This document shows, one piece after another, positions 1 to 64,000 of a stretch of 64,000 nt of DNA. The translations under genes and the position numbers were made by a program. How positions within the stretch are numbered: position 1 is the first letter of the stretch; each line of letters starts with the position of its first letter. Below the pieces are notes generated by a model. It saw only the letters and a program-made list of their open reading frames with translations. It was not told the origin of the DNA and ran no database searches. The stretch covers positions 4,050 through 68,049 of the forward strand of contig CANQGD010000003.1 of the NCBI GenBank assembly GCA_947601445.1, read 5' to 3'. This DNA comes from an uncultured Clostridia bacterium (GTDB lineage Bacteria; Bacillota; Clostridia; Christensenellales; CAG-314).

Positions 1-1
1 C

Positions 2-2194
2 GGAATCTCAAAGGAGTACTATCAAAATCTCAAATACACATACTTCTCTGCGAAGGACGCACAAAAAGTTGTTCCCGATGACAACTATCAGGGAAAGCGC
101 ATAGTTATTGTGTACTACACCGATGATCAAGGAATCCGGCTTTGGGATATAGGTTCGAATAAATTTATGCTCATTATGCGGAGCGGCGGCGAGACAGAGG
201 TAACAAGGGATGAGATTACATTCTCGTCGTATTACCACGACCCACAGGACTACTACAAGACATTCCGTGCAGACAATGGAACTACGATCAAGTTCTACAA
301 GGACGGCTCCGTTGAAACAGATATTTCCACTTCCGAATTTCGCCAATATATCTATGTAACGAACGAGTGGTTGAGTCAGCATGTACCGTCCTATAAATAT
401 GAAAAGGCGATTGTGCTATATAACGAAGGTGAAAACAACCTCGTTGTGTGTGAATACATCGACGGTAACACGCTCCGTATTGGCAGTACTTACTACCGTG
501 CCACGGGCGACACCGAGGACAGTCATCCGGAGCCGAATCCCGATACGCCGGATACACCCGATACACCTGACAAACCCGATACGCCGGATACACCCGATAC
601 GCCTGACAAACCCGAACCGAGTTATCCCGAAGATCATACCCATATTTACGGAACCGATAACGCTTGCTCGATATGCAAAAAGCCGTGGCAATATACCGAT
701 GGTTTGCAATACTCGTCAAACTCTGACGGCACTTATACCGTTATAGGGAGAGGTTCCGCTACGGGAGCAATCGTTGTTCCTTACGGTTACAATGGTGGGG
801 CAGTGACTGCGATCGGCGAAGGGGTGTTTCAAAATAGTTCCTTGATCACAAGTGTTGTTCTCCCCGAAAGTGTGAAAACGATTGGAGCAAAGGCGTTCCG
901 TGCTTGTTCCTTAACCGAAATCACTCTTCCGAGTGCTCTCACGGATATTGGTGTGCAAGCATTCGAGCTATCCGGACTTCAAAGCTTGACCATTCCGGAA
1001 AATATGGTTGAAATCGGAGATGCTGCATTTTCCCAATGTAATTCATTACAAACCGTTTATTGGAATGCCGTCAATTGTATGACCGTGGGAACGCAGCCCT
1101 ATATCTTCGGAGAGAATTGTACGTCATTAACCAAAGTTGTCATCGGAGATGCTGTACGATCCATCCCCGCCTTTGCTTTTGTAGAATGCACTCGACTTTC
1201 AGACGTTACGATTGGGAAAAACGTATCTTCGATTGGGGAAGGTGCCTTTTGTGGGTGTACAGCACTTACAAAAGTCGCGCTTCCCGAGAGTTTAATTTCG
1301 ATTGGGGAAGCTGCATTCGCTCTAACCGGACTTCAAAGCGTTACTATTCCCGAGAAAGTGACTTACATTGGTGATTCCGCATTCAGTGGTTGCGAGTTAT
1401 TGCAAACGGTGTATTGGAATGCCTCCAACTGTATGACCGCAGGAACGCAATATACTATATTCAACACATTGATAGGGACCGAAGAAGAGTACATAGTAGT
1501 ACCGTTGAAAGAGGTTGTGATTGGAGACAAAGTTCAGTCTATTCCTGCCTATGCTTTCGCGTATTGTGATCAGCTTACAAACGTTACGATTGGGAAAAAC
1601 GTATCTTCGATTGGGGAAGGTGCCTTTTGTGGGTGTACAGCACTTACAAAAGTCGCGCTTCCCGAGAGTTTAATTTCGATTGGGGAAGCTGCATTCGCTC
1701 TAACCGGACTTCAAAGCGTTACTATTCCCGAGAAAGTGACTTACATTGGTGATTCCGCATTCAGTGGTTGCGAGTTATTGCAAACGGTGTATTGGAATGC
1801 CTCCAACTGTATGACCGCAGGAACGCAATATACTATATTCAACACATTGATAGGGACCGAAGAAGAGTACATAGTAGTACCGTTGAAAGAGGTTGTGATT
1901 GGAGACAAAGTTCAGTCTATTCCTGCCTATGCTTTCGCGTATTGTAATCAGCTTACAAGCGTTGTAATCGGGAAGAACGTGACCGAAATCGGAGACGATG
2001 CATTCTATGAATGCACGAGCCTTAACACCGTGTACTATATGGGCGATGCTACCGAGTGGGCGGAAATCCAAAAGGGCGCGAACAACTCCGATCTCTCGAA
2101 CGCCCGCGTCTACTATTACAGCAGCAGCGCAAATTACGACGGAAATCACTGGCATTACGATCGGGATATTCCTACCGTTTGGAAGAAATCGTAA
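2..2194 (+). CDS. BspA-like leucine-rich-repeat surface protein (5' end outside window)
   Basis: The reading frame is open to the left window edge; the ORF track starts at a GTG at 110. There are more than 15 LRR units of the type IGxxAFxxCxxLxxVxIPxxVxxIG, preceded by a Pro/Asp/Thr linker (PDTPDTPDKPDTPDTPDTPDKPEP). Confidence 0.8.
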   Translation, partial: GISKEYYQNLKYTYFSAKDAQKVVPDDNYQGKRIVIVYYTDDQGIRLWDIGSNKFMLIMRSGGETEVTRDEITFSSYYHDPQDYYKTFRADNGTTIKFYKDGSVETDISTSEFRQYIYVTNEWLSQHVPSYKYEKAIVLYNEGENNLVVCEYIDGNTLRIGSTYYRATGDTEDSHPEPNPDTPDTPDTPDKPDTPDTPDTPDKPEPSYPEDHTHIYGTDNACSICKKPWQYTDGLQYSSNSDGTYTVIGRGSATGAIVVPYGYNGGAVTAIGEGVFQNSSLITSVVLPESVKTIGAKAFRACSLTEITLPSALTDIGVQAFELSGLQSLTIPENMVEIGDAAFSQCNSLQTVYWNAVNCMTVGTQPYIFGENCTSLTKVVIGDAVRSIPAFAFVECTRLSDVTIGKNVSSIGEGAFCGCTALTKVALPESLISIGEAAFALTGLQSVTIPEKVTYIGDSAFSGCELLQTVYWNASNCMTAGTQYTIFNTLIGTEEEYIVVPLKEVVIGDKVQSIPAYAFAYCDQLTNVTIGKNVSSIGEGAFCGCTALTKVALPESLISIGEAAFALTGLQSVTIPEKVTYIGDSAFSGCELLQTVYWNASNCMTAGTQYTIFNTLIGTEEEYIVVPLKEVVIGDKVQSIPAYAFAYCNQLTSVVIGKNVTEIGDDAFYECTSLNTVYYMGDATEWAEIQKGANNSDLSNARVYYYSSSANYDGNHWHYDRDIPTVWKKS
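539..610 (+). repeat. 2 x 36-bp in-frame tandem repeat encoding the PDTPDTPDTPDK linker
   Basis: The unit cccgatacgccggatacacccgatacacctgacaaa is repeated with 1 mismatch. Confidence 0.85.
1203..1958 (+). repeat. 2 x 378-bp near-perfect in-frame tandem duplication inside the LRR gene
   Basis: Bases 1203..1567 are identical to 1581..1945 (365 bp), with the first mismatch at 1568/1946. The translated 126-aa blocks are identical in the ORF track (TIGKNVSSIGEGAFCGC...IPAYAFAYC twice). Confidence 0.9.
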
Positions 2195-2448
2195 TACAAA
2201 GGGCGACTCCGTGCCGAGATATGTGCGGTTTCAATGTCACTTAAATTGAAATTAGCGAGCCGAAAGGGCGTATTCCATACGGTAAGGTGTCCAATGGATT
2301 TTTGACGCGTTTCTTGAACGGGAAAAGTTTTTTAGAAAAGACGACAAAAAATGCACAATTTTGACTTGTTAGCCGAAAGAGAGAAAAATATAATACGGTA
2401 TAACATTTGTAATTGACACATGGAAGTCGAGTAAAAATAATTTGTCAT

Positions 2449-2483
2449 AAAAAAGCCCGGAATCCGTAAGGACTCCGGGCTTT
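2449..2483. terminator. Bidirectional rho-independent terminator hairpin
   Basis: Stem gcccggaatcc / ggactccgggc with a GTAA loop. It is flanked by A6 upstream and TTT downstream, so the U-tract is stronger on the minus strand. Confidence 0.6.
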
Positions 2484-2984
2484 GCCTTTATATTCGGTTA
2501 AGAGGTTCGTGCTTGGTCGAAGATATAGAACTTGTCCGATACCCGCGTCGTTTTGTAGATTATTTGATTGTCTTTTAAGAAGAAAAATGCTATAATATTC
2601 CTATGAATATAGGGTATCGGATTTTGTCGGTCGAGGCGGCGGATAATATAAACACGAACAGGAAAGCTGCACGCTCGTCGGCTATCGGCTTCCCGAAAAG
2701 GGCGACGCGCGTTTCGTCTGTTCAAGATACTCTTGGACGATCAGTTGGACTTAAAAGAGCTTGAAAAGGCATATACGCGCATTTGCCGCAGGAAATTCGC
2801 TTTTCAAGACGAGTACGAAAACGCCTACACCCTCGCCGTCGTCAACGTCAAATTCAACTTCGTATTCATGCCCGCGAAATGGAAGCTCGTAAAAGTTAAA
2901 GAACTTCGAGAGCTTCTCTATAAAAACGGCGTTTCGAGGAATTGCAGTAGAAAATTGACGGCAGGTAATTAAACAAACAGCAAT

Positions 2985-3695
2985 ATGAACAAAAAACAAT
3001 TTTGCCGCAGCGAAATGCTCCTCGGCGAAGAAAAAATGAACAAATTGTACAATGCGCACGTCGCGGTATTCGGTCTGGGTGGAGTTGGCAGTTATGTCGT
3101 AGAGGCTTTGGCGCGAGCGGGCGTCGGGCATTTGACGTTAGTGGACGACGACGTTGTTGCCGAGAGCAATCTTAACAGACAATTGTATGCTTTACACTCC
3201 ACGTTGGGACGACTCAAAACGGAAGTGGCGAAAGAACGCGTTGTTGACATCAATCCCGATTGCAAAGTAAAAGCGCATGCGCTGCGTTTTGAAAGCGGCA
3301 ACTGCGCCGATTTCGATTTTTCCGAGTATGACTATGTCGTTGACGCGATAGATACCGTTACAAGCAAATTGTTGTTGATAGAAATGTGCGTTGCTGCCGC
3401 CGTGCCCGTTATTTCCTGTATGGGTACGGGCAACAAACTGAATGCCGAGCAGTTGCGCGTTGCGGATATTTCCGAAACTTGCACCTGCCCTCTTGCAAAA
3501 GTCGTTCGCAAAGAGCTGCGTTCGCGCGGCATCACAACGGGTGTGAAAACGGTGTATTCGCCGGAAACTCCCGTTACTCCTACGCAGTTGGAAACAACTC
3601 TCAAACGTCAGACTCCGGGAAGCGTTTCTTACGTGCCGTCGGTTGCGGGATTGCTGATTGCCGGCGAAGTGATAAAATATTTGATAAATCGATAA
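2985..3695 (+). CDS. tcdA: tRNA threonylcarbamoyladenosine dehydratase (ThiF/MoeB/HesA family, TcdA-like)
   Basis: Rossmann motif VAVFGLGGVGSYVVEALARAGVGHLTLVDDDVVAESNLNRQ. The ~236-aa length fits TcdA/CsdL. Confidence 0.8.
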   Translation: MNKKQFCRSEMLLGEEKMNKLYNAHVAVFGLGGVGSYVVEALARAGVGHLTLVDDDVVAESNLNRQLYALHSTLGRLKTEVAKERVVDINPDCKVKAHALRFESGNCADFDFSEYDYVVDAIDTVTSKLLLIEMCVAAAVPVISCMGTGNKLNAEQLRVADISETCTCPLAKVVRKELRSRGITTGVKTVYSPETPVTPTQLETTLKRQTPGSVSYVPSVAGLLIAGEVIKYLINR

Positions 3696-3910
3696 AACCC
3701 GCAGCGGCGGTTTGTTAAAACGTTGGGTTGTGCGAGAAAAAGTGTTTTTTATTCGGACAAAAATATATCGACGTAAAAAAACGAAATTTTCGATTTTATT
3801 GAAGTGTAAAATCGGATATGGGGCGTAAAAAACATTATGAAAGTATGCGGGCAGAACAAAGTACGGTCGTCTGCGTAAGATAAAAACGATACTTTGTAAT
3901 AATGTCAAAA

Positions 3911-3950
3911 TAAAAAGGGATTGCGAAATTCGGTCGCAATCCCTTTTTTG
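3911..3950. terminator. Bidirectional terminator between tcdA and the ATPase gene
   Basis: An 11-bp stem agggattgcga / tcgcaatccct flanked by A5 and T6. Confidence 0.75.
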
Positions 3951-3981
3951 TAATTTGTGAAACGAAAGTCGGTCAAAATAT

Positions 3982-6633
3982 TCATTTGCAATGTTTGCGA
4001 ACAAGATTCACAATCAATTTTTGAATTTCCACCAACGGGATTATTGCAAATGCGAGCGCAAGCGCCGAAAAGTACTCGACGGCGGAAATTTGCACAAATC
4101 CGAAAGCGTCGTTCAGTCCGGGAATATATATTACTGCGGTGGTAAGCGCAAGACTCAACAGCATCGCGCCCCACAGCAAAAGATTTTGATTTTTTAGACG
4201 GAAGATACTTCCCGTCATACTGCGCGCATTGTAAGCATGGAAAATTTCCGTCATGCTCATTGCGAGAAACGCCATAGTCATTCCCTGTTCGGTAGATTGC
4301 CAATGTGCGCCTTCGAGATAGGCGCCCAAAAAGTAGGCGGCAAGCGTTATCCCTGCGACAAAGATACCGTGAATTACCACATTTATTCCCAAACCGCCTG
4401 CAAAAATACCCTCTTTTTTGAGGCGCGGAGGACGCTTCATAACATTTGACTCGGCTTTTTCCATGCCGAGAGCAACAGCGGGGAGAGTATCCGTAATAAG
4501 ATTTATCCACAGTAAATGCGCGGGACGAAGCAGTGTAAAACCGCACAGGGTAGACACAAATACCGCAAGCACTTCGGCAAGATTGCTTGAAAGCAAAAAT
4601 TGTATTGCTTTGCGAATGTTGTCATAGATACGCCGTCCTTCTCCGACGGCTGTGACGATGGTGGCAAAATTGTCGTCAGTCAGTATCATATCGGCGGTGT
4701 TTTTGGTAACGTCCGTTCCGGTTATGCCCATTCCTATGCCTATATCTGCGCTTTTAATGGAAGGAGCGTCATTCACTCCGTCTCCCGTCATGGCGCACAC
4801 CTTACCCAACTTTTTCCAAGCGTTTACAATTCTTACTTTGTGTTCCGGTTGCACGCGCGCATACACAGAATAGTCTTTTATTTTATTTTCAAATTCTTCG
4901 TCGCTCATTTCGTCGAGAGCCGAACCGAGTATCGCTTGATTTTTATCGGAAATTATGTCTAACTGTAACGCTATTGCCACTGCGGTGTCTATGTGATCGC
5001 CCGTTATCATTATCGGACGTATGCCCGCATTTTTACACCGAACTATCGCGTCGGCAACCTCTTCGCGCACAGGGTCTATCATTCCGCACAGTCCGACAAA
5101 AATCATATCCTTTTCTATCGCGGAAGCGGAAGTGTCTTGCGGAAGATTATCGTAGTTTTTGTAAGCTACGGCAAGTACGCGCAACGCTTTGTCCGCCATT
5201 TGTTTGTTGCGGCAAAGAATTTCTTTTTTCAATTCATCGTCCAAAACAACCGTTTTGCCGTCTTTTATCGCGTAAGCACATCGAGCCGTGATTTCATCGG
5301 GCGCTCCTTTCGTATACTGAACGACGCCGTTTGGGGTTTTGTGTAAGGTACTCATCATCTTGCGAATGCTGTCAAAGGGCGCTTCCGCTATGCGCGGATT
5401 TTCTTTTTGCAAGTCCGTCTTGTTCAGCCCTTTTTCGAGAGCAAAGTTGACCAGCGCGCACTCCGTCGGTTCGCCTACCGCTTTTCCGTCGTTGACTTCG
5501 GCGTCGCAGCACAAAGTCATTCCCTTGGCAAGCAGCGTTTCGTCCGTGCCGTAAGTTTCCACGACGGTCATTTTATTTTGCGTAAGGGTACCCGTTTTAT
5601 CCGAGCAGATAATTTCCGCACAACCCAGTGTTTCCACTGCCGTCATTTTACGTATCACGGCGTGTTTTTTGCTCATATTGGTTACGCCGATAGACAATAC
5701 TATTGTAACTACGGTGGCAAGCCCTTCGGGAATAGCGGCTACGGCAAGTCCGATTGCAACAAGCAACGAATCCATCACAACGTCTATGCCGAAACCATTG
5801 CCGCTCGTGTAACTCATAAGCAATTTGAACAAAAATATAAACAGCGAAATTCCCACGACCGCGTACGTCAAAACTTTGGACAGTTGCGCCATTTTGATTT
5901 GCAACGGCGTTTTTTCTTCTTTTGTGGCGGCAAGTACGTTGGCGATTTTTCCCATTTCGGTATTCATTGCCGTCGCTACGACCACGGATTTTGCTCTGCC
6001 GTAAGCGATAGAGCTGCCCATGAATAACATATTTTTGCGATCGCCGAGAGGTACATCGCCGTCTATTTTTACCGCCGTCTTTTCAATCGGCAAACTTTCT
6101 CCCGTCAATGCCGATTCTTCGACTTTGCAGCTTGCCGCTTCCAAAATACGGCAATCTGCGGGAACGCTGTCTCCCGCTTCCGTCAATACCACATCGCCCG
6201 CTACGAGATTGCAACTGTCGATTATCGTCATTTTCTCGTCTCGCAGCACTTTGCATTTGGCTTCCGTCATAGATTGCAACGCGACGATTGCTTTTTCCGC
6301 TTTGCTTTCTTGTATAACGCCGAGTACAGCATTGAGCAGAACCACCGTTACGATTATTATGACGTCTGCAAAACTCTCCCGTTCGTTGTTCGGATTGGCA
6401 TTGTTGACAAGCGTAAGCGCCAAACTGATCACAGCCGCGACCAACAAAATTATTATCATCGGGTCTGCAAGCTGTTTGAAAAATTTAACTACTACGCTTT
6501 GTTTTTTACCTTCGGCAAGTTTGTTTTTGCCGTTTTGCGCAAGGCGTGCTTCCGCCTCCGATGCGGATAGTCCCTTGGGTGTCGAATTTACCTGTTCGAG
6601 TACCTGTTCTGTTGACAGTTGATAGTATTTCAT
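3982..6633 (-). CDS. P-type cation-transporting ATPase (P2-type, Ca2+/Mn2+-like)
   Basis: Phosphorylation motif ICSDKTGTLTQNKM, hinge motif MTGDGVNDAPSIK, TGES, and AIPEGLATVV in TM4. Length 883 aa. Confidence 0.9.
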   Translation of the reverse strand: MKYYQLSTEQVLEQVNSTPKGLSASEAEARLAQNGKNKLAEGKKQSVVVKFFKQLADPMIIILLVAAVISLALTLVNNANPNNERESFADVIIIVTVVLLNAVLGVIQESKAEKAIVALQSMTEAKCKVLRDEKMTIIDSCNLVAGDVVLTEAGDSVPADCRILEAASCKVEESALTGESLPIEKTAVKIDGDVPLGDRKNMLFMGSSIAYGRAKSVVVATAMNTEMGKIANVLAATKEEKTPLQIKMAQLSKVLTYAVVGISLFIFLFKLLMSYTSGNGFGIDVVMDSLLVAIGLAVAAIPEGLATVVTIVLSIGVTNMSKKHAVIRKMTAVETLGCAEIICSDKTGTLTQNKMTVVETYGTDETLLAKGMTLCCDAEVNDGKAVGEPTECALVNFALEKGLNKTDLQKENPRIAEAPFDSIRKMMSTLHKTPNGVVQYTKGAPDEITARCAYAIKDGKTVVLDDELKKEILCRNKQMADKALRVLAVAYKNYDNLPQDTSASAIEKDMIFVGLCGMIDPVREEVADAIVRCKNAGIRPIMITGDHIDTAVAIALQLDIISDKNQAILGSALDEMSDEEFENKIKDYSVYARVQPEHKVRIVNAWKKLGKVCAMTGDGVNDAPSIKSADIGIGMGITGTDVTKNTADMILTDDNFATIVTAVGEGRRIYDNIRKAIQFLLSSNLAEVLAVFVSTLCGFTLLRPAHLLWINLITDTLPAVALGMEKAESNVMKRPPRLKKEGIFAGGLGINVVIHGIFVAGITLAAYFLGAYLEGAHWQSTEQGMTMAFLAMSMTEIFHAYNARSMTGSIFRLKNQNLLLWGAMLLSLALTTAVIYIPGLNDAFGFVQISAVEYFSALALAFAIIPLVEIQKLIVNLVRKHCK

Positions 6634-6659
6634 ATTTTCTCCGAAATAGTTTCTTATTT

Positions 6660-6790
6660 AAAAACTCACACAACCGATGCGGGTTGTGTGAGTCTCATCA
6701 TTTGAAACGGTGCCAGACGGTATTCCGTCGGTTGTTGGCAGCTGTTGCGGTATTCGCCGATTACTCCCTCACAGAGTGTTCAATCGAATA
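6660..6790 (-). promoter_or_regulatory. Attenuator leader; candidate yybP-ykoY-like (Mn2+) riboswitch with intrinsic terminator
   Basis: The minus-strand leader contains GAGGGAGUAAUCGGCG (compare the conserved GGGGAGUAG), a GACGG-AAUA-CCGUC hairpin and ...AUGAUGAGAC. An 11-bp terminator (cucacacaacc/gguugugugag + U5, about 6660..6693) lies about 25 nt before the ATG. The 5' UGUGAG can pair with CUCACA of the terminator's left arm, giving mutually exclusive folds. Confidence 0.45.
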
Positions 6791-6791
6791 A

Positions 6792-6820
6792 ATGATAGCA
6801 CACGTAAAATAGGTTGTCAA
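6792..6820 (-). promoter_or_regulatory. Sigma-A-type promoter of the ATPase leader
   Basis: On the minus strand: TTGACA, 17 nt, TATCAT. Confidence 0.6.
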
Positions 6821-7026
6821 CAAAAATAGCAAATGGTATAATATCCATGTATGCATTTCGTTGCCGCGGCAAGCCGATTTTTTCAGAGAGGTATTCGCGC
6901 TTTCAAGTTTTTTTATCTTGACCGAGCATTGCGCTGCAATCGAAATCTGTATGATCACGAAACATTATATTTGCTGTTTGCGTTAAATTCGTTTGCGTAA
7001 ATACGCATCGGCGTTCGGAGGTTAAT

Positions 7027-7755
7027 ATGCTACCTTGCAAAACTTACTATACAATGGACTGCTTTTTGTATGAAAGTAATTTCGATACATGCGGGACCGT
7101 CAAAATACACAAGATTATGGAATTTATGCAGGATGCCGCAGGAGAGCATGCGAACCGTTTGGGTTTCGGATGGGACAATCTGGACGCTACGGGGTGCTTG
7201 TGGGTGTTGTCCAAGCTGAAAATACGTTTCGACAAGCCCGTTACCAAGGATGTAAAGCGGTTTACGCTGTATACATGGCCTTTGAAACCCGCACGCTTTT
7301 TTGCCGAACGTTGTTTTGTGGCTGTGAATGAGGCAAAAGAACAGCTTTTTGCGGCGACTTCAATATGGCTGGTTATAGACCGCGACACTCGCCGAATCGT
7401 GTCCGCAGACAGGCTCTCGCAAATTTACAATTGCGACTTCGACGAGGCGCACTGCGATGTGCTGGCTGATTTTGAACGCATACGTCGCGACGACGGCTAT
7501 GTCCCTTGTTATAAAAAGACCGTTCGGCGCAGCGATTTGGATGTGAACGGACATGTCAATAACACCAACTATATCAACTATGCGTCGGATGTGTTGGAGC
7601 CTCGTGAACGCGTCACGGAGGCGGAAATCGTTTATCAAAAGGAGCTTATGCTCGGCGACGTTGCGGAAATATATTGTAAACGGCAATCGAACGTAGTATA
7701 TGTAGTGGGGGAGCGTGAGGAAACATGCTTTACCGCCAAACTTACTATCGGGTGA
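7027..7755 (+). CDS. Acyl-ACP thioesterase
   Basis: Double hot-dog pattern with the motif DLDVNGHVNNTNYINY. The ATG is preceded by GGAGG. Confidence 0.8.
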   Translation: MLPCKTYYTMDCFLYESNFDTCGTVKIHKIMEFMQDAAGEHANRLGFGWDNLDATGCLWVLSKLKIRFDKPVTKDVKRFTLYTWPLKPARFFAERCFVAVNEAKEQLFAATSIWLVIDRDTRRIVSADRLSQIYNCDFDEAHCDVLADFERIRRDDGYVPCYKKTVRRSDLDVNGHVNNTNYINYASDVLEPRERVTEAEIVYQKELMLGDVAEIYCKRQSNVVYVVGEREETCFTAKLTIG

Positions 7756-7762
7756 ACAACCG

Positions 7763-8890
7763 ATGAAAAACTTTTCGGAGGAATTTATGTTGCAAACAGG
7801 TTCGGAAAACGATAAAATTTCCGTAGAATATCAATGCGATTTCAATCAATTTCGTCGTATATTTACAAAATTACTACTTCCTTCCTATTTGACGATATTC
7901 GGTTTGGTTTTCGTGCTTTTGGGATTTGTGGCGGTATTCGCCGTTGTTTGTATCGATGGATTGATAGTAAAGATCGTATATTCGGCGTTATTTTGCGGTG
8001 CGTTATGTTTAGTTGCCGCGATGATGATAAAATCACTGCGCAGGCAAATTGCAAATTTGTTTGCAATGCACGGCAAAGACGGTCTTGTCGGCGAAAGGTT
8101 GGAAATAGAGGGTAACAACCTTGTTATTAAAGGATTGTTTGCAGAAATGTCCGCCGTTTTTGACAGACAGTCGATAATAAAAGTCAAACGACACAAAGAA
8201 TACTTTTCTTTCAAGTTGGCGTTGGGTTCTGTAAAAGCAATTCCGTTAAACGAGCAGACGGAACAACTTTATATCGCTTTGACCGACGATGCGGTTTGGC
8301 AGCGTGCGGCTATGGCAAATCCGACAAAGGACAGAGATATTGCCGTGCGTCCGACGGATGTAATGAGTTTCGAATACGAGCTTTCTCGCAAACAATGTGT
8401 TGAATTTATGACCGATATGGCTTTGGCACGGGTTGCGTTTTTGATTTTGTCTTGCGTGTTTTTTGTATTACTCGCGGCTGTGATGTACGTACGTACTTTT
8501 GTGTACGGTGACGGCAAATTGGGGTTGCCGTTTGTTCTTGCGCTGGCAATGACGGTATTTGTACTATTATTTATTGTATATTCGTTGTATGTCGTGATAA
8601 AAAGTCGCAAAAACGGTGCCGGATATTTTGAAATGAGCAATGTGGACGGCAAATGTTATGAGCGTATAGAACTCGGACAGCTCGGAATAGTTTCGGTAAA
8701 CGTACTGAAAAATACACGCAGCGAGTTTCGCATTGCGTCAATGGCGCGCGTTCGCCGCCGTAAAAAATACTTTGTCATCGAATTTAAATCGGGAGAGATT
8801 TTGCCCGTTCCTTTTAATGCGGAAACTTCGCGGCTTTACGACGTGCTTGTTTCGTCTGTTCCCAAACCGCTGAGCGGCAGACTGAAATAG
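7763..8890 (+). CDS. Membrane protein with an internal duplication (YcxB-like: TM hairpin plus soluble domain, twice)
   Basis: The in-frame ATG at 7763 was chosen over the track start at 7715. Two hydrophobic hairpins are each followed by a ~90-aa domain, ending IPLNEQTEQLYIAL and LPVPFNAETSRLYDVL. Confidence 0.5.
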   Translation: MKNFSEEFMLQTGSENDKISVEYQCDFNQFRRIFTKLLLPSYLTIFGLVFVLLGFVAVFAVVCIDGLIVKIVYSALFCGALCLVAAMMIKSLRRQIANLFAMHGKDGLVGERLEIEGNNLVIKGLFAEMSAVFDRQSIIKVKRHKEYFSFKLALGSVKAIPLNEQTEQLYIALTDDAVWQRAAMANPTKDRDIAVRPTDVMSFEYELSRKQCVEFMTDMALARVAFLILSCVFFVLLAAVMYVRTFVYGDGKLGLPFVLALAMTVFVLLFIVYSLYVVIKSRKNGAGYFEMSNVDGKCYERIELGQLGIVSVNVLKNTRSEFRIASMARVRRRKKYFVIEFKSGEILPVPFNAETSRLYDVLVSSVPKPLSGRLK

Positions 8891-8912
8891 TGGTTTGTTT
8901 TTGAAAAAATTA

Positions 8913-8949
8913 TAAAAAAAGTTCGGCTTTTTGCCGAACTTAATTTTTG
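8913..8949. terminator. Bidirectional terminator shared by convergent genes
   Basis: Stem aagttcggc / gccgaactt flanked by A7 and T5. It overlaps the stop codon of the MarR gene. Confidence 0.7.
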
Positions 8950-9392
8950 CAAGTCGAATTTTGAAATTCGAAATAACTCATCACGTATGCTATACTGTCG
9001 TATAGTTTGTCTATTTCCTCTTTGCTTTTTTTGCGTAATGCAAAGTCCAATCTTCGGTCTATTTTCTTTTTGAGAGAATCAAGCAGTTCCCGTCCTTTCG
9101 GCGCCAATCGCGCATAAAACTTGCGGCGGTTTTGCGGGTCGCAAACACGTTCTGCCATTTGCAGCTCGACAAGCGTATCCACAACCTTGGTCAATTGTTG
9201 ATTGCTCATACGCAAATCTTCCGCCAACTCCGACATTGAAAGTTCGCCGTTTTGATTGAGTATATGCAAACATGTCAATTGCGTCAAAGAAATGGGAATA
9301 TCGTTTATAGACACCAAATCGCGGTACATTTTTCGCATTTTCGGATAGTATGCGAAAATCAAATCCGCGAGTTCCGATATTTTACTGTTCAT
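8940..9392 (-). CDS. MarR-family transcriptional regulator
   Basis: Winged-HTH pattern LTQLTCLHILNQNGELSMSELAEDLRMSNQQLTKVVDTLVE...RRKFYARLAPKGRELL. Confidence 0.85.
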   Translation of the reverse strand: MNSKISELADLIFAYYPKMRKMYRDLVSINDIPISLTQLTCLHILNQNGELSMSELAEDLRMSNQQLTKVVDTLVELQMAERVCDPQNRRKFYARLAPKGRELLDSLKKKIDRRLDFALRKKSKEEIDKLYDSIAYVMSYFEFQNSTCKN

Positions 9393-9587
9393 ATTGATTA
9401 CTTCCTTTTTTTATTATACAATTTTTACATTTTATTGTCAACGCCATACTTTTCGGTAAAATGAAATATTTTTTGTTGCAATTTTCCTTTTATCCTTGCG
9501 AAAAATCCGTATTTAGTGTAAACTGAATAGGTATGCGTAAGGACATACGCAAATGTCGTTTGTCCGTTGTTCAAAAAGGAGGAATGT

Positions 9588-10142
9588 ATGAACAAAGCTG
9601 TTGCGGTAGTGGGGATGTGCGGTTCCGGAAAGAGCGTTCTTTGCAAGTATTTTACGGAGCGCGGCTGGGATAGTGTTTATTTCGGCGGAGTTGCAGTTTC
9701 GCAATTGGTAAAAAACAATATTCCCGTAAACGAACTGAACGAGCGGCATATTCGTGAACAATTGCGCAAAGAATTGGGTATGGGTGCGTTTGCCATCATA
9801 CTCAAAGAAGAAATATTAGACAAATTGTCCCGCTCGAATGTGGTTTTGGACGGTTTGTACAGTTGGAGCGAGTATCTGATATTGAAAGAATTGCTCGGAG
9901 ACGAGCTTGTTGTTTTGGCTGTGGTCACCAACAGCGAGATACGCAAAGCGCGTTTGGCAAATCGAAACGTTCGTCCTCTTTCGGCGGAAATGGTAGACAG
10001 CCGCGACGTTGCCGAGATAGAACACTCCGAAAAGGGCGGTCCCATTGCCAAAGCCGACTATTACGTCACAAACAACGGCACCGAGGAGGAACTTAAAGCG
10101 CAATTCGAGCAGTTTATGCAGTGGCTCGAAAAACGTTTTTGA
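9588..10142 (+). CDS. P-loop nucleoside/nucleotide kinase family protein (dephospho-CoA-kinase-like)
   Basis: Walker A VVGMCGSGKS. The in-frame ATG at 9588 is preceded by AAAGGAGG. Confidence 0.6.
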   Translation: MNKAVAVVGMCGSGKSVLCKYFTERGWDSVYFGGVAVSQLVKNNIPVNELNERHIREQLRKELGMGAFAIILKEEILDKLSRSNVVLDGLYSWSEYLILKELLGDELVVLAVVTNSEIRKARLANRNVRPLSAEMVDSRDVAEIEHSEKGGPIAKADYYVTNNGTEEELKAQFEQFMQWLEKRF

Positions 10143-10186
10143 TCCGTTTATAAGTTGTCAGCAGTAAATGATAAAGCGCTTAAATA

Positions 10187-10222
10187 AATAACCGCTCGAT
10201 AAGTCGGGCGGTTATTGTTTTA
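10187..10222 (+). terminator. Rho-independent terminator
   Basis: Stem aataaccgc / gcggttatt followed by a T-rich run. Confidence 0.6.
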
Positions 10223-10407
10223 TAAACCGTTTCAAACAAAAAACGGTCAATCGCTTGTATTTTATCGAGGCGATACATACGTTTCGCGACTGTAATTAAC
10301 GCCGAAAAGCCTCAAGCAAATATTGCATCGGGTGTATAGTCCTCGGTATTGTTTGTGTCCGTCGCAAATCAATCGTCGGTGTGACGCGTCGACGTAACTT
10401 CGGGCTT

Positions 10408-10923
10408 TCAGTCGGGATTCCAATCGATAGAGTACTTGTCGTCGATGAGGAGATAGGGCGCATCGCACTCTTTGCAGCGGCAAAGAAAATAATCGTTGCA
10501 GCGTATCAACCGTTCAAGCTCCAAATCGCTGTCATCAAGGCGGTTTTCTATGTCGTTGGCGTGAGATTTTATTTTATCGAAGTTGGCGCGGATATACTTT
10601 TCGCTCATAATCAGGCACACAAAGCGTATGTCTCTCGTGTACCTTTCGTCGAAGTATTCGCGATAATTTGCGGGAATGTAGCACCCTTCAACGATTAGAT
10701 TTTGTTTGTTTTCTATGGCGGTTTTTATTATTTCTTTGGTTATATTCCACAGATAGGGGCGAAGCGCGTCAATATCCGTTGCGGTGATATGCGTAATTCC
10801 GCTGCGAATCAGTCCCATTTTTATCAAGTCCTGCGAAATACAGGCGTAGCCGTATCGTTTCACCAATTTGTCCGCAAGCAAAGTCTTTCCCGTGTGACTT
10901 GCGCCGCCGATCAACAATATCAT
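10408..10923 (-). CDS. P-loop ATPase/kinase family protein (2-phosphoglycerate-kinase-like)
   Basis: Walker A LIGGASHTGKTLLADKL at the N-terminus. Length 171 aa. Confidence 0.55.
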   Translation of the reverse strand: MILLIGGASHTGKTLLADKLVKRYGYACISQDLIKMGLIRSGITHITATDIDALRPYLWNITKEIIKTAIENKQNLIVEGCYIPANYREYFDERYTRDIRFVCLIMSEKYIRANFDKIKSHANDIENRLDDSDLELERLIRCNDYFLCRCKECDAPYLLIDDKYSIDWNPD

Positions 10924-10959
10924 TTTATACCTCTGTGTTTTCCCGTTTTGTCAAATTGT

Positions 10960-12354
10960 CTAACCCGCTTTTTGGGTATTTTTTTCGGGGTCGGACAAAA
11001 AGAATTTTATCAATATAGGCAAACTTATCGCTGCAGTCAGAAAATCCGAAATGGGCTGCGCAATTTGTATACCTACAAGTCCCCAAAGTGAGGTAACTAT
11101 CAATAAAAGCGGAATAAAAACCAATCCGGACCTCAAAAGCGCCAAAAATGACGCTATTCCCGCCTTTCGTATGCTTTGGTATGTCATATTAAGGGGTATA
11201 AACAGCGGCACAAACAGTTGTCCTAAAATTGCATATCGCATAGCCGGCGTGGCAAACTCCACAACGAGGGTTTCTTGTTGAAACAGTCTGACGAAAAATT
11301 CCGGAAAGATGATTATCGGCACGCCCAATACGATCACACAGCCGAAACATATTATGCAAGCAACCCACAATCCTTTTTTTACGCGATTGTATTTTTTCGC
11401 TTGATAGTTGAAGGACGCTACCGGCTGCAAGCCCTGACTGATTCCCATTCCCACGCACATTACAAAGTTGCTGATACGGTTTACAACCGTCATTCCGTCT
11501 ATTGCGGCGTCTGCCATTTCTTCGCTTACGGCATTGCCGTATTTGCCCGCAAGTTTGTTGAGCAATCCGCTGCTAAGCGAATTCAGTCCCTGCCTGATAA
11601 AGGAGGGGAAACCCGTTTTGAATATTTCCAAATAAAGCCTTCCGCTGCGGCTTATTTGGCGAAATGAAATCTTGCTTTGCGCAGTCTTGATAAACATCAC
11701 AAGCAGAATAACAAAGCTGATAATCTGCGAAATGGCAGTTGCCATGCCTGCGCCGAATACTCCCAAATTGCAGTAGCGTATAAACACAAAATCCATTCCC
11801 ATATTGAGCAATCCGCCGCTGACAAGTCCGAACATGGCGTAAAATGCTTTGCCTTCGTAGCGAAGATTGTTGTTCAGTATCAAACTGCAAATCATAAACG
11901 GACAGCTTATCAATACCCACATTCCATAATCTTCGGCATAGGGCAATATGGTATTGGTTGAACCGAGCAGTCTCATCAGAGGTGCCAACAACGCCAAACC
12001 CAACGCCGTAAACACCAATCCTATCGCCGCGCCCAAATAAAAAGCCGAAGAAACGTAGGAGGAGGCTTTTTTTACGTCTTTGTTGGCAAGTTCTTTGGAT
12101 ACGAAAGTACCCGAACCGTGTCCGAGCATAAATGCCACAGCCTGGATTATCGATTGCAAGGTAAACAGAATACCGATAGCCCCCTGTGCGCTTTTACCCA
12201 AGGTGCCCACAAAATAGGTGTCCGCCATATTGTAAATGTTGGTGATAAGCATACTTACGGTAGTAGGTATACCCAATCTCACAACAAGTTTCGCCACGGG
12301 GGTTTCCGTCATTTTTTTATAGTATAATTCCGCTGTTTCCTGCGATTTTTCCAT
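10960..12354 (-). CDS. MATE-family efflux transporter
   Basis: A 464-aa protein with about 12 predicted TM segments and a typical MATE N-terminus (YYKKMTETPVAKLVVRLGIPTTVSMLITNIYNMADTYFVG). Confidence 0.85.
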   Translation of the reverse strand: MEKSQETAELYYKKMTETPVAKLVVRLGIPTTVSMLITNIYNMADTYFVGTLGKSAQGAIGILFTLQSIIQAVAFMLGHGSGTFVSKELANKDVKKASSYVSSAFYLGAAIGLVFTALGLALLAPLMRLLGSTNTILPYAEDYGMWVLISCPFMICSLILNNNLRYEGKAFYAMFGLVSGGLLNMGMDFVFIRYCNLGVFGAGMATAISQIISFVILLVMFIKTAQSKISFRQISRSGRLYLEIFKTGFPSFIRQGLNSLSSGLLNKLAGKYGNAVSEEMADAAIDGMTVVNRISNFVMCVGMGISQGLQPVASFNYQAKKYNRVKKGLWVACIICFGCVIVLGVPIIIFPEFFVRLFQQETLVVEFATPAMRYAILGQLFVPLFIPLNMTYQSIRKAGIASFLALLRSGLVFIPLLLIVTSLWGLVGIQIAQPISDFLTAAISLPILIKFFLSDPEKNTQKAG

Positions 12355-12477
12355 ACAAACTATTTTACTACCCTACAATAAATATGTCAACAGAGCATGA
12401 CTTGTTTCAATTGTGCAAAAACTCTTTTCACAAGCGTTTTTGTGTGATATAATTTTTTCTGTATTCGGGAGGAAATT

Positions 12478-12921
12478 GTGAAAGCAGTCATTCAACGTGT
12501 AAATTGCGCCGAATTGTCGGTTAAAAATTCTGTCGTATCGCGGATAGGCAAAGGCTTGGTAGTGTACTTTTGCGTGGAAAGGGACGACGCTGTTTCCGCA
12601 TGCGATTTGTTTGCCGAAAAACTTTCCAAATTGCGGATTTTCGAGGACGAACAGGGCAAGATGAATCTTTCGGTGCGCGACGTCAACGGCGAGGTACTGT
12701 TTGTATCGCAATTTACTCTTGCCGCGGATGTTTCTCACGGCAATCGCCCCGGATTTTCCGCCGCGGAGCTGCCCGATCGAGCCAACGAGCTGTATCTGTA
12801 CACTGCAAACAAACTCGTATCTTTGGGAGTGCCTACCGAATTGGGCGTATTCGGGGCGGATATGACGATAGATCAGCAAAACGCCGGTCCCGTCACCATA
12901 ATATGGGAGAGTAAAAGATGA
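12478..12921 (+). CDS. dtd: D-aminoacyl-tRNA deacylase
   Basis: MKAVIQRV..., SQFTLAAD and GPVTI motifs. GTG start preceded by GGGAGG, with an extended -10 (TGaTATAAT) upstream. Confidence 0.9.
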   Translation: MKAVIQRVNCAELSVKNSVVSRIGKGLVVYFCVERDDAVSACDLFAEKLSKLRIFEDEQGKMNLSVRDVNGEVLFVSQFTLAADVSHGNRPGFSAAELPDRANELYLYTANKLVSLGVPTELGVFGADMTIDQQNAGPVTIIWESKR

Positions 12922-14111
12922 AAAGTCTGCGTCATTTGTACAAAATCGGAGTAGGACCGTCCTCCTCTCACACAATGGGTCCCGTCAAGGCGACGGAAAG
13001 ATTTTTGTCCGAACACGACGATTGCGACAGCTATACCGTTACTTTGATGGGGTCGCTTGCCATGACGGGCGAGGGACACGGAACGGACGCGGCGATCAAA
13101 CGCGCCTTCGGCAACAGACCGGTGGAGGTTGTATTTGACAAACAAACAAAATGCGTTCATCCTAACACTATGGAGTTTGTGGGATTCAAAGAAGGTTGTG
13201 CGCCGCAACGTATGCAAATTTTCAGTATCGGCGGCGGAGATATTCTCATCGCGGGGGAAAATATCAGCGAAGGCGAGGACGTATACAAACAGAATACTTT
13301 CGAAGAAATAAAAAATTATTGCAAAAAACGCGATTTGCGTTTGTGGCAATACGCCGTCGATTGCGAAGGTAAAGAAATTTTGGATTATATGCGGCAAATT
13401 TGGCAGGTAATGCAAAATTGCATTGTCGAAGGTTTGTCCGCCGAGGGAGTATTGCCGGGAGGACTCAATGTACAACGCCGTGCAAAAAAATTGCTCAACG
13501 AGCAAAGCGACATCACGCGCCACACGCGTCGTGACAGAATTGTCGCAAGCTACGCGTTTGCGGTGGGAGAACAAAATGCTTCCGGCGGCACAGTCGTGAC
13601 CGCTCCCACATGCGGTTCGTCGGGTGTGTTGCCTGCCGTATTGGTATATGCCAAGCAGCAACAGGACTACTCCGACGGGGATATTTGCCGAGCGTTGCTT
13701 ACTGCGGGGATAGTGGGCAACGTGGTAAAAACCAACGCGTCCATTTCGGGTGCGGAATGCGGTTGTCAGGCGGAAATAGGCACTGCGTGCGCAATGGCGG
13801 CGGCAGCGCTTGCGGAGTTGTATCAAATGAGTTTGGACGAAATAGAGTACAGCGCCGAAGTGGCATTGGAACATCAATTGGGACTCACATGCGATCCCGT
13901 CAACGGTTTGGTACAGATTCCGTGTATCGAACGCAACGCGGTTGGAGCAATGCGTGCCATAAATGCGGTAAGCCTCGCCACATTTCTTGCAGACAGCAGA
14001 AAAATCAGTTTCGACACCGTTGTGAAAGTGATGTACGAGACAGGCAAAGACATCTCCGAAAAATATCGCGAAACTTCTGTCGGCGGGCTTGCCAAGATTT
14101 ACAAAAGGTAA
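12918..14111 (+). CDS. L-serine ammonia-lyase (iron-sulfur dependent, single-chain type)
   Basis: N-terminal KIGVGPSSSHTMGP and TAPTCGSSGVLPAVL motifs. It overlaps the dtd stop codon by 4 nt. Confidence 0.85.
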   Translation: MKSLRHLYKIGVGPSSSHTMGPVKATERFLSEHDDCDSYTVTLMGSLAMTGEGHGTDAAIKRAFGNRPVEVVFDKQTKCVHPNTMEFVGFKEGCAPQRMQIFSIGGGDILIAGENISEGEDVYKQNTFEEIKNYCKKRDLRLWQYAVDCEGKEILDYMRQIWQVMQNCIVEGLSAEGVLPGGLNVQRRAKKLLNEQSDITRHTRRDRIVASYAFAVGEQNASGGTVVTAPTCGSSGVLPAVLVYAKQQQDYSDGDICRALLTAGIVGNVVKTNASISGAECGCQAEIGTACAMAAAALAELYQMSLDEIEYSAEVALEHQLGLTCDPVNGLVQIPCIERNAVGAMRAINAVSLATFLADSRKISFDTVVKVMYETGKDISEKYRETSVGGLAKIYKR

Positions 14112-14126
14112 CTCGTTAAAATTTTT

Positions 14127-14153
14127 GCCGTCGCTACGGGCGACGGCTTTTTC
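14127..14153 (+). terminator. Rho-independent terminator
   Basis: Stem gccgtcgc / gcgacggc followed by T5. Confidence 0.75.
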
Positions 14154-14400
14154 GTTGTTATCCCGCTTCGGCGCCTGCCGTACCGAAAAAACGTTATACG
14201 TAATGAGTTTATTTTATCCATATTAGCAAGTGTTGGCTTTCATAAGGGTTTTAGCACAATACTTGTTCCGTCTCCGTTTCGAAATACGTCAAAAAAAACA
14301 AAACCGTTTTTCAAAACGCGTAAATTTTTCAAAACATATTTACTTGTTCGGTAAATTGTAGTATACTACTCTGTACGAAATAATTTCGGGAGAAAAAGAT

Positions 14401-17052
14401 ATGACGCAACAAAGAAAACTCAAACTTGCGTTGTCGCTGACGCTTATTGCGGCGCTTGCGCTTGCATTGGTTTTGCCTTTTGCAACATGCGTTACCGCAA
14501 ATGCGGCTCCGCCCGTTGTGCCCGACAAGGACACTTGGGTCAACACATACGACGGCACATATTATGACAATCTCAACACCGATTTGACGGGATCGGCGTT
14601 TCGCAGTGAATTGGCAAGGTTGATAGGCCCCACATCCGAGGGAGGTACCCATAAAACGCTCACTCGTTACGACGACCTGGGCGGGTATTACAAAAAGACT
14701 GATGTAGACCCCAAAAATTCCAACAATTTTATAATGTTTTATACCGGAACAAGCGTAAAATGGCCGGGTAATTTTTCGGGAGTAATAAACAGAGAACACG
14801 TGTGGCCCAAAGACGGTGGCAAAGCGTTTCCCGAAAAAACAGGTCCGGGCGGCGATTTACAGCATATTCGTCCCTGTGACAACAACCTTAACAGTACGAG
14901 GGGCAGCAAGTCTTACGACGAACTTACTCCGGGTTCTTCCGGCGTAAAAGTAGTTGCCGAAAATGGCAGTACAAGTTACGGCAAGGGCGAAGGACTCTGT
15001 TATACTAACAGCACGTTCTTCTATCCGGCTAAGGGTTATCGTGGTGCAACGGCGCGTATACTGTTCTATTTGCAAACGCGTTGGGGCGATGATTATAACC
15101 TGACTTTTGTGGATGGCTCCGGCAGCAATAAAACTATTGGTAAAATTTCCACTTTGCTTAAATGGCATATCGAAGAACCGCCCACAGATCAGGAAATTCT
15201 GCGCAACAATGAAGCGGCAAAAATTCAGGGCAACCGCAATCCCTTTATCGATCATCCCGAGTATGCTGAGATGATCTACTGCAACGACGGCAAAAGCTAC
15301 AACAATGCGCTCAACAACGTGGTGGCGCAGTACGGAAGTTATCTCGACAATTCAAATCCCACGGTACAGCCCGAGAGCATAACTCTTGCTCCCGCCTCGC
15401 TCGATCTTGTAAAGGGCAATTCGCAGACGGTTACCGCTACCGTATTGCCGGCAGGAGCTTCTCAAAAAGTCAATTGGAAAACGAACAACGATACCGTCGC
15501 GACGGTAAACAACGGCGTTGTGTACGCTGTGGGAAAAGGCAGCACGACGATTACCGTTACCAGCGCGGTAAATCCCGAAATAGAGACAACGCTCAACGTC
15601 ACGGTAAAGGAACCCGAGTTGCAGTCTTTGAGGATTTCACCCGACAGTCTTTCTCTCGTCGAGGGAGGATCATATCAATTGACGGTTATCGCTTCGCCTG
15701 CGGGAGCAAGCAATTCCGTCGAGTGGAGCAGCGATAAAGATGAAGTGGCGACGGTTAGCCCGATTGGGTTGGTTACGGCAGGAAGCAAAGGCAGCGCGAC
15801 AATAACCGCCACAAGCACGGTAAACAATTCCGTTAAAGCCACGATCAATGTCACCGTTACGGAGCAGGTAGCTCCTCCTCCGACTCTTGCCTCACTGACG
15901 ATCTCTCCCGACAGACTTTCTCTCACTCGGGGAGAAACGGCTCAATTGATGGTTACCGCTTCGCCGGCGGGCACAAGCAATTCCGTCACTTGGAAAAGTC
16001 AAAACGATGGAGTGGCAACCGTCGATCAAAGCGGATTGGTAAAAGCGGTGACGGCAGGTATCGCAACTATAACGGCGACAAGCACGGTAAACAGCAATAT
16101 AACCCAAAGTATAACGGTAACAGTCACCGAAAAAGTTGTTGTTCCGCCCACTCCCGAGCTGCAATATTTGACGATTTCACCCTCCGAGCTTACGTTCGGA
16201 CCGGGAGATACATGCCTGCTTACCGTTACCGCATTTCCTGCGGGTACAAGCAATTCCGTCACGTGGAAAAGCGGAAACATTCAGGTGGCGACTGTCAGTC
16301 CCGACGGATTGGTAAAAGCGGTGGCGGCAGGTACCGCAACTATAACGGCAACAAGCACGGTAAACGGCAGTATATCCGAAAGCATAACAGTAACGGTAAC
16401 TGCGGACACAGTCACTCCCGATCCCCCGGGACCCGACGAACCGCCGACGTTGCAGTCTTTGACAATATTGCCGAAAGATTCTGCTCTCACTTTGACGCAA
16501 GGAGACAGTTTCCTTCTTTCCGTTACCGCTTCGCCTGCGGGAGCGAGCAATTCCGTTACTTGGTCGAGCAGCGACAGTCAAGTGGCTGATGTGGATTCTC
16601 ACGGCAACGTAAGGGCAATCGGAGCGGGAACAGCCGTCATTACGGCAACAAGCAATGTAAACGCCTCTGTTTCTGCAAAGATACAGATCAATGTAAAATC
16701 TTCCGTACCCGACATACCCGACCCGCCCAAACCGGACGACCCCGAGGATGAAGGAGAGGACTTCAAAGCAGCTGTTGCCGCAATAGCAGGCAAAACGTCT
16801 CTTTCCGATAGATACGACGCTTTGTTGAAAGCAATCGAAGAATACAACAAACTAAGCGATGAAATCAAACAAACCGTTGCCGAGCAGTATTCGGTGTTGA
16901 ATGAGGAAATAGAACGGTACAACTCCGACATTCAGCTTTACAACAACGAATTTCAAGTCGCAACTGACTTTGCGTCGCAAATTGCGGCGGCGTCGGTAAC
17001 TGCCGTATTGTTGGCGGTAGCAGTAATAGTACTCAAACGTACGGGGAGATAG
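14401..17052 (+). CDS. Extracellular endonuclease-I-family nuclease fused to five Big_2 domains, with a C-terminal coiled region and TM anchor
   Basis: Signal peptide (LALSLTLIAALALALVLPFATCVTANA). Nuclease motifs REHVWPKDGG and DLQHIRPCDNNLNSTRGSKSY. Five ~85-aa repeats of the form ISP..L.L..G....L.V.A.PAG.SNSV.W.S....VATV...G.V.A...G.ATITATS. C-terminal hydrophobic segment AAASVTAVLLAVAVIVL. Confidence 0.8.
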   Translation: MTQQRKLKLALSLTLIAALALALVLPFATCVTANAAPPVVPDKDTWVNTYDGTYYDNLNTDLTGSAFRSELARLIGPTSEGGTHKTLTRYDDLGGYYKKTDVDPKNSNNFIMFYTGTSVKWPGNFSGVINREHVWPKDGGKAFPEKTGPGGDLQHIRPCDNNLNSTRGSKSYDELTPGSSGVKVVAENGSTSYGKGEGLCYTNSTFFYPAKGYRGATARILFYLQTRWGDDYNLTFVDGSGSNKTIGKISTLLKWHIEEPPTDQEILRNNEAAKIQGNRNPFIDHPEYAEMIYCNDGKSYNNALNNVVAQYGSYLDNSNPTVQPESITLAPASLDLVKGNSQTVTATVLPAGASQKVNWKTNNDTVATVNNGVVYAVGKGSTTITVTSAVNPEIETTLNVTVKEPELQSLRISPDSLSLVEGGSYQLTVIASPAGASNSVEWSSDKDEVATVSPIGLVTAGSKGSATITATSTVNNSVKATINVTVTEQVAPPPTLASLTISPDRLSLTRGETAQLMVTASPAGTSNSVTWKSQNDGVATVDQSGLVKAVTAGIATITATSTVNSNITQSITVTVTEKVVVPPTPELQYLTISPSELTFGPGDTCLLTVTAFPAGTSNSVTWKSGNIQVATVSPDGLVKAVAAGTATITATSTVNGSISESITVTVTADTVTPDPPGPDEPPTLQSLTILPKDSALTLTQGDSFLLSVTASPAGASNSVTWSSSDSQVADVDSHGNVRAIGAGTAVITATSNVNASVSAKIQINVKSSVPDIPDPPKPDDPEDEGEDFKAAVAAIAGKTSLSDRYDALLKAIEEYNKLSDEIKQTVAEQYSVLNEEIERYNSDIQLYNNEFQVATDFASQIAAASVTAVLLAVAVIVLKRTGR
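15370..16696 (+). repeat. Five tandem Big_2 (bacterial Ig-like) coding repeats
   Basis: Period about 255-270 nt. The repeats are conserved at the protein level, and repeats 2-5 also share short nucleotide stretches. Confidence 0.8.
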
Positions 17053-17056
17053 CGCA

Positions 17057-17647
17057 ATGAAAAAAACATTTTTTGTAATCATCACGCTCGTGCTTGCAAT
17101 GGTATGCTGCGTGGCTTGTACCGATCAAGGCGGATACAAGGCTATCGAAGAAGCCTTTGAAAAACAATATTCCAATGTGAATATAAACGTTACCGTCGCA
17201 AAAGACGGCGTAACGCTCAAAGGAGAGTACAAACTGAGTTTGTGGTATAACGGTAATCAAATTAGCTACGCCACGGTAGATTATTCTTACGATGAACTTA
17301 ACAAACTCAGTCTCGACGGAAACAACGGCGAAAGCTACATTACGGTAGTAAGCGGACAAAAAAAGGTGTCCGACGGCAAGTTGGATTCCGTTGAAATCAA
17401 CGGTATTCATCTCGACTACGGCGGATTCCGCTTTAAGACGGATTATTTTGAAAATGTCTATCTGTCCGAAACGGTATTCGAAACGGACGTCGTCGATGTA
17501 AAAAGTTTTGTCGGCAACGACGCGTTCGGAGGAACCGACATGCATGTCAGATTGACGTATTCTCCCGAACAGTTGGAAACGGTTTCTATAACCTACATCT
17601 CCGCAACCGGAGCCAAAGTATCCGTGAATTACAGCTTTACGCTGTAA
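17057..17647 (+). CDS. Small secreted protein or lipoprotein, unknown function
   Basis: N-terminal MKKTFFVIITLVLAMVCCVAC followed by a beta-rich 170-aa body. It starts 4 nt after the nuclease stop, so the two are co-transcribed. Confidence 0.6.
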   Translation: MKKTFFVIITLVLAMVCCVACTDQGGYKAIEEAFEKQYSNVNINVTVAKDGVTLKGEYKLSLWYNGNQISYATVDYSYDELNKLSLDGNNGESYITVVSGQKKVSDGKLDSVEINGIHLDYGGFRFKTDYFENVYLSETVFETDVVDVKSFVGNDAFGGTDMHVRLTYSPEQLETVSITYISATGAKVSVNYSFTL

Positions 17648-17663
17648 AAACAACAAAAGATTT

Positions 17664-17694
17664 GCCGTCGGCAATGCCGACGGCTTTTTGTTTT
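17664..17694 (+). terminator. Rho-independent terminator after the nuclease-lipoprotein operon
   Basis: Stem gccgtcggc / gccgacggc followed by TTTTTGTTTT. Confidence 0.8.
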
Positions 17695-17744
17695 ATGATT
17701 ATATAATAATTTATATTTTCAAAATAAGATTTTTTTTGATAAAA

Positions 17745-17830
17745 AAACAGAAAATTTACTTGAAATTTACTTGACGGTACTAAAATCCTCGTTAGAGTGA
17801 TATTTTGCGCGGATATTTTGCGCAAAAAAT
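17745..17830 (+). promoter_or_regulatory. Repeat-rich control region upstream of the giant gene
   Basis: Direct repeat aatttacttga x2 (about 17750..17776). Direct repeat gatattttgcgc x2 (17799..17810 and 17812..17823), the second extending into the 12-bp palindrome ttttgcgcaaaa. Confidence 0.4.
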
Positions 17831-17861
17831 TTGTAAATTCATCTTGAAAAGGTAAATATCT

Positions 17862-20800
17862 ATGCCTAAATTCAAAATTGCATGTTTCATAGTCGCCGCC
17901 GTGCTTGCGGCAGTCGGAACCATTCTCGTCGTCAACAATCTCGGCGAAAAGAACATCGGCACATTTGTAAAGCCAACCGACGACCCGAATATCTATCTCG
18001 ACAAAACGGAAGATACAGTCATCACCGATACACAACGGGATGTGAGGGAATTTTTGTTTATTGCACACAAAGTCTTGCTTAGCGGAAGCGGTTTCAAGGG
18101 CGAATCAAGCGGTACGTCTACTGCGGTAGGTATGGCGCAGAACGTACTAAACACCCGTTATGTAACAGGTGAATTCGGCAATAAAAAAGTTCTCAAAGAA
18201 ATGGTAACCAAAGGTATAGTCAAAAACGCCTATCAACTGTACCTTGTGGGGGACAACTACATTTTCCGTCAGGCGATACGTGTAAACGACTTGCACGACG
18301 TGGATTGGAAAAGCGAGGCTCAACCCCTTTCGGAAAGCGCGTTTTACAGCGGCTTCGGTCACCGTTCCGACAAACTTACCGGATACATACTCAATTGGGA
18401 TACCGTTTTGGAAGGAAATTTTGTTAGCGAAGAAAACGGTTTGTACACTTTCCATTACGTGTTGGATACGGTAACGGCAACCACATATCTCCGTCGCGAA
18501 ATGATTACCAACGGCGATCTCGACGGCGAACCCACCTTTACCAAGTGCGAAATCTATGTAACGATGGATTCCGATTTCAACGTAAAGTCACTGCGCACCG
18601 ATTGCGCTTACAACGCAAAAACAAAGGGTATTCCCGCCTCCTGTACGGAGGACATCACCGAACGGTTCGAGTCTTTCGAAGGCGATTTGCCCGAAACGGA
18701 ATTTTTCACCCCGTTTCTCGGAAAAGAACCTGCGGGCAATCTCGACAAAGAGAGCAGCGCATTGGATATGCTTATGGAAATGTTCGCTCCCTATCTCAAC
18801 GGAGAGGACGAGCTTAAAGTTCGCTTGACGGTAAGCAACGAGGGCGAACAAATATCCGATATACTTGCTCACGTGGCAGGTCTGGAAGGCGTAATGGGCG
18901 GCGAAAACGGTGCGGATTTGTCGAAACTCGCCGTAAATCTGAAAATGGGCGACCTCAATGCGTGCTATCGTCATCAAACGGGAAAAATTCTGCTTAACTA
19001 TCGCGAATTTAACGGCAGCACAACGGTAAACGGAATAAAAGACTTTATCGCCGCGCTTTCCGCGGTTACGGGAGAAAATGAAATTTCTTCCGACGGTTTG
19101 ACTTCCCTGTTGGGAGATGACCCGACCGCGTTATTGGATAAAATGCAGGGTCCCGAATATTCCGAGGACAAGAGCGTTTGTACGGTCACTTTTGCACCTT
19201 TCGACGACGCGGATATATGCGCCCGTCTGGTCGGCATACGGCAAAACGACAAGTATATATTCGACAGCGCCGACATAGACATCGGCAACGTCGGTATTCA
19301 CATTGTTCCGCAAAGTTGGACACCCGTAGCTATAAAAGAGGATTCCTGCGAAATTTTGGGCTTGACGGATTTGCTCAAAAACGGAAAAATTTCTCTTAAC
19401 GCAGACGTCAAACTTCCCATTGCGGACAGAATGTATGACGTCAACGCCGACATACTTGTCGATTTGGCAAAACTTACTGCGGAAGCTCATGCGACGTTGG
19501 GTTCCAACGGCGACGTTGATGTTTACTATGTCGACAACATAGCTTACGTGGCTTTGGGAAATATCAAATTTAAGTTGGACGTTTCGCAAACGGACAAATT
19601 AAAGGATATTTTGACACAATTTACGCAAGACGGCTTGCTTCCCGATTCCGAAACGGTTCCGTCTGAGGATTTCGATCCGAAGAACATTTTGTCGTTGCTA
19701 AGCGGTTTCGAGGTGGCTGCGTCTCAAAACGGCGCCGTTCTGACCGTGAATGTCGGAGAAATGAAAGTTTGTCTAAACCTTGTCGAGCGTGCCGACCGCT
19801 GGAATGTGGAAAGTTGCACCGCACAGGGTTACGGAATAGACGCAACTATCATCCCCGCCGAAAATTATCGGGATATTCTTGTCCCCGCCGACGCGGATTT
19901 ATATGCCGACGTGACGGAGTTTGCAGATACGTTTGACGATCCGATCGCCGCATTGGTTCAGTCCGAAACGTACGGTGCGGATTTCTCGATGAACGCTAAT
20001 GTTGACGGTCACCTCTACAATATCAGCGGCAATGTCGTATCGGACGAAGAAAAAACGCTGAAAGTCGTCGCCGTTGTCTCCGAAAACAATGTCGGTATAT
20101 TAAATGCGGAAGTAATTTACGCAAACAACATTGTTTATCTTGCCGTAAACGGCATCAGAGCGGCATTTGCGGTAACGGAGCAAGGCGCGGACGGCGATAA
20201 AGTGGAGCAAGCCTTGCAAAATCTCCTCGCCGACGAGCAATTGAAACAATTGTTGGAGGGCAACGAACAAATAAGCGAAGCCGTTGCCGAAGTGGGCGGA
20301 ATTATACAAAAAGTAAAGCAATTCGATCCCGAAAGTCTTTGGGATGTGGATTTCACTACGGTAGTTACCCGTTTCCTGTTTGCCGACGGCACATTGTCGC
20401 TGACGGTTGACGGCAGTGCGTTCGGATTGGAAGGGGCGGAACTCTCCTGCGATTTGTCTGTAAAAGACGGCAATCTTGCCGTTGAAATACACGATTTGGA
20501 ATTGGCGGATATTCAGCTCGATTGCGCCGTTACGCTGCTTTCCGACATCGAGCGGATAACCGTTCCGTCCGCGGAGGACTACATACTTAATTTGCGCGGA
20601 GAAATAATGGGCGCACAGCTCGATATTTCGCTCGATCTTGTAAATATGGACATATGGTCATGTGTGCATTTCGGCAAGGAAGACGCATATTTCCGCTTTG
20701 TTGACGGCAAATTGCTGTTGCTGTTCGGCGGCGCGAGAGTGGCGGTGGATGTAGAAGATTTGTCCGCCGTTACGGATAAGGTTAAAACTCTTTTGGAAGA

Positions 20801-23800
20801 AACCGCGCCCGACGCGACGGACACAAAGCAAATTACCGATTTGTTGGCTATCGTTTCCGCATTGAGCGTAAACTTTACGGACGAACAACCCAATATTTCC
20901 TTTGACGGAGAAGGCTTGTCCGTGCGCGCAAACTTCACAAACAAGGACGGCAATCTGTTATTTGACAATTTAACGGTGAATTTCGTCGTCGGCGAGGAAA
21001 GTTACGAAGCAAAACTTACGCAGCAGACCGAACAGGCATACAGACTGCATTCCGATCTGTTATATATCGACGGCAACAGACTTATAGACGAAATTCTCGA
21101 CACCGTGATCGCCTTCAAAGACGCGAAAGGCTTTGCGATAAACGCAGAATTGAATTTGAATGTCAACGGAAACGCTTATATTGCCGAAATCGATCTCAAC
21201 CTCAACGGCGGAGTGTACGGCACATTGTCGTTGCGTGACGTTGAAAACGCGCCGCTTGTGTCCGCCGAGGTCTATTTCGTCGACGGAGTACTGTATTTCG
21301 ACATAAACGGAATACGTCAATCCGTTGATCTTTCTCAAACTCAACCGAACGCGAGCGACGTAAATTTGGCGGGTATTCTCGACGAAATGAGAGGCTCCAA
21401 CGAGTTGTTGGACAGCCTGTTGAAGGTGTTGGACAACCTTCCTTCCGATCCTCGCGAATTGGTATACTCCGAATTTATTTCCGATTTGTACCAAGACGAA
21501 ACTTCCCTTTACTTGCTGTCCGATCTTTCACAGCTCGATTTGGGCGATGTGGCGCTTGTATTCAAATTGGGTGCAAAACCCACCGTATCGATATACGGCT
21601 TGTCCGTCGGAGAAGTTTCAGCCAATGCAAAGATCGCACTGGACAAATCCTACCGTGCGGTAAAAGCGCCGCAGTCCGACTACACGACGGATATTTCCGT
21701 CAGCCTCGGCGAAGGTATCCGTGCGGGAGTACATCTCGATCTGTTCAACAAATCGGTATACGGAGAGTTGAATTTGTACAACAACGGTATTTTGTTCGAG
21801 TATCTGAACCGTGAGATATTCCTTCAATTCGGAAATATTTCCGCTAAACTTGCTGTGGATGACTTCGGCAAGTTGCTAGAAACGGTAAACAAATTTACGG
21901 GTGACTCCTCGGATAATCAACAAATTTCGGATGTGCTCAAACAGGCTCTCGGCAAATTGATATTCCAACGCACGGCAATCGACGGAGGTTATTGCGTAAA
22001 TATCGATATTTCGCAAGACGCGAGCGCCGCAGTATTCTTCCTTTGCGACGGCGACAAGGTCGCAATTGACAGTTTGAAGCTCAATCTCAGCGAAAGGGAA
22101 ATCGTATTGAGGTTTACCGATTCGGTCGATGTGCGGAGAGTGGATATGAACCGCACGTTTGTGGAATTAGCTCAACCGATCGACGCATTTGACGATCTCA
22201 TTGCCCGATTGATCTCGGCAAACAGCTACGGCGCAGCCTTCGAACTCAACGTAAAATTGGGCGGCAAACCCTACACGTTGAGAGGCAATTTCACATTGGA
22301 CGAATATCGCAATATACAGGTAAATGGCACCGTTTATGACGGAGAAACGGGCATTGTCGATCTGGATGTAATTGTTTCCGGCGACAAGGTGTTCCTCACC
22401 GTAAACGGCATAAAGGCGACGTTCAAGTTGGGCAAAAACGACGGTACCGGCGATATTGCTCAGACCTTTGAAAGCCTTATGGAAAACGAGCAAATAGCCG
22501 CGCTTTTGGAAGGGAACAGCGATATAGCCGATTTGATACGTCAAATAAAATCTGTTGCGGAAAACATAAGCAGTAAAAAGTTGTCCGAAGTCAACTTTGA
22601 AAAGCTGCTTGGCTCGCTCACGTATAATGTTGACGATTCCGGCGTAAAAACGCTCTCGTTGCAGATTGACGCAAGTGAATTTGATTTGGGTACGTTTGAT
22701 TTGGAACTTCGCAACGACGATGATATTCTTACCGTTGCCGTCAAAAACTTGAAATTGGGTAACATTCAAATAGACAGCGCGCAAGCGACTGTACAATCCG
22801 ACGTGTCTGCGATAGACGTGCCCGAAAAAGATTATCTGCTGAAACTTCATATCGCGGGAGAAGAATTGGGCATATCTGCGGACATCACTGCGAATTTGTA
22901 CTCCATGGATATTTGGGGAACGGTACAATACGTCAACAACGAAATAGACGGTTTGCCCGTCAATGAAACGCTGTCGCTGCGTTTTGTAAATAAAGAGTTG
23001 TATTTGAGTCTCAACAACATAAATCTCAAATTTAACGTCAACAAGTTGGGCGGACTTATCGACAGAGTGAAGAATCTTTTGAGCAAGGACGGCTCCTCCG
23101 ATATGAATCTCAACGAAATATTGTCGCACCTGCAATTCGATCTTGCGGGTGATCACAAACTCGTATATGAATCCGACGGAATGACCGTTTCGGTAAACTT
23201 CTCTCCCGACGCCGACAACAAACTTGTTTTCGACAACATTTCGGTGACGCTCGGCGGCAAAAAAATAGAGATAAACAACAATTGGAAGGCTCACGCGCAG
23301 CTTGACACGGACGGCAAATTTACGGTTGCAGACAATATGGCAGACAAATTGCTTGCCGTAGTCGAACGCTTTATAAACGCCGATCATTTCAACGTCGGCT
23401 TGACCGCGACAGTTTCGACGGGCGACCGCGAGTATACAGCCAATGTAAATATCAATTACAACAACGGAATTTGCGCTTCCGTCACATTGAGTGAGAAAGA
23501 TTTGTTGCTTGTTTGCGCAACAATAACGCTCAAAGATCACACGTTGTATATAGACGCTAACGGTATTCAACAAAAATTCGTCCTGCCCGAATCGTCGGCA
23601 AAGGAGGGCGACTTTGACGTTCAATCGTTGAAAGATATTCTTGACAAACTGTTTGGCATAAACGGTTTCATCGACGAAATAATGACAAATCTTGCCGATT
23701 TCGAAACCGTATCCGATTTGTTGACGAGTCTCGACATCAACGGCGACCTTCTTACTGCAACCGTTTCGGAAAAACTCGGTTTGGGAGCCATCCGAGTCAC

Positions 23801-26800
23801 ATTCGACGCAAACTCAACCAAGTTGAGTCTTTATGATTTGAAAATCGGTTCCGCATCCGTCGATTTCTCCGCCGAGTTAAAAGACAGCAACGGCGAAGTA
23901 ACGGTTCCCGACGGAGAATTTACAACAGAACTGCATCTCGATCTCGGCGAAATCGGCAGTGCGAGCGTAGAATTGGATTTGTTCAACAATCGCATTTACG
24001 GCTTGGCAAAGATATACGGCAACAACCTGACTTTCGAGTTCAACACGAAAAAGACAAAAGACGCATGCAACGTATTTATCATATTGGGCGACAGTACGAC
24101 AGGCGCCAAGTTGAAGTTCGATACGGACGATATCGGTTCTTTGATAGAACAATTGAGCAACTTCGGAGTAACCCTTCCCGAAATCGGCTCCGACGGAGAT
24201 ATTATAGATACGTTAAAGACGGTTTTGCAATCATGCAAAATCAAGCCTTTGGAAGAAGCGGAAGGATATGAGCTTACTTTGGAAATAAGCGGCGTAACCG
24301 TTAAAATCGAATTTACAAAGGAAACCGTTGAAGTCGAATCTGCAAAGGAAAAAGACATCGTCAAACTCGGTAACGTCAAAGTGAGCGTCAACGGATTTGA
24401 AATAACCGGTTCTTTGCAAAAAGACGCGGAGAATGTCGGTATCGAGGACATCAACTCCAATGAATATATTGACGTTATGAGTTTGCTTGAAAAATTTGCC
24501 GCTCCCATCGGCAAATTGATTGAAACGGAAACGGGAACATATCAAATAGACAATTTAAGCGGCACCGTAAAAATAGGCGATAACACATATTCCCTTTCCA
24601 ATGCGATCGTGAAATTCGATGTCAATGGCAATTTGTACATAAAGTTGGACCTTTCCTACAACGGGACGACTATGTTTGACGATCTGGAAATTTGGTTGAT
24701 AGACAAGAACCTTTACGTACAGGAAGGCGAATTGAAACTTGCTTTGCCTCTCAACGACTCCAAGTCAAGCGATACGTCATTGGACGAAATCAAAGATCAG
24801 CTCAAAGCTTTCAAAAACAAGATCGACGGGTTGGAACCCATTATCGATTGGATTCTTTCCGTATTGAACAAGGACCTTTTGTCTCTCGACTTCACAGAGA
24901 TGTTGAACAACTTGACCTTCGATGATTCGCTCGGCGTAACGATAAACGGCGCTCAGATAGGCTTGTCCGAATTTGGCTTGACGTTGAATACAACCGCTAA
25001 CGACGGCATAAGTCAGGACGGCATTAGTCTGCAAGTAAACGAAGGCAGTAAGATAATGGCGTACGACGCCGAACACAACGCAGTATTTGAAATTTACGGT
25101 CTTTACGCCGAAATATCGGACGGCAACGCCATAGAAAAACCGGGCGACGACTTCAAAACAAACCTCGTTGTAAAATTGGATGAAAGCAACACGTTGTATG
25201 CCGAAATCGACCTGTTCAACAAGGTGTTCAAAATGAAGATTGTCAGCACCGACGCCAATGGCAATCAAGTTACGCTCGATCTGTTGTATCAAGACGAAAC
25301 CAAAACTCTCAAAATCACCGATGGTACAAAACTGTACATTTCGGTGAACATCAACAGTATCGGCAGCATGATAAACGCCATCAACACGATAGTCAACGAA
25401 CAAGCCGGCAGCGATCCCAACTCGAAATTGCCCGGTTTGGATAAACTTGGCGACGGCTTGAATATTGACGAAATTCTGCGTTCGCTCGCCTTGTATCAGG
25501 ATCAAAATCAAGTAAAATTGAACCTCAAAGTACTTGGTTTGGATATGACGGTGAGCTTTGACAGCGGAACAATATCCGCACATGTTCCCGTCGTTGACGG
25601 TATCGAATTGAATATCGAATCGGGCGTTCTGCCCTCGAAAGACGGCACGCAGATGCAGTACGGAGAATTTCTTCCGGCAGATGACAACAAATATGTGCAC
25701 GTGGACGAAGTATTCAACGATTTCTACATTGGCAACGGCACGGATGATAATCCCGATGGACCGATTTACGAATTGGTTACCACCAACGCTTGGCGTTTCG
25801 ATTTCACGGGCAATGCCGATATCAGTATCGGCGGCAGTGGCGAGTACCGTATCGCAAATGGATCGTACTTTATATTCGCCTTCAACAAATCGGAAACGGA
25901 GTTCAGTCTAAAACAAATGTTGGATGCGTTGGGGAACAACAGCACCAAACAAGACGGCTATGACATGTTGTTTAAGTTGCTCAACACGTTGCAACTAAGG
26001 GCAAACCTTACCATTCAAAAGCAAGACGGCGCCGTTTACAAAGATATTATGTATTTGGATATCGCCTTGCTGAGATATGCGGGTGCGGACAACAAAGACG
26101 GTGCCAAGTCTCGTTTGTACATTCACTACGACACATGCAAGCCGATTCAGGCCGAAGACGGCACATATTCTCGTACGGGCGAACTCAACATAACGTTGAG
26201 TATAGACGCTTTGAAAAACGTTATCGGACTCAAAGACGCTTTGGACAAAGTCTTGGGCGGAATGATATCCAAGTTAGTCGACAACATCAATGGCGCCATT
26301 GCCGACTTGCAAAACAACAAATCCAAGTTACAAATCGGTACGCTTGCCAGCTTGTTTACGTCGGTCAGCTATGACGAAGAAATGAATTTCAAGTTGAAAT
26401 TGAACGGCAACACAATCAGCAAAAAGCTAGGTGAACTCAACCTTAGCGTCAGCGCCTATGGCGGCGCAGAAGGTGTGGGAGCCGCCAAACGTGGCAGAGG
26501 TCTCCAATTGAATGAATTTACATTCGGCAACGATGATTTCAGTATCAACTTGACCAATATAATTGTATCCGCCGCCACCTCTATTGAAATCAAGGACGAC
26601 GACGGCAAAGTGACGGGACATGACTACGACTACGTAATCTACGGCATCAACAGCTACCTGCAAGACCATGTCGCAAAGACGGGCAGTGTCGACGCTCCCA
26701 CTGTACTCAACCCCGAAGGCGCGCTCAGCACTATCGACAGCTTCAACAAGTCCAACGTGGCGGCTTGGGGTAGCGACAAGGGCTACAATATGAGCAACCA

Positions 26801-27914
26801 CATCAATTTGGACAGTATCTATCAATTGGCGGCGTCGTTGGTCATCACCGCGGGTAGAGACGACGGCAACGGTCACAGATCGTTCAAGATCGAAGGACCG
26901 TTGAAATTGAGCATTACCGTGCTTGGTTTTGAAGTAAAAGAGGTATCTATTCCGATACTGTTCTATGCCGATATAGACGAAAACGGCGACTCCTACTTCG
27001 CAGTGAAAATTCACAGAGATCGCGAGAGAGCGATGGGAGCTGATTTGTTCGGAGATCGTGGTGGCGACTCTTATTTGACGTTTACCACTAACGACGGAAA
27101 CGGCAAACCCGTATTCAATGTTTACAGAAACTCAAACAACAGTCACATTTGTCCTAAGTGTTCTTCCTTGGACAATTATACGGTAGTAGTAGAAGAAGGA
27201 GCATGGATTAAAACAAAGAATATATACAGAATATGCAAAAACAAAGCGTGTTCAAATTATGGGAAAGGGCAGAAAGTCACCACATGGAGCGATTGGTCAA
27301 CAACGGGCAAGATGGATTCGGAATATTTGAAGTCGGGAGAACCGGGTTTTAAGGACGAAGGTATTTCTCCTGCCGAATTTATGGCTAATTTGCTCGGAGG
27401 AGAGAGAAGCGAAAGAGGTTACCTGTTTGACCTACTCAATCTCGGCAGTATCGATGTGCCTTTGCTTACCAAAATCTGTTTGGATCAAACAATCAAAGAC
27501 GCCATGAATGACCCTACCAAGGAATTTGGTATTGAGGATGTGTTGGACACGGGTGAATCCTATAATTACGGAACTTCTTCTTCGGGCGATATGCAGTTTG
27601 AGATCATTGCAAATCTCTTGTCAATTTCCGACGGCTTGGGAACGCTCACTGTCAACATTCACCACTCGGGAGACTTCAACGACTTGTACAGTTACAATAG
27701 TGCAACGGATAAGTGGGAGTACGACGCCCAAAAGATTGCGGCAATCAATTTGTCGCGGCTGGAAGGTAACATCGGTTTGGCAAAAGGCTTTGTGCATATA
27801 GACTTCGATTTGCAACACACAACACCCGGATACGGTACCGCTTGGTACTTTAATTCCGACTTGAAGCAAATGTGGAAGAACCCCGAAGTTTGGGAAAAAG
27901 GCTACGCCGGCTGA
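17862..27914 (+). CDS. Giant (3350 aa) membrane-anchored modular repeat protein, family unknown
   Basis: A single uninterrupted ORF with an N-terminal TM (ACFIVAAVLAAVGTILVV). It contains at least 11 diverged ~190-aa modules carrying the motif VY(F/Y)VD(G/N)xLYLxxNGI(K/R)xxFxL, three ~750-aa super-repeats, and a C-terminal Cys4 element. Confidence 0.85.
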   Translation: MPKFKIACFIVAAVLAAVGTILVVNNLGEKNIGTFVKPTDDPNIYLDKTEDTVITDTQRDVREFLFIAHKVLLSGSGFKGESSGTSTAVGMAQNVLNTRYVTGEFGNKKVLKEMVTKGIVKNAYQLYLVGDNYIFRQAIRVNDLHDVDWKSEAQPLSESAFYSGFGHRSDKLTGYILNWDTVLEGNFVSEENGLYTFHYVLDTVTATTYLRREMITNGDLDGEPTFTKCEIYVTMDSDFNVKSLRTDCAYNAKTKGIPASCTEDITERFESFEGDLPETEFFTPFLGKEPAGNLDKESSALDMLMEMFAPYLNGEDELKVRLTVSNEGEQISDILAHVAGLEGVMGGENGADLSKLAVNLKMGDLNACYRHQTGKILLNYREFNGSTTVNGIKDFIAALSAVTGENEISSDGLTSLLGDDPTALLDKMQGPEYSEDKSVCTVTFAPFDDADICARLVGIRQNDKYIFDSADIDIGNVGIHIVPQSWTPVAIKEDSCEILGLTDLLKNGKISLNADVKLPIADRMYDVNADILVDLAKLTAEAHATLGSNGDVDVYYVDNIAYVALGNIKFKLDVSQTDKLKDILTQFTQDGLLPDSETVPSEDFDPKNILSLLSGFEVAASQNGAVLTVNVGEMKVCLNLVERADRWNVESCTAQGYGIDATIIPAENYRDILVPADADLYADVTEFADTFDDPIAALVQSETYGADFSMNANVDGHLYNISGNVVSDEEKTLKVVAVVSENNVGILNAEVIYANNIVYLAVNGIRAAFAVTEQGADGDKVEQALQNLLADEQLKQLLEGNEQISEAVAEVGGIIQKVKQFDPESLWDVDFTTVVTRFLFADGTLSLTVDGSAFGLEGAELSCDLSVKDGNLAVEIHDLELADIQLDCAVTLLSDIERITVPSAEDYILNLRGEIMGAQLDISLDLVNMDIWSCVHFGKEDAYFRFVDGKLLLLFGGARVAVDVEDLSAVTDKVKTLLEETAPDATDTKQITDLLAIVSALSVNFTDEQPNISFDGEGLSVRANFTNKDGNLLFDNLTVNFVVGEESYEAKLTQQTEQAYRLHSDLLYIDGNRLIDEILDTVIAFKDAKGFAINAELNLNVNGNAYIAEIDLNLNGGVYGTLSLRDVENAPLVSAEVYFVDGVLYFDINGIRQSVDLSQTQPNASDVNLAGILDEMRGSNELLDSLLKVLDNLPSDPRELVYSEFISDLYQDETSLYLLSDLSQLDLGDVALVFKLGAKPTVSIYGLSVGEVSANAKIALDKSYRAVKAPQSDYTTDISVSLGEGIRAGVHLDLFNKSVYGELNLYNNGILFEYLNREIFLQFGNISAKLAVDDFGKLLETVNKFTGDSSDNQQISDVLKQALGKLIFQRTAIDGGYCVNIDISQDASAAVFFLCDGDKVAIDSLKLNLSEREIVLRFTDSVDVRRVDMNRTFVELAQPIDAFDDLIARLISANSYGAAFELNVKLGGKPYTLRGNFTLDEYRNIQVNGTVYDGETGIVDLDVIVSGDKVFLTVNGIKATFKLGKNDGTGDIAQTFESLMENEQIAALLEGNSDIADLIRQIKSVAENISSKKLSEVNFEKLLGSLTYNVDDSGVKTLSLQIDASEFDLGTFDLELRNDDDILTVAVKNLKLGNIQIDSAQATVQSDVSAIDVPEKDYLLKLHIAGEELGISADITANLYSMDIWGTVQYVNNEIDGLPVNETLSLRFVNKELYLSLNNINLKFNVNKLGGLIDRVKNLLSKDGSSDMNLNEILSHLQFDLAGDHKLVYESDGMTVSVNFSPDADNKLVFDNISVTLGGKKIEINNNWKAHAQLDTDGKFTVADNMADKLLAVVERFINADHFNVGLTATVSTGDREYTANVNINYNNGICASVTLSEKDLLLVCATITLKDHTLYIDANGIQQKFVLPESSAKEGDFDVQSLKDILDKLFGINGFIDEIMTNLADFETVSDLLTSLDINGDLLTATVSEKLGLGAIRVTFDANSTKLSLYDLKIGSASVDFSAELKDSNGEVTVPDGEFTTELHLDLGEIGSASVELDLFNNRIYGLAKIYGNNLTFEFNTKKTKDACNVFIILGDSTTGAKLKFDTDDIGSLIEQLSNFGVTLPEIGSDGDIIDTLKTVLQSCKIKPLEEAEGYELTLEISGVTVKIEFTKETVEVESAKEKDIVKLGNVKVSVNGFEITGSLQKDAENVGIEDINSNEYIDVMSLLEKFAAPIGKLIETETGTYQIDNLSGTVKIGDNTYSLSNAIVKFDVNGNLYIKLDLSYNGTTMFDDLEIWLIDKNLYVQEGELKLALPLNDSKSSDTSLDEIKDQLKAFKNKIDGLEPIIDWILSVLNKDLLSLDFTEMLNNLTFDDSLGVTINGAQIGLSEFGLTLNTTANDGISQDGISLQVNEGSKIMAYDAEHNAVFEIYGLYAEISDGNAIEKPGDDFKTNLVVKLDESNTLYAEIDLFNKVFKMKIVSTDANGNQVTLDLLYQDETKTLKITDGTKLYISVNINSIGSMINAINTIVNEQAGSDPNSKLPGLDKLGDGLNIDEILRSLALYQDQNQVKLNLKVLGLDMTVSFDSGTISAHVPVVDGIELNIESGVLPSKDGTQMQYGEFLPADDNKYVHVDEVFNDFYIGNGTDDNPDGPIYELVTTNAWRFDFTGNADISIGGSGEYRIANGSYFIFAFNKSETEFSLKQMLDALGNNSTKQDGYDMLFKLLNTLQLRANLTIQKQDGAVYKDIMYLDIALLRYAGADNKDGAKSRLYIHYDTCKPIQAEDGTYSRTGELNITLSIDALKNVIGLKDALDKVLGGMISKLVDNINGAIADLQNNKSKLQIGTLASLFTSVSYDEEMNFKLKLNGNTISKKLGELNLSVSAYGGAEGVGAAKRGRGLQLNEFTFGNDDFSINLTNIIVSAATSIEIKDDDGKVTGHDYDYVIYGINSYLQDHVAKTGSVDAPTVLNPEGALSTIDSFNKSNVAAWGSDKGYNMSNHINLDSIYQLAASLVITAGRDDGNGHRSFKIEGPLKLSITVLGFEVKEVSIPILFYADIDENGDSYFAVKIHRDRERAMGADLFGDRGGDSYLTFTTNDGNGKPVFNVYRNSNNSHICPKCSSLDNYTVVVEEGAWIKTKNIYRICKNKACSNYGKGQKVTTWSDWSTTGKMDSEYLKSGEPGFKDEGISPAEFMANLLGGERSERGYLFDLLNLGSIDVPLLTKICLDQTIKDAMNDPTKEFGIEDVLDTGESYNYGTSSSGDMQFEIIANLLSISDGLGTLTVNIHHSGDFNDLYSYNSATDKWEYDAQKIAAINLSRLEGNIGLAKGFVHIDFDLQHTTPGYGTAWYFNSDLKQMWKNPEVWEKGYAG

Positions 27915-27933
27915 TCCGATACTAACAAAATCA

Positions 27934-27969
27934 AAGCGCCTGCTTGTTTGCAGGCGCTTTACTTTTGCG
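27934..27969 (+). terminator. Rho-independent terminator of the giant gene
   Basis: Stem aaagcgcctgc / gcaggcgcttt followed by a T-rich tail. Confidence 0.7.
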
Positions 27970-28233
27970 TATTTGAACATATCTGCATTTGCGCATACAC
28001 GCATATTTGAAAATGGTGCGGCGGCGAGATAGCGCGCAGGATTGTGTTACTACTGTATAAAAAGCAAACCGATCTCAGACGAAAAGAACGGTTTGGTAAA
28101 TGTTTGCAATTTAACCGTCTATTGCGCATAACCGAAGAGTTTTTTCGGCTATAAATTTTACGCTTGTAAAATTCGGAGCTAGGGCGTTCGGTGAAAAATA
28201 ATCTGCAACAATTTTGCCGCACGATTGATCTGT

Positions 28234-28647
28234 CTATTTCAGTGGCAAACTCATTTTCGGCATCAAATCGCGCAGAGTGTATACTTCGTAGTCGTCGTAG
28301 CTTTTTCCGAGAACGATTTCGAAATCCGCGGGACAAAACTCCGTCATAACCTGTCTGCACACGCCGCAGGGCGGACAGACGTCTCCGTCGCCGATCTTTG
28401 TGTGTACGTCGTTGCCGACTATCGCAATGGCAACAAAATCGCGCTCACCCTCGCTGACAGCCTTGAATATGGCAACGCGTTCCGCGCAGACGGTGGGAGT
28501 AAAAGTGTTGTTCTCTATGTTGCAGCCGCGGTAGATTTTTCCGCTTGCGGACAGCAGCGCCGCGCCGACAGCCCAATGCGAATAGGGACAGTAGGAGTTT
28601 TTTTGCGCTTCGTATGCTTCCTTGACCAATGCTTTGTAATCCGTCAT
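28234..28647 (-). CDS. cdd: Cytidine deaminase
   Basis: Zinc motifs CAERVAIFKAV and PCGVCRQVM. Length 137 aa. Confidence 0.9.
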   Translation of the reverse strand: MTDYKALVKEAYEAQKNSYCPYSHWAVGAALLSASGKIYRGCNIENNTFTPTVCAERVAIFKAVSEGERDFVAIAIVGNDVHTKIGDGDVCPPCGVCRQVMTEFCPADFEIVLGKSYDDYEVYTLRDLMPKMSLPLK

Positions 28648-28785
28648 TTTTCTCTCCTCTCAAAGTGGGTTTATATTATAATGTATTACTCGGCAAATGT
28701 CAATACTGTTTTTAATTGTTTTAATGCGTAAAGTTTGTTTGACGGAGATATTCTCACTTTTTTTGCGGCAAACACTTATTTTTCG

Positions 28786-28814
28786 TTGACATTTTCGTTG
28801 GCGTGTGGTAAGAT
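28786..28814 (+). promoter_or_regulatory. Sigma-A-type promoter of rpmG-secE-nusG
   Basis: TTGACA, 17 nt, TAAGAT. Confidence 0.55.
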
Positions 28815-28891
28815 ATTCTTGCACTTCTGTATGGGGTGTAATTTTTTGCGTGCGCAATTTTAGCTTTTTGCGTCACAAACAGGAGAAAACT

Positions 28892-29059
28892 ATGGCAGCG
28901 AAGAAAGGTAACAGAGTCAAAGTTGTGCTTGCCTGCACAGAGTGCAAACAACGCAATTACGACACTTTCAAAAACAGCAAAAATACAACCGACAGGCTCG
29001 AACGTAACAAATATTGCAGATTTTGCAGAAAACACACCGTTCACAGAGAAGCCAAATAA
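28892..29059 (+). CDS. rpmG: 50S ribosomal protein L33
   Basis: [55 protein letters not shown]. The in-frame ATG is preceded by AGGAGA. Confidence 0.9.
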
Positions 29060-29071
29060 GGAGGTAGGCAA

Positions 29072-29323
29072 ATGGCTGCAACAACTAAGGCAAAAAGACC
29101 CAATTTGTTCAAGCGTCTTGGCGCTTTCTTTGTAAAAAGTTGGTCCGAACTCAAAAAGGTAACATGGCCCACATTCAAAACCGTACTCAAAAATTTGGGT
29201 ATCGTGTTGCTTGTGGTGCTTGCGTTTGCCGTGATTATTTTGATTGCGGATATGATTTTTGCAAATCTGCTCATCAGCTTGCCCGGCGAAGGTCATCATT
29301 GGGTATGGCCCTGGAATAGCTAA
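29072..29323 (+). CDS. secE: Preprotein translocase subunit SecE
   Basis: Position between rpmG and nusG. Motif ELKKVTWPT followed by a single TM. Confidence 0.85.
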   Translation: MAATTKAKRPNLFKRLGAFFVKSWSELKKVTWPTFKTVLKNLGIVLLVVLAFAVIILIADMIFANLLISLPGEGHHWVWPWNS

Positions 29324-29338
29324 TTTTCGGAGAAGTAA

Positions 29339-29893
29339 ATGGCATCAAACGAGGCAAAGTGGTATATACTGCACACCTATTCCGGCTATGAAAGTTTGGT
29401 AAAAAAGTCCATCGAGCAAATGGTGGAAAACGGCAATCTCCAAGATGTAATTTTGGATACCAAAATTCCCACCGAAACGCTCATTGAGGACAGAAACGGC
29501 AAAATGAAGGCGTATGAAGCCAAAGTTATGCCGGGATATGTGTTTATCAAGCTGGTTTATTCTTCGCAGCTTTGGTTCATGCTCACCAACACTCGCGGCG
29601 TTACGGGCTTTGTGGGTCCCAACGGAAAGGCATGGCCGCTTACCGACGACGAAGTAAAGCGTTTGCGGTTGGAAGACCCCGTTGTGGATTTCACTATGAC
29701 GGTAGGCGACAACGTTACCGTCGTTGACGGACCGTTTGAAGGCTTGGTGGGCGTCATCAAGAGTATCGATTCCGCCCGTCAAAAGGCGCAAGTGGTGCTG
29801 AATATGTTCGGACGCGAAACGTCCGTGGACATGGACTTTATTCAATTGGAAAAAATCTCCAACGTTGCAACGTCCGTTGCGGATGAGGAGTAG
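29339..29893 (+). CDS. nusG: Transcription termination/antitermination factor NusG
   Basis: NGN domain (KWYILHTYSGYE) and a KOW motif (GDNVTVVDGPFEGLVGVI). Confidence 0.95.
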   Translation: MASNEAKWYILHTYSGYESLVKKSIEQMVENGNLQDVILDTKIPTETLIEDRNGKMKAYEAKVMPGYVFIKLVYSSQLWFMLTNTRGVTGFVGPNGKAWPLTDDEVKRLRLEDPVVDFTMTVGDNVTVVDGPFEGLVGVIKSIDSARQKAQVVLNMFGRETSVDMDFIQLEKISNVATSVADEE

Positions 29894-29986
29894 TTTTTTC
29901 GCGCGCACGGCGATACTGTGCGATTTTGGGAGAAGCAACGCTAAACTACACTTGTTGCTTCGTTAAACCACGATTAGGAGGTCACA

Positions 29987-30412
29987 ATGGCAAAAAAAGT
30001 AACGGCAGTTGTCAAACTGCAACTTCCTGCCGGCAAAGCGACACCGGCACCCCCGGTAGGTTCTGCGCTCGGTCCTCACGGAATCAATATTCCCGGTTTC
30101 ACCAAGGACTTCAACGCAAAGACTGCCGATAAGGCGGGACTTATCATTCCCGTTATCGTAACAATTTATCAGGATCACAGTTTCACTTTTGTACTCAAGA
30201 CCCCGCCCGCACCGGTACTCATCAAGAAAGCTTGCGGTATAGAGAGCGGCAGCGCGACGCCCAACAAAACCAAAGTTGCAAAGATCACCAAGGCTCAGAT
30301 CGAAGAAATTGCAAAGCTCAAGATGGTTGACCTCAACGCGGCAACTCTCGAAGCGGCATGCTCTATGATTGCGGGAACCGCTCGTTCTATGGGCGTGACC
30401 GTTGTTGACTAA
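29987..30412 (+). CDS. rplK: 50S ribosomal protein L11
   Basis: [35 protein letters not shown]. Confidence 0.95.
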
Positions 30413-30423
30413 GGAGGCTCGCT

Positions 30424-31101
30424 ATGGGAAAAAAGTATGTTGACGCATTGAAACAAATTGACAGAAGCAAGCAATATGATTTGAACGAAGCAATTGAGCT
30501 TGCCGTAAAAGTAGCTCCCGCAAAGTTCGACGAAACTTTGGAGTTGCACGTAAAATTGGGTGTAGACCCCCGTCACGCAGATCAACAAGTCCGCGGCGTA
30601 GTGGTATTGCCCAACGGAACAGGCAAAACGGTGCGCGTTTTGGTAATCGCCAAGGGCGCCAAGGCGGATGAAGCTACCGCAGCCGGTGCTGATTTTGTCG
30701 GCGCAGAAGAGTATATAGAAAAGATTCAAAAGGAAAATTGGTTCGGCTTCGACGTTATGATCACAACTCCCGATATGATGGGACTTGTAGGTCGTATGGG
30801 TAGAGTACTCGGTCCCAAGGGATTGATGCCCAACCCCAAGAGCGGAACTGTTACAATGGACGTTGCAAAGGCAATTTCCGACGTTAAGGCAGGTAAAGTG
30901 GAATATCGCGTAGATAAACAAGCAATCTGCCACGTAATCTTCGGCAAAAAATCTTTCGGCGCGGAAAAACTTATCGAAAATGCTACCACCGTTATGGACG
31001 CCATTATCAAGGCTAAACCGGCGGCAGCCAAGGGTACCTATCTCAAATCCGTTGCGGTTGCAACCACAATGGGTCCCGGTATCAAAGTAAGCTACAAATA
31101 A
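30424..31101 (+). CDS. rplA: 50S ribosomal protein L1
   Basis: Clear L1 similarity (...[19 protein letters not shown]...) and position after rplK. Confidence 0.95.
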
Positions 31102-31289
31102 GCCGAAACTAACAATCGAATACAACCCCACCGTTCCAAAGACAGCAAGTAACAGTAAATCTTGCCGAGGTACACTAAGGTTGCTAAGTCAATCACGACT
31201 CCTGCCCTTGTACCTTGCGGTGCAAGGGTTTTTGTATTCCCCATCACAAATGTCGATATGGGGTAAAGAAATTTTATAGGAGGAAAACA
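31102..31289 (+). promoter_or_regulatory. rplJ (L10) leader with an attenuator-like hairpin
   Basis: A 188-nt untranslated spacer containing ccttgc-ggt-gcaagg followed by GTTTTTG (about 31213..31233). Firmicute L10 leaders are known to regulate by attenuation. Confidence 0.45.
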
Positions 31290-31805
31290 ATGGATCACGA
31301 ACGTCATCACGGTCATCTCAGTCCCTCTCAGCAGGCGAAACACGACAAGGTTGAAGAAATAAAGCAAATTATCCAAGACAGTCATTCTTTCGTCATCGTT
31401 GATTACAAGGGATTGACGGTTGCACAAGATACCGAATTCCGTTCTGAGTTCCGCAAAAACGGCGTTGACTACCGCGTTCTCAAAAATACGCTTGTACGCA
31501 AGGCGCTGAACGAACTCGGTTACACGGAGTTTGACGAAGCATTGAACGGTCCCAGCGCATTTGCTTTCGGTACCCAAGACGCAGTTGCCCCCGCCAAAGT
31601 TGCGGCAGAAGGCGTCAAAAAGTACAACAAAATGCAAATCAAGTGCGGTATGTTCGACAAAAAGTTTGCCGACGCTGCTACTTGCGAAGCAATGAGCAAG
31701 GTTCCTGGCAGAGAAACATTGCTTGCAATGTTGGTATCTGTTTTGTCCGCTCCAATGCGCGGACTTGCGGTTGCGTTGAACGCAATTGCGGAGAAAAAGG
31801 CGTAA
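31290..31805 (+). CDS. rplJ: 50S ribosomal protein L10
   Basis: The in-frame ATG is preceded by AGGAGG. Motif VIVDYKGLTVAQDTEFRSEFRKNGVDYRVLKNTLVRKAL. Confidence 0.9.
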   Translation: MDHERHHGHLSPSQQAKHDKVEEIKQIIQDSHSFVIVDYKGLTVAQDTEFRSEFRKNGVDYRVLKNTLVRKALNELGYTEFDEALNGPSAFAFGTQDAVAPAKVAAEGVKKYNKMQIKCGMFDKKFADAATCEAMSKVPGRETLLAMLVSVLSAPMRGLAVALNAIAEKKA

Positions 31806-31878
31806 CAAGCGCCGAGGGCACGCTTTCACCTGACGAAAGCAACACATCTTATTCTAAAATTTATCAAGGAGAATTACA

Positions 31879-32250
31879 ATGGATACAAAGAAATTTATCG
31901 ACGAGATCAGCAATCTCTCTGTTTTGGAACTCAACGAACTTGTTCATGCCATCGAGGAAGCATTCGGTGTGAGCGCAGCGGCTCCCGTAGCGGTTGCAGG
32001 CGGCGCAGCGGCAGCGGCTCCCGTAGTGGAAGAAAAGACGGAATTTGACGTTGTTTTGAAGGGTATCGGCTCTGCAAACAAGATCGCCGTCATCAAGATC
32101 GTCCGCGAACTTACCGGTCTCGGACTTGTAGAGGCAAAGAACGCTGTCGAAGGCGCTCCCACAACCTTGAAAGAAGCTCAACCCAAGGACGCTGCCGAAG
32201 CTATCGTAAAGCAATTGACGGAAATCGGCGCCGAAGCGGAATTGAAATAA
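31879..32250 (+). CDS. rplL: 50S ribosomal protein L7/L12
   Basis: Ala-rich hinge and the C-terminal motif [24 protein letters not shown]. Confidence 0.95.
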
Positions 32251-32288
32251 TCGGCACAGCACGGATTTGTGAATTTGCAAAAAACAAA

Positions 32289-32326
32289 CACCCCGCTCTA
32301 TTTTCAGTCGAGCGGGGTGTTTTTTG
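32289..32326 (+). terminator. Rho-independent terminator after rplL
   Basis: Stem caccccgctc / gagcggggtg followed by T6. Confidence 0.85.
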
Positions 32327-32441
32327 CGACTTCATTTTTATGTTTGGATAAAAAACAGTCTCATTTTTTAACCCATCAATATTTGTATTTGGGCGTTCCG
32401 TGCGCGTGTAGTATAGTGTATACTACCAAAACGCGCGTTTA

Positions 32442-33116
32442 TTACAGCATAATTATTTTTCGTATGGCTTGTTCGCTTGCCTCGGGCAAAACGGTGCGTA
32501 AGCGGCGGACTATTCGCTCAAAACTTTCCTTCGGTTCGCGTTTGTATGCGGCGGTTATTGCGTCGTAACCGAAACGGTATTCGGGAGTGGAGTATTCCGC
32601 CACGCCCCAACCGTATATTTTACCGTTTTTGTCCGTCATATACACAAAATCGCTTATATCCACATATGTACACATTTGCAGCCGTGTAATAACCGTTTCG
32701 AATCCCTTATTGCCGCCCTTTTTGTAGTTGCAAATCTCTTTGAGACGTTTGGATAGCAATTTGCCGTTTTGCAAAATAGCAGTGTAGATTTCTTCGTCTT
32801 TGTGCGGAGCAATGCCTTCGTCCATACGGCTGTCGAAGTCGTACCCGTCGCGACGGTAGTTGGCAAAGTCGGCAAACCATTCTCTGCTTACAAAGCCCGC
32901 TTTGTTGCGAAAAAATTTGCCGTAAAGACATCCGCTGCGTATTACCGGACCTTTCCATTCCCAAGGACCGTCGGCGCTGTCGCTGAACCACAGCTCATGC
33001 GGACAATGTTCCTCTATTGAAAAACCCGCTACTTCGTTTGCGAAAAAGGGTAAAAAACCTATTTCATTTACAGTGGTGACGATAGCTTCAACGCTGTCGA
33101 GTTTGTTGAATTTCAT
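32442..33116 (-). CDS. Conserved hypothetical protein (possibly AlkZ-related or winged-helix-like)
   Basis: A 224-aa ORF from the ATG at 33116; the track start at 33125 is a TTG. Motifs GFLPFF...GFSIEE and PWEWKGP recalled from memory resemble AlkZ-related proteins. No search was possible. Confidence 0.35.
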   Translation of the reverse strand: MKFNKLDSVEAIVTTVNEIGFLPFFANEVAGFSIEEHCPHELWFSDSADGPWEWKGPVIRSGCLYGKFFRNKAGFVSREWFADFANYRRDGYDFDSRMDEGIAPHKDEEIYTAILQNGKLLSKRLKEICNYKKGGNKGFETVITRLQMCTYVDISDFVYMTDKNGKIYGWGVAEYSTPEYRFGYDAITAAYKREPKESFERIVRRLRTVLPEASEQAIRKIIML

Positions 33117-33185
33117 AATATGCAATAGTGTGCCGTATTCGGCAAAAGTGTGCGTACGGCTTTATGCGGCAGTGAAATCGCTTTT

Positions 33186-33656
33186 TCAGATAATTTCCAC
33201 AACCTCGCCTATGTACATGGTGTGCGGCGCTTCGCCTTGATAATAGCGAGCGATCGCGTCCTGCGGTATAGCGTTTAAGTCAAGATTTTGACGGTAGATT
33301 TTTTTGCATACGAGCGTGGTGTACGCCTCGCAAAAAGTCACGCCGTTTGGCAAAAAACGCGGTGTAAGTCCGCTCAAAGCCACTTTGTCGCAATCCCTGC
33401 CCGATTTAGTGCCGAGAACTCCCAATGAATGTTTGTATTTTTCATCGAAAAAGCCGACCGTAAAGTATTCGTTGTTTTCCAAAAACTCGTGCGTATAACG
33501 TATGGGTTTAACGTAGACGGTGGCAACCGGTTTACTCCACAGCGTACCCAATCCGCCCCATCCTATTGTCATTGTGTTGAATCGGTCCTTGCTTCCGGCC
33601 GTCACCAATGCCCAATCTTTGTTGAATATTTGTAGTATGTTTTCATCCAATTTCAT
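33186..33656 (-). CDS. Flavin reductase-like (FMN-binding split-barrel) protein
   Basis: Motif WALVTAGSKDRFNTMTIGWGGLGTLWSKPVATVYVKPIRYT. RBS GAGGT. Confidence 0.7.
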   Translation of the reverse strand: MKLDENILQIFNKDWALVTAGSKDRFNTMTIGWGGLGTLWSKPVATVYVKPIRYTHEFLENNEYFTVGFFDEKYKHSLGVLGTKSGRDCDKVALSGLTPRFLPNGVTFCEAYTTLVCKKIYRQNLDLNAIPQDAIARYYQGEAPHTMYIGEVVEII

Positions 33657-33817
33657 ATTTTTACCTCTTCATGTTTTATATTCCGACTTGACGTTTAACC
33701 TCGTATCGACAGCTCAAAGGCGGCGGTATGTTTGCGTAGACTTCGGCAATATTAACGCAACACGTTTTAGACACGTCTCCGCGCTCGGAAATGAGGCTTG
33801 TCAATCAACAATTCGTA

Positions 33818-35086
33818 TTACAATACGCCCAAGAAAGCGCCGACTGCCCAACCGAGCAAGGTGCCGATGGCAAGCCCCAAGGTGCCGCAAATAATGCCGG
33901 GAGCAATCAGATTTCGATCGCCGTAAGCATTTGCTACGGGTGCGATGAAGGGAGGTCCGTAAATTCCCGCCGTACTTGTTATCAAAGCGGTGCCTGCGTC
34001 AATTTTGCACAGTTTGCACAGCAACAGGTGCAGCAATATTACCGCTATCTGCGAGCAAGCAAAGAAACACAACGTGGGTAAAATTTCTTTGACAAGTTCG
34101 GATATGTCTATACTCATCGACAAACCGAGAGAAAATATCAGTATCAAATATTGTCCTATTTGGTACGAACCTTTTATCCGACGTATAGGTTTGACGAAAC
34201 TGAAAGCAACGCCCAATATCGATACGGCAAGTATGATGTACAAACTACCGTCAATATTGCCGTTGATAAGAAACTCCAACCCGACGCCTACGCCCAAACA
34301 TCCGATTGCAAGTGCAATCACTCCGATAAGTTTTCCGATGGATTTGCGATCTCTCGGTATCAAGCGGTAATTGTATTCTTCTGCGGCGTCACCTGTTTTA
34401 GAGGTTTCAACAGCGATTGTTTGCAACCTCGTATCCGCATTTTGCGTTTCGTTTACTGTTCCGCCCGAAACAACGGCATTAGCGGTCCCTACTCCGAGAA
34501 TTTTTTTGTAAACGGGTTTTATTACTGTAAGTATCAACAAAAAATATACGCCGCCCACAAAGAAATCGGAAATTTGCGCCGAAGCGATCACCGTGCCGCT
34601 TTGTTCTCCCAACAATGCCTTTGCAATGGCAATCATATTGGGTGTGCCGCCGGTATACAATCCCGCAGTCATTCCCGAAAGCACGTTCGGATTTTCCAGA
34701 CCTGCCGCTCTTGCGATGAAAAACGAAACAATCGATACGCACACGGCGGATGCTATAACAAGCGCGAAAGAAATTATTGTCTTTTTCGCAAGGTAACGTA
34801 CCCCCGTTATGTCAAAACCAAACAAAATCAACGGGATCGCGATAGCCACGAATACGCTGCTTACCGTTTCCGTCAGACCTCTGTCGTAGGGGATGGGAAT
34901 TACGGATACGATTATTCCCAACAGGTAACACAGCGCAATTGCTCCGATAAAACCCAAAAATTTCACTTTTTTCGTCAGCCATAGGATGAAAGCCGGCATT
35001 GCCGCCATAAACAGCAATGCCAACACCGTACACAGTGTATTTACCCATGGCGCAACTTGTGCGGCAAGTAATGTAATCACTTTCAA
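33818..35086 (-). CDS. DUF819-family integral membrane protein
   Basis: A 422-aa polytopic membrane protein. TTG start preceded by AAGGAG, overlapping the upstream stop codon. Confidence 0.6.
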   Translation of the reverse strand: MKVITLLAAQVAPWVNTLCTVLALLFMAAMPAFILWLTKKVKFLGFIGAIALCYLLGIIVSVIPIPYDRGLTETVSSVFVAIAIPLILFGFDITGVRYLAKKTIISFALVIASAVCVSIVSFFIARAAGLENPNVLSGMTAGLYTGGTPNMIAIAKALLGEQSGTVIASAQISDFFVGGVYFLLILTVIKPVYKKILGVGTANAVVSGGTVNETQNADTRLQTIAVETSKTGDAAEEYNYRLIPRDRKSIGKLIGVIALAIGCLGVGVGLEFLINGNIDGSLYIILAVSILGVAFSFVKPIRRIKGSYQIGQYLILIFSLGLSMSIDISELVKEILPTLCFFACSQIAVILLHLLLCKLCKIDAGTALITSTAGIYGPPFIAPVANAYGDRNLIAPGIICGTLGLAIGTLLGWAVGAFLGVL

Positions 35087-36186
35087 ATCTCCTTATAATA
35101 AATGCGGTATCTGCGTGCAAGCACGCCGCCTACGCTTTTTATAACTTCGTTGCTTGGAACATTGTTCTCCATAATCGTTCCCGCTTCCAACCGAGTAACT
35201 CCGTTTGCGGTCATGGATTCCCACAGCTTGCAATAGAGAGAAGCAATCAAACCCGTGTTTTGATATTGCGGCACGACATATTGCAGCATGGCGCGCACTC
35301 CGTGAATTTTTTTGCGCTTGCGCAGGAATATGCACAATCCGCGTGCGTTCATTTTGCCCTTCATTTCTCTGAATAACTCAAAGTAGTCCGGTAAAGCCAT
35401 CATTATACCCAACGGCTCGTCCGTTTGGTTGGAACGCGCAATGAGAATATAGTCCTTGTTGAGATAGTTTTTCCAATCCTTCACAATGGAGCGAAGCGCC
35501 TCTATCGTGGGAGCGTCCTGGTAAATTATCTGATTTGTAGCTATTTGCATTACCGTATGAAAATCGTTCAGATCGCGATCGATGCACTTCCAATCCACGA
35601 CATCCACACGAAAATCGTGTTTTTGGCGTGAGTAGTCGTCTATACGTTTTGCGCGTGTATAGTCGGCGTGGTTGATGTCTATTTTGTATTGCAATGCGTC
35701 CGTCTGTTTTACCAAACCGAAATTTGTCAGCAATTTGTCGTAGTAAGTTTTGTTGTAAGAGGTAAATATAAGCGGCGGAGCGTCGAATCCTTCCACGAGA
35801 ATGCCTCTGCGGTTGTCTTGATCGTGGGGAAAATAAGTTCCGGACAAATGCGTTGCGCCCATCTTTTTGAGTCGTGCAACGGCTTCGTTCATTATCGAAT
35901 TACACACGGATTGATCGTGTACACATTCGAACATACTGAAAAATCCGCATTTATCGGTGTCGAGCTGTTTGTTTTTCGCAACAGTACACAGCACTCTTGC
36001 AAGCACGCGGTTTTCTTCCATTGCGACAAGCGCAAAGTATGTTTTTTCCTCTAAAATCAATTTTTTAAGCGTCTTTACAAGGTCCTCTTTCATATAGGGT
36101 ACGTAATTGCGATCGCTTTGGTAAAGATCATCGGGAAAGTCTACAAATTTTTTTATAAGTTTTTTGTCTACCTGTACAATTTTCAT
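35083..36186 (-). CDS. GNAT-like N-acetyltransferase family protein
   Basis: The in-frame ATG (MKIVQVDKKLIKKFVDFPDDLYQSDRNYVPYM) is typical of a conserved clostridial acetyltransferase-like family. Confidence 0.5.
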   Translation of the reverse strand: MKIVQVDKKLIKKFVDFPDDLYQSDRNYVPYMKEDLVKTLKKLILEEKTYFALVAMEENRVLARVLCTVAKNKQLDTDKCGFFSMFECVHDQSVCNSIMNEAVARLKKMGATHLSGTYFPHDQDNRRGILVEGFDAPPLIFTSYNKTYYDKLLTNFGLVKQTDALQYKIDINHADYTRAKRIDDYSRQKHDFRVDVVDWKCIDRDLNDFHTVMQIATNQIIYQDAPTIEALRSIVKDWKNYLNKDYILIARSNQTDEPLGIMMALPDYFELFREMKGKMNARGLCIFLRKRKKIHGVRAMLQYVVPQYQNTGLIASLYCKLWESMTANGVTRLEAGTIMENNVPSNEVIKSVGGVLARRYRIYYKEI

Positions 36187-36199
36187 TCGCCACCTCAAA

Positions 36200-36406
36200 T
36201 CAATATTCGGTCAAACCCAGCAAAAAATCAACGGATACTCCGTAAAGTTTCGCAATGGCAACAAGAGTTTCCAGCGACGGTTCTCCCGTGCCGGTTTCGT
36301 AGCGCAAATAGGACTGTTGCCGAATACCTAATTTTTCCGCAACTTTACATTGTGTCATATTGTTTTCAAGTCGAAGATCTTTCAATCTTTGAGCAAAAGA
36401 TTTCAT
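36200..36406 (-). CDS. XRE-family HTH transcriptional regulator (68 aa)
   Basis: LKDLRLENNMTQCKVAEKLGIRQQSYLRYETGTGEPSLETLVAIAKLYGVSVDFLLGL. Confidence 0.85.
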   Translation of the reverse strand: MKSFAQRLKDLRLENNMTQCKVAEKLGIRQQSYLRYETGTGEPSLETLVAIAKLYGVSVDFLLGLTEY

Positions 36407-36449
36407 ATACTACCTCAACCGAAATACAGAGTGTTATGATAAAATAAAT

Positions 36450-36498
36450 TTTACAGCCTTTTGCTGTTATTGTGAGAATTTACAGCCTTTTGCTGTTA
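36450..36498. promoter_or_regulatory. Two copies of a 20-bp element containing the palindrome ACAGC-N6-GCTGT (candidate XRE operator)
   Basis: tttacagccttttgctgtta occurs at 36450..36469 and again at 36479..36498, a 29-bp period, 44-92 nt upstream of the XRE start codon. Confidence 0.55.
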
Positions 36499-36559
36499 GA
36501 AGTGTAAAAGAAAAACACTGTCGCAGACAATTGCGGCAGTGTTTGAAAAAACAGTGAAT

Positions 36560-36997
36560 TTATTCTATGATAATATTGATAGTTACGGAGATTTCCGCAT
36601 ACAGTTTAACAACGGCGGTGTAGTTTCCCGTTGTGCGGATAGGTTCTTTCAGTATAACTTGTTTTTTCTCTACGGGATAGCCCAATGCAGTCAATTCGTC
36701 GGCAATTTCTTTGTTGGTAATGCTTCCGTACATTTTACCTTGCGAACCTGTTGCCACAGTTATGCGAATCGTCTGTCCTTTTAGTCTGGCGGCGTCCTCT
36801 TGTGCTTTTTGCCGTTCTGCGGCTTTTTGTTTTTCAATTGCCTTGTTATGTATTTCAACGGAATTTATTTTGTCGGCTGTGGCAATAACGCCCAAACCTC
36901 GTTTCAGCAAAAAATTGTTGGCATATCCGTCGGATACATTGATTACATCTCCTTTTTTGCCTTGTCCTTTTACATCTGCAAGCAACAGTATTTTCAT
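36560..36997 (-). CDS. rplI: 50S ribosomal protein L9
   Basis: MKILLLADVKGQGKKGDVINVSDGYANNFLLKRGLG. Confidence 0.9.
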   Translation of the reverse strand: MKILLLADVKGQGKKGDVINVSDGYANNFLLKRGLGVIATADKINSVEIHNKAIEKQKAAERQKAQEDAARLKGQTIRITVATGSQGKMYGSITNKEIADELTALGYPVEKKQVILKEPIRTTGNYTAVVKLYAEISVTINIIIE

Positions 36998-37141
36998 TTT
37001 AATATTTTTCGTCGGTCGTAAAGACTCGACTCTCCCTGTGTATTGATTGATTTTCAGTATATCACAAAAAACGGATATTCGTCAATAAGGTGTCGTATTG
37101 TTTTGCCGACAATGGGACAAACTTAATTTGGGAGGTGAATT

Positions 37142-37291
37142 ATGCAAAATCAACAAACCATAAACTGCGACGTTTTTGCCTGCAAGTACCATGACGGTAC
37201 GCAATGTTGTTGCAAGTTGTCTCAAATCACCGTCACTCCGTCTACGGATTGTGAAACGGCTCATTATTGCGGCAACTACGAACACAAGTAA
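37142..37291 (+). CDS. DUF1540-domain small Cys-rich protein (49 aa)
   Basis: Not in the ORF track because it is under 60 aa. Hand translation: MQNQQTINCDVFACKYHDGTQCCCKLSQITVTPSTDCETAHYCGNYEHK. RBS GGAGGTG lies 5 nt upstream. Confidence 0.65.
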   Translation: MQNQQTINCDVFACKYHDGTQCCCKLSQITVTPSTDCETAHYCGNYEHK

Positions 37292-37365
37292 CGTGTATCG
37301 GCGTTAAGTATGTACGGCACGCGAAAACGTTTCTTAACCGCGCCGTTTCCGATGTATTCAATCGA

Positions 37366-37394
37366 TTGACAAATATTTCGCTAAAAGTTACAAT
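37366..37394 (+). promoter_or_regulatory. Sigma-A-type promoter of prs
   Basis: TTGACA, 17 nt, TACAAT. Confidence 0.6.
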
Positions 37395-37428
37395 AAATAT
37401 GTAATTCTTCAATGGGGAGCGGCTATTT

Positions 37429-38382
37429 ATGCTCAATCAAGTACACGGTGCTATCAAGATTTTTGCGGGTAACAGCAGCCGCAAACTTGCAAAGGAAATT
37501 TGTCAACAGCTGGACTTGGAGTTGGGCGAGTTGGACGTAGGCAAGTTTTCGGACGGAGAAACCAGCGTAAATATCAAGGAATCCGTTCGGGGATGCGACG
37601 TATTTATCGTTCAATCCACAAACACGCCCGTCAACGACAATCTTATGGAGTTGTTGTTGATATGCGACGCTTGCAAACGCGCGTCTGCGGGACGAATAAC
37701 CGCCGTAATGCCCTATTTCGGGTATGCGCGGCAGGACCGTCAGGCTCACGCAAGGGATCCGATTTCGGCAAAGGTAGTGGCGGACATCATACAGACTGCG
37801 GGAGCGAATCGCGTGCTTACAATGGATTTGCACAGCAGTCAGGTACAGGGATTTTTCAATATGCCCGTGGACAATTTGTTGGGTATGCCGGTGCTTGCCA
37901 AATATATCAAAAAAATCGGCGTTCCCGAAGACCTTATTATCGTCAGTCCCGATACGGGAAGCGTTGTTCGCTCCCGTGCGATGGCTTCGCGCTTTGATGC
38001 GCCCCTTGCCATCATCGACAAACGGCGTCCTCGCGCCAATGTGATGGAAGTGATGAACGTAATCGGCGATGTACGAGGCAAAACATGTCTGATGTTGGAC
38101 GACATGATAGACACGGGCGGCACAATATGCCAGGGTGCGGAAGCGCTTGCGGCGCACGGCGCCAAGGAAGTTATTGCATGCTGCACTCACCCCGTACTTT
38201 CCGGTCCTGCCATCGAGCGATTGGAAAAAAGCATATTAAGCAAGGTAATAGTGTTGGATACAATCGATTTGGCTCCCGAAAAACGTATCGACAAGATAGA
38301 AGTGGTTTCTATTTCGGATATTTTCGCAGAGGCTATCGAGCGCGTTTACACAGACTTGCCTATGAGTAAACTTTTTGAATAG
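37429..38382 (+). CDS. prs: Ribose-phosphate pyrophosphokinase
   Basis: Motifs IFAGNSSRKLAKEI, YFGYARQDR and the PRPP loop LMLDDMIDTGGT. Confidence 0.95.
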   Translation: MLNQVHGAIKIFAGNSSRKLAKEICQQLDLELGELDVGKFSDGETSVNIKESVRGCDVFIVQSTNTPVNDNLMELLLICDACKRASAGRITAVMPYFGYARQDRQAHARDPISAKVVADIIQTAGANRVLTMDLHSSQVQGFFNMPVDNLLGMPVLAKYIKKIGVPEDLIIVSPDTGSVVRSRAMASRFDAPLAIIDKRRPRANVMEVMNVIGDVRGKTCLMLDDMIDTGGTICQGAEALAAHGAKEVIACCTHPVLSGPAIERLEKSILSKVIVLDTIDLAPEKRIDKIEVVSISDIFAEAIERVYTDLPMSKLFE

Positions 38383-38544
38383 CTTATTTGAAAAATCTTT
38401 TTCAACGTGTGCGGTAATCGATCGGTCAACCTTCAAACGAAGGTTGACTTTTTCTTTGCTGTTTTTTCGGCGTATTTCGACGTGTTTTTTGTTTTTTGCG
38501 GTATGGAAACGAACGCAGCCGTCAACACTGTCAGCGGTGGAACC

Positions 38545-39006
38545 ATGAAACGATTTATTGTAATTCTTGTTTTGGTCGCGGTTTTAACCGCAGCGCTCGC
38601 TTACAAAATGCCTGTGGATTTTGCGGATTTTGCGGCAGCTTATTTCGGTGACGGACAGGTCAATATATATTGCAGAAATACGGTTTTGCCCTCGACGGAT
38701 ATTGGTGTCGGACGGATCGTGCAGTGTTCAGCGTCCCGATTGCGGCAAACTCTTGCAAGTTGCGAAGATGTGGACGGCGTCAGCGTATGTTTCAATGGTA
38801 CATTGTTTGACGCGGAGCGCGTGACGGATTTATTTGCATTGGGGGATATTTCCGTGTCGGAGTTCGATGATCTCACCGTTATTTGCGGATACAGCGCGTT
38901 ACTGCGTGGCGGCGTTATGTTGGACGGCAGGCGCGTCAATTTGCAAATCGCTTATCGTGACGGCATTGTCACCGTGGGCAGTCCGTTGATTTTGGGAAGC
39001 TATTGA
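38545..39006 (+). CDS. Membrane-anchored hypothetical protein (possibly YwmB/DUF1779-like)
   Basis: The in-frame ATG gives MKRFIVILVLVAVLTAALAY (signal or anchor). The C-terminal NLQIAYRDGIVTVGSPLILGSY resembles the YwmB-family C-terminus as I recall it. Confidence 0.35.
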   Translation: MKRFIVILVLVAVLTAALAYKMPVDFADFAAAYFGDGQVNIYCRNTVLPSTDIGVGRIVQCSASRLRQTLASCEDVDGVSVCFNGTLFDAERVTDLFALGDISVSEFDDLTVICGYSALLRGGVMLDGRRVNLQIAYRDGIVTVGSPLILGSY

Positions 39007-39244
39007 CCGCAAAAATTGTTTCATCTTTTTTTGCGCAGCTCAAAACAATCTGTTTCATTTCAAGTCGTGTACGACAATTTAGTCGCTTGGAACATTTCCT
39101 GTTGGAAGCAAAACGGACAACGATTATAGATAAATTGCAGTTTTTACAATCGACCGGCAATGTATCGGCGGATGTACAAACAAATAGGTATAAATAATTC
39201 GCAAATAGGTAAAAATCACATCAAACAAATTTCGGAGGCTAATA

Positions 39245-39937
39245 ATGAACAATAACAGTACAAAACAACCAAACAAATTTACAAGGTTTTTGCGCAACAA
39301 CATCGCATTGCTCTTGCTGATATTTTGTGTGTTGGCAATCACGGCGGTTGTGCTTGCGGTAACTCTCACAAGAAACGATACTCCCGTCATTCCCAACGAT
39401 CCCGTGGGCGGCAATCCCAATGACGATCAGCCGGGCAGCACACCTCCCGACGATAAACCCACGCAGCCCACTACGCAAAAGGTAGACGTATATTTTAACA
39501 GTCCGGTAAATTATTCGGAAATCGGCTTGGAATATACATTCGGACCGAGTAATTTGTTTACCTACAAATCCACTCTTAACGAATGGAGCGCGCACAAGGC
39601 GTTAGACCTCAAAGCAACCGAGGGCGCCGAAGTTACGGCAATGTACGACGGTACGGTGATAGAAACGGGCAAGAGCTTTTTGAAGGGCAACTATGTCGTA
39701 ATAGATCACGGTGAAGGAGTAATTGCCACTTATGCGTCGTTGGAGGACGTAGAAGTGACAAAAGGACAGTCTGTAACCCGCGATCAAACCATCGGCTACG
39801 TAAGTACCACTGCGGAGAGCGAATACAAGGAGGGTCCTCACCTTCACCTCGAAGTCACCGTTGACGGAGTAAATACGGACCCGACGCCGTATGCGGAAGG
39901 TAAAATATATCGTACTGTGGAAGTTACGGCGGAATAA
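39245..39937 (+). CDS. M23/LytM-family metallopeptidase with an N-terminal TM and Pro-rich linker
   Basis: TM ALLLLIFCVLAITAVVLAV. HKALD (HxxxD) and HLHLEV (HxH) zinc ligands are intact. Confidence 0.8.
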   Translation: MNNNSTKQPNKFTRFLRNNIALLLLIFCVLAITAVVLAVTLTRNDTPVIPNDPVGGNPNDDQPGSTPPDDKPTQPTTQKVDVYFNSPVNYSEIGLEYTFGPSNLFTYKSTLNEWSAHKALDLKATEGAEVTAMYDGTVIETGKSFLKGNYVVIDHGEGVIATYASLEDVEVTKGQSVTRDQTIGYVSTTAESEYKEGPHLHLEVTVDGVNTDPTPYAEGKIYRTVEVTAE

Positions 39938-40007
39938 ATTATTTACCGAAAATTCCCAAGAGCATAGAAAAATCAAATGCGGGTTTGTAGGTATAAAACA
40001 GCAAATG

Positions 40008-40037
40008 GCAGAAGATAGTCGTCTTCTGCTTTTTTTG
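40008..40037 (+). terminator. Rho-independent terminator
   Basis: Stem gcagaaga / tcttctgc followed by T7. Confidence 0.75.
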
Positions 40038-40107
40038 TAGACAAAAATTTGTTTCCTACTACAAAACATTGCAATAACCACCTTTCGAAGCGCGTTAAAA
40101 TGCGATA

Positions 40108-40893
40108 ATGAACGTGTACGTTGAATACGTAATTTTGGACAACTTTGTGTTGGATACGCTTTTATTGTGGGCGGCGGCATTGACGATAAAGATTCCCTGC
40201 AAAAAATGGCGCATTGCAATCGGCGGCGTGATAGGCGCGGCTTGCGCGGTAGTAAGCGTATATTTAAGCGGAGTTTGGCTGTATATCCTCAAAGCGGGTT
40301 GCCTGATTGCAATGTGTATGTCGGCGGTGGGGTTCGGAAAAAAACTTTTTTGGTATATTTTGCTCACCGTCACATATACATTTGTTGCGGGCGGCGCAAT
40401 TGTGGGGCTGTTCAACCTGTTCAAAATCGATTACTTTGACGGTGGCTTTTACAACATGCGTATCCCGCTGTTCGTATATGTCTCTGCGTTCGGCGTAACG
40501 TTTTTTTTGTGTTTCGCCATTGTCAACTTTGTCAGGCAAACAAAAAAAATTGCCCCTCATTTGATAAAAATCGTAGTCAAACTTGACAAAAGTTACTGTT
40601 TGACGGGTTTTTGCGACAGCGGCAACACTTTGAGTTACGAAGGACTTCCCGTCTGTTTTGTTACAAAAAAGTTCGGCGGATTTTCCGAATATTTTGCAAA
40701 ACAGCTGCTTGAAAACAGAACCGTACGTCTGCCCGTAACCACTGTCGCCGGGACGGTTGAAGTAAATGCAATTGCGGCGACGGTATCCGTCGGCGGGAAC
40801 GAACGCGCGACGTATCTTGCATTGCCTGTTGAAAAATGTCAAACGATATACAACGTTCTACTGAACAGTGAGTTTTGCGGAGGTGATTTATGA
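40108..40893 (+). CDS. spoIIGA: Sigma-E processing peptidase SpoIIGA
   Basis: Polytopic N-terminus (MNVYVEYVILDNFVLDTLLLW), aspartic-protease motif CDSGN, and translational coupling to sigE. Confidence 0.85.
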   Translation: MNVYVEYVILDNFVLDTLLLWAAALTIKIPCKKWRIAIGGVIGAACAVVSVYLSGVWLYILKAGCLIAMCMSAVGFGKKLFWYILLTVTYTFVAGGAIVGLFNLFKIDYFDGGFYNMRIPLFVYVSAFGVTFFLCFAIVNFVRQTKKIAPHLIKIVVKLDKSYCLTGFCDSGNTLSYEGLPVCFVTKKFGGFSEYFAKQLLENRTVRLPVTTVAGTVEVNAIAATVSVGGNERATYLALPVEKCQTIYNVLLNSEFCGGDL

Positions 40894-41594
40894 AATTGAT
40901 ACAACTGCTCAAAAAAATATTCGACAAACTTTTTTTGTCCGAAAAGGCGGTACATTATCTGTGCGGAACGGAAGCGCTGCCTCATCCGCTTTCCCCCGAG
41001 GAAGAAAGCGATTTGTTGGACAAAATTGCGCAAGGTGACAGTTTTGCCAAAGACAAATTGGTGGAACACAATTTGCGCTTGGTTGTTTTTCTTGCAAAAA
41101 AATTCGAAAGCAGCGGTCTGGACATGGAGGACCTTGTTTCCGTGGGGACTATCGGGCTGATCAAAGCCATAAACAGTTTCAAACGCGACAAACAGATAAA
41201 ACTTGCCACTTATGCCAGCAGATGTATAGAAAACGAAATATTGATGTATTTGCGCAAGTTGTCCAAGCGAAAAACGGAAGTGAGTCTGGATGAACCGCTC
41301 AATGTGGACGGCGAAGGCAATGAACTTTTGCTTGCGGACATTCTCGGTACCGACAGTGACGCTATCTACACTCATGTGGAAAACGAGGTGGAACGGCAAT
41401 TGTTGGAGGAGGGATTGTCTCGACTGAGCCGACGAGAACAGCAAATCATCGAAATGCGTTTCGGCTTGGACGGCGAGGACGAGCGCACGCAAAAGGAGGT
41501 TGCCGATTTGTTGGGAATTTCTCAAAGTTATATTTCCCGTTTGGAAAAGAAAATCATTTCCCGCTTAAAAAAGGAAATAGGAAAATTGGTGTAA
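40890..41594 (+). CDS. sigE: Sporulation sigma factor SigE (pro-sigma-E)
   Basis: Pro-sequence followed by GTEALPHPLSPEEE. Sigma-70 regions 2 and 4 are present (...TQKEVADLLGISQSYISRLEKK). Confidence 0.9.
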   Translation: MKLIQLLKKIFDKLFLSEKAVHYLCGTEALPHPLSPEEESDLLDKIAQGDSFAKDKLVEHNLRLVVFLAKKFESSGLDMEDLVSVGTIGLIKAINSFKRDKQIKLATYASRCIENEILMYLRKLSKRKTEVSLDEPLNVDGEGNELLLADILGTDSDAIYTHVENEVERQLLEEGLSRLSRREQQIIEMRFGLDGEDERTQKEVADLLGISQSYISRLEKKIISRLKKEIGKLV

Positions 41595-41696
41595 AAACGG
41601 TTGTTTTGTGTAAGAGGGCACAGTTTCGTCGTTTTGAACAATCTGCGCTGAATTTTTGCGCTTTACAACAAGAATATAGATACCGATTTTCGCAAC

Positions 41697-41735
41697 AAAA
41701 AAACTGCCGCAAGACCATTTGCTTGCGGCAGTTTT
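41697..41735. terminator. Bidirectional terminator (minus strand for the SRP RNA, plus strand for sigE)
   Basis: A 10-bp stem ctgccgcaag / cttgcggcag flanked by A7 (U7 on the minus strand) and T4. Confidence 0.75.
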
Positions 41736-41761
41736 CCGCATCGGTATTTTACGATTATTTT

Positions 41762-42033
41762 CAAAATACTGCGCGTTGCAGTTGACAATCAACGCCGAAA
41801 CGGTATTTCGGTAGGTGGCTACTCCAAAGCTACCTCGTGGCACACGCTCGAGCTGCTTAGTGCTGCTATGTCCCCATCCTGACACGGTTTACAGTGTCAC
41901 GTTGCACAAGACCTTGGTATCAACACTCCTTGCCGCCTCCTGCTTTCCACGCCGAAAGCCGCCTGCAACATTCAGCCTCACTGTAGCGGATTGTGAGTGA
42001 CAGGGCACCGCTGGCTCCCCGCTTAGCGCAGTA
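41762..42033 (-). ncRNA. ffs: Signal recognition particle RNA, long Bacillus type with Alu domain (scRNA)
   Basis: The minus strand carries the Alu-domain signature GCUAAGCGGGGAGCCAGCGGUGCCCUGU...CAAUCCGCU...GAAU. The helix-8 signature is GUCAGGAUG-GGGA-CAUAGCAGCACUAAG (compare B. subtilis GUCAGGUCCGGAAGGAAGCAGCAUUAAG). The 5' CUACUGCGC pairs with the 3' GCGCAGUA. It has its own promoter and terminator. Confidence 0.75.
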
Positions 42034-42038
42034 GAAGT

Positions 42039-42067
42039 ATTATATACTATTCGGCAAAAAAAAGCAA
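42039..42067 (-). promoter_or_regulatory. Sigma-A promoter of the SRP RNA gene
   Basis: On the minus strand: TTGCTT, 17 nt, TATAAT. Confidence 0.65.
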
Positions 42068-42127
42068 CACTTTTTATACAGCCTCGCGTTATTCGCGTAC
42101 TTCGTAAATTGTCCGTAATTGTTGAAA

Positions 42128-42439
42128 TTACTCTTTTTTATCGACAGAGGATTTGTGCTGTAAACTGTTCAAAAAAGTAAGAAGCAACTGCCTTTGTTTG
42201 TGTGACAGCGACGCTATACATTTTGCGACTTCGTCTCTGTCGTCGTCTTCGGCAAAAAAATCTTTGAGCGTAACGCCGAGAGCGTCGCAAATCATCTTCA
42301 AGTATCCTACGGTCACATCCGCTTCACCCAACTCGATTCGTCTGAGATGAGTCTGCGATACTCCCGACCATTGTGCCAACTTTTTTTGCGTAAAACCTAC
42401 TTTTTCACGCAAATCTGTTATCCGCTCTCCTACTGTCAT
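42128..42439 (-). CDS. XRE-family HTH transcriptional regulator
   Basis: The in-frame ATG is preceded by GAGGTG. Motif ITDLREKVGFTQKKLAQWSGVSQTHLRRIELGEADVTVGYLKMICDALGV. Confidence 0.85.
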   Translation of the reverse strand: MTVGERITDLREKVGFTQKKLAQWSGVSQTHLRRIELGEADVTVGYLKMICDALGVTLKDFFAEDDDRDEVAKCIASLSHKQRQLLLTFLNSLQHKSSVDKKE

Positions 42440-42976
42440 GGTTTCACCTCGTAGCAAAAAATTTATTTGATAGAATCTGCACAAAATCCACTTTTATGTC
42501 AAACTATCAAATTATTGTAAATTATGTATATTATAACGCAAATCTGTTGCACAAATCAATAGTTTTCCGCCAAAATACGAAATTCGCGCATACGTTGCAT
42601 AAATTTTGGGACGCTGTTCAGTTGTAAACGACTTTTGCATTTTGAGTAAATTTTCGCAGCGCGAATTACACCTGAAAAACACGTCGAATTACGGCGGTGA
42701 ATATGACGCTCGACATTATTGTTATTTGACGTTTGTTTTTATGCGGCAATCCAAATCGTCGTTTGGCGAGACGGCGTGGCAGGTGAGATTTTTTTAATTA
42801 TCAACAACGTAAAATCATTTTTATACAAGCAGTCTATTATTTACGCTTATAAATAAAGTTCTCATATTAAAAATTTCAAGATGAAACTTTTTTTGGTGCG
42901 CCTTATTTAAGTCAAACCGCACAAGTCGTTGACAAATTTTGATATTTGGATACAATATAGTAAAAAGGAGTTTGAA

Positions 42977-43180
42977 ATGGATCAAAGCAGAATAGACCGT
43001 ATAAACGAATTGGCACGCAAGTCCAAATTGCCCGCAGGATTGACGGAGGAGGAAAAGGCGGAACAATTTCGTCTTCGTCGAGAGTATATTGCGGAGTGGC
43101 GTCGCGGAACGGAACAGGTTTTGGACAACGTCTATATTGTGGACGAACAAGGCAATCAACACAAATTAAAGAAAAAGTAG
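42977..43180 (+). CDS. DUF896 (UPF0291, YnzC-like) small protein
   Basis: MDQSRIDRINELARKSKLPAGLTEEEKAEQFRLRREYI. RBS AAAGGAG. Confidence 0.8.
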   Translation: MDQSRIDRINELARKSKLPAGLTEEEKAEQFRLRREYIAEWRRGTEQVLDNVYIVDEQGNQHKLKKK

Positions 43181-43184
43181 CGTG

Positions 43185-43210
43185 CGTCGCAATTGTTGCG
43201 ACGTTTTTTT
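43185..43210 (+). terminator. Rho-independent terminator
   Basis: Stem cgtcgcaa / ttgcgacg followed by T7. Confidence 0.8.
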
Positions 43211-43258
43211 ATATTTTATGATAACTTTTCCCTATAAAACGCATATATTCTATGAACA

Positions 43259-43287
43259 TTGACATTTTTTTGCAAGAGTGTTACAAT
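43259..43287 (+). promoter_or_regulatory. Strong sigma-A-type promoter
   Basis: TTGACA, 17 nt, TACAAT, located 34 nt upstream of the ATG at 43321. Confidence 0.65.
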
Positions 43288-43320
43288 GTCGACGAACAAG
43301 TTTGAGCAAAAGGAGAAGAA

Positions 43321-45054
43321 ATGGATCAAAGCATTTTGGAACCTATCGATTCCTATTTCGGCGAGTATCGTGACAAACACAGACAGCTTACCGAACAATT
43401 TTTTGACAATTTGGTAAAGGAAGCGGGTGTTTTTCCGGAGGAAAATGCAGCGTTAATGTCGGAACGTGCCAAACACGTTGCCAAACTGCAAAAAGCGGAT
43501 AACTCGCTTCGCAGATTCAAGTCGCTCAAAATATTTTTGATAGTGTTAACGGTGGTGTCCATACTTGCCGGCATATTCACATGTCTTGCATATATAGGCG
43601 ATCCGCTCCAATGGGTGGGTATTTTAGTCGTGTGTTTGTGTTTGGCGCTTGCCGCAGGACTCATCGCGATAATATGTTCGGTGATCAACAAACGTATCAA
43701 GGATGGCAGCTCGGCGGTAAACAAACACAAAAAAAATATAGCCGACATCGAAAAGCAAGCCTGGCAGCAAATGGCGCCGTTAAATCAAAAATACGATTGG
43801 AATATTCCCGATAACCTTATCTATCAAACCGTACCGCAGATCAGATTGGACAAGTATTTCGATGAAGACAAATTGAGCTATTTCGAAAAACGTTGTTCGT
43901 TGAGCGCCTACGGTTCCCAAGATACGTCAGCTTTGTGTGTAAAAAGCGGCAACAGTGACGGCAGACCGTTTTTGCTTGCTCGTTTTTTGCGTCAAAGCAC
44001 CGAAGCTCACACCTATACGGGCACAAGAGTCGTTACCTGGACGGAATGGGAAACGGATTCCAAGGGACATATGCGCACAGTTACTAAGTCGGAAACGCTT
44101 ATCGCCAATGTCGTCAAGCCCAAGCCCGTCTATCGGGAAGCTACCTATTTGTTTTACGGATGCGACGCGGCAACGGAGTTGCGGTTCGACAGACGACCCA
44201 CCGTTCCGCGCGGTGCCGACGACAAAAAAATCGACAACATGGTCAAAAAGGGCGAAAAGGAGCTGGAAAAAAAGACGCGGGAGTCCGTTTCCAAAGGAGG
44301 CGATTACAACAAGTTGGCAAACAGCGAGTTCGAAGTGCTGTTCGGTGCGGACAATCGCGACAACGAATTACAATTTCGTCTTATGTTCACTCCGCTTGCT
44401 CAGCAAAATATGGTCAAACTGCTGCGCAGTCACGAACCGTACGGAGATGATTTTTGTTTTTACAAAAACGGAGCCGTCAATGTAATACACTCCGAACACG
44501 GGGCGAAACTGTCGTTAGATGCCAATCCCTCGATTTTTATCAATTACAATCTCGAAGAAGCGCGCAAAAAATTTATCGATTTCAACTGCGATTACTTCTG
44601 TTCGCTTTATTTCGACTTCGCGCCGCTGTTCAGTATTCCGTTGTACACGCAGGACGCTCCTGCAAAAAAATTCGATGTGTGCAACAAACCGGGCAATATA
44701 GGACCGTGGGAGGCGGAAGCGGTGGCGAATTATTTCGACGTCGGCAGGCTCGCCCATCCGTCCACCGCAAGCGGCGTAATACTCAAAGCCGTGACGGACG
44801 TGAGAAAAGACGTCACTGTGGCGCATATCACCGCACACAGTTTCGAGGCGATTCCGCAGGTGGACTACGTGCCTGTGTTTTGTCGCAACGGCCACACTTA
44901 CGAAGTACCCGTATGTTGGACATTATATTCGCCCGTAGAGCGACAAACAGACATAGAAATGCAGTCGCATAACGTTTCTCGCGAAAAATTCAATGCCGAA
45001 AACAGCGACAACGCTATGTTTATTGCGGGAATAAGGGCAAAAATAAAAGGTTAA
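43321..45054 (+). CDS. Uncharacterised membrane protein (N-terminal helical region, TM hairpin, ~440-aa C-terminal domain)
   Basis: A 577-aa ORF with RBS AAGGAGAAG. Two TM segments (IFLIVLTVVSILAGIFTCLAYI and WVGILVVCLCLALAAGLIAIICSVI). I recognised no catalytic motif. Confidence 0.7.
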   Translation: MDQSILEPIDSYFGEYRDKHRQLTEQFFDNLVKEAGVFPEENAALMSERAKHVAKLQKADNSLRRFKSLKIFLIVLTVVSILAGIFTCLAYIGDPLQWVGILVVCLCLALAAGLIAIICSVINKRIKDGSSAVNKHKKNIADIEKQAWQQMAPLNQKYDWNIPDNLIYQTVPQIRLDKYFDEDKLSYFEKRCSLSAYGSQDTSALCVKSGNSDGRPFLLARFLRQSTEAHTYTGTRVVTWTEWETDSKGHMRTVTKSETLIANVVKPKPVYREATYLFYGCDAATELRFDRRPTVPRGADDKKIDNMVKKGEKELEKKTRESVSKGGDYNKLANSEFEVLFGADNRDNELQFRLMFTPLAQQNMVKLLRSHEPYGDDFCFYKNGAVNVIHSEHGAKLSLDANPSIFINYNLEEARKKFIDFNCDYFCSLYFDFAPLFSIPLYTQDAPAKKFDVCNKPGNIGPWEAEAVANYFDVGRLAHPSTASGVILKAVTDVRKDVTVAHITAHSFEAIPQVDYVPVFCRNGHTYEVPVCWTLYSPVERQTDIEMQSHNVSREKFNAENSDNAMFIAGIRAKIKG

Positions 45055-45120
45055 AATTCGGCATGACGCCCTCAAACGTCATTTTGCCGTACATAAAAAT
45101 AAAAAAGGAGACAACGAATT

Positions 45121-45783
45121 ATGGCAAACGAACTTGACGAAATAAACGGTCCGATAAATCAGGAAGGCAGAGACGTAAACGTAATAGACAAACAGCTGCC
45201 CGTAAAGGTGGGCGCAGGCAGTATTATTTTCGAAATACTGTTGTGGATATTGGGTATTATTCCCGGTATTGTGTTTTTGTTTATGAAAATCAAAGCAAAA
45301 AATTATCTTGCTCAATTACAACAAAAATTGCAGCATGACGCGTCTCAAATAGACAACTATCTCGAACAGCGCGTAGTGGTGTTGGAAAATACCGCGAAAA
45401 TTTTGGAACGCAGCATCGATTTGGACAAAACCACATTTACGCAGATTGCCGCACTGCGCAGCGGGCATATAAACGACTCGGATCGCAGCGCCGTGGCAAG
45501 TACCATCGACAACTTGCATGCGCAACTTAACGTCGCTCTCGAAAACTATCCCGATCTCAAAGCGCACGAGGATATACGTCAGGCAATGAACCAAAACGCT
45601 TATCTGCAAAAGGAAATTACCGCCGCGCGCGAGCTTTACAACGATACGGTAAATCAGTGGAACCGCGATATATACGCTTGGCCTACCAAGATGATAGTTG
45701 CCGCACGTGCGGGTTATACAACGCGTATTCCGTTTACCGCTTCCCAAGAAGTTAAACAACGGGCGCGTGAAGTATTCTTTTGA
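45121..45783 (+). CDS. LemA-family protein
   Basis: N-terminal TM followed by LemA-like motifs (NYPDLKAHEDIRQAMNQNAYLQKEITAARELYNDTVNQWNRDIYAWP). RBS AAGGAGA. Confidence 0.75.
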   Translation: MANELDEINGPINQEGRDVNVIDKQLPVKVGAGSIIFEILLWILGIIPGIVFLFMKIKAKNYLAQLQQKLQHDASQIDNYLEQRVVVLENTAKILERSIDLDKTTFTQIAALRSGHINDSDRSAVASTIDNLHAQLNVALENYPDLKAHEDIRQAMNQNAYLQKEITAARELYNDTVNQWNRDIYAWPTKMIVAARAGYTTRIPFTASQEVKQRAREVFF

Positions 45784-45962
45784 TATAATCCTGCATTAAA
45801 CTTTTGTGATTCGTCGCTTATCCGAGGATATGTTTGCACTCCGACGATAATCGAGCATTGAACACGCAGGGCATATAACTTGTTTACTGCAACTTTGCGG
45901 GGATAAAAAAATCATATATACACAAACTACCTCCGAAAATCAAATTTTTTTCGGAGGTTTTT

Positions 45963-46409
45963 ATGAAAAAATATACAAAACTTTTTGCGATTGTATCGGT
46001 AATGATATTGGCGGTGTTGTCGCTTGCGGCTTGCGGCTTGTCCAACAATCCCAAGAAAACGCAAGAAGCTCTTGAAAAAAGAAACTATACGGTAGAAACC
46101 ATTATAGGGGACAGCGATATTGACTCACAAGCCGAGTTGGACAGTATGAGCGATGAAATGTCTTTGTCCGCAGGCGAGCTTGTGGCGATGCTCGCAGCTT
46201 ACAAAGAGAAAGAAGAGGATGAAGTTTCGGATTTTATTTACATCTATTATTTCAAAGACGGAAAAGTCGCCAATAAATTCTGGGACGAAAATCAACAACA
46301 GCTCTCCGAGCTCAAAACGGAATACAAAGATGCCGAAGGTTTTGAAATTAACAAAAGCGGTTCCGTTGTATATTTCGGCACAAAACAGGCGATCGAAGAC
46401 TGTATGTAA
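45963..46409 (+). CDS. Lipoprotein, unknown function
   Basis: Signal peptide with the lipobox LSLAAC-G. Confidence 0.65.
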   Translation: MKKYTKLFAIVSVMILAVLSLAACGLSNNPKKTQEALEKRNYTVETIIGDSDIDSQAELDSMSDEMSLSAGELVAMLAAYKEKEEDEVSDFIYIYYFKDGKVANKFWDENQQQLSELKTEYKDAEGFEINKSGSVVYFGTKQAIEDCM

Positions 46410-46476
46410 AGTAAATAGCCGAAAAGGGCTGCTAGTCGTTGTATTTGTTCGGTCGAGTCATTTATGCGATACGACA

Positions 46477-46508
46477 AAAGTCAATCTCACTCGGAGATTG
46501 ACTTTTTA
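46477..46508 (+). terminator. Rho-independent terminator
   Basis: Stem aaagtcaatctc / gagattgacttt followed by a T-run. Confidence 0.7.
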
Positions 46509-46603
46509 AATGCTGGGTTTATAGCGGGAAATGCCGAACGCGTTATTTGCGGAGAGTCGTGACCGCGACGTAAGGTACAAATTTATTCGTTTGACGTTCT
46601 GCG

Positions 46604-47836
46604 TCAAATAACCCATTCTCCGTCGCGGAACAAGGGAGTCTCTTTTCCGTCGTATCCTATACCGTCGATGTTGATGTCTTTTGTTCCCACCATAAAGTCT
46701 ACGTGTTGCAAACTTTGGTTCATTCCGTGTGAGGCAAGCTGTGCTTCCGTCATATTGTTGCCGCCTTTGACGGTAGTGGGATAACTTGCGCCGAACGCGA
46801 GATGGCAGCTGGCATTTTCATCAAACAAAGTGTTGTAAAAAAGTATTCCGCTTTCCGCAATGGGAGAACGTTTGCCTATCAACGCGATTTCGCCCAAGCT
46901 TAGTACGCCTTCGTCGGTTGTAAGAATATTTTTAAGCGCATCATATCCGACTTTCGCTTTGTAGTCTACTACGCGTCCCGCCTTAAAGGTAATTTCGAAG
47001 TCGTCTATCACGTTGCCGTTGTTCACCAGCGGAAGCGCATTTACCACCTTACCGTCGATTTTGCGATTGTGCGGTGCGGTGAATATCTCTTCGGTGGGCA
47101 TATTGGCGGTGAAAGGTATGCCGTCCTGTCCCATTTCTTCTGCTGCGATCCAAACGTGATCTGTCGCAAGTCCGACGCGCAAATCGGTGCCGCCGTTATT
47201 GGTAAAGTGAATATATTCAAAATTATGTTCGTTGAGAAAGCGCGCGCGTCGATGCAGTGTGTCTATATGTTTGCGCCAGGCTTCTGCCGGATTGTCGCAG
47301 TCCAAACGCATAATATGACCTATTGCGTTCCACATTTTGTCCACGGCTTCGGCGGGATCGTCGTTCGGGAATACCTGTTTTGCCCATGCCCGGGTGGGAA
47401 TCGACACTATTGTCCAGCGCAGATAGTTGCTCATTGTGGCGGCGCGAAATTCTTTGTTCGCTTGCATAGACGCAAGGCTGTTGGCTTTCAATTTGTCGGG
47501 GTCGCACCCCTTCATTATGTTTGGGTCGCCTGCGGAAACGGAAATCAGGCAAACCTTGTGTCGGATAAAATATTTACTTTGCGCCGTGAGATAGTCGGGT
47601 ACTTTGGAAAGCGTTTCTTTGCTTGCGCCCAACATATTTATTCGTCCAAGCACCTCGTCGCGCCATTGGATATGCACGAGTTTGGCACCGAATTCGTACG
47701 CCTTTTCGGCAATCAAATGGGCAAAATCTGCACACTGTATATCGCAGCGAATCACTACTTCCTGCCCTTTTTGCATATTTGCACCCACGCGTATGGCAAG
47801 TTCGGCGAAGTTTTGCAATTGTTTTTGTGTAAGCAT
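46604..47836 (-). CDS. M29-family aminopeptidase (AmpS/PepS-like)
   Basis: A 410-aa protein with N-terminus LQNFAELAIRVGANMQKGQEVVIRCD, typical of aminopeptidase T/II. Confidence 0.8.
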   Translation of the reverse strand: MLTQKQLQNFAELAIRVGANMQKGQEVVIRCDIQCADFAHLIAEKAYEFGAKLVHIQWRDEVLGRINMLGASKETLSKVPDYLTAQSKYFIRHKVCLISVSAGDPNIMKGCDPDKLKANSLASMQANKEFRAATMSNYLRWTIVSIPTRAWAKQVFPNDDPAEAVDKMWNAIGHIMRLDCDNPAEAWRKHIDTLHRRARFLNEHNFEYIHFTNNGGTDLRVGLATDHVWIAAEEMGQDGIPFTANMPTEEIFTAPHNRKIDGKVVNALPLVNNGNVIDDFEITFKAGRVVDYKAKVGYDALKNILTTDEGVLSLGEIALIGKRSPIAESGILFYNTLFDENASCHLAFGASYPTTVKGGNNMTEAQLASHGMNQSLQHVDFMVGTKDINIDGIGYDGKETPLFRDGEWVI

Positions 47837-47994
47837 AGTTTATCTCCTTTATGTGAAAATATTATACGAAAGCGCGTCGAAAAAGTCAATCAAACGCGGT
47901 TGTGTTTTGCAATATATGCAAATCGCTTGATTTTTACACGGTGATTTGTTAAAATAAAATAAATTATATCAAATACGTTTGAGTGAAGACAAGA

Positions 47995-48232
47995 CTGCGG
48001 AAGTCAATTTGCACAGAGAACGCGCTCCAAGGCTGCAAGGCGCGTCTTATTGCTCCGAAAGCTATCGCTTCGCAAGTAGATTTGCCGAACAAACACAGTA
48101 AGCAAATACGGCGGCGCTCCGTTATCACGGCGCACGGTATAATCTGCAAATATGTAGATATGTGCAGACGTACTTGTTTGAAAATGGTTATGCACAGTCG
48201 GTATGTGTTTTTTCAAACGCATGCCGATTTTT
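47995..48232 (+). promoter_or_regulatory. T-box-like leader (Ile specifier) with intrinsic terminator
   Basis: Elements occur in canonical order. AGAGA is at 48015. A distal hairpin acgcgc/gcgcgt spans 48020..48045. GAAAGCUAUCG carries AUC at 48064..48066. AGUA is at 48075 and the F-box CCGUUA at 48119. A stem III hairpin spans 48144..48167. UGGU is at 48185. A 9-bp terminator spans 48199..48226, followed by AUUUUU. The canonical GGUGGUACCGCG box is degenerate. Confidence 0.5.
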
Positions 48233-48429
48233 GATTGCAATTGATGGCGCGGCGGCAACGCCTCGTTCTTTGCCGAGCGTCATTTTGTTGCGGAGCAATC
48301 GTACGGTGTTCGTGATTTACTCCTCAACACATTCGTATACAAGTAAATCGCAACAGTGTCGGAAATTTTTCGTTTACGGTATATTTCACGCACGTTTAAG
48401 AAAAACAAACTTTTACAAGGAGCAAATAT

Positions 48430-51400
48430 ATGTCCAAATACACAAAGGTTGACAGTTCGCTGAACTTCGTCGCCAGAGAAAAACAAATTCTCGAATTTTG
48501 GAAAGAAAACAAGATATTCGAGCAGACTGCCGCCAAAGGAGAAGGCAGTTTCACCTTTTACGACGGTCCCCCGACAGCCAACGGCAAACCGCATATCGGA
48601 CATGTTCTCACCCGTTCGATCAAGGACCTTATTCCGCGTTATCAGGTAATGAAGGGGAAAAACGTTCTTCGCAAAGCCGGATGGGATACTCACGGATTGC
48701 CAGTCGAATTGGAAGTGGAAAAACAGCTGGGTATAGACGGAAAAAAGCAAATAGAAGAATACGGCATCGAGCCTTTTGTGCAAAAGTGCAAGGAGTCGGT
48801 GTGGAAATATAAGGGCGAGTGGGAAGCGCTTTCCGAACGCGTGGCGTATTGGGCGGATATGGAGCATCCCTATGTTACTTACGACAACAATTACATCGAA
48901 TCGGAGTGGTGGGCGTTGAAAACCATATACGACAAGGGATTGTTGTACAAGGGATTTAAAATTGTTCCTTACTGTCCCCGTTGCGGCACGGCGCTTTCTT
49001 CTCATGAAGTGGCGCAGGGCTACAAGGATGTAAAAGAAAAGTCCGCCGTGGCGCGTTTCAAGTTGACGGATAAACAAAACACTTATTTCCTTGCCTGGAC
49101 AACGACGCCCTGGACATTGCCCAGCAACGTCGCGCTGTGCATGAATGCCGAATTCGATTACGCCACCATCGAGTGCGAGGGCGTAAGATATATACTTGCT
49201 AAGGAACTTGTATCCAAACATTTCGAAGAGGGTACCTATACCGTTGTGGAGGTAAAAAAGGGCAGCGAATACGAGCATGTACATTACGAACCGTTGTTCA
49301 CGTATGCCGAAACATCCGATCATGATTGCTATTACGTTACCAATGACGATTACGTCACATTGACGGAAGGTACGGGTATTGTGCATATAGCGCCCGCTTT
49401 CGGCGAAGATGACGCCAATGTGGGGCGCCGTTACAATTTGCCGTTAGTGCAGCTGGTTGGAGAGGACGGCAAATTCAAAGAAAATTGCGGTGCTCTTTCG
49501 GGCGTGTTTTGCAAGGACGCCGACAAATTGATTCTCCAAGATCTCAAAGCAAGAGGACTGCTCCATGCCGAGTTGATGTTCGAACACAGCTATCCTTACT
49601 GTTGGCGTTGCGATACTCCTTTGATTTACTATGCGCGTAAATCCTGGTTTGTCAAGACAACGGCAATAAAGCAGGATTTGTTGCGCGTAAATTCCACAAT
49701 AAATTGGATACCTCCTACGATCGGTTCGGGGCGTATGGGAAATTTCCTCGAAAACGTAATCGATTGGGGTATTTCCCGCGACCGTTATTGGGGCACGCCT
49801 TTGCCGGTGTGGATTTGCAACAAATGCGGAAAAGTTCATGTAATAGGCAGTCGTAAGGAACTTGCGGAAAAATGCGGTTGCGGCGAGGATATAGAATTGC
49901 ACCGTCCTTTTATAGACGGTTGTACCTGGAAATGCGATTGCGGCGGAGATTTCGTTCGCACGCCCGAAGTGATAGACTGTTGGTTTGACAGCGGAAGTAT
50001 GCCTTATGCGCAATTTCACTATCCTTTCGAAAACAAAGATTTGTTCGAACGTAACTTCCCCGCAGATTTTATCAGTGAGGCGGTGGACCAAACCAGAGGA
50101 TGGTTTTATGTATTGCTTGCGGTATCCACGTTGCTGTTTGGCAAGGCGCCCTTCAAAAATTGTATCGTATTGGGTCTTGTGGGAGATGAACACGGCGTAA
50201 AAATGTCCAAACACAAAGGAAATGTGGTAGACCCGTGGGATAGTTTCAACAAACAGGGCGCAGACGCGGTACGTTGGTATTTTTATACGGCGTCCTCTCC
50301 GTGGCTGCCAAGCCGTTATTATGACGAAGCGGTCAGTGAAACACAACGCAAATTTCTCGGTACTCTTTGGAATACCTACGCTTTTTATGTGTTGTACGCC
50401 GACATAGACAATTTCGATCCGTCCGCTTACGAGTTGGACAAATGCAAGTTGACGCTTATGGACAAATGGATATTGTCCGAGGTCAACCAATTGGTTCAGA
50501 CTGTGGACAGCGGTCTATCCAGATACGAAATAACCGAATCCGCACGCGCAATAGAACGTTTTACGGATATGCTTTCCAATTGGTATGTTCGTCGTTCGCG
50601 CGAGAGATATTGGGGCAGCGAGTGGACGGCGGACAAGCAAGCCGCTTATATGACGTTGTATACGGTTTTGGATACTCTCGTAAAGGTTGCCGCGCCGTTC
50701 GTGCCGTTTATTACCGAAAGCATTTATCGGAATATCACTGCAAACTGTTTCGAAAACGCGCCCGTCAGCATACATTTGTGCGACTTTCCGGTGGCGGATG
50801 AAAAACGTATCAACAAACAGCTCAATAAGACAATGGAAAAGGTTTTGGATTTGGTCGTGTTGGGAAGAAGCGCGCGCAACGCCGCGAATGTCAAAAACCG
50901 TCAACCTTTGTCCAAAATGTACGTAGCAACGCAGGGAACTCTGGACGGAGAAATGACGGAAATAATAAAGAACGAACTAAACGTCAAGGAAATTGTTCCC
51001 GTAACGTCCGCCGACGGTTTTGCCGATTACGAAATCAAACCGCAACTGAAAACGCTCGGACCCAAATACGGTAAATTGTTGGGTAAAATCCGAGAAGTAT
51101 TGTCCAATCTCGGAGAAAAGGCAAAACAGGTAGTGGAAAACGTGCGCGGCGGCGGCAAGCATACTTTTGATCTGGACGGAGACAAGGTGGAAGTTACCGA
51201 AAACGATCTTCTCATTTCTTCCAAAAACAAAGAGGGTTATTCCGTCGTGTCCGATAGAGGCGATACCGTGGCGTTGGACGTAAATCTTACTCCCGAATTG
51301 ATCGAAGAGGGTACCGTGCGAGAAATCGTATCGAAAATTCAAACTATGCGCAAAGACTGCGATTTTGTCGTAACCGATCATATCAATGTGGGTTACGCGG

Positions 51401-51564
51401 CGGACGAATATCTTTCGGGTATTTTTGCTCGCAACGCTGCGGAGATAGCCGACGGTTGTCTTGCAGATAGCGTACTTCCCTCGGCAAGCGGCGATTTCTC
51501 CAAAGATTGGGACGTCAACGGAATGAAGTTTACGTTATATCTTTCAAAATCCGACAAAAATTGA
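48430..51564 (+). CDS. ileS: Isoleucine--tRNA ligase (type 2)
   Basis: HIGH motif PPTANGKPHIGH and KMSKS motif KMSKHKGN. Length 1044 aa. Confidence 0.95.
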   Translation: MSKYTKVDSSLNFVAREKQILEFWKENKIFEQTAAKGEGSFTFYDGPPTANGKPHIGHVLTRSIKDLIPRYQVMKGKNVLRKAGWDTHGLPVELEVEKQLGIDGKKQIEEYGIEPFVQKCKESVWKYKGEWEALSERVAYWADMEHPYVTYDNNYIESEWWALKTIYDKGLLYKGFKIVPYCPRCGTALSSHEVAQGYKDVKEKSAVARFKLTDKQNTYFLAWTTTPWTLPSNVALCMNAEFDYATIECEGVRYILAKELVSKHFEEGTYTVVEVKKGSEYEHVHYEPLFTYAETSDHDCYYVTNDDYVTLTEGTGIVHIAPAFGEDDANVGRRYNLPLVQLVGEDGKFKENCGALSGVFCKDADKLILQDLKARGLLHAELMFEHSYPYCWRCDTPLIYYARKSWFVKTTAIKQDLLRVNSTINWIPPTIGSGRMGNFLENVIDWGISRDRYWGTPLPVWICNKCGKVHVIGSRKELAEKCGCGEDIELHRPFIDGCTWKCDCGGDFVRTPEVIDCWFDSGSMPYAQFHYPFENKDLFERNFPADFISEAVDQTRGWFYVLLAVSTLLFGKAPFKNCIVLGLVGDEHGVKMSKHKGNVVDPWDSFNKQGADAVRWYFYTASSPWLPSRYYDEAVSETQRKFLGTLWNTYAFYVLYADIDNFDPSAYELDKCKLTLMDKWILSEVNQLVQTVDSGLSRYEITESARAIERFTDMLSNWYVRRSRERYWGSEWTADKQAAYMTLYTVLDTLVKVAAPFVPFITESIYRNITANCFENAPVSIHLCDFPVADEKRINKQLNKTMEKVLDLVVLGRSARNAANVKNRQPLSKMYVATQGTLDGEMTEIIKNELNVKEIVPVTSADGFADYEIKPQLKTLGPKYGKLLGKIREVLSNLGEKAKQVVENVRGGGKHTFDLDGDKVEVTENDLLISSKNKEGYSVVSDRGDTVALDVNLTPELIEEGTVREIVSKIQTMRKDCDFVVTDHINVGYAADEYLSGIFARNAAEIADGCLADSVLPSASGDFSKDWDVNGMKFTLYLSKSDKN

Positions 51565-51629
51565 CAACCGTTTTCTATAAGACGAACGGATTGTTGCGGA
51601 CAAATTTTTAAGCAAAACAGGAAAAAAAT

Positions 51630-52502
51630 ATGCATATCAATAACGAATGGAAAGATTATCGCATAATGGCTACGGGCGACGGAGAAAAGTTGGAACGGTG
51701 GAAAGACGTCGTGCTGCTTCGTCCCGATCCGCAGGTAATTTGGCATACGAAAAAACCTTTTTCGGAAGTCGCCGTACCCGATGCGCGCTACATTCGTTCT
51801 TCGAGCGGCGGCGGATATTGGGAATACGACAAGCCCTTGCCCGACAGTTGGGTGGTGGGTTGGCGAAACTTGCGTTTTCGCGTGCGCCCGATGAATTTCA
51901 AGCATACGGGACTGTTCCCCGAACAAGCGGCAAATTGGGCTACGGTAATAGATTTGATTCAAGCTGCGGAGCGTCCTATAAACGTACTCAATCTTTTTGC
52001 TTATACCGGCGGAGCCACTGTGGCGTGTCTTTCTGCCGGGGCAAGCGTATGTCACGTGGACGCGGCAAAAAATATGGTGGAAATGGCAAAAGAGAACGTG
52101 GCGCTTTCCTCCCTTGCGGACAAACCCGTCCGCTACATTGTTGACGACTGCCGCAAATTTGTCAAGAGAGAAATACGCCGCGGCAATCGTTATGACGCAA
52201 TCATTTTGGACCCGCCGAGTTTCGGAAGAGGCGCGAGCGGAGAAGAATGGAAGTTGGAGAGAGACATATTCGATTTCCTCGTTTTGTGCGGCGAAGTTCT
52301 TTCCGACAATCCGCTTTTTGTATTGCTCAACAGCTATACAACGGGGCTTCAACCCGCCGTGCTTTCCAACTTGTTAAAGCTTACTTTCCCGGCAAGCGGC
52401 AGCGTAACGGCTTATGAAGTCTGTTTGCCTACCGATGAGGGAACCGTATTACCCTGCGGAGCAAGCGGTTTGTGGACGAATAAAGGAGTAAAATATGAGT
52501 AA
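51630..52502 (+). CDS. Class I SAM-dependent methyltransferase (RlmI/RlmK-like catalytic domain, no PUA)
   Basis: Motifs LNLFAYTGGATVA and IILDPPSFG. Confidence 0.7.
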   Translation: MHINNEWKDYRIMATGDGEKLERWKDVVLLRPDPQVIWHTKKPFSEVAVPDARYIRSSSGGGYWEYDKPLPDSWVVGWRNLRFRVRPMNFKHTGLFPEQAANWATVIDLIQAAERPINVLNLFAYTGGATVACLSAGASVCHVDAAKNMVEMAKENVALSSLADKPVRYIVDDCRKFVKREIRRGNRYDAIILDPPSFGRGASGEEWKLERDIFDFLVLCGEVLSDNPLFVLLNSYTTGLQPAVLSNLLKLTFPASGSVTAYEVCLPTDEGTVLPCGASGLWTNKGVKYE

Positions 52503-53280
52503 AAGTTTCACTATGGATGACGTGGCAATACTGCACGAGGACAACAGTATATTGGTGGTGGTAAAACCGCAAAATATTCCGTCGCAGGCAGACAAAAGCG
52601 GAGACGCTGATTTGTTGACATTGCTCAAACAGTACATAAAGGAAAAATACAACAAGCCGGGCAACGTATATCTCGGATTGGTTCATCGATTGGACCGTCC
52701 CACGGGCGGGGTGATGGTTTTTGCCAAAAACAGTAAGGCAGCCGAGCGTCTTTCGCGTCAGATAGTCGACGGTGACATGACCAAACAGTACCTTGCCGCA
52801 GTGGTGGGTACTCCGCGTGAAAAAAAGGGAACTCTTGTCAATTATCTTAAAAAGAATGCGCTCACCAACAACGTGTATGTTGCCACTTTCGGCGATCACG
52901 GCGCCAAACGAGCGGAATTGAGTTACAATGTTTTGGAAACGCAGGATGGGATCAGTCTTGTAAAGGTACAGTTGGGTACGGGGCGCAGTCATCAGATACG
53001 CGTTCAATTTTCCGCCATAAACTGTCCCGTATTCGGCGATATGCGTTACGGCGGAAATATCACAAAGGGCTGCAATCTGGCACTGTGGGCATACCGTCTG
53101 GAATTTGATCACCCGGTAACAAAAGAACACATGGTATTCGTCTCATATCCTCCCGAAGCGGAGCCGTGGCGACGTTTCGACATAGGTAATTTTGTAGAAC
53201 AATTTTCTGACAGTGAGGACGGCGAGGAGGACGGGGTGCCCCTCTACGTAAAAACAACCTCTTCCGACAGTCTCGATTGA
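52495..53280 (+). CDS. RluA-family pseudouridine synthase
   Basis: Catalytic motif HRLDRPTGGVMVFAKN and GRSHQIRVQF. It overlaps the upstream gene by 8 nt. Confidence 0.85.
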   Translation: MSKSFTMDDVAILHEDNSILVVVKPQNIPSQADKSGDADLLTLLKQYIKEKYNKPGNVYLGLVHRLDRPTGGVMVFAKNSKAAERLSRQIVDGDMTKQYLAAVVGTPREKKGTLVNYLKKNALTNNVYVATFGDHGAKRAELSYNVLETQDGISLVKVQLGTGRSHQIRVQFSAINCPVFGDMRYGGNITKGCNLALWAYRLEFDHPVTKEHMVFVSYPPEAEPWRRFDIGNFVEQFSDSEDGEEDGVPLYVKTTSSDSLD

Positions 53281-53531
53281 CGTTTGCGGACGGTCTGCTA
53301 TGGGCAGACTCGTCCGTTTTGTTCGCATTCGGTATAGCTTTCGGTTTTGCGTCGGTTTGCAACGCAGTTTACAGCAATGACTACTTGCAAACGATTCGGT
53401 TTTTCGGCGTGGACGCGGTTACTTTTCTGACGGTAGCGGCAAGTTCCTTTGCGTTGCCGTCGATTGCGGCGCTGATACCGTTAAGGCGAATTTCGAAAAT
53501 AAGCCCGATTGACGCAATTAGGCATATTTGA
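53277..53531 (+). pseudogene. Probable 3' remnant of an FtsX/MacB-type ABC permease gene
   Basis: An 84-aa ORF with a non-ATG start. Its C-terminus IAALIPLRRISKISPIDAIRHI matches the conserved FtsX-family C-terminal motif. There is no ATPase partner and no N-terminal portion. Confidence 0.4.
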
Positions 53532-53577
53532 ATTTGTTTGTTCGGTATTTGCGAACGGTTGTCGCGTTTTTATACGG

Positions 53578-54090
53578 TCAAAACAGCTTGGTGACGGCAA
53601 GGGTCAACAATATCGCGGCGGAAAAAAGATTTGTGCGAGATAAATTTACTTTTTTCGCAATTATTTGTCCGAGCGCGACGGTAAAGTAATGCGTCACGGC
53701 AAAAACAATCGGAGTTATCAATTCCACTCCCTCTCCCGCAAAGGAAAAGTTGGCAATTGCGGCGTCCATACCAACGGCAACGCCTATTGTAAGACTTTCG
53801 CCGATGCCGACTGATTTCAGATTGTCGCTCTGTGCGGAATCTTTACGAAACAGCGCGGCTGCGGCAAGTAACGTCAACAAAGCCGCGCCGAGATAATTTA
53901 CGAACATTTCGGACAGCCGCGACAACAGACTTCCCAAACAGGAGGTTGCAATGCAAAGCAGCAGCGTGACAAGAGCAACGGCAGAGGGTAATGTCGGGGT
54001 TTGCCGCTTGTTGAGCGACAACGAAAATCCTGCCATAAAACTGTCCAATGACACAACTATTGCGGTAATCGCAACCGTAACGATCATCAA
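53578..54090 (-). CDS. MntP/YtaF-family (DUF204) membrane protein
   Basis: A 170-aa protein with the N-terminal motif VSLDSFMAGFS and a second half-repeat VGMDAAIANFSF. Confidence 0.65.
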   Translation of the reverse strand: MMIVTVAITAIVVSLDSFMAGFSLSLNKRQTPTLPSAVALVTLLLCIATSCLGSLLSRLSEMFVNYLGAALLTLLAAAALFRKDSAQSDNLKSVGIGESLTIGVAVGMDAAIANFSFAGEGVELITPIVFAVTHYFTVALGQIIAKKVNLSRTNLFSAAILLTLAVTKLF

Positions 54091-54185
54091 CGCCGTATCT
54101 CCTTTTGTTCTCGGGTAAAGGGAATTTTTTCGTATCTTCCCGTTTCATTGTATGTAATGCTGAAAAATAATGTTTGGATTCGGTT

Positions 54186-54243
54186 TTGGCATTAATAATG
54201 TATTTTATATTTATTTGGCACTAATAATGTATTTTATATTTAC
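54186..54243 (+). repeat. 2 x 29-bp tandem direct repeat immediately upstream of a promoter
   Basis: ttggcattaataatgtattttatatttat / ttggcactaataatgtattttatatttac, with 2 mismatches. Confidence 0.8.
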
Positions 54244-54249
54244 AAGTAG

Positions 54250-54278
54250 TTGACAATCCGAATAAATAAATGTAAAAT
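54250..54278 (+). promoter_or_regulatory. Sigma-A-type promoter of the surface-protein gene
   Basis: TTGACA, 17 nt, TAAAAT. Confidence 0.6.
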
Positions 54279-54354
54279 ATCCCTATATGCGGTGGAAGAC
54301 GCACGTTTTTTGTCGCGCACGAAAAGTTGGGCGCAAAAGCCCTTCGGAGGAACA

Positions 54355-55974
54355 ATGAAGAAATTTTTGAGTATTTTAATCGCATTGGCATTGCTTGTAG
54401 GCATTTTTGCCATGACAACGATTGCAATGGCAGACACTGCCACTCCGTCAACAGGAGACGGCGAAGGAGAACCCGCTCCCGAAACGGAACGCTCCGTTAA
54501 GTTCAACATGACAAAGTTTAAAGAATACGTAGATACTCCCGATTTGGAATACTACATCGAAAAGAACCGCAGTTTCATGTTTGAAAACAAATGGTGGGAA
54601 GACGCCGATAAAGTTCATGAAATTTTTGAAGGGATCAACTACAACGTTTTGCCGAAAGTAGATACGGAAGGCAAGACGGAAGAAGAAAAACATACCGTGA
54701 GCTATACTTTGGGTGAAAAGGCGGCTGACGGCGAATCGGATAAACCCGCATATAATGAGGCAAAGTATTGGGAAACCGAGAACATCACATTGCCGGCAGC
54801 TCCCACCGCGATTACCACAACGGAAACGGTCGAATCCGAAGAAAAAGAAGTTCCCACAGCGTATTTTAACGGTTGGAAAATAGTGTACGCCGACGAGGGG
54901 TTGGAAACTCCCGTTGCGCAGTGGAGAAAAGAAGCTCTCTACAAGGCGGGCGACAAAATCTCCATGCCCGATTGCGATATAGAAATAGTCGCTCAATGGG
55001 TGGACACAGAGGACGAAGTGACGGAAAAAGTCGCCGACGACAAAATTTACGTTTTGTATGTAAGCGCCAGCGAGGCAAGTACAGAGGACATGAAAGATTG
55101 GAGCCGTTGTTTGGTAACAAGCACATTCAGCCTTACGAGCGACGGTGAGTGGAACTTCCGTTTTGCGGTTTTGGATGGTGCAAAAGCTGCGGAATCCGGT
55201 TATACGTTTGACTATGACGATGTGCTTGCGACTACTTTTGATGCCGCGCAGGAAATTATCGACGCCGCAAACAGCGAAAACAAGGTTGTAGACGACAAAC
55301 AAGTGGAAGCGGCAGATTGCACAATGACGTATCAGACCAAGGATGACACGCCGCCTCAAATAGAACTGTCCACAACGCAGAGCAACAAGGTAAACGACGG
55401 TTTGACGGTAGGTACCACATATACGGTTTCCACTTCCTTGGATATTACCGACGCTTCGAGCACAACCGTTACCTACGTTGTTTACAAAAAGGTAGGCACA
55501 GGTGTCGAAGGCGCAGACAGCAATGGCTGGTTGCAAATTTATGACAGCGTATCCCGCGAAGTCGCAGAGGGTTATGAAGAGAACATCTCCACAAGCGGCG
55601 TTATCACTCCCCTTGCCGAGGATGTTACGGATGACGACGTTTACAGAATCGTCTACACGGTAGTGGACAGCTATGGCAATCACGGCGTGAAAAAGGTTGG
55701 TAGCGACGAAACGGCTTCCACCGAGGAATATCATCCCGTTATGCTGCTGAAAGTAAAAGCCGAACCGGTTGCCGCTTCGAAGAGTCCCATCGAGGTTTGG
55801 AAGATAGTGCTGTATGTGATCGCCGGACTTTCCGCTTTGGGAATTATTGTGTTGCTGTTTATCAAACCCAAGCAAGCAACCAACGACGCGCGCTACAATT
55901 CCACCAATACCGAAACGTCGTCTCAATCGGAAAATTCATCCGAAGATGCTTCCGAAGAGGACAAAACAGAATAA
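54355..55974 (+). CDS. Secreted protein with a C-terminal TM anchor and acidic Ser-rich tail, unknown function
   Basis: The in-frame ATG is preceded by GGAGG. Signal peptide MKKFLSILIALALLVGIFAMTTIAMA and C-terminal TM IVLYVIAGLSALGIIVLLFI. Confidence 0.7.
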   Translation: MKKFLSILIALALLVGIFAMTTIAMADTATPSTGDGEGEPAPETERSVKFNMTKFKEYVDTPDLEYYIEKNRSFMFENKWWEDADKVHEIFEGINYNVLPKVDTEGKTEEEKHTVSYTLGEKAADGESDKPAYNEAKYWETENITLPAAPTAITTTETVESEEKEVPTAYFNGWKIVYADEGLETPVAQWRKEALYKAGDKISMPDCDIEIVAQWVDTEDEVTEKVADDKIYVLYVSASEASTEDMKDWSRCLVTSTFSLTSDGEWNFRFAVLDGAKAAESGYTFDYDDVLATTFDAAQEIIDAANSENKVVDDKQVEAADCTMTYQTKDDTPPQIELSTTQSNKVNDGLTVGTTYTVSTSLDITDASSTTVTYVVYKKVGTGVEGADSNGWLQIYDSVSREVAEGYEENISTSGVITPLAEDVTDDDVYRIVYTVVDSYGNHGVKKVGSDETASTEEYHPVMLLKVKAEPVAASKSPIEVWKIVLYVIAGLSALGIIVLLFIKPKQATNDARYNSTNTETSSQSENSSEDASEEDKTE

Positions 55975-55991
55975 CATCTATAATTGCAAAA

Positions 55992-56023
55992 GCGCCGAAC
56001 CCGAAAGGTTCGACGCTTTTTTG
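55992..56023 (+). terminator. Rho-independent terminator
   Basis: Stem gcgccgaacc / ggttcgacgc (1 mismatch) followed by T6. Confidence 0.7.
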
Positions 56024-56189
56024 ATGATGTTTTTAATGCTGTTTGTTTGACGACGCTATCCGTTGTTTCATCGTTGGAACGACGTTGAGCATAATTTGAC
56101 AATTATATCGTTGAGTTTTACAAATTATAAAATTAAGAGTTTTATACGGTTTTTCGTTGAATTTTACGATAAACAGCGGCTATGATTCT

Positions 56190-57164
56190 TTATCCGAACA
56201 GGATGAAATCCGCGTCTTTGTTTTGTTCTATTGTTCCGATACGACCGGACAGACCGACGGCGCGCGCGGGATTTATCGTCCAGATTTTTATCGCCTCGTT
56301 CAGCGGCAAATTGCACATTGTTACGGTATTTGCCAATCCTTGATATGCGTCCGACGTATCCATTGTTATACCGACCACTTTATCGATGCCTTTTGTTTTT
56401 ACCAACAATTTGGGTACGTCTCTTTTCAATCGTTTGCCGTCAAAAACGGCAGTGCAGTAACAACCGTTCATCAGTGCGCCGCCGACAAGTCCCGTATCGG
56501 CATTTGTCAATTGAGACATTCTGTTTCCCCAATCTGTAACGCCCTTTGCACCTGCCGCAAACGCCTTTTGCGCCGTTTCTCCGTCGGCATTGCTGCACCC
56601 AAGAAAAACCGTTACCTTGCTGTCCGAAACTTCGGATATAAACGCCAACGCGTCGGGCAGTTCCGGCGCTACCGTAACAAGTTTTATTTTATCCTTGGCG
56701 GCTTTTTGGTAGATGAGAAATTTGTTCATTGACGGCTTGCACAACAGTTCGCTCGGTATATCGCAGCAGTCGGCAGATACAAATGGACCGATCAGGTGTA
56801 TGCCTTTTATTTCCGGATAATCTTTTGCCAATTCGGCTATCAGCGACAGTTGATTGCACAGCCGTTCGTCGGAATCGGCTTTCAATGTGGGAAAGACCGT
56901 ACCTACGCCGTGCGAAACGTAAAATTCCATTATTTTTTTCATTCCGTTCATGTCCGCGGTATTGAATTCCAAACCGTTTGCACCGTAACTGCACAAATCT
57001 ACCAAAGCGGGCAGAATAAATCGGTTTGTGCAGTCCACAATTTCCGTTTGTTCGTCCGCAACGATGTCGGGAGCTATTTCGATGATTCTGCCGTGATTTG
57101 CAACAATATCCGTTTTTATCAGTCTGTCGCCGATTAGCGCGCGACCGTTTTTGTAAAGTATCAT
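56190..57164 (-). CDS. NagA-like amidohydrolase-fold protein with degenerate active site
   Basis: Collinear with GlcNAc-6-P deacetylase (GIHLIGPFVS, VTVAPELP, DTGLVGGAL). Residues expected to be catalytic or metal-binding are replaced: GHS to GCS, THLFNAM to TDWGNRM, DGxH to DGKR, and LEGPF to LIGPF. Confidence 0.6.
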   Translation of the reverse strand: MILYKNGRALIGDRLIKTDIVANHGRIIEIAPDIVADEQTEIVDCTNRFILPALVDLCSYGANGLEFNTADMNGMKKIMEFYVSHGVGTVFPTLKADSDERLCNQLSLIAELAKDYPEIKGIHLIGPFVSADCCDIPSELLCKPSMNKFLIYQKAAKDKIKLVTVAPELPDALAFISEVSDSKVTVFLGCSNADGETAQKAFAAGAKGVTDWGNRMSQLTNADTGLVGGALMNGCYCTAVFDGKRLKRDVPKLLVKTKGIDKVVGITMDTSDAYQGLANTVTMCNLPLNEAIKIWTINPARAVGLSGRIGTIEQNKDADFILFG

Positions 57165-57166
57165 TC

Positions 57167-58336
57167 TTATCTCCTATCTTCTATTCTCAACACAAAGCAT
57201 TTCAGATAATGCGTTTCTTCCGAGCAGAGCAGAGTGGGGTGATCGGGAGCTTGCGAGCGTACTTCTACGCATTGTGCCTGTCTCCCGCTGCGTTTCACGG
57301 CGTCCGACAGCATTTTTTCGAACATTTGCTGCGACACATAGTGAGAACAACTGCAAGTCACCAAGTATCCTCCGTTTTTGACCAATTTCATTCCCAAGGC
57401 GTTTATATCCGTATAACCGCGCAATGCGTCTTGTATTTCGTGCGCGGTTTTGGTAAAAGCGGGAGGGTCCAATACTATACAGTCAAATTGCTTGCTCTGA
57501 ACTTTATATTCGCGCAGCAGTTCGAATACGTCCGCACAAACGGTTTCCACATTGGTAAATCCGTTTAACGACGCGTTTTTGCGCACATTTTCAAGAGCGA
57601 ATTCCGACGCGTCAACGGCGGTGACGTGATCGGATACGGCGGCGGCATTGATGGAAAAACCCCCGCTATTGCAAAAGCAATCCAACACTTCTCCTTTGGC
57701 GTAACGTCGCAATGCAAGTCTGTTTTCCTTTTGATCGAGAAAATATCCCGTTTTTTGTCCGCATCGCAGATTGACTGCCATTTTCAATCCGTTTTCCGAT
57801 ATTTCCACCCATTTTGGCACATCTCCGTAGAGTACTCCCGTTTCTTCGGGCAAACCTTCTTTTTGTCTGACGGCGACGTCGCTTCTTTCATAAATTCCCT
57901 TTGGAGAAAATTCTTCCGCAAGCGCGTTTACGATTGTCTTTTTGTGCAAATACATTCCAAGCGACAGTATTTGTACTGCCAGATAATCGCCGTATTTATC
58001 CACGATCAGCGCCGGCAATCCGTCCGCTTCCGCAAAAACGGCGCGATAGCAGTTGTCGTAACCGAGTTCGCGGCGATGCGTATTTGCGATATGTATGCGC
58101 TCGGCAATTATGTTTTCAACGTCGCATCTTTCGTCGCGGATAAATATCCGTACAAGTATTTTGGACGCATGATTAATAAATCCCTTTCCGAGGTAATTGC
58201 CGTCGGCGCTGTATACAGCGGCAAGCGAGCCGTTTTTATCTTTTCCGATAATACGAGCCACTTCATTGGCATATACCCAAGGATGTCCGTCCGTGATGCG
58301 GCGGTGTTCGCCTTTTTTCAGATAAATTTCATACAT
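57167..58336 (-). CDS. Class I SAM-dependent rRNA methyltransferase with PUA domain (RlmI-like)
   Basis: N-terminal GHPWVYANEV and methyltransferase motifs VLDCFCNSGGFS and IVLDPPAFTK. Confidence 0.8.
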   Translation of the reverse strand: MYEIYLKKGEHRRITDGHPWVYANEVARIIGKDKNGSLAAVYSADGNYLGKGFINHASKILVRIFIRDERCDVENIIAERIHIANTHRRELGYDNCYRAVFAEADGLPALIVDKYGDYLAVQILSLGMYLHKKTIVNALAEEFSPKGIYERSDVAVRQKEGLPEETGVLYGDVPKWVEISENGLKMAVNLRCGQKTGYFLDQKENRLALRRYAKGEVLDCFCNSGGFSINAAAVSDHVTAVDASEFALENVRKNASLNGFTNVETVCADVFELLREYKVQSKQFDCIVLDPPAFTKTAHEIQDALRGYTDINALGMKLVKNGGYLVTCSCSHYVSQQMFEKMLSDAVKRSGRQAQCVEVRSQAPDHPTLLCSEETHYLKCFVLRIEDRR

Positions 58337-58509
58337 GATTTTTGCGTCCCGATAATTGATTAAAGACGGTTCGGTGCAAAGTTTCCACTAAAAAACCGAA
58401 TGTTTTGTCCTCTTTTTGACGTTGCTCGGCTGTATTTACGTTATATATCCGTAAAGGCGTACCGTCAGAAAAAGTATTATAAACAATCCAATTATAAACT
58501 ATAACCGAT

Positions 58510-58534
58510 AAAAAAGCAACCCGTAGGGGTCGCT
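58510..58534 (-). terminator. Rho-independent terminator after the desulfurase gene
   Basis: On the minus strand: agcgaccc-cuac-ggguugcu followed by U6. Confidence 0.55.
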
Positions 58535-58594
58535 TAAAATTCAATGTCATATGCGTTGTCCGTGTGTCGGCAAATCGTTCGGATATTTGCAAAT

Positions 58595-59728
58595 TTACAA
58601 ACTTGTTTTGGACAGCGCCTCAACGGCATTCAGCAAAGAAAAACATTCTCCTTTTTCCGTTACGCAACTCACGGAGGCGCGCACAACGCCCTGTTCGAAC
58701 GTCCCGAGATATTTGTGCATAAGCGGCGCACACTGCAATCCGCCGCGAACCGCTATGTCGTAACGTTCCGAGAGCAAATCGGCAATTTCCGTACTGTCCC
58801 TTTTGCCTATATTAAAGGATACGATACCGCTTTTGTTGGCTTGCGAGTAGACTGTTACTCCGCGTATTTTTTTCAGTCCGTCAAGCAAAGTAGCTTGCAT
58901 TTCCGTAACCGCGTCTCTATTTTGTTTCCAATTTTCCACCCACCAATTCAAACCCGCATTCATTGCAAGTATTGCCGGACACGGCAATGTGCCGCTTTCA
59001 AGACAGTCGGGTACGGTGTTCGGTTGGTAGTACAAGTGACTTTCCGTACCCGTACCTCCGAATGTGATCGGGCGGGGAATGGCTCTTTTACCGAATATCA
59101 GCGCACCTGCGCCCTGCATGGCGTGCAGTCCTTTGTGCGCCGCTATCGCCGCCATATCCACATTGCATTTTTCCATATCCAATGCAAAATAACCTATGCT
59201 TTGAGCGCAGTCCACAAGAAATTTCACGTTACGTCTGCGGCAAATTTTGCCTATTTCTTCGATGTTTTGCGCTGTTCCCGTGACGTTGGACGCGTGCGAG
59301 ACGCAGACAAGGTAAGTATCGGGACGTATCAGACGTTCTATTTCTTCGGCGGTGACGATACCCTGTTTGTCAGGCTGTGCGACAGACAGTTCCACATAGC
59401 CTTTTTTCTTTAATTGCATCACGGGACGCAATACGGAATTGTGTTCTGTCGCGGTAATAACGATATGTCCGCGTTGTGCCGTTCCGAGTATCGCGAGATT
59501 GAGAGCGGCGGTGCATCCGCTCGTAAACGCTACGTGCAGTTCGCTGTCGTTGTTCATTATCAAATGTAGTTTACGCCGCGTTTCATACAACTTTTGTTGC
59601 AACGTAAGCGACAGTTTGTTACCGCTTCGATTGGGATTGAACGGGTATTTTGTCAGGCAATCGTTTACCGCGTCTATCACGGTTTGTGGTTTATAGTTAG
59701 TAGTTGCCGCATTGTCAAGATAAATCAT
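58595..59728 (-). CDS. Class V aminotransferase / cysteine desulfurase family protein
   Basis: The in-frame ATG (MIYLDNAATT) is preceded by GGAGA. The pyridoxal-Lys region is IAAHKGLHAMQGAG. Confidence 0.8.
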   Translation of the reverse strand: MIYLDNAATTNYKPQTVIDAVNDCLTKYPFNPNRSGNKLSLTLQQKLYETRRKLHLIMNNDSELHVAFTSGCTAALNLAILGTAQRGHIVITATEHNSVLRPVMQLKKKGYVELSVAQPDKQGIVTAEEIERLIRPDTYLVCVSHASNVTGTAQNIEEIGKICRRRNVKFLVDCAQSIGYFALDMEKCNVDMAAIAAHKGLHAMQGAGALIFGKRAIPRPITFGGTGTESHLYYQPNTVPDCLESGTLPCPAILAMNAGLNWWVENWKQNRDAVTEMQATLLDGLKKIRGVTVYSQANKSGIVSFNIGKRDSTEIADLLSERYDIAVRGGLQCAPLMHKYLGTFEQGVVRASVSCVTEKGECFSLLNAVEALSKTSL

Positions 59729-59839
59729 TTTGTTCTCCGCACACTTTTTGTCGTCTTGTTCAGTAATATATTTTATGGGAATATTTTTGCCGTATGCCAC
59801 ACAGTTCGTAAGTATACGCCGATACATAAGGAGGATGTA

Positions 59840-60091
59840 ATGGAATATATTTTGGCGGTGTACCGTTCGCGCAATGTCGCGATCCGGGCATACAATTTTT
59901 TGGTAAGCAACGGAGTAACCTGTGCGCTTGTCTCTACTCCGCGCGCCGCCGGCATCGGTTGCGGTCTGTCCGTAAAATTCGGTCGAAACGATTTCAATCG
60001 AGTAAAATCCGCGCTTTCCAACGGCGAAACTTTTGCGGGCTTTTTCCTTTACCGAAACACTTTTTCCGGCGGAACGCTCACCAAGCTATGA
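59840..60091 (+). CDS. DUF3343 (putative Se/S carrier-like) small protein
   Basis: The in-frame ATG is preceded by AAGGAGG. Sequence MEYILAVYRSRNVAIRAYNFLVSNGVTCALVSTPRAAGIGCGLSVKF. Confidence 0.6.
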   Translation: MEYILAVYRSRNVAIRAYNFLVSNGVTCALVSTPRAAGIGCGLSVKFGRNDFNRVKSALSNGETFAGFFLYRNTFSGGTLTKL

Positions 60092-60212
60092 AAAGAGCGC
60101 AAACTGTTGAAAATTTGCGGCAAATGGGATATAATGTTATTTAAGGGTATGTATGCGTTTGCGTATATCCTCGAACATTATATCCCTTCCTTATTTGACG
60201 ACAAATTCAAAA

Positions 60213-60851
60213 ATGAAAGACACAAAAGCAATTCTCGAAATACTTGCACGGGATTTTCCCAATGCTAAGAGCGAACTTAACTTTCGTTCTCCATATGAAT
60301 TGATTGTTGCGGTCATTTTGTCCGCACAATGCACCGACAAACGCGTCAATCTCGTCACGCCTCGGCTTTTTGAAGAAGCGCCTACGGTTGAAGCGCTTGC
60401 CGAAATACCGACAGAGCGATTGGAACAATTGATACATTCCTGCGGATTTTATCACACCAAAGCCTTGCATCTGAAACAGATGGCTCGCGATGTCGTGGAC
60501 AAATTCGGAGGACAAATTCCGTCGGAGCTTGAAGAACTTCAAACGCTTTCGGGCGTAGGGAGAAAAACCGCAAACGTTGTGTATGCGGTGGGATTCGGCG
60601 GGCAGGCGATCGCTGTGGATACGCATGTGTTTCGCGTTTCCAACCGTTTGGGAATAGTCTCCGCAAACAATGTCCTCGATACCGAAAAACAGCTTATGCA
60701 GGCAATTCCTCGCGAGCAGTGGGCAGACAGTCACCATTATATACTTTTGCACGGCAGGTACGTGTGCAAAGCACATCGCCCGCTTTGCGACAACTGTTCC
60801 GTAAAACAGTTGTGCGATTATTACCAACAACATGTCGACAAGTCAATTTGA
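60213..60851 (+). CDS. nth: Endonuclease III
   Basis: HhH-GPD motif LQTLSGVGRKTANVV and the 4Fe-4S cluster loop CKAHRPLCDNCSVKQLC. Confidence 0.9.
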   Translation: MKDTKAILEILARDFPNAKSELNFRSPYELIVAVILSAQCTDKRVNLVTPRLFEEAPTVEALAEIPTERLEQLIHSCGFYHTKALHLKQMARDVVDKFGGQIPSELEELQTLSGVGRKTANVVYAVGFGGQAIAVDTHVFRVSNRLGIVSANNVLDTEKQLMQAIPREQWADSHHYILLHGRYVCKAHRPLCDNCSVKQLCDYYQQHVDKSI

Positions 60852-62004
60852 TTATTTAACCGAATGTAATCGCTGTTTGCATTGCGCGCAACCGAGCTGT
60901 ATGCGTTTTTGTCCGATAGGAAACGATATTCCGCAGCTTCTGCGTTTAATAGCTCAAAAAAATTGGGAAAAAGCCGTTAGCCTTGTGGGACATCCGTTCG
61001 GCGAAATCTGCGGCTATGTTTGCCCCCGAGAGCAGCACTGTCAGGGAGGATGCGTTTTGTCGCGACGAAACAACGCGATTGCCATAGGCGACATTGAACG
61101 CTATGCGTTTTCTTTGTACAAATACAAAGCGGAGAGACAATCGGACGCCGCTGTGGGCTGCAAGGTCGCCGTTATCGGCGGAGGCGTTGCGGGTCTGACA
61201 TTTGCGGTCAAGATGTACGAGCAGGGTGCCGACATTGTGCTGTACGAACAAAACGAACTGTTGTCCACGTTGAAACTTATTCCCGAGTTTCGGCTTCCGC
61301 GATCGGCAATAGAGAGCGTTGAACAAGCTGTCGACGGCAAATTTCCCATTGTAAAACAGCGCGTAGATGCTCAAAAACTATGCTTTCTTGCCGAAACTTG
61401 CGACGCGGTATTTGTATCCACGGGTACGACCGTCGAATACGGCTTGGGAATTGATGGAGAAGAACTTTCCACTCCGTACAGCGTATTTTTGAGCCGTCAA
61501 GCAGACGCGATTTGCAAAGGCGGACGTATCGCTGTAATAGGCGGAGGAAATACGGCAATGGATTGCGCTCGACTTGCCAAAAGGTTCGGCGCAGACGTTA
61601 CTGTATATTATCGACGCGCACGTGAGGATATGCCCGCGTTCGACGCCGAGGTTTCGGATGCGGAAAAAGAGGGTGTAAAATTTTGTTTCAATGTCACTCC
61701 CGTAAAGTTGCAACAAACAAACGATTTGGAGCTTGTACTTGCCAAGACTATTTCGCAAGGCAGAGGAAAACTTATTGTCGGCGATGAAACGTTTTCCGTT
61801 TCGTGCGACGAGACGGTTTCGGCAATAGGCGCTCATTTTGACAATTCGATAATGGAAATGGCGGAAAAAACGGATATGCTTCACCCTACAAACAATATAT
61901 TCATGGGCGGTGACGCCGCCGGAGGTAAAACAGTGGCGCAAGCGGTTGCCGACGGCATGAAAACGGCAAAAAATATCATAGACAAATTACGGCACGGCAG
62001 GTAA
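60832..62004 (+). CDS. GltD-like NAD(P)H-dependent FAD oxidoreductase (glutamate synthase small-subunit family)
   Basis: N-terminal Fe-S Cys clusters (CNRCLHCAQPSCMRFCP; CGYVCPREQHCQGGC). Two dinucleotide folds (VAVIGGGVAGL; IAVIGGGNTAMD). It overlaps nth by 20 nt. Confidence 0.75.
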   Translation: MSTSQFDYLTECNRCLHCAQPSCMRFCPIGNDIPQLLRLIAQKNWEKAVSLVGHPFGEICGYVCPREQHCQGGCVLSRRNNAIAIGDIERYAFSLYKYKAERQSDAAVGCKVAVIGGGVAGLTFAVKMYEQGADIVLYEQNELLSTLKLIPEFRLPRSAIESVEQAVDGKFPIVKQRVDAQKLCFLAETCDAVFVSTGTTVEYGLGIDGEELSTPYSVFLSRQADAICKGGRIAVIGGGNTAMDCARLAKRFGADVTVYYRRAREDMPAFDAEVSDAEKEGVKFCFNVTPVKLQQTNDLELVLAKTISQGRGKLIVGDETFSVSCDETVSAIGAHFDNSIMEMAEKTDMLHPTNNIFMGGDAAGGKTVAQAVADGMKTAKNIIDKLRHGR

Positions 62005-62007
62005 ATT

Positions 62008-63270
62008 ATGTTTATCGACAAAGTGAAAATTTTTATCAAAGCAGGTAACGGCGGCAACGGCTCCGCCAGCCTTCACACGGAAAAATACGTAAATAACGGC
62101 GGACCCGACGGCGGTGACGGCGGCAAGGGCGGCGACGTGATATTCGTGGCGACAAATTCCGAAAACACACTCAATGCGTTTCATTACCAAAAGCATTTTC
62201 GTGCGGGAGACGGTGAAAACGGAGGCAGACAACGCTCATTCGGCAAGCAAGGCGCCGACATTGTGATAAAGGTTCCTGTCGGCACGCTTGTAAAAAATTC
62301 CGACGGAGAAATCGTCGCGGACATGTTTTACGACGGACAACGTGAAATTATTTTGCAGGGCGGCAAAGGGGGTAAAGGAAATTGGCACTTCAAAACTTCT
62401 CGCCGTCAGTCTCCGTCTTTTGCGGAACACGGCGTAAAAACCCGAGAATACGAAGTAACATTGGAATTGAAAACCATAGCCGATGTGGGCTTGGTCGGTT
62501 TTCCCAATGTGGGTAAAAGTACTCTTCTGTCCGTTGTTTCGGACGCCAAACCCAAGATAGCCAACTATCATTTCACGACGTTGAGCCCAAATCTCGGTGT
62601 GGTAAGCTACTACGAACAAAATTTTGTTATGGCGGATATACCGGGTCTTATCGAAGGAGCAAGCGAAGGCGCAGGTCTCGGACACAGTTTTTTGAGACAC
62701 ATCGAACGTACGCGTTTGCTTGTGCATATATTGGATATTTCCGGAAGCGAAGGTCGTGATCCTGTCAGCGACTTCGAATTGATCAACAATGAAATTTACA
62801 GTTATGATCAAAATCTCAAAAAGTTACCGATGATCGTTGTCGCAAACAAGATGGATATGCCCGGCGCGGAAGAAAATCTCGATCTGTTTCAAAAAAAATA
62901 CGGAAAAAAATATACCGTTATTCCGACTACGACGATAATTCACGAGGGTGTGGATAAGCTTATAGCAACGATTGCCGAAACTCTTTTACAACTTCCTCCG
63001 TCGGAACCGTTAACCCAAACGCCCGTCAAGTTGCAAAAGGAACAAACGGAGGACTTTTACATTGACATCTTGCAAGATAACGTCTTTGAAGTTACGGGCG
63101 GACTTGTGGAAATGTTGACAAGAAAAATCAATCTCGACGATTACGACAGTTTCGGATATTTTCAAAAGGTACTCCGAGATAGGGGCGTTATTTCAGCGCT
63201 GCGCAAATCGGGCGCTGTTGACGGCGACACGGTTATCGTGGGAGACGTCGAGTTCGAGTTTGTAGAATAA
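62008..63270 (+). CDS. obg: GTPase Obg/CgtA
   Basis: Gly-rich Obg fold (GGNGSASLHTEKYVNNGGPDGGDGGKGGDV), G1 motif GFPNVGKST, and a C-terminal OCT/TGS-like domain. Confidence 0.95.
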   Translation: MFIDKVKIFIKAGNGGNGSASLHTEKYVNNGGPDGGDGGKGGDVIFVATNSENTLNAFHYQKHFRAGDGENGGRQRSFGKQGADIVIKVPVGTLVKNSDGEIVADMFYDGQREIILQGGKGGKGNWHFKTSRRQSPSFAEHGVKTREYEVTLELKTIADVGLVGFPNVGKSTLLSVVSDAKPKIANYHFTTLSPNLGVVSYYEQNFVMADIPGLIEGASEGAGLGHSFLRHIERTRLLVHILDISGSEGRDPVSDFELINNEIYSYDQNLKKLPMIVVANKMDMPGAEENLDLFQKKYGKKYTVIPTTTIIHEGVDKLIATIAETLLQLPPSEPLTQTPVKLQKEQTEDFYIDILQDNVFEVTGGLVEMLTRKINLDDYDSFGYFQKVLRDRGVISALRKSGAVDGDTVIVGDVEFEFVE

Positions 63271-63280
63271 AGGAGATTTT

Positions 63281-63574
63281 ATGATTACCACCAAACAGCG
63301 TAGCAAGTTGAAAGCTCTTGCCAATACGGTTAAGCCTCTTGTAACAATAGGCAAAGATGAACTCACGGAAAACATAATAAAAGAAATAGATGTGGCACTG
63401 TACCATCATGAGTTGGTCAAAGTTGCATCTCTTAAAAGTTGTGAAACTCCCGCGAAAGTCATGTGCGAACAAGTATGCGAAATTTTGGGTTGTGAACCCG
63501 TGCTTTGCATAGGAAACCGTTTTGTTGTGTACAAGCGCAGCGACAAGGAAAATATCGAACACATAGAATTTTAA
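63281..63574 (+). CDS. yhbY: Ribosome assembly RNA-binding protein YhbY (CRM domain)
   Basis: Motif LKALANTVKPLVTIGKDELTENIIKEIDVALYHHELVKV. Confidence 0.85.
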   Translation: MITTKQRSKLKALANTVKPLVTIGKDELTENIIKEIDVALYHHELVKVASLKSCETPAKVMCEQVCEILGCEPVLCIGNRFVVYKRSDKENIEHIEF

Positions 63575-63628
63575 TATTCGATAAAGGGGCTTGAAAAAAT
63601 TCAATGCTCTTTTAACGTACGAAAAATT

Positions 63629-64000
63629 ATGAAGATTTTGGTTTTTGCGGATTTCCACGGAAATGCGCGTGCAATCGAACTTGCCGCGGATATTTCTCGG
63701 CGAGAGGCGCCGAATAAGACTGTGATATGCGGAGACATCTTCGGTTGGAACAAATCGGATTGCGTCATAGAAGCGCTCAATAAAATTCAAGGAATTTTGT
63801 ATTTTATAAAAGGCAACAACGATTGGCAAACGGAGCTGAATTTACTGCCCGGCGGAGCGGAAGATTATGCCGTTATGTATCACTTCGGACGTACGCTTTT
63901 CTTTACTCACGGCGATAGATACAATGCCATGCGCATTCCCCCGTTGCTCAAAGAGGGGGACGCGTTGATTCACGGACATACTCACTTCGGAAGAATTTCC
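63629..64000 (+). CDS. Metallophosphoesterase (YfcE/MJ0936 family), 3' end outside window
   Basis: Hand translation: MKILVFADFHGN...ICGDIFG...KGNND...THGD...HGHTH. The frame is open to the window edge, and the ORF is absent from the track because no stop codon is reached. Confidence 0.75.
   Translation, partial: MKILVFADFHGNARAIELAADISRREAPNKTVICGDIFGWNKSDCVIEALNKIQGILYFIKGNNDWQTELNLLPGGAEDYAVMYHFGRTLFFTHGDRYNAMRIPPLLKEGDALIHGHTHFGRIS

Follow-up and report, generated by a model that had tools for sequence, protein, structure and literature searches.

A single open reading frame on the forward strand of the 64-kb window (the whole stretch of DNA that was analysed, from an uncultured gut Clostridia bacterium) runs unbroken and complete for 10,053 nt, from 17862 to 27914, and predicts a giant protein of 3350 aa (366.5 kDa, pI 4.37, computed from the translation). 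The reading frame is intact, as claimed in an earlier note on this DNA, and the sole hydrophobic segment of the product, aa 4-24, is predicted to form the single N-terminal transmembrane (TM) helix that was also described there. From the Lys residues ahead of this helix, the N-terminus is predicted to lie inside and everything after the helix outside, and the body of the protein is probably extracytoplasmic. The start, ATGCCnAA(A/G) (Met-Pro-Lys), is kept in all orthologues. The features of the gene and its flanks are collected in Table 1.

Table 1. Features of the giant gene and its flanking regions; positions are those of the window.
Feature	Position	Strand	Residues (aa)	Basis
Terminator-like hairpin and T-run, closing the upstream nuclease/lipoprotein unit	17664..17684	+		sequence
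Direct repeat TTTAC-N6-TTTAC, 11-bp period, in the -35 region	17755..17770	+		orthologue comparison
-10 hexamer TAAAAT (TAnAAT in orthologues), 10 nt 3' of the second TTTAC	17781..17786	+		orthologue comparison
5'-UTR hairpin (TTTTGCGC ... GCGCAAAA)	17803..17827	+		sequence reading
Complete ORF	17862..27914	+	3350 in total	ORF translation and orthologue alignment
N-terminal signal-anchor TM helix	17871..17933	+	4-24	hydrophobicity; lipobox instead in some homologues
Membrane-proximal N-domain	17979..18794	+	about 40-311	family alignment and AlphaFold model
Module 1, divergent	18795..19343	+	312-494	module HMM, E=1.7e-10
Module 2	19377..19916	+	506-685	module HMM and AlphaFold model
Module 3, opens super-repeat 1	19959..20585	+	700-908	self-BLAST, module HMM, AlphaFold model
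Module 4, short type	20586..21074	+	909-1071	module HMM and AlphaFold model
Module 5	21120..21707	+	1087-1282	module HMM and AlphaFold model
Module 6, short type	21711..22208	+	1284-1449	module HMM
Module 7, opens super-repeat 2	22215..22838	+	1452-1659	self-BLAST, module HMM
Module 8, short type	22839..23366	+	1660-1835	module HMM
Module 9	23376..23945	+	1839-2028	module HMM
Module 10, short type	23952..24476	+	2031-2205	module HMM
Module 11, opens terminal super-repeat	24531..25142	+	2224-2427	module HMM, family comparison, model
Module 12, short type	25143..25658	+	2428-2599	module HMM and model
Module 13	25977..26621	+	2706-2920	module HMM, E=5.6e-18
C-terminal region, mixed beta/alpha	26622..27911	+	2921-3350	family conservation and model
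Cys-rich insertion, CxxC ... C ... C/H, zinc-ribbon-like	27141..27341	+	about 3094-3160	sequence, model
Terminator-like hairpin directly past the stop codon	27933..27960	+		sequence

An assembly chimera, a collapsed repeat or a pseudogene is a negligible prospect here. The risk is the generic one attached to 10-kb repeat genes in metagenome assemblies, with nothing specific to this locus, and against it stand the intact 10,053-nt frame, a G+C content equal to that of the flanks, and the lack of DNA-level repetition able to cause misassembly. Four full-length orthologues from other assemblies (P0005, P0006, P0007 and P0008, 3108-3412 aa) are collinear with aa 1-3338/3344 at 33-39% identity, and because these were assembled independently an artefact can be excluded; as far as sequence comparison can tell, the ORF is a real gene.

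Terminators flank the gene on both sides, and the upstream one, which ends the nuclease/lipoprotein unit, indicates that the gene forms its own transcription unit. The TTTAC-N6-TTTAC box is invariant in the window and in 8 orthologous MAG loci, and is also found 5' of the distant members P0020 and P0017; it is thereby shared by subfamilies that are only ~30-35% identical over the N-terminal 500 residues. The window holds two exact copies of the box, of which the copy upstream of the giant gene is the one seen in a promoter region; the second is on the minus strand at 52488-52503. No other intergenic exact copy was found in the 64 kb, and the box is absent upstream of the nuclease gene. We take it to resemble the boxes of OmpR/PhoB-family (PhoP/WalR-like) response regulators, and a regulator of the OmpR/PhoB type probably drives the giant gene via this candidate site, which together with the -10 reads GTTTAC-N6-TTTAC-N10-TAnAAT. 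In HAN104/HAN105 a gene for an OmpR-type regulator adjoins the locus. Orthologues carry a hairpin of other sequence in the same place as the 5'-UTR hairpin, after a conserved AAAGTGAA-TATTATGCC block, and this element may be an mRNA-stabilising leader.

When the loci of relatives were compared, no operon partner conserved across subfamilies was found; distant members adjoin MinD/M50, LeuRS, DegV or an AraC regulator. A functional operon with the Endonuclease_1 and lipoprotein genes was rejected, as this synteny is confined to close relatives and therefore reflects shared ancestry rather than a conserved partnership. The 196-aa lipoprotein encoded upstream was also considered as a free-standing module, but the module HMM described below scored it at 3.8 bits, which gives no support. 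The giant gene is a native, solitary gene that has been inherited vertically. Elsewhere the window includes spoIIGA-sigE and an M23 peptidase gene, and the genomes of relatives encode SpoIIE and M50 peptidases. The sporulation genes in the window and the Clostridia titles of the MAGs suggest that the host is monoderm.

Relatives of the giant protein were brought to light by exhaustive HMMER search alone, which recovered just 36 among 1.84 billion representatives. Word-indexed searching, queried with either end of the protein or with a 14-sequence profile, yielded only 5 fragments. The assemblies of relatives that bear a title are uncultured gut Clostridia MAGs (samples from rabbit and others), and across the representatives searched the family is limited to a narrow clade and not spread among spore-formers. 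Its members share a common plan of a membrane anchor (TM helix or lipobox), the N-domain, a run of modules and a conserved C-terminal region. Complete members have 5, 7, 9 or 13 modules, a 2.6-fold range. A lipobox replaces the TM helix in P0013 and P0028 and, by eye, in P0035 (FLGC), and this exchange suggests that the N-terminus serves only as a tether to the outer face of the membrane.

The earlier note had recognised no family in the protein and no adhesin, S-layer, RHS/YD, NRPS/PKS or toxin signatures, and the database searches agree on both counts. No match to the giant protein was found in Pfam or NCBIfam at E<=1 or in PHROGs at E<=0.01, none of significance was found among PDB sequences, and Pfam was likewise empty for six relatives at E<=0.1. 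When N-domain and module profiles were compared with PDB sequences, only noise was returned (coiled coils, GFP). A motif scan and Pfam revealed no LPXTG, SLH, cell-wall-binding or Ig-like repeats, and no RHS/YD, polymorphic toxin or NRPS/PKS profile in Pfam or NCBIfam matched. Giant acidic repeat proteins in gut Firmicutes are often adhesins, and the window also encodes a BspA-type LRR surface protein, which would suit membership of the modules in a known repeat family (of adhesins, S-layers, toxins or phage fibres) that sequence divergence conceals. However, such membership is very unlikely given the empty Pfam, NCBIfam and PHROGs searches, to which the six relatives add nothing, the lack of LPXTG, the lack of any relative on viral contigs, and the lack of fold matches in PDB, or in BFVD for the C-terminal model, to Ig-like, beta-helix or fibre proteins above a probability of ~0.2. 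An origin in a phage or virion was rejected separately, there being no PHROGs match, no relatives in IMG/VR, and housekeeping genes as flanks.

A module HMM derived from all family members, which together supply 276 module instances, detects 13 modules that tile aa 312-2920 (E 3e-7 to 3e-40), each of ~190 aa, with four modules making one super-repeat of ~750 aa. Self-BLAST of fragments detects this larger period in two pairs, aa 751-980 with 1503-1742 (31% identity, E=2e-30) and aa 1132-1345 with 1883-2101 (E=8e-23), together with smaller offsets of ~385 and ~195 aa, and in these sequence comparisons the repeats are far above chance level. All 11 of the strand-like motifs listed in the earlier note, and the three super-repeat starts that it placed near 19915, 22158 and 24475, were found at those positions. 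The tandem modules are therefore as real as proposed there, but its minimum of 11 rises to 13 with the addition of aa 312-494 and aa 2706-2920. The first of these also shrinks the unique region before the repeats, which had been put at ~550 aa, to about aa 40-311. The longest direct DNA repeat in the gene is 47 nt at 72% identity and the only tandem DNA repeat is a trivial 27-nt x 2. The proposed lack of long nucleotide identities is thus borne out, and an old repeat architecture held at the protein level appears well supported. The terminal super-repeat, from module 11 onward, is conserved family-wide.

The N-domain is the best-conserved part of the family. Its model is mostly of pLDDT 85-96 and consists of one helix and ~12 antiparallel strands with two inserted helices. 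The possibility that it is a diverged module found no sequence-level support, with an hhalign probability of 0.1 against the module profile. The C-terminal region is also conserved family-wide and ends in the motif ..P.YG.A......W. Foldseek of the C-terminal model (aa 2151-3350) against PDB and BFVD gave no confident structural match, only generic beta-propeller or fibre noise that was nearly all at probability <=0.23, with one exception in BFVD, a 146-column local match (probability 0.66, E=0.1). No adhesin-type binding domain was recognisable in the C-terminal head in these comparisons. The Cys-rich insertion has pLDDT <50 in the model and differs widely across the family, being missing in some members, minimal in most and much enlarged in others.

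AlphaFold models of two 1200-aa segments have pLDDT 78.1 with pTM 0.49 and pLDDT 72.0 with pTM 0.63. For segments of this length with several domains such pTM values look high, which hints at ordered packing between modules. In the models, DSSP assigns to each module a helix, 6 antiparallel strands, helices and 5 strands, with 1-4 amphipathic Leu-rich helices between strand 6 and strand 7. The elements of LolA follow the order helix alpha1, six strands, lid helices alpha2/alpha3 and five strands. The order in the modules agrees with this, and the Leu-rich helices are predicted to occupy the position of the LolA lid. Among the 50 best Foldseek matches listed, RseB (the top confident match, ~400 aligned columns), LolA from three species, EPD-BCP1 and SAOUHSC_02783 (4egd) have a probability of ~1.0. 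The confident matches have TM scores of 0.33-0.52 and RMSD of 7-17 A, the part of the 1200-aa model matched not being reported. Weak matches to ApoB100, vitellogenin, MTP and LptD, and to lipid-binding beta-sheet proteins at probability 0.1-0.2, were also listed. No profile of the LolA superfamily (Pfam LolA, LolA_like, MucB_RseB, LppX_LprAFG, DUF4367 and others) matched at E<=1. The assignment of the modules as LolA/RseB-like open half-barrels is thus of moderate strength only. LolA itself is an incomplete beta-barrel under a helical lid, in which alpha2 comprises residues 89-95 (PMC9457489), and members of the LolA-like superfamily have near-zero sequence identity to one another (10.1101/2025.01.13.632879).

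The earlier note had also likened the protein to a beta-rich envelope rod of the AsmA/TamB type. That it is giant, anchored, modular and beta-rich holds, but the likeness to AsmA/TamB found no support in that form. The repeating beta-groove proteins (AsmA-like proteins, TamB, YhdP and the eukaryotic bridge-like lipid-transfer proteins) do resemble it: they are anchored in a membrane at the N-terminus, their extracytoplasmic body is very long and rich in beta structure, with helices set at intervals among blocks of 5-6 strands, and their C-terminal region is conserved. However, the AsmA, AsmA_2, TamB/DUF490, DUF748 and Chorein_N profiles of Pfam and NCBIfam found no match, and no AsmA, TamB, VPS13 or ATG2 structure was among the 50 best Foldseek matches listed, where the confident matches are instead to separate helix-lidded open half-barrels (LolA, RseB, EPD-BCP1 and SAOUHSC_02783). 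The giant protein further differs in that its helices recur regularly inside each module, and its family varies in module number from 5 to 13, which argues against a bridge of fixed span. We know of no outer membrane or Omp85 partner in the host, unlike AsmA/TamB systems.

The explanation that we favour, tentatively and at somewhat less than an even chance, is that the LolA-like modules form a filament which spans the wall and bears a conserved distal head. Packing of the modules would give a semi-rigid filament, tethered to the cytoplasmic membrane at its N-terminus, that runs through the thick wall, and the 13-module versions would reach well past it; its length would be in the tens of nanometres, a rough estimate that was not computed. 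The modules would be chiefly spacer beads whose number (5, 7, 9 or 13) determines reach, and the C-terminal head with its hypervariable Cys-rich loop would be displayed at or above the cell surface. An OmpR/PhoB-type response regulator would activate transcription from the TTTAC-N6-TTTAC box, which would stand in for a -35 element. The filament geometry, the role in surface presentation and the identity of the regulator are all to be read as putative, and the fold beneath them has the moderate support of TM scores of 0.33-0.52, with no sequence-profile link to the LolA superfamily. A stalk and head exposed at the surface would agree with the broad variation in length, the hypervariable Cys-rich insertion in the distal region and the acidity of the protein. 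However, the most conserved part of the family is the N-domain and not the distal head, and this suits cargo loading or partner binding at the membrane no less than it suits a passive stalk.

LolA-like folds typically carry lipids or lipoproteins, so an envelope-spanning protein that handles hydrophobic ligands is possible. The N-domain would then take up hydrophobic cargo at the membrane and the row of LolA-like cavities would hand it on or hold it along the filament, as a bucket brigade or a fused groove, which would make the protein a monoderm equivalent of the Lol, Lpt, TamB or LprG systems. Candidate cargoes are lipids, lipoprotein acyl chains, lipoteichoic-acid/glycolipid precursors, and scavenged host or dietary lipids. 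This alternative is doubtful but merits consideration, as the confident fold matches (LolA, RseB and ependymin-like EPD-BCP1) are all hydrophobic-ligand carriers or sensors, the weak matches to ApoB100, vitellogenin, MTP and LptD point the same way, and the N-terminal arrangement, in which the anchor leads into a strongly conserved domain close to the membrane, resembles that of TamB, LptC and SsdC. Amphipathic Leu-rich helices predicted at the lid position would also suit it, as would, weakly, the DegV fatty-acid-binding genes near two distant members. Against it, vegetative monoderm cells have no known acceptor membrane, the giant gene has no transporter gene linked to it, the module number of 5-13 is unlike that of fixed-span bridges, and GerS and SsdC of spore-forming Firmicutes bind proteins rather than carry lipids (10.1101/2025.01.13.632879). 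The fuller proposal of an envelope conduit or store in monoderm spore-forming gut Clostridia, built of 5-13 LolA-like half-barrels on one anchored chain and both length-tunable and two-component-switched, is rather unlikely.

A forespore location is possible because the host sporulates and because SsdC and GerS, LolA-like proteins of monoderm spore-formers, act in sporulation. The giant protein might then be an enlarged version of the SsdC (YdcC) design that organises spore layers from the forespore intermembrane/cortex space or the spore surface. The host is an endospore former by its genes (spoIIGA-sigE and M23 in the window, SpoIIE and M50 in relatives' genomes), RseB is the top confident fold match, and Bacillus subtilis SsdC begins in the same way, its brief N-terminal tail leading into a TM helix (aa 7-25) and then into an RseB-like domain outside the membrane (PMC7769602). 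In monoderm spore-formers, proteins with a LolA-like fold have roles in both sporulation and germination (10.1101/2025.01.13.632879). However, a sporulation role is improbable when set against the absence of any sequence match to the LolA_like or MucB_RseB profiles, the restriction of the family to a narrow clade rather than spore-formers in general, and the promoter. The latter combines a sigma-A-type -10 (TAnAAT) with an activator box, and by the generally known sigma-factor consensus sequences no sigma-E, -K, -F or -G element can be recognised in it.

The preferred reading, a chain of 13 LolA-like modules on a membrane anchor, was not found described in the databases and literature searched. 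Known proteins with a LolA-like domain have just one such domain and act as carriers or regulators. LolA and LolB (PLLLF superfamily SSF89392) share with the modules a unit size of ~180-200 aa and a predicted open antiparallel half-barrel of ~11 strands with helices after strand 6, but they are single-domain proteins, soluble or lipid-anchored, of diderms, whereas the giant protein strings 13 modules and the N-domain on one anchored chain in a host presumed to be monoderm and without a Lol pathway, and is linked to them by no sequence-profile match and by TM scores of just 0.4-0.5. The mycobacterial LppX, LprG and LprF are lipid-anchored LolA-like domains that carry hydrophobic envelope components outward through a thick wall, but they are single-domain (~230 aa), have no sequence match to the giant protein and are not among the listed fold matches. 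Ebh of Staphylococcus aureus resembles it as one of the megadalton-class membrane-anchored repetitive rods of variable copy number. However, Ebh is based on helical repeats and has a C-terminal anchor, and the giant protein, with alpha/beta half-barrel modules and an N-terminal anchor, is not homologous to it. Among proteins of spore-formers, SsdC has the same N-terminal design (PMC7769602) and, like RseB/MucB, the fold of the top match, but at 338 aa, with one RseB-like unit and sigma-E control, it is 10x shorter and differently regulated, the giant gene having no sigma-E-like promoter. GerS of the spore-former Clostridioides difficile likewise adopts a LolA-like fold while its sequence bears no similarity to that of LolA, and shows that such a fold can serve protein-protein interaction (10.1101/2025.01.13.632879), but it is a small lipoprotein that forms a strand-swapped dimer and partners the amidase CwlD, and no amidase gene is linked to the giant gene.

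As a target in uncultured gut Clostridia, the family offers several experimental landmarks, among them N-domain residues that are invariant, a module count that varies, a hypervariable Cys-rich loop and a regulator box that is conserved, and it illustrates that giant genes with orphan sequences may be placed by structure prediction once an exhaustive profile search yields a few dozen relatives. To our knowledge, lipid movement beyond the membrane is little understood in monoderm bacteria. Should the modules bind hydrophobic ligands, they would show how wall-enclosed monoderms move or capture lipids beyond the membrane, and a true conduit would be a third architecture beside shuttles (LolA, LprG) and grooves or tunnels (Lpt, TamB/YhdP, MCE, VPS13). 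If the modules are purely structural, they would represent a new kind of unit from which bacteria assemble very long filaments at their surface.

The giant gene is unbroken, its G+C content (0.44-0.48) is that of its flanks, and the predicted protein has a mass of 366.5 kDa and a pI of 4.37. A hydropathy scan found one hydrophobic segment, at aa 4-24, in keeping with the single N-terminal TM helix described in the earlier note. Lys before this segment and an acidic stretch after it predict that the N-terminus lies inside and the remainder outside. The protein contains no LPXTG-type motif. Cys8, in the motif M-x-K-x-K-[IV]-x-C, borders the TM helix on its cytoplasmic side; most of the family keeps it, distant members included, and its context is not that of a lipobox.

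No recognisable family had been seen, and this held in the searches: at permissive thresholds, Pfam, NCBIfam and PHROGs gave zero matches for the giant protein, Pfam gave none for six of its relatives, and PDB sequences returned nothing for the protein, the N-domain profile or the module profile. The exact protein is absent from the gene index queried. With zero relatives in viral contigs, a classical adhesin or phage family hidden in this sequence is very unlikely. Word-indexed homologue searches recovered only five fragments; 36 proteins, mostly 1400-3412 aa long, emerged when 1.84 billion cluster representatives were searched exhaustively with HMMER. As four giants from independent assemblies are collinear with aa 1-3338/3344 (33-39% identity), a chimeric or collapsed assembly is ruled out as far as sequence comparison goes, and an artefactual origin of the ORF is improbable in the extreme.

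The internal repeats are real, being recovered by both fragment self-BLAST and a family HMM, and every strand-like motif and super-repeat start proposed in the earlier note was found in place. Matching 250-aa fragments are offset by ~750 aa (BLAST E down to 2e-30, 24-31% identity), with weaker alignments at ~385 and ~195 aa. The modular organisation with super-repeats therefore stands, but the HMM, iterated across the whole family, raises the count from at least 11 modules to 13, tiling aa 312-2920, and the unique N-terminal region ends at ~aa 311 and not after ~550 aa. Long and short module types alternate, and four modules make up a super-repeat. Long nucleotide identities are indeed lacking: DNA repeats reach at most 47 nt at 72% identity, so that the module repeats must be old and kept up at the protein level. 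The only notable tandem DNA repeat in the gene is a 27-nt unit.

AlphaFold2 models were computed with family alignments for aa 1-1200 (mean pLDDT 78.1, pTM 0.49; N-domain mostly 85-96) and aa 2151-3350 (mean pLDDT 72.0, pTM 0.63). Every modelled module consists of a helix, six antiparallel strands, 1-4 amphipathic helices and five strands, the order of elements in the full LolA topology. The strand motif and acidic Leu-rich helix noticed earlier correspond to strands 5-6 and the inserted helices. Foldseek searches of PDB with the aa 1-1200 model gave a probability of ~1.0 only for RseB, LolA (H. pylori, E. coli and Ehrlichia), the ependymin-like EPD-BCP1 and S. aureus SAOUHSC_02783, with target-normalised TM-scores of 0.33-0.52. 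The large lipid-binding beta-sheet proteins ApoB100, vitellogenin, MTP and LptD reached only 0.1-0.2, and the C-terminal model had no confident match in PDB or BFVD. No sequence-level kinship was found between the N-domain and the modules, and the LolA likeness of the N-terminal model may reside in either or both of them. LolA is an incomplete beta-barrel with a hydrophobic cavity shut by a helical lid, of which helix alpha2 comprises residues 89-95 (PMC9457489). Every confident fold relative handles hydrophobic ligands and the membrane-proximal domain is the most conserved part of the protein, both consistent with a relay or store for hydrophobic cargo; this main rival to the reading favoured below is nonetheless doubtful.

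All members share an anchor, N-domain, module array, terminal super-repeat and C-terminal region. The anchor is a TM helix in most, replaced by a lipobox in relatives P0013 and P0028 and, by eye, P0035. The N-domain keeps ~26 positions invariant in a set of 14 diverse members that share 28-56% identity with the window protein over the N-terminal 500 residues. The terminal super-repeat and C-terminal region are also conserved, ending in ..P.YG.A......W. Module counts in complete members are 5, 7, 9 or 13, and length therefore changes by two or four modules at a time. It is established that the ends are conserved and the middle is variable. A Cys-rich, zinc-ribbon-like insertion (CxxC...C...C/H) in the C-terminal region, modelled without confidence, is hypervariable: some members lack it, most have a minimal form and a few a greatly expanded one, with many CxxC pairs in P0017, P0020, P0032 and P0038.

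Features of the window surrounding the giant gene
Feature	Position	Strand	Details
BspA-type leucine-rich-repeat protein	110-2194	+	694 aa; LRR_5; likely another surface protein
Secreted nuclease	14401-17052	+	Endonuclease_1; five Big_2 domains
Lipoprotein	17057-17647	+	196 aa; lipobox CVAC; starts 4 nt after nuclease
Promoter	17755-17786		direct repeat and TAnAAT
5' UTR block and hairpin	17790-17830
Giant gene	17862-27914	+	3350 aa
Cys8 codon	17883-17885
Tandem DNA repeat	24296-24351		27-nt unit x2.1; 86% matches
Cys-rich insertion	27141-27341		~aa 3094-3160
Sporulation cluster	39245-41594		M23 peptidase (possibly SpoIIQ-like), SpoIIGA (Peptidase_U4); sigma-70-family factor directly 3' of SpoIIGA, presumably sigE
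Large SRP RNA, bacterial	41769-42031	-	RF01854, 143 bits
ORF	43321-45054	+	577 aa; adjoins LemA gene; no confident Pfam family, weak sub-threshold tetraspanin match
Promoter box copy	52488-52503	-	only other exact copy in window
ORF	54250-55974	+	574 aa; no confident Pfam family

Terminator-like hairpins flank the giant gene on both sides, and its upstream region is its own. In close relatives the gene order is serine dehydratase, an optional two-component system, nuclease, lipoprotein, giant gene and the nusG-rplK cluster. The window lipoprotein has no Pfam or PHROGs family; its counterparts in close relatives, at ~200 aa, show 39-41% identity. The nuclease-lipoprotein pair is not kept in distant members, which instead adjoin MinD/M50, LeuRS, DegV or an AraC regulator; hence no partner gene is conserved family-wide. 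The HAN104 and HAN105 MAGs carry an OmpR-type two-component system two genes 5' of the giant gene. A filamentous-phage-like block (weak Zot match, REP_ORF2-G2P replication protein, Flg_new) upstream of relative P0026 (locus L017, 1111-6572) probably represents an integrated inovirus that has no connection with the giant gene.

The promoter is conserved as a direct repeat, (G/A)TTTAC-N6-TTTAC, followed after 10 nt (9 in one distant member) by an invariant TAnAAT. It was seen ~90-120 nt 5' of the gene in the window and eight orthologous loci (L003-L010), and also 5' of two members only ~30-35% identical over the N-terminal 500 residues; in loci L012 and L019 it lies at -119 and -141. In the classic layout of OmpR/PhoB-type activators, a direct repeat with an 11-bp period takes the place of the -35 element at a distance of 10 bp from the -10, and the TTTAC half-site resembles PhoP and WalR boxes. 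The box would thus be a PhoP/WalR-like site for an OmpR/PhoB-family activator in the -35 position. In the window and L003-L010, the 5' UTR carries a conserved block, AAAGTGAA-TATTATGCC, then a hairpin of variable sequence and constant position, with no Rfam family, which may be a leader that stabilises the 10-kb mRNA.

All genome matches are uncultured Clostridia/Clostridiales MAGs, several of which belong to a gut series from rabbit ('Lapin'). The host forms endospores, given spoIIGA-sigE and an M23 peptidase in the window and SpoIIE and M50 peptidases near relatives. SsdC has a TM helix followed by an extracellular RseB-like domain (PMC7769602), a design that the modelled giant protein appears to share, and in monoderm spore-formers LolA-like proteins act through protein contacts in sporulation and germination (10.1101/2025.01.13.632879). 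A sporulation role, to which SsdC lends weight, is nevertheless unlikely; the promoter, sigma-A-type with an activator box, speaks against it.

We tentatively favour a semi-rigid filament that would cross the wall and hold out its conserved C-terminal head, either at the cell surface or past it. Module number varies 2.6-fold, the hypervariable Cys-rich loop is distal, the pTM values suggest ordered inter-module packing, and neither a transporter nor an acceptor is linked to the gene.

By its predicted topology the protein is extracytoplasmic and membrane-tethered, and the probable best structural relatives of its modelled tandem alpha/beta modules are LolA-like half-barrels. An AsmA/TamB-type likeness had been proposed earlier, and an N-terminal anchor and elongated beta-rich body are common to both; however, no test placed the protein among AsmA/TamB members, and no AsmA/TamB/VPS13-type structure was among the 50 Foldseek matches listed for aa 1-1200 against PDB. 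By analogy, LolA/RseB (PLLLF) would be the system that it most resembles in working. Sequence profiles did not place it in PLLLF and membership by predicted fold is only moderately supported; it may belong to this structural superfamily as a very distant relative. As no tandem array of LolA-like modules was described in the databases and literature searched, we regard it as a sequence-orphan family with a new architecture, not as categorically new. Metagenomes are no rare source of giant orphan surface proteins; the architecture of this one is surprising, and the family, for which we infer a function, is well defined.
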